Shown here piece after piece: positions 1-20,000 of a DNA stretch of 20,000 bases. The DNA lies in IMG/VR virus record IMGVR_UViG_2651869816_000009. One strand, written 5' to 3'. The notes under the pieces are model-generated. The model ran no database searches, was not told the DNA's origin, and saw only the letters and a list, made by a program, of their open reading frames with translations. The position numbers were made by a program, and so were the translations under genes. How positions within the stretch are numbered: the stretch's first letter is position 1; the number at the start of each line of letters is the position of its first letter. Origin of the DNA: an uncultured virus (IMG/VR IMGVR_UViG_2651869816_000009) (taxonomy: Duplodnaviria > Heunggongvirae > Uroviricota > Caudoviricetes).

Positions 1-765
1 TTTGTATTTATCAATGTCAGCTTCTTCATAACTGTCTAACGTGGCCTTTCCGTAGAAATAGGCCTGTTCTGTATAGATCATAGTAATAGCGTTACGCAAC
101 GGTGCTTTCATTTTCTCGGCAAACCGTACGGCTATTTCATCAGCATGTAGGCCCTGTAAAACGCCTTGTGTCATTTCACCGCGCAAATGGAATAATAGTA
201 TTCTCTTATTCTCCCATAAACGATCACTGAATTGGTTACCACTCCAGGGGTAACTTAACACACTTTTGATCATCTTGTCATTAAGTTCGTACACCTTACT
301 TTGTATACCATGCCTGTAAAAGTCGTATTTATTACTGATTAAAGTGTCCTTAAACGTTGATGTAAATAGGTTGCAAAGGCTTTTTTCTTCTGTCAACGCT
401 ATTTTCCCTAACTTGATTAGCATTTCACTTTGTACAGCTTCTAATCTACTAAGTTTTTTCATGTCCAGGTGGGCTTTCACATCCTGGGCAATGTTCGGCG
501 CTATGATCTGATCACTATTCTGTAATTCATTCAGAAACTCCACTAAACTAATACGCCTGTCATGTTTCTCGCGCTTATTAAGAGCCTTGACCAACTCGCT
601 ATAGTCAAAACCCTTTCGCGATAGATGGGCCCGCATTTCGGCCGTTACTTCCTTTTCAGCGCGTGCGAATGATTGACGCATACGCTTTTCTAGTTTCTCG
701 GCTTCAATGTATCCTTTCGCTTCCTGGGCTTCAGCGCGTTTGGCCCAATACATTTCACTATTCAT
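1..765 (-). CDS. Minor head/head morphogenesis protein (SPP1 gp7 / Mu gpF-like), runs off the window at its 3' end
   Basis: Not in the ORF track because it is truncated. Hand translation MNSEMYWAKRAEAQEAKG...NYPWSGNQFSDRLWENK shows the YWxKR and WSG-FS-R-W motifs typical of this family; lies directly downstream of the portal. Confidence 0.85.
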   Translation of the reverse strand, partial: MNSEMYWAKRAEAQEAKGYIEAEKLEKRMRQSFARAEKEVTAEMRAHLSRKGFDYSELVKALNKREKHDRRISLVEFLNELQNSDQIIAPNIAQDVKAHLDMKKLSRLEAVQSEMLIKLGKIALTEEKSLCNLFTSTFKDTLISNKYDFYRHGIQSKVYELNDKMIKSVLSYPWSGNQFSDRLWENKRILLFHLRGEMTQGVLQGLHADEIAVRFAEKMKAPLRNAITMIYTEQAYFYGKATLDSYEEADIDKYK

Positions 766-768
766 GAT

Positions 769-2241
769 CTACTTTCCTTTTCCTGGCGTTTGATCTTCGT
801 CACCGTCAGAAAGTTGTCGCTCTTGTGTAGCATCGTTCTTTCCTTGTTCTTCCACGTTATCATTTTCCCCACTGAAAGTATCTTTGTACGAGTCATACTC
901 TTCTTCCTCCTGTTCTTTCTTCATTTCTATTAAGTGTTCAATGTCTTGTACAGCAGATAGATATTGATAGATAAACTTATCTGGTAGTCCAGCTTGACGC
1001 AATTTCACAACAAGATCAGCTTCTTCTAAATAATTAGCTGGTAAGTTAGGTGTAAATTGGATTTTGACGTCTTTTAATCCAAACTCTTTTGATCCTGGCA
1101 ACTTATCAAGGTATCCTTTGATGATCCCTAATTGATCTGTTAGCGCACGGTTAAACATACGCTCTTTTTGCCCGCGTACTTGCTCCAGGGCCAACAATTT
1201 ATATTTAATAGCGATCCCAGACAAGTTACCGCCAAATTCTTTATCATTCATGTTTGGAACGAATGTATATTTGTGTATATCGTTCTCTACACGGGTTTTC
1301 ATGTTCTCGTTAAACGTGTCATTGATCTGTTTTACAAGCCATTCAGCATCCCCGTTTTCATCTAACAGCATTACTTTATCTTCTTTTAGGCTGTTTATAT
1401 CATCCTGGTTTGTTTCGTTCATGTTAACCAGCTTTAGGATCGCGTCAGTGAAGTCAGATAAGTCTTCCATTGATCCAGATTGCAGATCGTTATACGCGTC
1501 AATAGTTGGTAGAATATCTTCATAGTCTCCTAATTCAAACTTATTGTTCTGTATCTTAATAACTGGAATACGTGGGTTTCCGTCTTCGTCTACAATGTTG
1601 TGTACCTGTTCTTCTTCCTGGCTCATGTTCTCAATGGAAATGTCCAGGATTTCGTTTAATGGTTGTCCTAAAATCTTTCCTTCATACACAAACGAGTATT
1701 TAATGTATTGCACCTTGTCATAGATCGTCATTTCTACCTTGATTTCATTATCTTTCGTTACTGTCTCACTAAAACGAATAACGTCTGTGATCTTAGGTTT
1801 AATAGAGTCGTCATAGATCGCAATTGTATGGCGCGGATCAATGTCTTTATAGTTCAGTTCTCCAGATTCATCGTGATAGAACAAGCGGAATGCACGGCCA
1901 TAAATAGACATATCAAGGGCATTATCATAATCCACTGTTTGCCCGTCATTTTCATCCATAATGTCAAGTGCTGGCTCTAATGCTTCAGTTTCCGTTGTGT
2001 TATACGTTACTGGCATTCCCATGAAATAACCCGTGCTGATCGTTGCTGTATACTTAGGGAAGTTGTGAACGATCCTAAACGTCTTGTTACCGTTCTTCCT
2101 ATCTTTCTTATTCTTTATTTCATGATGTCCCATGTAGTATTTGTATAGTTTTTGTAGGGCCAAATATCCCTTACTATTCCCAACTCCTTCTTTGATACGA
2201 AAATCAAAGTAAAATTCTTTCGCTTCATCAAATGTAAGCAT
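769..2241 (-). CDS. Phage portal protein, SPP1 gp6-like
   Basis: 490 aa; YYxGxH, HNFPKY...GYFMGxPV, IDAYN, GNLSGIAIKYKL and FTPNLP motifs; acidic tail; follows terL. Confidence 0.95.
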   Translation of the reverse strand: MLTFDEAKEFYFDFRIKEGVGNSKGYLALQKLYKYYMGHHEIKNKKDRKNGNKTFRIVHNFPKYTATISTGYFMGMPVTYNTTETEALEPALDIMDENDGQTVDYDNALDMSIYGRAFRLFYHDESGELNYKDIDPRHTIAIYDDSIKPKITDVIRFSETVTKDNEIKVEMTIYDKVQYIKYSFVYEGKILGQPLNEILDISIENMSQEEEQVHNIVDEDGNPRIPVIKIQNNKFELGDYEDILPTIDAYNDLQSGSMEDLSDFTDAILKLVNMNETNQDDINSLKEDKVMLLDENGDAEWLVKQINDTFNENMKTRVENDIHKYTFVPNMNDKEFGGNLSGIAIKYKLLALEQVRGQKERMFNRALTDQLGIIKGYLDKLPGSKEFGLKDVKIQFTPNLPANYLEEADLVVKLRQAGLPDKFIYQYLSAVQDIEHLIEMKKEQEEEEYDSYKDTFSGENDNVEEQGKNDATQERQLSDGDEDQTPGKGK

Positions 2242-2255
2242 GTTATCAATCCTTT

Positions 2256-3575
2256 CTAGAATCCTAATTGTGATCGGCTCATACTTCTTACTTTGCCTTG
2301 TTTCTTCATGTCCTTCTCCATTGCATAACGCACCATATCAATTGTGTGATTATCTTTATCTTGTAAACGTGGTCTAGGGTTGCCGTCCTTATCCGTTTCC
2401 CAATCAGCGTTTTCAAACTCACTCAATGTATTAGGGCAACGTTTCGGATCAATAACGATCGCGTATAGATCGCCCAGCCATTCCGTGCCGTACTCAACAC
2501 TATCTGGCCCTTTCTTAGCACCCTTCACCTTTCTTATATCGTGTTCGTTCTTTAATTCAGCAATAGACTTCGGCTCGGCACTATCACACGTTATTTCTAT
2601 ATCTTGATAGCCTTTTTTCTTGATCCATTCAGCTAACTTCCTATTTGATATTTGCACTCCATACAATTCATCGAATATGTATAACGTGTTCTTCTTTCTA
2701 TCAAAATGCATACGGCCAAACGCTAGCGGATCAGTAGCATAACCAAAATCAATCCCTTGACGTATGTTATCGAATTGACTGATCTGTTCGTCTGTTATTT
2801 CAGCACTAACAATGTTATCGAATGGTACAACGCCAGACCCTATTGCTTCGCCGAGATATTCCCAGCGATACTTTAGCGGGTTCATTTCCTTTTCAATTTC
2901 AGCTTCTTCATAGAATGCCTTTGTTAAATGTTTGTTATCTAAATACGTTGAATGGTTTACATGTGTGTTATCTGGTATGAATGAACTGTTATATTTCTTG
3001 TTCAGCCAGTGAGCGCGTCTTTTAGGCGGGTTATAGCTGTAGAAGAATGTATATTCATAGTTTGGTAGTTCTGGCCTATGCTCTGGCTTGATCTCAAACT
3101 CACCACGTAATATTGATTTCTCAATGATAGATATTTCTTCTTCTTTTCTAAACTCGCCGATCTCTTCCACCCATAAACCCATGATTGGAAACTTAGCATC
3201 TTTAATAGACTTGATCCGTTCTGGTTCTTCACATCCGAGAAAATATATCTTATTCCCTCTGGGCTTGTACTCGATCACCAGGCGTGACGGTATGCAACGG
3301 AATAAATGAGCAATACCTAATATCTCCATTGCTTCTTTTAGCTGTTCAAATACCGATCTAACAACTGTATTCTGTACTTTGCGCAATACCAGCCAACTGA
3401 TCGGATATTCCATAATGTCCATTAGTATGCGGAATGGTATGAAGTAGCTTTTACCAGACGCACGGCCACCCTTTAACACATAACGTAAACAGTCGCGCAT
3501 TTCAGATAGATAATAAACTTTACGAAAACGCGGGCTGATCACGTTTCGCATATCTATATGAACGTTGTTACTCAT
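2256..3575 (-). CDS. terL: Terminase large subunit, PBSX family
   Basis: Walker A KGGRASGKS, Walker B WVEE, SYNPP, nuclease motifs GIDFG, CDSAEP and DNHTIDMVRYA. ATG at 3575 follows a GGGGTGG SD (the track start at 3596 is probably too long). Confidence 0.95.
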   Translation of the reverse strand: MSNNVHIDMRNVISPRFRKVYYLSEMRDCLRYVLKGGRASGKSYFIPFRILMDIMEYPISWLVLRKVQNTVVRSVFEQLKEAMEILGIAHLFRCIPSRLVIEYKPRGNKIYFLGCEEPERIKSIKDAKFPIMGLWVEEIGEFRKEEEISIIEKSILRGEFEIKPEHRPELPNYEYTFFYSYNPPKRRAHWLNKKYNSSFIPDNTHVNHSTYLDNKHLTKAFYEEAEIEKEMNPLKYRWEYLGEAIGSGVVPFDNIVSAEITDEQISQFDNIRQGIDFGYATDPLAFGRMHFDRKKNTLYIFDELYGVQISNRKLAEWIKKKGYQDIEITCDSAEPKSIAELKNEHDIRKVKGAKKGPDSVEYGTEWLGDLYAIVIDPKRCPNTLSEFENADWETDKDGNPRPRLQDKDNHTIDMVRYAMEKDMKKQGKVRSMSRSQLGF

Positions 3576-3646
3576 TCGACCACCCCAAACACCCATAAAA
3601 TGAAGTATAGGGCCGATAGAATGATGAATATATCAAACATACTCAT
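3572..3646 (-). CDS. Putative 24-aa membrane micropeptide (MSMFDIFIILSALYFILWVFGVVE)
   Basis: ATGA overlaps with both the upstream ORF and terL; purine-rich SD; hydrophobic. Confidence 0.55.
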   Translation of the reverse strand: MSMFDIFIILSALYFILWVFGVVE

Positions 3647-3753
3647 TTCCTTCTTTTCCTCTCACACCTGTTTAATAGGGCCATCGGTATTGTTACCATT
3701 GATAACATCAAGATAGATACAGCAATACCTTGCCAGGCTTCTAACGTAGACAT
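3643..3753 (-). CDS. Putative 36-aa membrane peptide (MSTLEAWQGIAVSILMLSMVTIPMALLNRCERKRRK)
   Basis: GGGAGTGA SD; one TM segment plus basic tail; stop overlaps the next ATG. Confidence 0.6.
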   Translation of the reverse strand: MSTLEAWQGIAVSILMLSMVTIPMALLNRCERKRRK

Positions 3754-3845
3754 AACTTATCACTCCCATACCACTTCATAGGATATAAAACACGGCCAAT
3801 TCTGAAATACTCAATTCCGCTTTTCGTTGTTCCATACATCAGCAT
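3741..3845 (-). CDS. Putative 34-aa peptide (MLMYGTTKSGIEYFRIGRVLYPMKWYGSDKLCLR)
   Basis: AGGGAG SD inside the terS 3' end; start overlaps the terS stop; fills the terS-terL gap. Confidence 0.4.
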   Translation of the reverse strand: MLMYGTTKSGIEYFRIGRVLYPMKWYGSDKLCLR

Positions 3846-4327
3846 TCACACTCCCTATAATGTTTGTTACAGTCTGGGCATGTATCACCAATTGATCCAT
3901 TGATCGTAACGTTTGCTGTTGTCTCATTTTCCTGGCGTTCGATCCATAACCTATGACGTTTACCTAACTGAATTCCCGCATTGATTCGTTCGCCTATTGA
4001 CGGCTCTATTGTTGAGATAACTTGTTCACCCATACCAACACCGCGTAACGTCTTTCCTGTAGCTTCTCCACGCATTACAGATGTTAGAAACTCTAATACT
4101 TCATTTCCGTCCGCAATGCGCTTAGAATCAACGTCAGACATCCGAGAATCAATATAAGACGAAACATTAACATTCTTTAACAAACGAGAACTACCAGCCG
4201 ATACTATAGAATCACTTTTACAATCGTAACCAGCCCTTCTATATGCTTCAGTTGCATTTCCCGTTTCTATGAAATAATCAGCAAATCTTTTTTGCCTTTC
4301 ATTTAACCCATGATTCATTCTTTCCAC
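3839..4327 (-). CDS. terS: Terminase small subunit (Terminase_2 family)
   Basis: LNERQKRFADYFIETGNATEAYRRAGY and EVLEFLTSVMRGE motifs; the start may be ATG 4318. Confidence 0.92.
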   Translation of the reverse strand: MERMNHGLNERQKRFADYFIETGNATEAYRRAGYDCKSDSIVSAGSSRLLKNVNVSSYIDSRMSDVDSKRIADGNEVLEFLTSVMRGEATGKTLRGVGMGEQVISTIEPSIGERINAGIQLGKRHRLWIERQENETTANVTINGSIGDTCPDCNKHYRECEC

Positions 4328-4365
4328 CTTCCTTAATTGGTTACTACGATCGTAGTTACTCTATG

Positions 4366-4374
4366 ATTATACCA
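4366..4374 (-). promoter_or_regulatory. Extended -10 promoter (TGGTATAAT) for the terS/late operon
   Basis: TGnTATAAT about 40 nt upstream of terS and just downstream of a terminator; the repeated 18-bp motif (4379-4396) covers the -35 position. Confidence 0.6.
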
Positions 4375-4399
4375 TAAATGTTTAATAGTTTTGGATCAA

Positions 4400-4427
4400 G
4401 AAAAAAGAGACTGTATTAATAGTCTCT
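4400..4427 (-). terminator. Intrinsic terminator after ORF 4416-4754
   Basis: AGAGACT-N8-AGTCTCT followed by TTTTT on the minus strand. Confidence 0.6.
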
Positions 4428-4754
4428 TAATCGTTGCACGATATTTAATTCTACATAGTCGATAGAATCACGAGGAATGCTTACAACATTACCACTACCC
4501 GTCATGCCGTGGATCGTGTCAGCCATGTCAGTTTCATCATCTTTCATTTCTTTATAAATCATCTCTTCAGTGATTGTAACACCTTGTTCTTTTTCGAATT
4601 CCGTGATGTCTTCATACAACATAACAGCGCGCCCGCTTTTTAAATGTACTTGCATTTGAATTTCTCGAATGTGTGTATGATTGTCTCCAGGTTTCTTTTC
4701 TACCTCTGGTTGATCAACCGTTTCTTTTACCTTGTTTTCATTTTTATTTTCCAT
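4416..4754 (-). CDS. Hypothetical protein (112 aa)
   Basis: AAGGAGG SD before ATG 4754 (MENKNENK...); overlaps the upstream ORF stop. Confidence 0.75.
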   Translation of the reverse strand: MENKNENKVKETVDQPEVEKKPGDNHTHIREIQMQVHLKSGRAVMLYEDITEFEKEQGVTITEEMIYKEMKDDETDMADTIHGMTGSGNVVSIPRDSIDYVELNIVQRLRDY

Positions 4755-5010
4755 TTTCCTTTTCCTCCTTATATAGCTTCTTATAACCCTTATCAATGTT
4801 ATGAATGCCTAACAGTGTGCCAACAACGAATAATAACCAATGATACCAGGCGTTCCCGTTCACTACAGTTTGCCAGGCGCTACCGAAAATGATTAAACCG
4901 CATACCTTTTGTAACCAGCCGTTTTTAATATCAATTGTCACACTGATCTTAACGTCTTTCCAAAATGCTTTAGTGAACAATGGTTTTAACTTTTTCAACT
5001 TCTCTTTCAT
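4744..5010 (-). CDS. Hypothetical membrane protein (2 predicted TM)
   Basis: GAGGTGA SD; two hydrophobic segments with basic ends. Confidence 0.75.
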   Translation of the reverse strand: MKEKLKKLKPLFTKAFWKDVKISVTIDIKNGWLQKVCGLIIFGSAWQTVVNGNAWYHWLLFVVGTLLGIHNIDKGYKKLYKEEKENGK

Positions 5011-5042
5011 GTTGTCACCTCTTTTATTTTTTGCTCTTATAG

Positions 5043-5072
5043 AAGAAAAACAAGACTGGCGAAAGTCTTGTT
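5043..5072 (-). terminator. Intrinsic terminator closing the non-coding transcript
   Basis: AACAAGACT-TTCGCC-AGTCTTGTT then TTTCTTCT on the minus strand. Confidence 0.75.
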
Positions 5073-6457
5073 CTCAACTTGTAACTATAAAAGAAATGGT
5101 TTAGTAGGGACTTGAACCCTATCAGACCCGTTTTAAAGGCTCTGTTATACCAGATAGCTAAACCATGATTCCCAGCGATCAACGCCAGGATCATTTTTAT
5201 TCTCCTTAGAGTCGGATATACTTTAGATCGTTATCATCCGTTTCTATCCATTTTGTGTGTGACATGATCGCCTAGTTATCAGTTAGAATCATGTTTTATT
5301 AAACTATCGTATGTTTGATAATAACCTTTGATAGTTATTTACCGTTATAGGACGGTATCACCTGTTAGTAGAACAATAATTACCCACCAATGCAAGTGAG
5401 TTTCTATTGTTATTTGTTTTGTGTTTATAATAGTGTCCAGGTATCTGAAAACAGCTATTAAGAGGTTTCCACACCTCATAAGACGTACAAGGTAAAAAGG
5501 AGGTTGGGCCATGCCTAGCCCAATGTATAATCAAAAATTCCAACGGGGATAAAAATGTTATACAAAAACCTTATACGCCTTATGAGATCATGAAGTCCAT
5601 TAGTAAAACGATTTGTGAGTTACCCTATAGACTTCATTTACCTCATATATGTGTTTGTGTCTCAATAAGTTTGTATATGTCCGAAAGGATCATAAAACAA
5701 GCTATTCAGTTGTATTGGTTTCCTTTAGTTTTCCATCTATGGAGAAGTTTTAAGACTCCTTATTCAGTCTGGTTTTCTGTACGTGTGTTTTCCATCACTT
5801 GAATTTTCGAGACTTTATTGTCATTTGTTACATGATGTTATTTCGCAAAAATACTACACTTTTTACTATGATCTACTTTTAACAGTAGATAAAAAATAGT
5901 AGTAACGGTTTTAACCGTCCCTTTAAAGATAGAAGTAACACTTATGACCTTTCGATCTGGCTTTCTACCCTTAAAGGGAAGGACAAAACGGTTGTCCAAC
6001 CCCACCAACAAGGAGTATCTAACAATGAACAAGTAACCTATCATCTTCACAATGATCTGGAGGTAACCAGCCTCCTTTAAAGGCACAAACGAGAAGAACG
6101 TGTGTGAGTTAGCAAGGTTAATATATATAGCAATTGGAGGTGAACATATATTAAAAACTCGCTTATGCCCTTAAAGGAAGATGTCTCTTCCCTCGATTCA
6201 TTTAAACAGCTTTCACCGTTCCCATTGATTCGATCCATTTCAGAAAACAAGAATTTTACGTATAGACATAGACTTTGAGCAATTATGAAATTAGATGTTG
6301 TTAGCGTATGTGTGAGCAATTACTAACAGTAAGGCGTTTTAACAAGGTTACGAAAACAAACGATGTTAAATGTAGAATATTTTCTCTTGTATATCGAATA
6401 CAAAATTTAATATGTTCTGGTTTTCCGACCAGGTAAGAGAGCGTGTGTCCCTCTTAC
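5045..6457 (-). ncRNA. Large structured non-coding RNA or sRNA cluster (~1.4 kb), family unknown
   Basis: No credible long ORF; sigmaA promoter upstream and terminator downstream; more than 15 hairpins; three 17-23 bp stems whose non-Watson-Crick positions are all G-U on the minus strand; GNRA loops. Confidence 0.7.
5097..5164 (-). tRNA. tRNA-like element / pseudo-tRNA (68 nt, isotype unassignable)
   Basis: Acceptor stem GGTTTAG/CTAAACC+A and perfect T arm TAGGG-TTCAAGT-CCCTA. The D/anticodon region is only 36 nt (about 41 canonical) and imperfect. Confidence 0.6.
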
Positions 6458-6461
6458 AATT

Positions 6462-6490
6462 ACTATAGTAACACCTCTAATTCTATTCAA
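6462..6490 (-). promoter_or_regulatory. SigmaA-type promoter driving the ncRNA region
   Basis: TTGAAT(6490-6485)-17 nt-TATAGT(6467-6462), AT-rich upstream; the predicted +1 begins a hairpin (6457-6433). Confidence 0.7.
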
Positions 6491-6564
6491 CAAGAATTGT
6501 ATACTTTTAGATATTGTTTTTTATAAAGTTGGTTTTAAATTATCAGATAGTTTATTTTGACAAT

Positions 6565-6591
6565 AAAAAAGAGCCCTTGTTATAAGGACTC
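6565..6591 (-). terminator. Intrinsic terminator after ORF 6580-6819
   Basis: GAGTCCTT-ATAAC-AAGGGCTC-TTTTTT on the minus strand. Confidence 0.75.
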
Positions 6592-6819
6592 GACAACTTC
6601 ATTATATGTTCTTTGTTCATGGTATAGCCTAGCTTCAACGTTAACGGGATTTAAACCGTATCTATTAGCAAAACCTACTATCAGTTTCTCTATATCATCC
6701 TCAATCAATACATAACCTTCTTTAGATGGTAATTCATAAGTGTAGTGTTCGTAGATTACCAATAGATCACGATATTCATTTTCCCTCTCGTTTTGTTTAA
6801 TAGTTTTAGATTCATTCAT
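6580..6819 (-). CDS. Hypothetical protein (79 aa), stand-alone unit
   Basis: AAGGAG SD; own terminator; AT-rich upstream region. Confidence 0.75.
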   Translation of the reverse strand: MNESKTIKQNERENEYRDLLVIYEHYTYELPSKEGYVLIEDDIEKLIVGFANRYGLNPVNVEARLYHEQRTYNEVVESL

Positions 6820-7070
6820 GTTATTAATCTCCTTTTGGGTTTATGGTTTTAGTTTTCTTTCGATTTATTTATAAATGGACTTATCCATTAAGGCCAAAAC
6901 ATCAGCGGTTTTTCTTTTAAAATCATTTAACTTCCTTATTATATATATCACGAATATTTTCAATAGTAAAATAATATTTTTTATACATAGCCTTGAACCC
7001 TTGATAACTCTACATTCTTACTTTGTATCACACACTTGACAAGATTTTTGGAATAATATAACAAACGTTG

Positions 7071-7112
7071 ATTCTATGCATTGTGTCAAATTGACACGAT
7101 CGAATAGGTCAA
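7071..7112. repeat. Inverted pair of origin-type iterons (GTGTCA-AAT-TGACACG)
   Basis: Matches 13381-13396 (GTGTCA-TAT-TGACACG). The left arm reverse complement TTTGACACAATGCATAG matches TTTGACACGATGCATAG at 13480-13496 at 16 of 17 positions. Confidence 0.65.
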
Positions 7113-7120
7113 ATTAGTAA

Positions 7121-7387
7121 TCACGTTCTCAACCCATACAAAACTTCTCCACAATAGACATCACAAAACCCGTATTTCATTTGATAATCGTTTCTGGCTT
7201 CTAGTTGTTTATTGCATTGTTCGCACCACCTAGCAACCCTAGTAAACTTATATCGTGGCCCGCGTTTCATCTTTGACCAGTATTTATCTTTCTCTAACAT
7301 TTCTTGTAACCAGGATTCCATTTCCTTTTTATCCTTCATAGATGGTTTATACTGATCTTTAGGTAACACTTTTTTGATCTGTCTCAT
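7121..7387 (-). CDS. Hypothetical protein with CxxC...CxxxC zinc-binding motif
   Basis: Track ORF 7121-7396; likely ATG at 7387 through TAATG coupling with the upstream ORF. Confidence 0.7.
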   Translation of the reverse strand: MRQIKKVLPKDQYKPSMKDKKEMESWLQEMLEKDKYWSKMKRGPRYKFTRVARWCEQCNKQLEARNDYQMKYGFCDVYCGEVLYGLRT

Positions 7388-7527
7388 TACCAGCACCCCT
7401 TATGCGTTTGAAATATACTATAGATCGTGATCTTCTTATCCCTCTGGTCCATCGGTTTGCAACATACTAAACATTTGATCTGATACCCTTTAGTGAAATA
7501 ACGTTTAATTCTTTTCTTTCTATTCAT
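7387..7527 (-). CDS. Small hypothetical protein (46 aa, CxxC...HxxC)
   Basis: GGAGG SD; MNRKKRIKRYFTKGYQIKCLVCCKP...HKGCW; coupled to both neighbours. Confidence 0.6.
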   Translation of the reverse strand: MNRKKRIKRYFTKGYQIKCLVCCKPMDQRDKKITIYSIFQTHKGCW

Positions 7528-7530
7528 TTT

Positions 7531-7722
7531 CTATCTCCTCCAGATCGCTTTCTTTTTCTCTGTCATCGTCAAGGGCTTGTCCTCATTATGGTATAACCTT
7601 CTAAACTCTCTAAAAGTCTTCTCCATGTCCCAGGACTCTATTTCCTCTCGCCGTCGCCAACCTAACTTTGATTCTATATATCTTCTCATTCCTTCTACAT
7701 GCCGTTGATCATAGTAATTCAT
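7531..7722 (-). CDS. Hypothetical protein (63 aa)
   Basis: Track ORF; TGATG coupling to the upstream ORF. Confidence 0.65.
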   Translation of the reverse strand: MNYYDQRHVEGMRRYIESKLGWRRREEIESWDMEKTFREFRRLYHNEDKPLTMTEKKKAIWRR

Positions 7723-7871
7723 CAATTCACTTCCCTGTAATGAACCTTGTCACAACGATTGCACTTAAATTTTTGTTCTGTTATGCCGTTGATCGTCAAT
7801 GATCCTTTATAATCCCAATTATGACAACCAAACAAATAATTACATATAAAACGTTTGATACACGCTATCAC
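7722..7871 (-). CDS. Small prophage protein, DUF1660-like (49 aa)
   Basis: GTG start after GGAGGTGG; pattern ICNYLFGCHNW...CNRC resembles the C-x-LFG-H-x-W...CxRC family motif. Confidence 0.55.
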   Translation of the reverse strand: MIACIKRFICNYLFGCHNWDYKGSLTINGITEQKFKCNRCDKVHYREVN

Positions 7872-8011
7872 GCTTCTTCCACCTCCAGTATAGCTAAAGG
7901 TTTATAATTCAAAGCAACATGCATTTCCGCGCTGTGCGCTGTTTTAGCTAGTATTTCAACGCTGTCTTCTCCTTGATCAGTTAAAAAAGTTACCTTCCAT
8001 AATAAATCCAT
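7868..8011 (-). CDS. Small hypothetical protein (47 aa)
   Basis: MDLLWKVTFLTDQGEDSVEI...; TAATG and GTGA coupling at its two ends. Confidence 0.6.
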   Translation of the reverse strand: MDLLWKVTFLTDQGEDSVEILAKTAHSAEMHVALNYKPLAILEVEEA

Positions 8012-8166
8012 TAACGTAACACCTTCTTTGCAAACTCTTTGTTAACTGTATCCATGCGCTTATTTAAACTTCTTACAAGATCACTTAAATTCAATTTACC
8101 TTCCCTATGTTGCTGTAGTAATGATTCCATCATACTAAGTTGACCGTATACTTTATTTTCATTCAC
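8011..8166 (-). CDS. Small hypothetical protein (51 aa)
   Basis: GTG start overlapping the stop of 8163-8762; open until TAA at 8011. Confidence 0.5.
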   Translation of the reverse strand: MNENKVYGQLSMMESLLQQHREGKLNLSDLVRSLNKRMDTVNKEFAKKVLR

Positions 8167-8762
8167 GAATAATCCCACACTTTCGCTTTTTTGTTGTAGA
8201 TCGCCACCACTAATTGAATTCCATACTTCACTTCAAATAAATGCTTTCTCAAACTGAAATCTCGTGGTATGGCCATTTTGCTTCCTTTTACATCAAAGGC
8301 CACTTTTCCGACTCCTGTTATATCGCACACCAGATCAGGCGTGTATGACTTCTTTCTAACCTTCCTTTTCCCAGCCTGGTTAACAATGCTGGCGATCTCG
8401 TACCCGTCTAATAGATGATACGTTTTGTGCAACTCAATATTTGATACGTGTTTTGTATTCGACATCATGATATAAAAGTCGCGTTCTGTCATAGAATCAA
8501 ACTTGTGACCGTCATATTCCACTTTGACAGCATTGACTTTCTTTCTCGGCTTCTTCTTTGTCTTGAACATACCTTCTATGTCATATTCTTTTTTAAGCCA
8601 CTTAACAGCCGTAGCCTTTGTTCCAGCAACGCCCTTTAAAGTTTCGTTTCCGTCCTCGTTTATTATGTAATATCTATAGGACAACACGTTTTTCTTAATG
8701 CACTCTCTCACCTCAAAGGTAAGAGAGCCCGTTTTATTCATCCAAACTTTATTCAATCTCAT
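8163..8762 (-). CDS. DUF1064-family PD-(D/E)xK nuclease (putative Holliday junction resolvase) with N-terminal extension
   Basis: YDGHKFDSxxExxFY, YTPDL, DVKG and FSLRKHLF motifs. Confidence 0.8.
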   Translation of the reverse strand: MRLNKVWMNKTGSLTFEVRECIKKNVLSYRYYIINEDGNETLKGVAGTKATAVKWLKKEYDIEGMFKTKKKPRKKVNAVKVEYDGHKFDSMTERDFYIMMSNTKHVSNIELHKTYHLLDGYEIASIVNQAGKRKVRKKSYTPDLVCDITGVGKVAFDVKGSKMAIPRDFSLRKHLFEVKYGIQLVVAIYNKKAKVWDYS

Positions 8763-8901
8763 TTAACGCGCGCTCCTTTATTTCTTCAGCTATCGCGCCC
8801 ATTCTGTCATGATCCATTTCTTCATACGGCGCATGTTTTAATCTCCATAATTCAAACTCTAATTCTACGATGGTTTTATCTTTAATATCTTTATTCGCCA
8901 T
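8749..8901 (-). CDS. Small hypothetical protein (50 aa)
   Basis: MANKDIKDKTIVELEFELWRLK...; overlaps both neighbours; AAAGGA SD. Confidence 0.55.
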   Translation of the reverse strand: MANKDIKDKTIVELEFELWRLKHAPYEEMDHDRMGAIAEEIKERALNEIE

Positions 8902-9019
8902 CTTTCATGATCCTTTCAGCCTTTTCTAGCAAGATCATACCGCCAGCAACTACAGGCGTAATAACCGCGGTTGAAACAACTAAGTAATAAACGAATTCAC
9001 CTAATAAATATGTCATCAT
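8891..9019 (-). CDS. Small membrane protein (42 aa)
   Basis: MMTYLLGEFVYYLVVSTAVITPVVAGGMILLEK...; GGAGG SD; ATGA coupling. Confidence 0.6.
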   Translation of the reverse strand: MMTYLLGEFVYYLVVSTAVITPVVAGGMILLEKAERIMKDGE

Positions 9020-9249
9020 GCTTCTTCCTCCTTGATCCATTCTCCATTGATTCTTAATAGCTTAGTATTTTCATAAATACCTTCTAAATCTTTTCTTCTA
9101 TTCACATTGTTTTCAGCGATCCTTTCAACTGTTTCGCGAGCACGCCTTACAAGATCAATGTATTCCAGTTCCAATCTTTCGTTTTGTTTTTCGTAGTTTT
9201 CAACTTCTCTTTTGGTAACTACAATTCTAGCTTCTGGCCACTTTTTCAT
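9016..9249 (-). CDS. Hypothetical coiled-coil protein (77 aa)
   Basis: Track ORF; coupled overlaps on both sides. Confidence 0.7.
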   Translation of the reverse strand: MKKWPEARIVVTKREVENYEKQNERLELEYIDLVRRARETVERIAENNVNRRKDLEGIYENTKLLRINGEWIKEEEA

Positions 9250-9458
9250 ATCGCCCTTTCCTCCCTCATGATCTCGAACAACTTATCTTCTTCTTGCTTG
9301 ATGAATTTGTTTTGTTCGTCCAACTCTCTTTCTAGCTTCTTTAACGCTACAGCCGTGCATCCTCCTTGCTTTTTGCTTCTGATCCTCCATTCTTGATTGG
9401 ATCGGATCGCATACCATTCTCCAAGGTTTCTGATCAATGTTTCTTTCACTTGTAACAA
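9246..9458 (-). CDS. Hypothetical protein (~67-70 aa)
   Basis: Track ORF; the start may be GTG 9449 overlapping the upstream stop. Confidence 0.65.
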   Translation of the reverse strand: MLQVKETLIRNLGEWYAIRSNQEWRIRSKKQGGCTAVALKKLERELDEQNKFIKQEEDKLFEIMREERAI

Positions 9459-9646
9459 CCCCTTTTTATCATTTCATTAACAATAAGTTTATTCCATTTT
9501 CCAGAATTGTTTAATAGATATGGATTTACAGCCGTTGAACAATCGTTAAATTTAATCTTTCCGTACTGTAGCAAAGATTCAATAACAATTATAAGCGACA
9601 TAACTCTATCGTTCTTAGCTTCCATATACATTTCTTTTACCGTCAT
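9446..9646 (-). CDS. Hypothetical protein (66 aa)
   Basis: ATGA overlap with the helicase stop. Confidence 0.7.
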   Translation of the reverse strand: MTVKEMYMEAKNDRVMSLIIVIESLLQYGKIKFNDCSTAVNPYLLNNSGKWNKLIVNEMIKRGCYK

Positions 9647-10977
9647 TCCTTTTCGACCTCTATAAACCTATTTGTCGGCCCGTGGAAAATCATGTTGTAT
9701 GTACCTGGCTGTGATTGTCTCGCTTTAGCAACTATTATTTCAACGTCCTGGAATTCGTTTTTTCGCGCTTCTGGATCATAATAGTCTTCTCTATGCGGGA
9801 ATATAATTACATCGGCCACCTGTTCAATTTCACCCGTTTCGCGAATGTCAGACATTGCGGGCCTTTTGTCTTCCCTGTTTGTATTGCCACGGTTTAACTG
9901 TACTAATAGAATGATAGGCACTTTCAAACGAACGGCCAACTCTTTCAACTCTCGTACAATGTGCGCAAACCTTGTTTTATCTTCATTCATGCCCTCACCT
10001 TCTACTTTAACGTGTGATATGTGGTCAATCATGAATACACATTTTTTAGTAGGGTTTTCTTTAACGGTTTTTCTGATCTCAGCTTTGATCAAACGCAAAT
10101 CTTTTTCTTCGCTGATCTCTAAAGGCATATTACTTAATTCACCAACAGCGACAGTATATTTCGCATAAGATTCTCCTGGTTTGCCTGTTCGCCTATCAAG
10201 TATAGGGAAAAACTTGTTAGGGTTTCGCATTGATCCGACAGGAAGGTGTGATTGACCAGCGATCCAACGATCAATACACTGGAATCCTGGCATTTCACAA
10301 CTGAAATACTTCCCGTGGTACTCGTTTTCTAAATCCCTTGACGCTCCATTTCTCATACTATCGAGTGTCAGGGCCGTTTTACCCATACCAGGACGACCAC
10401 CAACAATGATCAAGTCGCCGTCTTGCCAACCGTCTGTAAAGTTGTTCATTCCGTCCCAGCCAGTATCGACACCGCTTATACCTTCACTTTTCATATTAGC
10501 GTGTGTATTAACCCTATTGGAAAGCATATCCTGGAAAGTTTCTCTGTTCACAACCTTTTCTTCACTAATCTTTGTAACGTTGTTTAGAAGTGTTTCTGAC
10601 GCGTGTGAACTGTTCCTATCTTCAGTAGCCTTTAAAAACTCTGACGCATGTTTTCTCATTTCCTCTACTTCGATAAAATCAAACATTTTCTTTTCATAGA
10701 AACTAAAGTTTGACTTGTTTGATCCGTATGACATAACACTCATTAAATGATCCATGTCCAATTGACTATGATCAATAATCATTTTAGGGCTTACATCTAT
10801 TTCTTTATCAGATAATTTACAGATAGTTTCGAATAACTCTCTATTCTTTGCTGATAAAAAGTGTTTTTTAGAAAGCCTACATTCATCTATCAATGTATTA
10901 TCTTCAATCATTGCTTCCAGTACACTTATTTCCATTTCTGTATGGTTGTTGTATTTCGCTAATGCATTATTACCCAT
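9643..10977 (-). CDS. dnaB: Replicative DNA helicase, DnaB family
   Basis: Walker A GGRPGMGKT, FSCEM, IDHI, QLNR...RP.MSDIRETGEIEQVAD and KAR motifs. Confidence 0.95.
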   Translation of the reverse strand: MGNNALAKYNNHTEMEISVLEAMIEDNTLIDECRLSKKHFLSAKNRELFETICKLSDKEIDVSPKMIIDHSQLDMDHLMSVMSYGSNKSNFSFYEKKMFDFIEVEEMRKHASEFLKATEDRNSSHASETLLNNVTKISEEKVVNRETFQDMLSNRVNTHANMKSEGISGVDTGWDGMNNFTDGWQDGDLIIVGGRPGMGKTALTLDSMRNGASRDLENEYHGKYFSCEMPGFQCIDRWIAGQSHLPVGSMRNPNKFFPILDRRTGKPGESYAKYTVAVGELSNMPLEISEEKDLRLIKAEIRKTVKENPTKKCVFMIDHISHVKVEGEGMNEDKTRFAHIVRELKELAVRLKVPIILLVQLNRGNTNREDKRPAMSDIRETGEIEQVADVIIFPHREDYYDPEARKNEFQDVEIIVAKARQSQPGTYNMIFHGPTNRFIEVEKE

Positions 10978-11014
10978 TGTTGTAATCTCCTTTCTAATAG
11001 ATCGCTAGACGCTT

Positions 11015-11215
11015 TTAAAAGCGCCTTTCGTTTCTGTAGTTACAAGCGTCTACATCTGTATTGATCCTTGTAATGTCTAGCACCAGGCCAACAAATAAGA
11101 AATTCAATGTAAACATTTTAACTAATCCTGTAGCCCACTGGCCCACATAAAACTTATGCGCTCCAAATGTTCCAAATAATGCCCATAAAATCCACGCTGT
11201 ACTTTTCTTTTTCAT
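11015..11215 (-). CDS. TM2-domain membrane protein
   Basis: KKKSTAWILWALFGTFGAHKFYVGQ matches the TM2 signature. Confidence 0.85.
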   Translation of the reverse strand: MKKKSTAWILWALFGTFGAHKFYVGQWATGLVKMFTLNFLFVGLVLDITRINTDVDACNYRNERRF

Positions 11216-11346
11216 AATTCGTTACCTCCGATTGTATGTATATATCAATACTTATTGTTAAATAGTGTGTATATACATGTCAACCGAACTTTAAAATTAC
11301 CGATATTTCAGTTTTTTGATTCTCTCTTTGTTTAATAGAACAGGAT

Positions 11347-11451
11347 TTATAGGTATGTAATACAGTAACTCATGATGTATACAACCATGAAACAAAACGC
11401 TATTATACCAGATGCCGTCACAAACGCTTCTTTTGCTTCAGCTTTATTCAT
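11347..11451 (-). CDS. Small membrane peptide (34 aa)
   Basis: GGAGGT SD; MNKAEAKEAFVTASGIIAFCFMVVYIMSYCITYL. Confidence 0.6.
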   Translation of the reverse strand: MNKAEAKEAFVTASGIIAFCFMVVYIMSYCITYL

Positions 11452-11590
11452 TGTCAATAACCTCCTGTATGTCTATTACCCTTTCATAAGTACAAGCTAA
11501 CATTTCACATTCGATGTATAAATCACCATCAAGTCTAGCGTTTATAAGACCTCCACACTCTGGGCATGTATTTTCAGTTGTTTCCCACAT
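11444..11590 (-). CDS. Small zinc-ribbon protein (48 aa)
   Basis: GGAGG SD; CPECGG...CEMLAC. Confidence 0.65.
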   Translation of the reverse strand: MWETTENTCPECGGLINARLDGDLYIECEMLACTYERVIDIQEVIDNE

Positions 11591-11591
11591 A

Positions 11592-11798
11592 TCAATAACC
11601 CTCCATTCGTTTTAAACATGTTTCTGGGCTTGTTCTCATTGTGTTTTCATCAAGACGCCACTCTACCATGTTTATAACTCGGCTCGGCCCTGTTGCATAA
11701 TTCTGGATTGTTTGGAAACGTCTTATAACAGTACCTTCCTTTTGATCGTAAATGTTGCGCACCTTATCACCGTTATTAAACTTGAATTTATTAAACAT
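11592..11798 (-). CDS. Hypothetical SH3-like small protein
   Basis: KFNNGDKVR...EGTV...VEW pattern; GGAGGTGA SD. Confidence 0.7.
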   Translation of the reverse strand: MFNKFKFNNGDKVRNIYDQKEGTVIRRFQTIQNYATGPSRVINMVEWRLDENTMRTSPETCLKRMEGY

Positions 11799-12072
11799 TC
11801 GCCGTCACCTCCAGATCGCACGGCATGCATAGCGGGCCATCTTCGTATGATTCACAATGACACTTGATACATTCTTTCGGTACATCCTGGTGTGAAATAA
11901 TGCTGTATTTCATGTTTTCTGGCACATTAACTCTTTCGAACTGTTTATCTAGCATGATGCACCAATCAATAAATCCGTAGATACAAGCAACGCTTTTCGC
12001 GTCACTCATATCATAATATGTATTTTTACCTGTTAATAGGTCGCGTTGTTTAATGAAAATTTCTTCTCTCAT
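11791..12072 (-). CDS. Hypothetical protein with C-terminal CxxC..CxxC
   Basis: GGAGGT SD; first gene after the internal promoter. Confidence 0.7.
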   Translation of the reverse strand: MREEIFIKQRDLLTGKNTYYDMSDAKSVACIYGFIDWCIMLDKQFERVNVPENMKYSIISHQDVPKECIKCHCESYEDGPLCMPCDLEVTANV

Positions 12073-12174
12073 TACTTCGTACCTCCAATTAATTGTTTAA
12101 TAGTTTTGGATAACAGCTTTTCTTCGTCCATAACTGTTACAACCTTTGATGGCCGTGTCCCTTTGACACTTATT

Positions 12175-12203
12175 ACTTTACAACTATTTTTATATTTTGT
12201 AAA
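12175..12203 (-). promoter_or_regulatory. Internal sigmaA-type promoter
   Basis: TTTACA-17 nt-TAAAGT in an intergenic gap; flanked by two copies of the 18-bp motif (12094, 12219). Confidence 0.6.
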
Positions 12204-12240
12204 GATTTATTTATAAATTGTTTAATAAAATTGGATAATG

Positions 12241-12915
12241 TTATTCTCCTTTCCAATTTCTCATGTAGTTTATAGCTTCTTCAAAGTCTTTTTCTAGAAT
12301 ATCTTTATAACTAGCAACCCCGTAACGATCCTTCAAACGTCTGTGCGCTTTCGAGAATAGCTGTCTTTTAGTAAAACGACCGTGACTAGTTCCGTTGTTC
12401 CATAAGTGGCGCACCGTGGCTTCTACAGTGTTTTGCATAATTCTCTGTTGTTGATAGTCAATGGTGATCTTTGTTTCTATCTTTGTTTCCAGGACGTCCA
12501 CACGCTCATTAAGTTCTATAGCACCGCGCATAAGTAGTTGCTGAATTTCACCTATAGCCGTTTTCGGTTGCTCCTGTTGCTGGCTCTTGATGTATTCTTC
12601 CATTTTGTTAAACTCCGAAATATATTTAAGTTTGAATTCCAGGGCCTTTTTACCAGTGAAGCCCATAACCAACATTGTGAAACCTTCTTTAGTTAAATTG
12701 AATTTAGGATACCATTGTTTATTTTGTTCATGCTGGTAAGGGGTCTCCTCAAAATATTGCACACCCTTTTCACCTATTTCTTTCATGCTCTCAATGATAT
12801 TTACGATATCACGAAAAACATTATCATGACGCTTTCCGAATACTTCAGCCACCGTTAAACTATCTGTTACTACCTCATTGTTATTGTTTACGAATACTAA
12901 TTGTGCGTTTGTCAT
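12241..12915 (-). CDS. Rha-family phage regulatory/antirepressor protein with ORF6C-like C-terminal domain
   Basis: VTDSLTVAEVFGKRHDNVFRDI and MGFTGKKALEFKLKYISEFNKME motifs; C-terminal YGVASYKDI..KDFEEAINY..NW. Confidence 0.9.
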   Translation of the reverse strand: MTNAQLVFVNNNNEVVTDSLTVAEVFGKRHDNVFRDIVNIIESMKEIGEKGVQYFEETPYQHEQNKQWYPKFNLTKEGFTMLVMGFTGKKALEFKLKYISEFNKMEEYIKSQQQEQPKTAIGEIQQLLMRGAIELNERVDVLETKIETKITIDYQQQRIMQNTVEATVRHLWNNGTSHGRFTKRQLFSKAHRRLKDRYGVASYKDILEKDFEEAINYMRNWKGE

Positions 12916-12976
12916 AATAAAATCTCTCCATTCAATGTTTATTTTTGTTTAATAATTCTGGATAATTTAATGAATT

Positions 12977-13831
12977 TTAGAAAGGTAATACAATATCTTC
13001 AGATTTAGGACGTTCTTTTTTTACTTCGTCCATACGTCTGTATTCAAGGTATCTTTCATCGTTTAGAAACCCTTCTGGATACTTAATGTACTTTTGGTCT
13101 GTACCTTTAGTTAAACACTCTTTAGCGTACTGTATGACACCGTAAAGTATAACGTCATGATTATGGTGTTTATTCTCTACAGCATTTTTATATATTGTAT
13201 AACATTTAGGTTTGTTTCTCTTTTTAGGATAGTGTTTCCATACTTCTTCAAACTCTGGAGAATATACTATTTTGTTATTCTTCTTCGGAACTTCCACAGC
13301 GTCAGCGACCTTCTTTGTTGTAGTCTCTGGTATTCTCTGTGTAGTCTCTGGTATTCTCTGTGTAGTCTCTGGTATTGTTAGTGTCATATTGACACGTTGC
13401 ATTGATTCATTTTGATGCTTTGGATCGGGCCATTCTGACACGTTGCATTGATTCATTTTGACACTTTCCATTGATTCATTTTGACACGATGCATAGGTTA
13501 AACGTTCGTAGTCGATCGAATACCATTTTGTGCGATCAAAACCCTTTTTATTATAGTTGCCTGTCAATAAGTAACCTTCCTTTTCTAGCTTATTAAACAT
13601 TCTTTTCATAGTGCTTAGTGACCACCAGGAAAACTGATCATTCCATTTCTCGGCTGTATTATAAACCCACACACGGCCGTCATAATTATGATTGCTTTTT
13701 TCTAGCCAATAGTGTATTTGTTGCAACACTATAGCTTCATTTAGACCGATCTGTTTTGCTAATGCTGGTTTAAAGATCATTGTATCGGTTGAACTTAATA
13801 AGTTTGTTTGCATCGTTGTTGCGCCCTCCAT
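12977..13831 (-). CDS. Phage replication initiator (N-terminal wHTH, C-terminal DnaD-like/replisome organiser domain)
   Basis: LAKQIGLNEAIVLQQIHYW...WVYNT...DRTKWYSIDY; internal iterons; FEEVWKHYPKK...KYP.GFLN..RY. Confidence 0.88.
   Translation of the reverse strand: MEGATTMQTNLLSSTDTMIFKPALAKQIGLNEAIVLQQIHYWLEKSNHNYDGRVWVYNTAEKWNDQFSWWSLSTMKRMFNKLEKEGYLLTGNYNKKGFDRTKWYSIDYERLTYASCQNESMESVKMNQCNVSEWPDPKHQNESMQRVNMTLTIPETTQRIPETTQRIPETTTKKVADAVEVPKKNNKIVYSPEFEEVWKHYPKKRNKPKCYTIYKNAVENKHHNHDVILYGVIQYAKECLTKGTDQKYIKYPEGFLNDERYLEYRRMDEVKKERPKSEDIVLPF
13319..13500. repeat. Phage replication origin: iterons inside the initiator gene
   Basis: About 2.8 copies of the 21-bp TGTAGTCTCTGGTATTCTCTG (13319, 13340, 13361) and five 23-bp-period units of consensus TGACACGTTGCATTGATTCATTT (13390, 13413 degenerate, 13436, 13459, 13482 partial). 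Confidence 0.8.
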
Positions 13832-14418
13832 TAAATAGGTTTAACAGTTTTATAGATTTTATAACCTTCTCTTTTCTTGCTGTTCTTCCCTTTGTTGTTA
13901 CCTTTGACGAATGTTAAATACCCGTCTTTGTTTAGTCTAACTAACATTTTTCTTATACCAGATTCCGAGATAGTTTCATTGCATTCTTCAGCTATTATTT
14001 CCACCAATTCAGATTCATGTAAATCTATCGTTTCCGATCCGAACAACCTAACCAACATGTTATGAACATATTTCAGTTTGATTCCATCATTTATTAAATA
14101 ATCATGTTCAATAAATTTGTCTGGTTCGTGATATTCTTTGTTAATCTCAAACACTGGCTTGATCCTTTTTGCTCCATTACCTTTGTAAAACTTTCCGTAA
14201 CCATACATTTCTAATGATCTAATTGTATTCAGTAAATGCAACCTGTTCTTCATGAATCCATTTTCTACTTCTGGGAACATTTCGCCGTATACTATTTCTA
14301 TCTTTCTACTATCTTGTTTAATTGCGATCTCCTGGAATCTTTGTAATAAAATAGCTGTACTAATGTTATATGTTTCGTTTGCTACTTCTGTACTAAACCA
14401 TAATTTGTTGTTATTCAT
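13831..14418 (-). CDS. Hypothetical protein, probable tandem winged-HTH
   Basis: SESGIRKMLVRLNKDGYL wHTH-like pattern; N-terminus resembles the initiator N-terminus. Confidence 0.7.
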   Translation of the reverse strand: MNNNKLWFSTEVANETYNISTAILLQRFQEIAIKQDSRKIEIVYGEMFPEVENGFMKNRLHLLNTIRSLEMYGYGKFYKGNGAKRIKPVFEINKEYHEPDKFIEHDYLINDGIKLKYVHNMLVRLFGSETIDLHESELVEIIAEECNETISESGIRKMLVRLNKDGYLTFVKGNNKGKNSKKREGYKIYKTVKPI

Positions 14419-14420
14419 AA

Positions 14421-14954
14421 TTACTTATCTCCTTTGTATTTGTATCTAATTTGCTTCCCGTTTCCTTTACCTACTCCAGTGCGTTCATTATCCCTTCTTC
14501 TTTCAAGAATTCCTTTCCTTACCATTCCATTTAACATAACGTTTCCAGTGTCTTTGTTGAAAATTCCAGATGTTTCATACATGAATTTGTTTGTTGCCCA
14601 ACCGCCGTGATCTTCCAGAATTGTGCGGGCCAAAAACATTTTTGGATTAAATCGTTTATCACCAGGTTTAATATAGAAATATTGATCGGCTGTTTTAACC
14701 TTCTTTTTAAGCTGTACAATTTGAGTGTTACCGCGTTTCTTCGTCTCCAGGTAACCAAAACTTACTAACTCCCTAAACGCTTCTTTCATAGTTTCATAAG
14801 ATAACTGTAATTCTTCGATAGCTTCATCAATATCAAATGTAACAACTTTATTTTCTTCTAAGAATGAAATGTCATTCACATACTCCAGGATAACCGCTGG
14901 CGTCATTCCGAGTTTATTCGCGTGTTCAATATTGAAATGAATAATTTTGTTCAT
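14421..14954 (-). CDS. Hypothetical protein, probable tandem winged-HTH
   Basis: LQLSYETMKEAFRELVSFGYL and LNGMVRKGILER wHTH-like patterns. Confidence 0.7.
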   Translation of the reverse strand: MNKIIHFNIEHANKLGMTPAVILEYVNDISFLEENKVVTFDIDEAIEELQLSYETMKEAFRELVSFGYLETKKRGNTQIVQLKKKVKTADQYFYIKPGDKRFNPKMFLARTILEDHGGWATNKFMYETSGIFNKDTGNVMLNGMVRKGILERRRDNERTGVGKGNGKQIRYKYKGDK

Positions 14955-14982
14955 TGTTATTATCTCCCTTTGTTTAATAGAA

Positions 14983-15297
14983 TTAGATTCTTTTCATTAA
15001 TGCTTCGAAATACATATTCTCTTTGAATGCTAATGTATCTCTGTAAGGCCTTCTTAAACTCCCTGGTTCTTGCCGTGTGCATGACTTTGGCCTTTCTTCA
15101 TCATCTACTTCTACAACCATATAGATCGGCTCTACAAAGTCATAACCACGGTTTAAAAGTTCGTCAGTTTGATCTATCAAAGTAAATAGATTGTATGACT
15201 TCTTTGCGAATGGTTTTGTTTTGTCGCTTTCCTTACCAAAAGAGAAGTTATTTCTTAAACGTTTGCGCGTTATTACCTTCATGTACTTTAGGTTCAT
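14983..15297 (-). CDS. Hypothetical protein (104 aa)
   Basis: Track ORF; GGGAG SD; in operon. Confidence 0.7.
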   Translation of the reverse strand: MNLKYMKVITRKRLRNNFSFGKESDKTKPFAKKSYNLFTLIDQTDELLNRGYDFVEPIYMVVEVDDEERPKSCTRQEPGSLRRPYRDTLAFKENMYFEALMKRI

Positions 15298-15301
15298 TTG
15301 T

Positions 15302-15997
15302 TTATGCTCCCTGTTCCTCTAGTATTTTTTTAGCTTGTTCTAATAGACTAGGATCATTAGTGTAGCTGGTCCAGCCGACAATACGTTTTGAAAGTGATCC
15401 GTCAATTGCTTTAACATCACAATTCTTTTGTTTTGCTAGTGCGAATTTTTTAGCCGTTACAATCTTCTTCAATTTATCAACTTCATTATTTCTTGATCCC
15501 TGGTTTGTCTTTTCAGCTAAAGTTTTTGGGCCACCTTCAGCACCTTCTGGAATATCTTCGCCAGCGTATACATATAACCCCAGGCCGTGTAACGCGATAG
15601 CTTTAACTAAACAACGTTTCTGGTTTTTGTTTATTTCGAACGCGTTCGGATTTGCTATAGGTTTGTTTCTATGATCCAATACAGGTAACATTTCCGTTTC
15701 TGTGTGACCGTGGATCGTCACCGATACTTGAACAAAGAAACCGTTAGGCGTTTTTAAATATGGCACTTGAACATCAATATTTCCTTCATACGGGAAGTAA
15801 TGAACGTGTTGTTTGGCCCGTGGATCAATTTTCTTTGTTTCAGCCCAGGCCCAGGCCCACGAAAGATAAGATAAACCGTTTTTCTTTTCTAACTTATCGT
15901 TTACATTAAGGGCAAACATTCGCTTAAAATGATTTACTTCTTCTTCAGTAACTTCAATTTGATCTGGCGCAACTTCAGTATTTTTAGTTTCTGTCAT
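15302..15997 (-). CDS. Single-strand annealing protein, Sak3/DUF1071 family
   Basis: EKKNGLSYLSWAWAW, LPVLDHRNKPI and QKRCLVKAIALHGLGLYVYAGED motifs. Confidence 0.9.
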   Translation of the reverse strand: MTETKNTEVAPDQIEVTEEEVNHFKRMFALNVNDKLEKKNGLSYLSWAWAWAETKKIDPRAKQHVHYFPYEGNIDVQVPYLKTPNGFFVQVSVTIHGHTETEMLPVLDHRNKPIANPNAFEINKNQKRCLVKAIALHGLGLYVYAGEDIPEGAEGGPKTLAEKTNQGSRNNEVDKLKKIVTAKKFALAKQKNCDVKAIDGSLSKRIVGWTSYTNDPSLLEQAKKILEEQGA

Positions 15998-16187
15998 TCT
16001 TCTTTTCCTCCAGTTTGATCTTTTTATTCATATCATGAATACATGCCATTAACCATTTTATTTCCTTGTTTATCGCTATGCTTGCAAGGTTTGTGTACCT
16101 TGTTTCTAGTTTAGGTAATGCAACTAATTCTTTTAAGCCGTCCATACATTGTTGGCGGTCTTCTTTTACAGCTTCTAAATACGTCAT
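15984..16187 (-). CDS. Hypothetical protein (67 aa)
   Basis: GGGGTGA SD; in operon. Confidence 0.65.
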   Translation of the reverse strand: MTYLEAVKEDRQQCMDGLKELVALPKLETRYTNLASIAINKEIKWLMACIHDMNKKIKLEEKKNDRN

Positions 16188-16197
16188 ATGATCACCC

Positions 16198-16683
16198 CTA
16201 TTTGATTGATAATGATTTCGTTCTATGAGTTGTTACGCCCTCTACAATAATTCCTTTTTGTACCGCTTTTAATAGATTCGTTTTGTCTAACGATGGTTTA
16301 CCAGGTTTGTAATACATTTCTGGAATAAATGCTTCTGAATGCACCAGCAACGATTCTTTGTTATTTCTAATGCTGATTGTCATTAGATCGGTTTCAATCT
16401 TTTTATTATCAGTTGCTTCCATGCTATCCATTAAGTATTGTTTTAAGCGTGTAACAGCCTTTTCAGTTTTCTTTCTACGTTCAGCAAGGCGCACTTCTTC
16501 AGCTTTGATAACTTCACACATGTTTTCCATGTTCTTGATTACATGAACGATTCCCAGGGCCTTTTGCTCAATCGCTTCGTCCAGCGCTTCTAATGTATCT
16601 GTAAACATTTCCTGGTTGTCTTCTGTAATATGTTGCTGTAATTCAAGGTAACTTCCTGTTAATGAATATAATGATGTTGTCAT
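16198..16683 (-). CDS. Siphovirus Gp157 family protein
   Basis: SLYSLT...DTLEAL...EQKA...IKAEEVRLAERRK...LKQYL and C-terminal SLSIK. Confidence 0.9.
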   Translation of the reverse strand: MTTSLYSLTGSYLELQQHITEDNQEMFTDTLEALDEAIEQKALGIVHVIKNMENMCEVIKAEEVRLAERRKKTEKAVTRLKQYLMDSMEATDNKKIETDLMTISIRNNKESLLVHSEAFIPEMYYKPGKPSLDKTNLLKAVQKGIIVEGVTTHRTKSLSIK

Positions 16684-16697
16684 AATAAAATCTCTCC

Positions 16698-16898
16698 TTA
16701 GAATTCAATAAATTTATTTGGTTTTCCAGTGATTGTTGATAACACAAGGTGTAAATTTATTTCTTCAGACTTCGCAATATGATTGTAACCATGCGCGGTT
16801 TCGTTGTTCTGTAATGCTTCAATACGTTGTGTTATTTGTCTTTCAGCTAGATCAAAGCGCGCTTGCATTGCTTGTTTTTCGAAATCCATCGTTACCAC
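16698..16898 (-). CDS. Hypothetical protein (~63-66 aa)
   Basis: Track ORF; the start may be ATG 16889. Confidence 0.65.
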   Translation of the reverse strand: MVTMDFEKQAMQARFDLAERQITQRIEALQNNETAHGYNHIAKSEEINLHLVLSTITGKPNKFIEF

Positions 16899-17161
16899 CC
16901 TAAATCCTTTTTATAGTTTTTAGATGATACGACCAACTTTTTAGCGTCATACCCTCCTGTGTGCAATACGACATCACCTAAACTATGTCCGTATGTTCCT
17001 ACACAATCAACAAACCATGATATTTTTCTGTTTCTATATTCAACCGCTAAGTGCTCACATACAACGTCCCACGCTTCTTGTAATGTTGGTTGCTTATGAA
17101 TTTCTACTACCTTTTCAATAACTTGTGGCCCTTTAGTGTAATGACGTTTCTTTTTTGACAT
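16892..17161 (-). CDS. Hypothetical protein (89 aa)
   Basis: GGAGG SD. Confidence 0.7.
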   Translation of the reverse strand: MSKKKRHYTKGPQVIEKVVEIHKQPTLQEAWDVVCEHLAVEYRNRKISWFVDCVGTYGHSLGDVVLHTGGYDAKKLVVSSKNYKKDLGW

Positions 17162-17390
17162 GCTTCATTTCCTCCAATTTTGATAGTTTGATAAACTTCT
17201 TGATCTCTCTGTTGACTTCTTGCTCAACGTCCAACCAATAAAGAAGTTCTTTAGCGGATTCTTTTAATGCTACTGGATCAGTACCTTCATACTGTTTAGC
17301 TTGCTTTTGTATTAATTGTTGCTTTGCTATCACTTCGCCTTTTTGCTTTTTCAGTTGTGATAACTTCTGTGTTACCTCTAAAATGTTCAT
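17133..17390 (-). CDS. Hypothetical coiled-coil protein (85 aa)
   Basis: GGGGAG SD. Confidence 0.7.
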   Translation of the reverse strand: MNILEVTQKLSQLKKQKGEVIAKQQLIQKQAKQYEGTDPVALKESAKELLYWLDVEQEVNREIKKFIKLSKLEEMKHVKKETSLH

Positions 17391-17502
17391 GTTTATCTCC
17401 CCTTTTGTTTAATAGATCGGGATTTTCTTTTAAAAATCTGATAATCGGATCAAAAAAACTTTGTAACTGTTTATAATTCATTTGCAAATTGTTAGACTTC
17501 AT
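17296..17502 (-). CDS. Hypothetical protein (68 aa; 3' part overlaps the next gene)
   Basis: GAGGT SD right after the Cro-like gene; a 95-nt overlap lowers confidence in the C-terminal part. Confidence 0.45.
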   Translation of the reverse strand: MKSNNLQMNYKQLQSFFDPIIRFLKENPDLLNKRGDKHEHFRGNTEVITTEKAKRRSDSKATINTKAS

Positions 17503-17505
17503 ATA

Positions 17506-17754
17506 TCAGACCTCGCAACGTGCCTGATAGGTTTCTCGTACCATTTTTATGTAATCGGATTCCTTGCCAAAATAAAGATTAATAGGATCAATGCAATAAA
17601 TTTCAGCTAACTTTGTAGCCGTTTCCATTTTGATTTTACTAGTGTCCTTTTCTAGTCTTTGCAAAGTTGGATAGCTGATCCCCACCTTTTTTGCCACCTC
17701 TTCTAAAGATAGGTTCATGCGCTTTCTTGCTAATCTGAAAGTTAATTCCATCAT
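17506..17754 (-). CDS. Cro-like XRE HTH regulator
   Basis: ARKRMNLSLEEVAKKVGISYPTLQRLEK; first lytic gene, divergent from the repressor. Confidence 0.9.
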   Translation of the reverse strand: MMELTFRLARKRMNLSLEEVAKKVGISYPTLQRLEKDTSKIKMETATKLAEIYCIDPINLYFGKESDYIKMVRETYQARCEV

Positions 17755-17842
17755 ATTTCGTTCACTCTCTCTCTATTAAATTATTATGTAAAGAACGTAA
17801 TAATTAGATGCTTCATTTATTCCGCTCTCTCTTACAAAACTT

Positions 17843-17871
17843 ATGTTATCATTTCTTATTTATAAAAGCAA
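17843..17871 (-). promoter_or_regulatory. Early lytic promoter
   Basis: TTGCTT-17 nt-TAACAT with a TGn extension. Confidence 0.55.
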
Positions 17872-17879
17872 CACTTTTT

Positions 17880-17931
17880 GTCCCGTTTTATTAAACTTTT
17901 GTGATAAAATATTAAACTTTTTTGATGAAAA
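17880..17931 (+). promoter_or_regulatory. Putative operators of the genetic switch
   Basis: Tandem direct repeats TATTAAACTTTT(G/T)TGAT (17889, 17910) between the divergent promoters; they share the core of the window-wide motif. Confidence 0.55.
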
Positions 17932-17934
17932 GTA

Positions 17935-17964
17935 TTGATTTTCGAATCGCTTCTATTATATACT
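17935..17964 (+). promoter_or_regulatory. Repressor/integrase promoter
   Basis: TTGATT-18 nt-TATACT upstream of a GGAGG SD. Confidence 0.6.
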
Positions 17965-18003
17965 GAATAGGCAAGATAAATAACTTTCACTGGAGGAAAC
18001 GAC

Positions 18004-18636
18004 ATGCCTAGAAACTTTAAAACAGAAAAAGAAAGACAGATGGCTTTAAAACAATCCGAAAATATTAAACGTTTAATGGAGAAAAAAGGATTCCGCCAAG
18101 TGGATTTGGTTAACGCAACTGGAATTGCACGATCTACAATGTCAACTTATATCAACGCAAAAAGTGTTATACCGATGGTAGCACTTCAAAAAATCGCCGA
18201 CGCTTTAGGTGTTAGCAAGGCTCAAATAGTTGACCTTGATAAGTCGGAGTCAATCGCGGTTATGGGAATAAAAAGATTGCCTATTTACAATAATATTAAA
18301 TGTGAGTATGGAGAAATTGAATTAAATGATCCTTCTGGTTATCTTGATACACCTTTTTCATGGATTGGAAATAACGATCATTTCTATTATGAAGTTCAAG
18401 ATGATAGCATGTTTGGAATAACAGCGGGATCAAAGGCACTTATACACCGTCAATCAGTTATAGAAAATGGAGATATGGCCTTGATCGCCGTAAATAATGA
18501 AGTGTTGATCAGACGCGTTTATAAAGATAAAAATGAAATTACTCTTGATGCATTGATAAGAAAACAAACCATCGATGACAGAAAAACTTTATTCTCTGTT
18601 ATCGGAAAAGTGACAAAGGTTATAGGTGAATACTAA
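18004..18636 (+). CDS. CI-like repressor: XRE HTH plus degenerate S24 peptidase domain
   Basis: RQVDLVNATGIARSTMSTY HTH; DDSM, NGDMALI, RRVYK and VIGKV LexA-like C-terminal domain. Confidence 0.9.
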   Translation: MPRNFKTEKERQMALKQSENIKRLMEKKGFRQVDLVNATGIARSTMSTYINAKSVIPMVALQKIADALGVSKAQIVDLDKSESIAVMGIKRLPIYNNIKCEYGEIELNDPSGYLDTPFSWIGNNDHFYYEVQDDSMFGITAGSKALIHRQSVIENGDMALIAVNNEVLIRRVYKDKNEITLDALIRKQTIDDRKTLFSVIGKVTKVIGEY

Positions 18637-20000
18637 TGAGGTGTGCAATATATAGAAGAGTTTCTACAGATGAACAAGCGGAAAAAGGTCACTCTTTAGA
18701 TAATCAGAAATTCCGTTTAGAATCTTTTGCAATGTCGCAAGGCTGGGAAATAACAGGTGATTATGTAGATGATGGCTACAGCGGTAAAAATATGGAAAGG
18801 CCAGCTTTGAAAAGAATGTTTGCTGACATTGATAACTTTGACGTTATACTAGTTTACAAGTTAGATAGATTCACAAGATCTGTAAGAGATTTAAACGACA
18901 TGTTAGAAACTATCAAGGGTCATGAAATAGCTTTTAAGAGTGTAACGGAAGCGATAGATACAACAACAGCAACAGGAAGAATGATATTAAATATGATGGG
19001 ATCAACAGCGCAATGGGAACGCGAAATGATCTCAGAACGAATAAAAGATGTTCTAGGAAAGTTAGCCGAACAAGGTATATTCCCTAAAGGAAAACCAACG
19101 TACGGTTACAAAATAAAAAATGGCGTAATAAGCATAGATGAAGAAGAAGCTAAAATTGTCAAACTTATATTCGAAAAGTCAAAAACTCTAGGACAACATG
19201 CGGTTTCAAAATACCTTCGAGATAACGGGATATACACCCCTAGCGGTTCGACCTGGATGTCTGGAGGAATTGGACGAATCATAAGAAACCCTTTCTATTA
19301 CGGAGAAATGAAAGTGAATGGTAAACTGATCGCTATTAAAAATGAAGGTTATACACCGTTGATCAGTAAAGAAGAATTCGATCTAGTTAATAGAATTTCA
19401 AAAAGCAGGAATATGAAGAAGACAAAAAGAAAAAGCAATATTATATATCCCTTCAGTGGTATAGCGTTATGCCCACGATGTAACAAACCACTAAGAGGTG
19501 ATAGATCAAAAATTGGCGAAAAATATTACACTTATTACCGTTGTATGAACGCTCGTGAAGGTCGATGTACAATAAAAAGAATAAAAACACAAGTGATTGA
19601 CATTGCGTTCTCTGAATACGTGTCAGGCGCTTTCAACGAGTCTAACATACAAATAGATAATAAAGATGAAAGTATCGCATTAGAAAGAAAGATAGAGGCC
19701 TTAAAAAGTAAGGTAGATAGATTAAAAGAGTTGTATATAGACGGTGATATAACAAAAGTTAGATACAAAGAACAAACAGACGCTATAAACATTGAAATAA
19801 ACTCTATGCAAGATAAAATGTTATCGTTAGATGATGGAAAGATTACAGAAAAAGCTATAGAACAAGCTAAAGAATTGGAAAAAGTATGGTTATTGCTAGA
19901 TGACAAAACGAAAGATGAATCATTAAGAAGTGTATTTGATACAATAACTTTAAAAGAAACTGAACACGGAATAATTATAACAAGTCATTCGTTCCTTTAA
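18636..20000 (+). CDS. int: Large serine recombinase (phage integrase)
   Basis: YRRVSTDEQ catalytic Ser, DDGYSG..RP, YKLDRFTRS, recombinase domain (YGY, NPFYYG), zinc ribbon CPRC...YYRC..C, coiled coil; TAATG coupling to the repressor. Confidence 0.96.
   Translation: MRCAIYRRVSTDEQAEKGHSLDNQKFRLESFAMSQGWEITGDYVDDGYSGKNMERPALKRMFADIDNFDVILVYKLDRFTRSVRDLNDMLETIKGHEIAFKSVTEAIDTTTATGRMILNMMGSTAQWEREMISERIKDVLGKLAEQGIFPKGKPTYGYKIKNGVISIDEEEAKIVKLIFEKSKTLGQHAVSKYLRDNGIYTPSGSTWMSGGIGRIIRNPFYYGEMKVNGKLIAIKNEGYTPLISKEEFDLVNRISKSRNMKKTKRKSNIIYPFSGIALCPRCNKPLRGDRSKIGEKYYTYYRCMNAREGRCTIKRIKTQVIDIAFSEYVSGAFNESNIQIDNKDESIALERKIEALKSKVDRLKELYIDGDITKVRYKEQTDAINIEINSMQDKMLSLDDGKITEKAIEQAKELEKVWLLLDDKTKDESLRSVFDTITLKETEHGIIITSHSFL

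Follow-up and report, generated by a model that had tools for sequence, protein, structure and literature searches.

What does a phage encode in a stretch between its early and late genes that holds no credible gene? The question is raised by a block of ~1.4 kb (5043-6490, minus strand) in a TP21-L-like (Lwoffvirus) temperate Bacillus phage. The window, i.e., the whole stretch of DNA that was analyzed, is 20,000 nt long; coordinates refer to it, and all features described below are on the minus strand unless stated. The first-pass annotation had proposed an undescribed large non-coding RNA or a polycistronic sRNA precursor on this strand, and the loss of ORFs in relatives, covariation, strand asymmetry and Rfam searches, together with the end of an RNA contig just past the promoter, support that proposal. 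To a more specific reading we give an even chance: that the RNA is the leader of the late (packaging) operon of Lwoffvirus phages and also the precursor of several stable structured RNAs.

Location and distribution of the locus

The locus has the terminator of the early operon on one side and the first late-side gene on the other. Replication genes sit upstream, and a 79-aa ORF (6580-6819) precedes the early/middle terminator. Downstream, the terminator at 5072-5043 is followed after 33 nt by the first start codon on the late side (ORF 4744-5010) and then by terS, terL and portal in the same orientation, as identified by a Pfam scan. The carriers are a few phages of the Bacillus cereus group, and the locus was found in all seven phage records with a close TerS (at least 87%). 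The comparison set comprised 9 distinct sequences, with eight named relatives (TP21-L, proCM3, KLEB30-3S, L006, L007, L009, L031 and G001); all are close relatives of one genus, and L031 alone is divergent (74% identical). A plasmid search revealed no relative of the locus, and the GTDB representative genomes gave no match with one 21-nt pattern or with the 79-aa upstream protein. The single match among metagenome contigs was apparently the same contig as an IMG/VR record already counted, with which it shares its length of 11,770 bases and its position, and further IMG/VR scans returned the same contigs again, plus L031; the IMG/VR match L020 was dismissed as a chance match. The locus is undescribed and is so far known from one small phage genus, a narrowness that limits the reach of what follows.

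In the five published phages of the genus, the 1.4 kb were left blank or given inconsistent small CDSs, and the KLEB30-3S genome announcement reports "no tRNA genes". The annotation of phage genomes is almost protein-only, and the locus represents a gap of this annotation. An argument for selection based on a better conservation of the RNA than of its flanks was rejected, because the neighbors are similarly conserved (terS, 96-98%; the 6820-7120 spacer, 88-96%; orf91, 93-94% where aligned). Divergent alleles were seen only in the immediately adjacent ORFs (72-75% identical to all relatives). Recombination breakpoints were observed at the borders of the locus.

The minus strand folds and its helices are maintained

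When 200-nt windows of the minus strand were folded, z scores of -2.3 to -6.3 were obtained across most of 5000-6500, and of -0.05 to +1.9 in the flanks. Weak folding was observed at 5600-5899 (z about +1 to -0.7) and at 6200-6399 (z -0.3). The minus strand was the more stable one in 14 of the 15 windows starting between 5000 and 6400, the exception being 5600-5799. The consensus fold of this strand reached -550.8 kcal/mol vs -485.2 kcal/mol for the opposite strand, and 393 G-U cells turned into mismatches upon mirroring the strand. The three long stems that the first-pass annotation had pointed out were recovered both by direct reading and as the top three repeats (I1-I3) of a strand-neutral inverted-repeat search; the modules that contain them had z scores of -5.4, -4.1 and -6.2, and none of 200 shuffles folded equally well. 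These stems, of 23, 17 and 19 bp, carry 4, 2 and 2 G-U pairs, so that every non-Watson-Crick position in them is indeed a minus-strand G-U, as had been claimed. Counted without regard to strand, the transition mismatches in the arms of I2 and I3 were 7 A-C on the plus strand (G-U on the minus strand) vs 0 G-T on the plus strand, and the outer extension of I1, beyond the stem proper, was mixed (3 G-T, 2 A-C, 4 other). The two GAAA-capped hairpins reported earlier are also present, at 6221-6204 and 5957-5946.

A covariation analysis in related phages had been proposed as a check of the RNA, and the counts obtained exceeded the controls by a wide margin. In the alignment of 9 sequences, in which 96.3% of the cells were paired, 34 pairs had changed on both sides vs 5-9 in six slid controls, with the RNAalifold structure fitted on the same alignment that was used for counting the pairs. 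Shuffles gave 10.4 ± 2.3 double-changed pairs, and none of 500 reached 34. With 8 sequences, 21 pairs had changed on both sides vs 0-4 in the controls. Covariation is silent on three invariant parts, namely the 5′ domain, the type 1 tRNA-like element (see below) and the basal box of stems 1 and 2. These results indicated that the hairpin modules fold independently and are maintained by compensatory changes on the minus strand.

An RNA contig begins behind a conserved promoter and extends into the late-side genes

The three transcription signals that had been read from the sequence by eye all stood up. The upstream signal, the intrinsic terminator of the early/middle operon (6571-6591; -10.8 kcal/mol, z -2.6, followed by U6), was found by the consensus scan. 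The same scan recovered a sigma-A-type promoter at 6462-6490 (-35 box at 6490-6485, 17-nt spacer, -10 box at 6467-6462; 9 of 12 matches), which was the sole promoter-like site that this strand has from the early terminator to the late-side genes. This promoter is 98-100% identical in six relatives, and in L031 the -10 box is retained and the -35 box is degenerate. Promoter-like sites were depleted in the scan (4 observed vs 12.2 expected from shuffles), so that the call rests on position, conservation and an RNA contig, and not on the scan. Terminator-like hairpins numbered 5 vs 1.2 expected. The downstream terminator (hairpin and U-run, 5043-5072) was absent from the scan output, and it was borne out by folding (-13.3 kcal/mol and z -3.6 when folded alone) and by its conservation in all nine sequences (10 pairs, 98.9% of the cells paired).

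In one RNA-library run (X1), a 2102-nt contig starts at 6447 (its own end, 15 nt past the -10 box), and 6448-6727 is devoid of any coverage. From this contig end, rather than by mapping, the approximate transcription start was placed at 6447-6457. The contig spans 6447 to 4937 and continues for another 710 nt, i.e., it crosses the locus and the terminator at 5072-5043. The earlier description of the RNA as independently transcribed was thus correct only in part, as the same contig passes the terminator into the next genes; for this reason the transcript probably serves as the late-operon leader as well. The RNA data of X1 and of a soil metatranscriptome (X4) are assembled contigs, which cannot reveal cleavage sites, RNA ends or RNA strand, and unbroken contig coverage over the terminator is no proof of a single transcript. 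In X4, four contigs of 151-195 nt match parts of the locus: the modules of stems 1, 2 and 3 and the end with the hairpin and the tRNA-like element. The end of one of them at 5098, the last base of the acceptor stem, was rejected as a processing site because that contig is exactly one read long, with a depth of 2. That soil RNA did not cover the flanking ORFs carries no information, since these alleles are 72-75% identical to those of relatives and reads needed at least 90%. Two raw-read runs (X21 and X22) placed no reads on the locus and constitute no test.

In phage lambda, the late leader consists of the promoter pR′, 6S RNA and the terminator tR′ and is subject to Q antitermination, and read-through of the terminator yields the late mRNA; the version of this leader in Stx phages yields the sRNA StxS. 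As in lambda, the locus presents a promoter, a non-coding RNA and a terminator directly before the late genes, between the early and the packaging genes. However, the lambda leader RNA is ~0.2 kb long, whereas the RNA of the locus is ~1.4 kb, with many hairpin modules and a tRNA-like end. No Q-like antiterminator protein was recognized among 29 Pfam-scanned and 20 PHROG-scanned ORFs, many of which are small and without known function.

A different reading, which we consider possible but rather unlikely, takes the locus for an "RNA moron", i.e., an ncRNA gene or sRNA array that is self-contained and acts in trans; it would be expressed mainly in the lysogen and serve as a regulator, sponge or decoy against mRNAs or proteins of the host or of competing phages, unrelated to late transcription. 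The promoter and the conserved terminator would then delimit the gene, its pieces in the soil contigs would reflect expression (12 soil RNA runs contain 7-18% of the sampled words, X4 alone having been examined by alignment), and the modules have been gained, lost and swapped like cargo, with breakpoints at the borders. ACCUCC loops also fit with such a role. However, the search revealed no alternative promoter for the late genes and the X1 contig crosses the terminator; moreover, this reading overlaps with that of a late leader and precursor, from which it differs only by denying the leader role.

The RNA is built of exchangeable hairpin modules

The RNA opens with a 5′ domain of four hairpins (6338-6457; 6457-6433, 6432-6417, 6413-6377 and 6370-6338; z -3.65), the first of which starts at the RNA 5′ end. 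This is the most conserved part, with 113 of 120 bases (94%) identical in L031, where the other blocks, apart from a 24-nt linker, have 46-85% identity; its helices are almost invariant, which makes a covariation test impossible there. The first two hairpins abut each other and are invariant in all nine sequences. A conceivable comparison for this pair would be the cis-acting antiterminator RNA put of HK022, in which two adjacent stem-loops past the promoter make the polymerase resistant to terminators.

The 5′ domain is followed by variable small hairpins (6193-6337, RNAalifold), which include the GAAA-capped one at 6221-6204 and a helix (6328-6322/6305-6299) with 2 pairs changed on both sides; this block has 62-70% identity in KLEB30-3S and L031. 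The stem-1 module (6055-6192, z -5.4) contains the 23-bp stem (6180-6158/6093-6071; I3; 4 G-U), a small hairpin (6192-6175), an inner A-U hairpin with ACCUCC in its loop (6154-6118) and a GGAGG/CCUCC hairpin (6075-6059). RNAalifold gave 17 pairs here, 2 of them changed on both sides, and no unpaired cells. Stem 2, a paralogue of stem 1 (direct repeat D1), lies in the stem-2 module (5906-5997, z -4.1), which is formed by the 17-bp stem (5979-5963/5934-5918; I2; 2 G-U), the GAAA hairpin (5957-5946) and flanking hairpins at 5997-5981 and 5917-5906. Here, 3 pairs had changed on both sides and 3 on one side, again with no unpaired cells. In TP21-L and L009, the apical part of stem 2 is swapped for a ~54-nt insert with a T-arm-like motif, and the stem covaries. 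A dispensable cassette (5712-5832), whose local folding has a z of about 0, is missing in four of the eight relatives (proCM3, L006, L007 and L031) and from the X1 RNA contig; it is replaced by other sequence in TP21-L, L009 and KLEB30-3S, and among the relatives is shared with G001 only. The stem-3 module (5468-5594, z -6.2) has an outer stem of 25 bp (5594-5569/5492-5468; I1), which encompasses the 19 bp noted above and has 2 pairs changed on both sides, two inner hairpins (5564-5524 and 5523-5504) with 3 such pairs each, and a single-stranded ACCUCCUUUUU (5504-5494). TP21-L, L009 and KLEB30-3S carry a 41-nt interior deletion in stem 3 that leaves both arms intact. A 3′ hairpin series occupies 5213-5467 (5457-5431, 5411-5372, 5357-5340, 5325-5282, 5267-5243 and 5240-5213); its 200-nt windows had z scores of -2.5 to -3.1, its changes in RNAalifold are mostly one-sided and G-U-preserving, and ~80 nt of it are missing from KLEB30-3S.

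The differences among close relatives are thus of cassette scale (a 121-nt deletion, a ~150-nt replacement, the 41-nt interior deletion and the ~54-nt insert), and between the two halves of the original proposal they favor a modular precursor over one large RNA.

Known RNA families and the case for a single large fold

The Rfam check that had been suggested was run: no family reached its gathering score in the whole 20-kb window. The large phage RNAs GOLLD and ROOL, whose membership was assessed with Rfam 15, were absent among the 8 matches at E ≤10 in 4900-6700, and no match to them was obtained at E ≤1 in TP21-L, KLEB30-3S and L031. The permissive matches (plant/animal miRNA precursors, snoR35, nuoG, CLRN1-AS1, RAGATH-7 and Plastid-ycf2) were far below the cut-offs and were discarded as generic hairpin likeness. 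The Listeria family rliI (RF01487) matched the stem-1 module of TP21-L end to end with its 239-nt model (33.5 bits, E 9.5e-6); membership was dropped because this score is below the cut-off of 45 and only one of five records of relatives matched at E ≤1. No rliI match was found in the window itself at E 10. RliI is reported to be a trans-acting sRNA that binds lmo1035 mRNA in vitro and whose overexpression lowers lmo1035 (PMC1807966). RliI is a single chromosomal gene, unlike the locus.

GOLLD and ROOL are large structured RNAs of unknown function, located in prophages and phages beside tRNA genes; they assemble into multimers. The RNA of the locus is also large, structured and phage-borne. 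However, GOLLD and ROOL have one conserved multi-junction fold, whereas the locus is modular and cassette-variable, and their neighbor is a tRNA, whereas that of the locus is a tRNA look-alike that ARAGORN does not accept. It is improbable, in our view, that the locus makes a single large "ornate" RNA with one global fold, a functional analogue of GOLLD and ROOL that would form multimers through palindromic loops or boxes. Its length, its phage origin and the adjoining tRNA-like element would suit such an RNA, as would the palindromes of the basal box of stems 1 and 2 and of the type 2 loop (8 nt), and a predicted long-range helix, in which 10 bp form between the linker 5073-5096 and 5336-5326 (RNAalifold); this helix is invariant and hence gives no covariation test. 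Besides the failure of GOLLD and ROOL to match even at E 10, exchange of whole cassettes between close relatives fits poorly with one co-evolving fold, and the helices supported by RNAalifold are almost all local hairpins.

A slot for tRNA-like elements at the 3′ end

The 3′ part of the locus has a fixed order of hairpin, tRNA-like element, invariant linker and terminator. The hairpin (5165-5194, 12 bp) has a stem that is invariant in all nine sequences and a loop with a 4-nt indel in four of them, and it abuts the tRNA-like element with no spacer; the two together had a z of -4.1. The element itself (type 1; 5097-5164, z -3.1), which the first-pass annotation had overlooked, has a 7-bp acceptor stem, a T arm with a UUCAAGU loop and a discriminator A, no encoded CCA, and an aberrant D and anticodon region. 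Its Rfam matches were sub-threshold, with 16.6 bits on the tRNA model (RF00005; cut-off, 29) and its best score, 23.9 bits (E 0.055), on the mascRNA-menRNA model (RF01684); the latter is below the cut-off of 42.5, so that mascRNA is a working analogy and not a membership. An ARAGORN search of the window and of 8 loci detected no tRNA gene. Of the nine sequences, eight contain type 1, which is identical in six of eight relatives, with a single-base difference each in proCM3 and L007.

An unrelated element, type 2, shares this slot in different phages: it follows type 1 in KLEB30-3S and substitutes for it in L031, with the same hairpin and linker on both sides. Type 2 scored 45.6 bits (KLEB30-3S) and 48.4 bits (L031) on the Rfam tRNA model, but around the anticodon 18 nt take the place of 9 in the model, and it was not classed as a tRNA. 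The 8-nt palindrome in its loop differs between the two phages and is palindromic in both. Among phage records, type 1 occurred only in the seven that carry the locus, and type 2 only in KLEB30-3S. The linker (5073-5096) is identical in 24 of 24 bases even in L031.

Could the locus be decaying cargo, i.e., what is left of old tRNA or sRNA genes, now functionless and transcribed merely by virtue of their place in the late leader? The tRNA-like elements do resemble degraded tRNAs, ARAGORN detects none, large parts of the locus are dispensable in relatives and its distribution is very narrow. However, compensatory and G-U-preserving changes maintain the helices well above controls, the slot has been refilled rather than lost, and the 5′ domain and linker are near-invariant in L031, which makes decay a quite improbable explanation.

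A model for a probable late leader and its putative processing

In the late-leader reading, polymerase would start at ~6455 and yield an RNA of ~1.4 kb, to which the 5′-terminal hairpin and the many stems might confer a long life. The terminator at 5072-5043 would halt most transcripts, and the late genes would be supplied by read-through, which the near-invariant 5′ domain or some phage factor may promote, a scheme that would resemble the pR′-6S RNA-tR′ arrangement of lambda. The tRNA-like element may recruit RNase P and RNase Z, and the 17-25-bp stems RNase III, whose cuts would release stable pieces detached from the late mRNA. Loops that expose ACCUCC, which resembles an anti-Shine-Dalgarno sequence and occurs in 3 copies vs 0.46 expected (P 0.015), might target ribosome-binding sites in trans.

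There are precedents for both types of processing. The MALAT1 and MEN-beta transcripts contain mascRNA, a tRNA-like fold in a longer non-coding transcript that is cut by RNase P and RNase Z, and the TMER RNAs of murine gammaherpesvirus 68 are tRNA-miRNA units with long hairpins beside a tRNA-like unit. The locus similarly has a tRNA-like fold in a longer non-coding RNA, where it could be cut in the same way, as well as long hairpins; it differs by its bacterial host and by a promoter that is not internal. In the early RNAs of phage T7 and of the Bacillus phage SP82, RNase III hairpins separate protein-coding cistrons. The stems of the locus are likewise long, imperfect and of about two helical turns, in a polycistronic phage transcript, but they sit in a gene-free stretch. 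RNase III acts on ~20 bp or more of mostly continuous dsRNA, and with 23, 17 and 25 bp the three stems are predicted substrates.

A bolder version of the model strikes us as unlikely. It would make the locus a new class of large phage ncRNA and a counterpart of MALAT1/mascRNA, whose 3′ end would be made by RNase P at an exchangeable tRNA look-alike and not by termination; the modules set free, as anti-Shine-Dalgarno loops and as products of RNase III, would reprogram host translation or blunt RNA- or tRNA-sensing defenses, and the transcript would gate the late genes. As an expressed and covarying RNA with a refillable tRNA-like slot ahead of the packaging genes, the locus would add a Gram-positive case to the recurring layout of structured leader, tRNA slot and terminase. 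These temperate phages, inducible from B. thuringiensis, offer a compact system for the roles of large phage ncRNAs and the gating of late transcription, and for asking whether bacteria mature non-coding RNAs by tRNA-like punctuation.

Palindromic boxes

A CCTTTAA(A)GG box, palindromic or nearly so, has 4 of its 5 window matches in the locus (0.81 expected); the boxes are invariant in all nine sequences, and the box is present at the base of stems 1 and 2. Together with the replication genes upstream, this could point to an element acting as DNA, with the four boxes as operators for a dimeric regulator that acts on a late promoter, or with the hairpins as single-strand initiation or replication signals. 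We regard this as very improbable, because the complementarity reaches far past the boxes and covaries, the mismatches are strand-specific G-U (although the G-T asymmetry by itself does not fully speak against a single-stranded DNA structure), and the region, which a promoter and a terminator enclose, is represented in RNA libraries.

Coding potential

The claim that the block lacks credible ORFs also survived comparison. The longest ORFs inside 5045-6490 are of 82, 80, 70, 61, 56, 55 and 42 aa, and all seven of at least 40 aa are disrupted (stop or frameshift) in three or more of the seven aligned relatives; a PHROGs search with five internal ORFs gave no match. A Shine-Dalgarno-like box and AUG (5192-5212) are kept in all nine sequences of the alignment, and no conserved ORF follows them, whereas in a type I toxin-antitoxin system a small hydrophobic ORF would be conserved along with a ribosome-binding site of its own. 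That small proteins are encoded, with the peptide behind this AUG as the candidate and possibly a type I toxin, is barely credible: the good spacing of the box, a hydrophobic N-terminus and the small CDSs annotated here in TP21-L, proCM3 and KLEB30-3S speak for it, but those CDSs vary in place and strand from record to record, no PHROG matches, and the ORF has only 10 aa in three of seven relatives, because of the 4-nt indel within the hairpin loop, while the longer versions in the remaining ones (at least 55 aa) read across the tRNA-like element.

Folding, strand and conserved pairing

The locus (window 5043-6490, minus strand) is read as a phage-encoded structured ncRNA at a late leader, beside tRNA-like elements. 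No Rfam family was found at the gathering score, and no description of it was found in the full-text literature on rliI, related phages, GOLLD/ROOL and prophage or tRNA-like ncRNAs, in which subscription journals are thinly covered. In the TP21-L paper, the terms non-coding, noncoding, tRNA, intergenic, cos and gp50 do not occur.

The three long stems proposed in the first-pass annotation are present by direct reading, and they are the top three inverted repeats in a strand-neutral search. As had also been claimed, all eight non-Watson-Crick positions in these stems are G-U pairs on the minus strand. In the strand-neutral arms of the repeats of stem modules 2 and 1 there are seven minus-strand G-U pairs versus no plus-strand ones, and in the outer extension of the stem-3 repeat, which is probably unpaired, the mismatch types are mixed. 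The folding energy of the minus strand lies far under that of shuffled sequences over most of 5000-6500 (z down to -6.3), with z about 0 at 5600-5899 and 6200-6399 and from -0.05 to +1.9 in the flanks. Of the 15 windows with starts at 5000-6400, 14 are more stable on this strand, and the three stem modules folded alone gave z-values of -5.4, -4.1 and -6.2.

A MAFFT alignment was made of nine distinct sequences: that of the window, those of three phages (proCM3, TP21-L and KLEB30-3S) and those of five IMG/VR contigs, among which L031 is only ~74% identical. On it, RNAalifold predicted 390 pairs, with 96.3% of the cells paired. Covariation among homologs, on which the RNA reading had been made to depend, was observed: 34 pairs were changed on both sides versus 5-9 in six slid controls. 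These totals are generous, as the sequences share ancestry and the structure was fitted to the counting alignment itself. Even so, the slid controls, in which relatedness is kept, are exceeded by a wide margin. Column shuffles gave 10.4 ± 2.3 both-side changes, with 0 of 500 reaching 34, and when L031 was omitted 21 such changes were counted versus 0-4 in the controls. The best helix, 5979-5963/5934-5918, has three pairs changed on both sides, three on one side and no unpaired cells; helices 5594-5569/5492-5468 and 6174-6158/6093-6077 are also among the best supported, and stem 3 encloses two hairpins with three double changes each (all on the minus strand). The consensus fold is better by 66 kcal/mol on the minus strand than on the other, and its 393 G-U cells become mismatches when mirrored. 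The strand preference speaks against the rival reading of the stretch as a DNA-level element, and the both-side changes speak against that of decaying cargo.

Modular anatomy and the tRNA-like slot

The minus-strand RNA opens with a 5′ domain of four hairpins (6457-6338), the first of which begins at the RNA 5′ end. In L031 this domain keeps 94% identity, as against 46-85% for the other blocks, the 24-nt linker excepted. Variable hairpins follow on its 3′ side. Stem modules 1 and 2 are paralogous: each consists of a long stem, its apical part variable, between two small hairpins, and they share one 10-bp basal box that is invariant in 9/9 sequences and has four of its five window matches within the locus (0.81 expected). 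The cassette at 5712-5832 is dispensable (absent from four of eight relatives, replaced in three), and to its 3′ side lie the stem-3 module and a further series of hairpins. The constant 3′ end starts with an SD-like box and an AUG and continues with a 12-bp hairpin, to which a tRNA-like element is joined without spacer; next come the 24-nt linker, which shows no change even in L031, and the terminator. The latter had been placed here in the first-pass annotation, and its hairpin (-13.3 kcal/mol, then a U-run) is kept in 9/9 sequences; it is absent from the consensus-scan list of terminators. The motif ACCUCC occurs in three copies (0.46 expected, P 0.015), of which, in the predicted folds, the one at 6141 is in the loop of a hairpin, the one at 5504 is in an internal loop and the third is paired.

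In the type 1 tRNA-like element (5097-5164), the acceptor stem is 7 bp long, the T arm looks canonical and the discriminator base is A, with no CCA; the element scored 16.6 bits with the tRNA model, and its best match was mascRNA-menRNA (23.9 bits, cut-off 42.5). The type 2 element, which carries 18 nt where the anticodon loop would be, follows type 1 in KLEB30-3S (45.6 bits with the tRNA model) and replaces it in L031 (48.4 bits). ARAGORN called no tRNA among the elements of either type. TP21-L and L009, another relative, have a third insert, with a motif resembling a T arm, within stem 2. The slot is filled in every sequence, by unrelated elements, none of which looks decoding-competent, a pattern suggesting that the slot makes use of the tRNA shape as such. 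The simplest such use would be a cutting signal for RNase P/RNase Z.

The insert of TP21-L and L009 is ~54 nt long (within about 3650-3735 in TP21-L), contains the T-arm-like motif GGTTCGAATCC and takes the place of the stem-2 apical hairpin, beneath which the stem shows compensatory changes. The 18-nt loop of type 2 (about 4490-4500 in KLEB30-3S; within 505-585, minus strand, in L031) contains an 8-nt palindrome, which differs in sequence between the two and is palindromic in both; this points to a possible site of RNA-RNA dimerisation or protein binding.

Coding potential

The ORF evidence speaks against the rival reading that the stretch encodes small proteins. The 1.4 kb had been described as lacking credible ORFs, and this was borne out: the longest are 42-82 aa in the interval from the early terminator (6591-6571) down to the first ORF on the late side (5010-4744), and all seven ORFs of at least 40 aa are broken in at least three of seven relatives. 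None of the five internal ORFs compared with PHROGs had a match, whereas 12 of the 15 scanned flanking ORFs had one. Indels in the locus often have lengths not divisible by three, and a 4-nt one is located in the loop of a hairpin. The small CDS annotations differ between published records, strand included.

The SD-like box and AUG at 5192-5212 are kept in 9/9 sequences, and the ORF behind them is not conserved. This box may be a ribosome-binding stabiliser, an idea known as STAB-SD, rather than a gene start. KLEB30-3S has a 173-aa CDS annotation (gp57, 4356-4877), probably an artefact, that begins with this AUG, runs across both tRNA-like elements and the terminator and extends into the next gene downstream.

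RNA coverage and proposed function

From a relative, a small RNA-seq library (X1) gave one 2102-nt contig with its first base at 6447, i.e., 15 nt after the -10 hexamer. It spans the locus in the form without 5712-5832, crosses the terminator and runs 710 nt further, into genes unlike those of the window; positions 6728-6900 are covered by another contig. A soil metatranscriptome (X4) contributed four contigs, 151-195 nt long, which fall on structured modules (5098-5249, 5465-5604, 5833-6018 and 5996-6190), and 11 further soil RNA runs contained 7-17% of the sampled words. This RNA evidence consists of assembled contigs, blind to strand and ends, and two raw-read runs gave 0 reads. Uncovered flanking ORFs are uninformative, because the window alleles are divergent (72-75%).

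The locus lies at the only candidate promoter before the late genes, and its terminator is 33 nt ahead of the first of them. In phage lambda, the late arrangement is pR′-6S-tR′. The position of promoter and terminator and the RNA coverage across the terminator resemble this arrangement, and the modules, being stable, covarying and exchangeable, fit a precursor of separate structured RNAs. On both grounds, the locus is read as leader and precursor at once, which would be acted on by RNase III at the long stems and by RNase P/Z at the tRNA-like element. The lambda-like position and coverage speak against the rival of a purely trans-acting RNA gene, and the behaviour of the modules speaks against that of one ornate RNA of the GOLLD or ROOL sort.

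Genomic setting

The window comes from a temperate siphovirus of the Bacillus cereus group. A serine integrase and a CI-like repressor are encoded on the plus strand (18004-20000), and the minus strand carries everything from a Cro-like gene at 17754 down to portal at 769: recombination genes, a DnaB-like helicase, many small ORFs, the locus, another two small ORFs and then terS, terL and portal, in that order. Region 5000-6600 is matched by seven phage records that represent five distinct phages (proCM3, BMBtp2, TP21-L, BMBtpLA3 and KLEB30-3S; 88-96% identity), and the three records examined (proCM3, TP21-L and KLEB30-3S) belong to the genus Lwoffvirus; the locus is known only from one small genus. 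Since terS starts at base 1 of the TP21-L record and base 6 of the KLEB30-3S record, and the TP21-L genome has fixed ends according to its abstract, the locus is placed at the far right end of virion DNA, and the locus-terS junction would exist only in circular, concatemeric or prophage DNA.

The bordering ORFs (79 aa upstream, 6580-6819; 88 and 126 aa downstream, 4416-5010) are divergent alleles, with 72-75% nucleotide and 60-67% amino-acid identity to all relatives, whereas the identity is 88-100% for the locus, for terS and for the spacer at 6820-7120; therefore, recombination breakpoints coincide with the locus borders. The spacer, upstream of the 79-aa ORF, is a second ORF-free stretch of 300 nt (88-96% identity in relatives) with a promoter-like site at 7042-7014 (minus strand) and a 10-nt inverted repeat at 7080-7100; folding gave no RNA structure there (z about +0.6 to +1.9). 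Finally, the 199-aa DUF1064 protein encoded at 8163-8762, labelled hypothetical in published relatives, matches the PHROG 'Holliday junction resolvase' (E 1.3e-45).

What the first reader, a model, noticed from the sequence alone, without database searches (positions are those of the whole stretch)
5490..6150. Multiple anti-Shine-Dalgarno segments in the ncRNA: possible multi-target antisense array
Seen: the plus strand carries translation-start look-alikes that lead only to trivial ORFs: AAGGAGGTTGGGCCATG (5497-5513, 13 aa), GGGGATAAAAATG (5545-5557, 12 aa), AAGGAGTATCTAACAATG (6010-6027, 3 aa), TGGAGGT (6058-6064) and GGAGGTGAACATAT (6136-6149). In the minus-strand RNA these read ACCUCCUU, AUCCCC, ACUCCUU, ACCUCC and UCACCUCC, mostly in or next to loops and junctions. 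Known: Firmicute sRNAs such as RNAIII and RsaE/RoxS use C-rich loops to block SD sequences. Inference: a cassette of antisense guides that silence translation of host, defence or competing-phage genes.
Basis: partly seen in the sequence, partly recalled or inferred. Interest (0 to 1): 0.8.

Follow-up and report, generated by a model that had tools for sequence, protein, structure and literature searches.

The report
Anti-ribosome-site motifs in phage RNA
A Bacillus phage carries a previously undescribed 1.4-kb folded non-coding RNA with several conserved copies of the ribosome's own mRNA-docking sequence, and one of them looks like an antisense switch for a phage early gene.

Summary
They lie in a 1.5-kb ORF-poor gap of a Bacillus cereus-group temperate phage (Lwoffvirus, TP21-L-like). 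The gap looks like its own minus-strand unit: promoter, about 1.41 kb of folded RNA, a tRNA-like 3' module, then a terminator. ACCUCC occurs 3 times against 0.18 expected. Four of the five motifs keep their core in 9 of 9 copies.

They are not a uniform guide array.
- **m5 (UCACCUCC)** and **m1 (CCUCCUUU)** are predicted to be exposed. They match the 16S rRNA tail, and only the core is invariant.
- **m4** is buried in an invariant GGAGG:CCUCC hairpin.
- **m2** is not conserved.
- **m3** is an antisense copy of the translation start of a phage early gene (ORF 14421-14954), with 13 contiguous pairs plus CUCC in register. It ranks first in the window and in TP21-L and third in KLEB30, and 0 of 20 shuffles reach its score.

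No extended targets turned up in other phages. Host targets could not be tested. The plus-strand micro-ORFs are not conserved.

A ribosome or bS21 decoy role, as in OLE RNA, is the main rival. No Rfam family matches, and my paper searches found no description.

The parts
6462..6490 (-). Sigma-70-like promoter, TTGAAT (6490-6485), 17-nt spacer, TATAGT (6467-6462). The start site is inferred near 6455.
   Evidence: It is the only promoter-like site on either strand of 4900-6900 and is invariant in 8 of 9 copies. The RNA-library contig edge at 6447 is consistent with this start.
5045..6455 (-). About 1.41-kb structured non-coding RNA body.
   Evidence: No ORF of 50 aa or more stays intact across homologues. 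Covariation was reached by 0 of 500 shuffles in two domains. For 5895-6200 the minus strand has z=-5.19 and the plus strand z=-1.0. 697 of 1411 positions are invariant in 9 of 9 copies.
6118..6154 (-). AU-rich hairpin (11 bp) whose 15-nt apical loop (6143-6129) carries m5, UCACCUCC (6143-6136).
   Evidence: GUUCACCUCCA is invariant in 9 of 9 while the 3' half of the loop varies. Probability unpaired is 0.25-0.85.
6071..6180 (-). Long helix 6180-6158 / 6093-6071 (CCUUUAAGGG pairs with CCUUUAAAGG) that encloses the m5 hairpin.
   Evidence: 18-23 bp, 2 pairs with compensatory change, 100% of cells paired, and 3 invariant G-U pairs that favour the minus strand.
6057..6075 (-). m4: GGAGG (6075-6071), loop YUGGUUA, CCUCC (6063-6059). 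This is an intramolecular SD:anti-SD hairpin. GGAGG can alternatively pair with CUUCC at 6180-6176.
   Evidence: Both arms are invariant in 9 of 9. The 8-mer is unpaired with probability only 0.001-0.011. No covariation test is possible because nothing varies.
6003..6035 (-). m3 anti-TIR element: UUGUUCAUUGUUA (6032-6020, anti-start), a 4-nt spacer, CUCC (6015-6012, anti-SD), then a G-rich tail.
   Evidence: It is complementary to the TIR of ORF 14421-14954. CUCC is also predicted to pair with GGGG 6003-6000 within the RNA.
14943..14984 (-). Predicted target: translation initiation region of ORF 14421-14954 (177 aa, phrog_18215, function unknown). The 13-nt perfect match is at 14959-14947.
5918..5979 (-). 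Second long CCUUUAAGGG/CUUUAAAGGG hairpin. Its apical loop takes a 54-nt insert in TP21-L and L006.
   Evidence: 16-17 bp, 3-4 pairs with compensatory change, 100% paired.
5711..5833 (-). Variable module, present in the window and L004 and absent or replaced in the other copies.
   Evidence: The X1 and X2 contigs also skip it.
5475..5586 (-). Three-way-junction domain. The closing helix is 5586-5569 / 5492-5475. One branch, 5564-5524, holds m2. The hairpin is 5523-5504. The single-stranded junction strand 5503-5493 (CCUCCUUUUUA) is m1.
   Evidence: Alignment A3 has 38 pairs, 9 with double changes, reached by 0 of 500 shuffles. m1 is unpaired with probability 0.53-0.91.
5165..5194 (-). Stable hairpin that ends exactly at the 5' end of the tRNA-like module. 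It is preceded by a conserved sense-strand SD+AUG (5207-5192).
5097..5164 (-). tRNA-like 3' module: 7-bp acceptor stem, T arm GGGUUCAAGUCCC, no D stem and no canonical anticodon loop.
   Evidence: Rfam tRNA 16.6 bits (cut-off 29), mascRNA 23.9 bits, ARAGORN none.
5045..5075 (-). Hairpin plus U-run (read by eye as an intrinsic terminator; not among the sites the scan listed), just before the SD of ORF 4744-5010.
   Evidence: Conserved in 9 of 9 copies.

Best explanation
The look-alikes are minus-strand features of a roughly 1.41-kb structured, independently promoted ncRNA. The RNA is confined to TP21-L-like (Lwoffvirus) temperate phages of the Bacillus cereus group and sits between the early/replication genes and the terminase genes.

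Shown here:
- the region is non-coding
- it is structured on the minus strand, with covariation
- it is flanked by a promoter and a terminator
- it ends in a swappable tRNA-like module
- its CCUCC cores are over-represented and conserved

Inferred: the RNA acts in trans on translation initiation regions by base pairing.
- m3 is an inverted copy of the TIR of the early gene ORF 14421-14954 (SD, spacer, AUG and codons 2-3). It would occlude that gene's ribosome binding site and, more weakly, several similar 'AUGAAC/AUGAAU' starts in the same module.
- The exposed m1 and m5 copies of the 16S anti-SD could seed contacts with strong SDs.
- m4 is an internal SD:anti-SD hairpin and m2 is not a functional motif.
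- RNase P cleavage at the tRNA-like module would leave the RNA ending in the 5194-5165 hairpin. This last step is inferred by analogy only.
For: Context: seven phage records and seven IMG/VR contigs carry the locus. The genes around it are phage genes on the minus strand.

Transcription unit: promoter and upstream-gene terminator come from the scan; the 3' hairpin plus U-run comes. In RNA library X1, one contig covers 4937-6447 at depth 11.2 and nothing was laid on 6448-6727. Flanking contigs are at depth 2.3-6.6.

Structure: z=-5.19 on the minus strand against -1.0 on the plus strand. There are 9 of 38 and 7 of 79 pairs with double changes, and 0 of 500 shuffles reach this.

Motifs: ACCUCC occurs 3 times against 0.18 expected. 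m1 and m5 are predicted accessible.

m3 and its target:
- 13 contiguous Watson-Crick pairs across the AUG, plus CUCC:GGAG with equal 4-nt spacers.
- The accessibility-corrected score of -18.3 kcal/mol ranks 1 of 32 TIRs in the window, and 0 of 20 shuffled RNAs reach it.
- The same gene ranks 1 of 51 in TP21-L and 3 of 54 in KLEB30.
- Duplexes of -24 to -36 kcal/mol form in 7 of 7 phages where both loci were available.
- In the 77%-identical L015, m3 pairs with its own TIR by 19 WC + 3 G-U + 1 mismatch over 23 nt, and both spacers are 1 nt shorter.
- Similarity stops at about +9 of the gene, so it covers only the TIR (read).
Against: - There is no experimental or strand-specific evidence. Contigs cannot show strand, ends or level, and the X1 contig runs on past the terminator.
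- The best null score (-17.3) is close to the observed -18.3.
- Cognate ncRNA-TIR pairs are no better than non-cognate ones, so this is conservation, not covariation. The copies are close relatives.
- Exact antisense k-mers between the RNA and phage mRNAs are not enriched genome-wide.
- m3's CUCC is predicted to be mostly paired with GGGG within the RNA.
- m3 could be a neutral scar of an inverted duplication at a recurrent gene-boundary motif. TATTAAAC precedes 6 of 52 TP21-L starts.
- The window and L015 retain different halves of the complementarity.
- m1 and m5 have no specific target, and their best partners lie within the null range.
Confidence: 0.4

Rival explanations
1. Ribosome or ribosomal-protein decoy. 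The CCUCC elements mimic the 3' tail of 16S rRNA. The invariant GGAGG:CCUCC hairpin (m4) mimics the SD:anti-SD duplex. On this reading the RNA binds bS21, 30S subunits or another factor that reads the anti-SD, as proposed for OLE RNA, rather than targeting particular mRNAs.
For: - m5 equals 8 nt and m1 equals 9 nt of the Bacillus 16S tail. The tail sequence is recalled, and CCUCCU is confirmed as the tail motif in PMC12054373 (passages read).
- Only the cores are invariant while their flanks vary.
- m4 is a perfect SD:anti-SD stem, invariant in 9 of 9 copies.
- OLE's P6 SD/ASD mimic binds bS21.
- GOLLD, another large phage RNA with linked tRNAs, is reported to pull down ribosomes (bioRxiv 2024.12.08.627333, passages read).
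Against: - There is no sequence or CM similarity to OLE, GOLLD or ROOL: 0 Rfam hits even at E of 10 or below.
- A 5-bp hairpin is a weak resemblance.
- It does not explain the anti-AUG and codon complementarity of m3.
Confidence: 0.2
2. Purely architectural motifs. The CCUCC/CUCC runs exist to pair with purine runs (GGAGG, GGGG, AAGGAG) or to form junction strands in a large folded RNA. That RNA's function (for example assembly, or tRNA-linked as in GOLLD/ROOL) would have nothing to do with SD sequences.
For: - m4 pairs with GGAGG and m3's CUCC pairs with GGGG.
- AAGGAG is also over-represented on the same strand, 3 times against 0.29 expected, so potential partners exist.
- The RNA is modular, with swappable tRNA-like inserts like GOLLD linkers.
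- Other motifs are just as enriched: CACAC 7 against 1.19 and CCUUUAA 4 against 0.18.
Against: - m1 and m5 are predicted single-stranded, with no conserved partner found.
- Their exact identity to the anti-SD, and m3's 13-nt match to a real TIR, would then be coincidences.
Confidence: 0.25
3. Cis-acting long leader of the late operon. Transcription from the 6490-6462 promoter runs through the folded RNA into ORF 4744-5010, terS and terL. The terminator, tRNA-like processing site and anti-SD elements would then control read-through or late-gene translation in cis.
For: - The locus lies directly upstream of the late genes on the same strand.
- The X1 contig continues about 700 nt beyond the terminator.
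- m5 can pair with the SD of ORF 4744-5010 at -16.1 kcal/mol.
Against: - A conserved hairpin plus U-run, read as a strong terminator, separates the two.
- The m5 pairing is within the null range.
- Contigs across two genes do not show one transcript (tool caveat).
Confidence: 0.1
4. The plus-strand SD+ATG look-alikes are real starts of translated micro-ORFs.
For: SD-ATG spacing is good at m1 (7 nt) and m3. The ATG is kept in 8 of 9 copies at m1. At m3 it is kept in all 9, although L015's is offset by 3 nt in the alignment.
Against: - Peptides are not conserved. At m1 they are MPSPMYNQKFQRG, MPSPKNLMHLMRS and MPRLKTLYAL, with ACG at the start in L015.
- At m3 the lengths are 3, 4, 6 or 30 aa.
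- The m2 ORF is absent in 3 of 9 copies.
- There is no promoter-like site on the plus strand in 4900-6900.
- The plus strand is not unusually structured, and G-U pairs favour the minus strand.
Confidence: 0.03

Closest known systems
GOLLD and ROOL large ornate phage/prophage RNAs
   Same: Phage-encoded, very large (hundreds of nt or more) and highly structured. Modular, with variable regions. Physically linked to tRNAs, and tRNAs sometimes sit inside GOLLD's linker. Function unknown, and ribosomes are reported in GOLLD pull-downs (passages read).
   Different: No covariance-model match at all. About twice as long. The linked elements are tRNA-like with no canonical anticodon loop. Carries anti-SD copies. 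Known only from one phage genus. Multimer formation is untested.
OLE RNA P6 SD/anti-SD mimic that binds ribosomal protein bS21 (PMC12054373)
   Same: A large Bacillota ncRNA holding a perfect copy of the 16S tail (CCUCCU) paired to an SD-like strand in a stem. m4 here is GGAGG:CCUCC.
   Different: No OLE homology. Phage, not chromosomal. Two further anti-SD copies are unpaired. Protein binding is untested.
Phage P1/P7 c4 antisense repressor RNA
   Same: A phage-encoded RNA that acts in trans on the ribosome-binding region of a gene of the same phage, and is matured by RNase P through a tRNA-like feature.
   Different: c4 is about 77 nt and belongs to proteobacterial phages. There is no Rfam C4 hit here. 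The RNA here is 1.4 kb with many other domains.
Firmicute C-rich trans-acting sRNAs (RNAIII, RsaE/RoxS)
   Same: Pyrimidine-rich exposed motifs complementary to SD sequences, with multi-target potential.
   Different: Those are 100-500 nt, use UCCC/CCCC loops, and their specificity comes from flanks. Here the exposed motifs equal the 16S tail itself and the flanks are not conserved. No Rfam match.
MALAT1-mascRNA type 3' end formation (tRNA-like element cleaved by RNase P)
   Same: A long ncRNA is followed directly by a tRNA-like module. A stable structure sits immediately 5' of the presumed cleavage site. The mascRNA model gives the best, sub-threshold, Rfam score for 5098-5164 (23.9 bits).
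   Different: MALAT1 is eukaryotic and nuclear. The resemblance is architectural only. Cleavage is untested.
Listeria sRNA RliI (RF01487)
   Same: The TP21-L version of 6245-5975 aligns over the full 239-position model at 33.5 bits, E=1e-5. RliI is reported to pair with mRNAs (PMC1807966, passages read).
   Different: The score is below the gathering score of 45. There is no hit for the window at E of 10 or below or for the nearest held record G001. The apical loop with UCACCUCC is not part of the model.

Membership tests
Trans-acting antisense RNA that blocks a ribosome binding site | Own transcription unit (promoter, terminator, RNA detected) | tested here: inconclusive
   A promoter and a hairpin with U-run are present. 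An RNA-library contig ends at 6447 near the predicted start. Contigs give no strand, ends or level.
Trans-acting antisense RNA that blocks a ribosome binding site | Complementarity to a target TIR extending beyond the SD | tested here: met
   Met for m3 only: 13 contiguous pairs plus CUCC in register with the TIR of ORF 14421-14954. It ranks 1 of 32, 1 of 51 and 3 of 54, and 0 of 20 shuffles reach its score. Not met for m1, m2, m4 or m5.
Trans-acting antisense RNA that blocks a ribosome binding site | Pairing segment accessible in the folded RNA | tested here: inconclusive
   Prediction only. m1 and m5 are exposed. m3's anti-start block is 0.05-0.16 against a background of 0.07, m3's CUCC is mostly paired, and m4 is buried.
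Trans-acting antisense RNA that blocks a ribosome binding site | Covariation between guide and target across homologues | tested here: not met
   Cognate pairs are no better than non-cognate ones in a 7 x 7 matrix. The only hints come from L015: three G-U-compatible differences and matched 1-nt shorter spacers.
Trans-acting antisense RNA that blocks a ribosome binding site | Target repression in vivo | not testable with these tools
   Needs reporter or toeprint assays.
GOLLD / ROOL | Match to the family covariance model | tested here: not met
   0 Rfam matches at gathering score over the whole window, and none for these families at E of 10 or below in 4900-6700.
GOLLD / ROOL | Phage-encoded, large, next to or containing tRNAs | tested here: met
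   Phage context. About 1.41 kb. tRNA-like modules sit at the 3' end, and in KLEB30 and L015 they score 45.6 and 48.4 bits on Rfam tRNA.
GOLLD / ROOL | Homo-oligomeric cage | not testable with these tools
   Needs cryo-EM or native gels.
OLE-type SD/anti-SD mimic (bS21 site) | 16S-tail sequence paired with an SD-like strand in a conserved stem | tested here: met
   GGAGG 6075-6071 pairs with CCUCC 6063-6059, invariant in 9 of 9 copies. An alternative pairing of GGAGG with 6180-6176 also exists.
OLE-type SD/anti-SD mimic (bS21 site) | OLE RNA homology | tested here: not met
   No Rfam OLE hit.
OLE-type SD/anti-SD mimic (bS21 site) | bS21 binding | not testable with these tools
   No RNA-protein test is available.
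tRNA (3' module) | Score at or above the Rfam tRNA gathering score, or an ARAGORN call | tested here: not met
   The window scores 16.6 bits against a cut-off of 29. ARAGORN finds 0 genes in the window and in 5 loci. The alternative module in L015 and KLEB30 does pass Rfam, at 48.4 and 45.6 bits.
tRNA (3' module) | Canonical 7-nt anticodon loop | tested here: not met
   The window module has an 8-nt loop on an imperfect stem and no D stem. The L015/KLEB30 module has 18 nt where the model has 9.
rliI (RF01487) | Score at or above the gathering score of 45 bits | tested here: not met
   33.5 bits, in TP21-L only. No hit for the window or for G001.
Protein-coding micro-ORFs (plus strand) | Start codon, frame and peptide conserved in homologues | tested here: not met
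   Peptides and lengths differ, and the m2 ORF is absent in 3 of 9 copies.

The most novel reading that the evidence does not exclude
This is the founding member of a new class of giant modular phage RNAs that interface with translation initiation. A single 1.4-kb transcript would combine three things: exposed copies of the 16S anti-SD and an SD:anti-SD duplex mimic that engage SDs, bS21 or 30S; an antisense copy of an early-gene ribosome binding site that shuts that gene off; and interchangeable tRNA-like modules that recruit RNase P to set its 3' end. That would make it an RNA hub timing the early-to-late switch, and a possible functional clue to the unexplained GOLLD/ROOL-type phage RNAs.
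Probability: 0.2. Interest if true: 0.8.

Novelty: new variant of a known kind. Interest (0 to 1): 0.6.

Why it matters
Large structured phage RNAs such as GOLLD and ROOL are abundant, but their function is unknown. This one is unannotated. TP21-L's record fills it with small ORFs gp51-gp54, and the KLEB30-3S announcement reports no tRNA genes. It has no Rfam family and occurs in cultivable Bacillus thuringiensis/cereus phages.

Unusually, it offers concrete, testable handles:
- a specific predicted mRNA target
- exposed 16S-tail mimics
- an SD:anti-SD hairpin like the bS21 site of OLE RNA
- a tRNA-like processing module that is swapped between relatives while its junction is kept

If any of these work as predicted, it would link a giant phage RNA to control of translation initiation.

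Tried and rejected
- **Rfam:** the whole window at gathering score gave 0 hits, and at E of 10 or below gave only noise (miRNA, snoRNA) plus the weak tRNA and mascRNA hits.
- **Wider homologue searches:** the flanking 79-aa protein found none in genome contigs. The gapped DNA pattern in genome contigs gave 4 hits: two were read and are unrelated repeat/coding sequence, and the other two were not read. The metagenome pattern found 1 contig, the same as an IMG/VR one. Two further viral patterns returned the same 7 contigs. The tRNA-like-2 pattern found only L015's contig. Plasmids gave no match. The genome search could not draw relatives for a virus record, and the window's own assembly is not held.
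- **Raw-read RNA run X22:** 0 reads laid, so it is no test.
- **Genome-wide enrichment of exact antisense k-mers:** not significant. For example, TP21-L at k=12 gave 8 against a mean of 5.3.
- **m4 with the TIR of ORF 11592-11798:** 11 exact nt, -30.8 kcal/mol. Rejected as a conserved target because the AGAUCA flank is replaced in TP21-L, proCM3, KLEB30 and L015, m4 is buried, and 2 of the first 8 shuffles beat its corrected score.
- **m1 with the TIR of the cI-like repressor:** CAUGCCUAG plus GGAGG at equal spacing in the window. The corrected score of -11.9 is inside the null range, the spacing differs in TP21-L, and it is not among TP21-L's top 7.
- **BLAST of the m5 and m3 segments against all phages:** only family self-hits plus matches at E of about 0.006 or weaker in phages of unrelated hosts.
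- **rliI membership:** sub-threshold and variant-specific.
- **Intrinsic terminator reading of hairpin 5523-5504 plus CCUCCUUUUU:** flagged by the scan, but the U-run is separated from the stem and is shortened in L015.
- **tRNA-like reading of the 54-nt TP21-L insert:** it holds GGGUUCGAAUCC, but no cloverleaf appears in the MFE and there is no Rfam hit.
- **First accessibility-corrected scan:** timed out and was rerun in parts.
- **Earlier findings of this scan:** three look-ups returned nothing.
Full report
**Context.** The window is part of a temperate siphovirus of the Bacillus cereus group.
- BLAST of 5050-6600 finds seven phage records at 88-96.5% identity: proCM3, BMBtp2 (two records), TP21-L (two records), BMBtpLA3 and KLEB30-3S. 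TP21-L, proCM3 and KLEB30-3S were opened and are genus Lwoffvirus.
- PHROG hits place portal, terL, terS and small ORFs at 1-5010, and recombination/replication genes at 8163-16683, all on the minus strand. A cI-like repressor and a serine integrase lie on the plus strand at 18004-20000.
- Between ORF 4744-5010 and ORF 6580-6819 lies about 1.5 kb with no conserved ORF.

**Observation.**
- All five strings are at the stated coordinates, and the micro-ORFs are 13, 12 and 3 aa.
- On the minus strand of 5045-6455, ACCUCC occurs 3 times against 0.18 expected (0 of 2000 dinucleotide shuffles). CCUCC occurs 3 times against 0.44 (P=0.01).
- On the same strand AAGGAG (3 against 0.29), CACAC (7 against 1.19) and CCUUUAA (4 against 0.18) are also enriched.

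**What the locus is.**
- *Transcription signals.* A single promoter-like site lies on the minus strand: TTGAAT, 17 nt, TATAGT, at 6490-6462. The upstream gene has its own terminator at 6591-6571. The region ends with a hairpin (5194-5165), a tRNA-like element (5164-5097) and a hairpin with a U-run (5075-5045), just before the SD of ORF 4744-5010. For 5040-5200, z=-4.17.
- *Family size.* I assembled nine distinct copies: the window, three phage records and five IMG/VR contigs. The most distant, L015, is 77.3% identical. No further members appeared in species-representative genomes, metagenome contigs or plasmids.
- *Not coding.* ORFs of 50 aa or more inside the gap are interrupted or frameshifted in divergent copies.
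- *Structure.* RNAalifold on two domains, with pair counting, gives 79 pairs (7 with changes on both sides, 99.4% of cells paired) and 38 pairs (9 with double changes, 97.6% paired). In both, 0 of 500 column shuffles reach the observed covariation, and slid partners drop to 36-55% paired.
- *Strand.* For 5895-6200 the minus strand folds at -98.2 kcal/mol, z=-5.19. The plus strand folds at -65.3, z=-1.0. Invariant G-U pairs in the long helices also point to the minus strand.
- *Expression.* In RNA-seq library X1, a 2102-nt contig covers 4937-6447 at depth 11.2. It skips the variable module 5711-5833. Nothing was laid on 6448-6727, and neighbouring contigs are at depth 2.3-6.6. A DNA-like run (X2) covers that gap. 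This fits a transcript starting near the predicted +1. However, contigs prove neither strand nor ends, and the contig continues past the terminator.
- *No known family.* Rfam has no family for it. My paper searches (TP21-L, Lwoffvirus, and phage/large ncRNA/tRNA-like/Bacillus term sets) found no description.

**tRNA-like modules.**
- The window's 3' element has a 7-bp acceptor stem and a canonical T arm, but no D stem or anticodon loop. It scores 16.6 bits on Rfam tRNA, and ARAGORN finds nothing.
- In L015 a different module replaces it, and KLEB30 carries both. The second module scores 48.4 and 45.6 bits on Rfam tRNA and folds into a cloverleaf. It has 18 nt where the anticodon loop should be, and ARAGORN again calls nothing.
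- In both arrangements the 5194-5165 hairpin abuts the first acceptor nucleotide.
- I infer RNase P cleavage that leaves a hairpin-protected 3' end. This is not shown.

**The five motifs, one by one** (accessibility from a local partition-function calculation on six copies, 8-mer background about 0.07).
- **m5, UCACCUCC (6143-6136).** It sits in the 15-nt loop of an 11-bp AU helix. Probability unpaired is 0.25-0.85. GUUCACCUCCA is invariant in 9 of 9 copies, while the rest of the loop varies.
- **m1, CCUCCUUU (5503-5496).** It is the single-stranded strand of a three-way junction whose helices covary. Probability unpaired is 0.53-0.91. The core is invariant, and the spacers vary in length.
- **m4, ACCUCC (6064-6059).** It pairs with GGAGG 6075-6071. 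Both arms are invariant. Probability unpaired is 0.001-0.011.
- **m3, ACUCCUU (6016-6010).** CUCC is predicted to pair with GGGG 6003-6000. Probability unpaired is 0.015-0.12.
- **m2, AUCCCC.** It is part of a small covarying hairpin, is deleted in 3 of 9 copies and is changed in L015.
- So two are exposed anti-SD copies, one is an internal SD:anti-SD duplex, one is partly masked and one is spurious.

**Targets.**
- *Method.* I scored each segment against the TIRs of the window's 32 ORFs. I then scored the whole RNA against TIRs, adding opening energies for both partners.
- *Top interaction in the window.* It is m3 with ORF 14421-14954 (177 aa, phrog_18215; Pfam gives only a sub-threshold HTH hit). 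Thirteen contiguous Watson-Crick pairs span -5..+8 of the start codon (14959-14947). After equal 4-nt spacers comes CUCC:GGAG, and then a G-U-rich extension. The corrected score is -18.3 kcal/mol, and 0 of 20 shuffled RNAs reach it (best null scores -17.3 and -16.7).
- *Other phages.* The orthologous TIR ranks 1 of 51 in TP21-L (-15.7, with the next at -10.8) and 3 of 54 in KLEB30. Predicted duplexes of -24 to -36 kcal/mol exist in 7 of 7 phages with both loci. In L015 the pairing with its own TIR is 19 WC + 3 G-U + 1 mismatch over 23 nt.
- *What m3 is.* The plus-strand 'start look-alike' at 6010-6027 is therefore an inverted copy of this TIR, including the MNK codons.
- *Results against a specific antisense role.* Cognate pairs are not better than non-cognate ones. 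Exact antisense k-mers are not enriched genome-wide. The margin over the null is small. The TIR belongs to a set sharing TATTAAAC...GGGAG (6 of 52 TP21-L starts), so an inverted recombination scar is possible.
- *Other motifs.* m4's match to GAUCUGGAGGU, the TIR of ORF 11592-11798, is not kept in four other lineages. m1's match to the cI TIR is within the null range.
- *Other phages and hosts as targets.* Beyond the family, the m5 and m3 segments gave only matches at E of about 0.006 or weaker in phages of unrelated hosts. Host mRNAs could not be examined.

**Interpretation.**
- The motifs are real and selected, but they are heterogeneous.
- The best-supported mechanism is base pairing with translation initiation regions. 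m3 would act as an anti-TIR for a phage early gene, and m1 and m5 as generic anti-SD contacts (confidence 0.4).
- In m1 and m5 only the CCUCC core is invariant, and m4 is a perfect SD:anti-SD stem. Both facts fit equally well the precedent of OLE RNA, whose P6 SD/ASD mimic binds ribosomal protein bS21 (PMC12054373, passages read). They also fit the report that GOLLD pulls down ribosomes and carries tRNAs in its linker (bioRxiv 2024.12.08.627333, passages read). This decoy reading (0.2), a purely architectural reading (0.25) and a late-operon leader (0.1) remain open. Translated plus-strand micro-ORFs are unlikely (0.03).
- A sub-threshold Rfam match of the TP21-L variant to Listeria rliI (33.5 bits against a cut-off of 45) is noted but is not membership.

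**Verdict.** The larger result is an undescribed, roughly 1.4-kb modular phage ncRNA with tRNA-like modules and 16S-tail mimicry.

Noticed in passing
window 6447, 6314, 6106/6104, 5787, 5261/5259 (minus strand): CACAC occurs 7 times (5 places) in the RNA against 1.19 expected (P=0.0005). UCACACA at 6108-6102 and GGGACACACGC at the 5' end are invariant in 9 of 9 copies. The 6106 copy lies in a long unpaired internal loop. Meaning unknown; it could be a protein or tertiary-contact motif.
   Followed up: partly
window 6177-6168, 6083-6074, 5977-5968, 5930-5921, 5139-5133 (minus strand): The near-palindrome CCUUUAAGGG / CCUUUAAAGG recurs. It forms the cores of two long hairpins that look like duplicates, and a related CCUUUAAAACGGG sits in the tRNA-like module. 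CCUUUAA occurs 4 times against 0.18 expected.
   Followed up: partly
window 5207-5192 (minus strand): A sense-strand AAGGAG, 7 nt, then AUG is conserved in 9 of 9 copies (ACGGAGG in L015), just before the 5194-5165 hairpin. The ORF it opens is 56 aa in the window but about 10 aa (by eye) in copies with a 4-nt loop deletion, so it is not a conserved protein. It could be a tiny leader peptide or a partner for the CUCC motifs.
   Followed up: partly
L001 (TP21-L) and L006, inside the hairpin equivalent to window 5979-5918: A 54-nt insert in the apical loop contains a T-loop-like GGGUUCGAAUCC and an extra ACUCCU. It does not fold as a cloverleaf in the MFE and has no Rfam hit.
   Followed up: partly
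L002/L041 (KLEB30-3S) 956-1036 of L002; L015 1609-1689: An 81-nt element scores 45.6 and 48.4 bits on Rfam tRNA (cut-off 29), yet ARAGORN calls nothing and the KLEB30-3S announcement abstract says the genome has no tRNA genes. Its anticodon loop is replaced by 18 nt holding a small covarying palindrome (GUGUACAC versus AGCGCGCU).
   Followed up: partly
L034 (TP21-L) starts at 5798, 19482, 23008, 25444, 28481, 29545; window 14984-14955 and 17420-17391: A shared motif, (C)TATTAAAC(A)AAGGGAG, precedes 6 of 52 TP21-L gene starts. GATCTGGA(G/C)G precedes 3 of 52. These may be gene-boundary or regulatory sequences.
   Followed up: no
L001 1281-2153 (TP21-L gp51-gp54); L003 2199-2414 (proCM3 gp33); L002 (KLEB30 gp55, gp56): Small ORFs annotated inside the RNA locus differ between records and are not conserved. 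They are probably over-annotation.
   Followed up: partly
window 5711-5833: A 121-nt module is present in the window and L004 but missing in proCM3, L008, L009, L015 and the X1/X2 contigs. It is replaced by other sequence in TP21-L, L006 and KLEB30. It holds a further AAGGAG and CUCC.
   Followed up: partly
window 5040-6580 in public runs: Twenty listed runs from 18 studies hold part of the stretch, 13 of them on record as RNA. Most of the RNA rows are soil metatranscriptomes holding 7-17% of the sampled words. One (X4) was laid and shows short contigs on 5098-5249, 5465-5604 and 5833-6190 at depth 2-3.5.
   Followed up: partly
window 5703-5680 versus the TIR of ORF 8749-8901: Another segment of the RNA (AGCUUGUUUUAUGAUCCUUUCGGA) can form a 17-bp duplex with GAAAGGAUCAUGAAAG at that gene's start (duplex -27.9, corrected -10.9, within the null range).
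   Followed up: no
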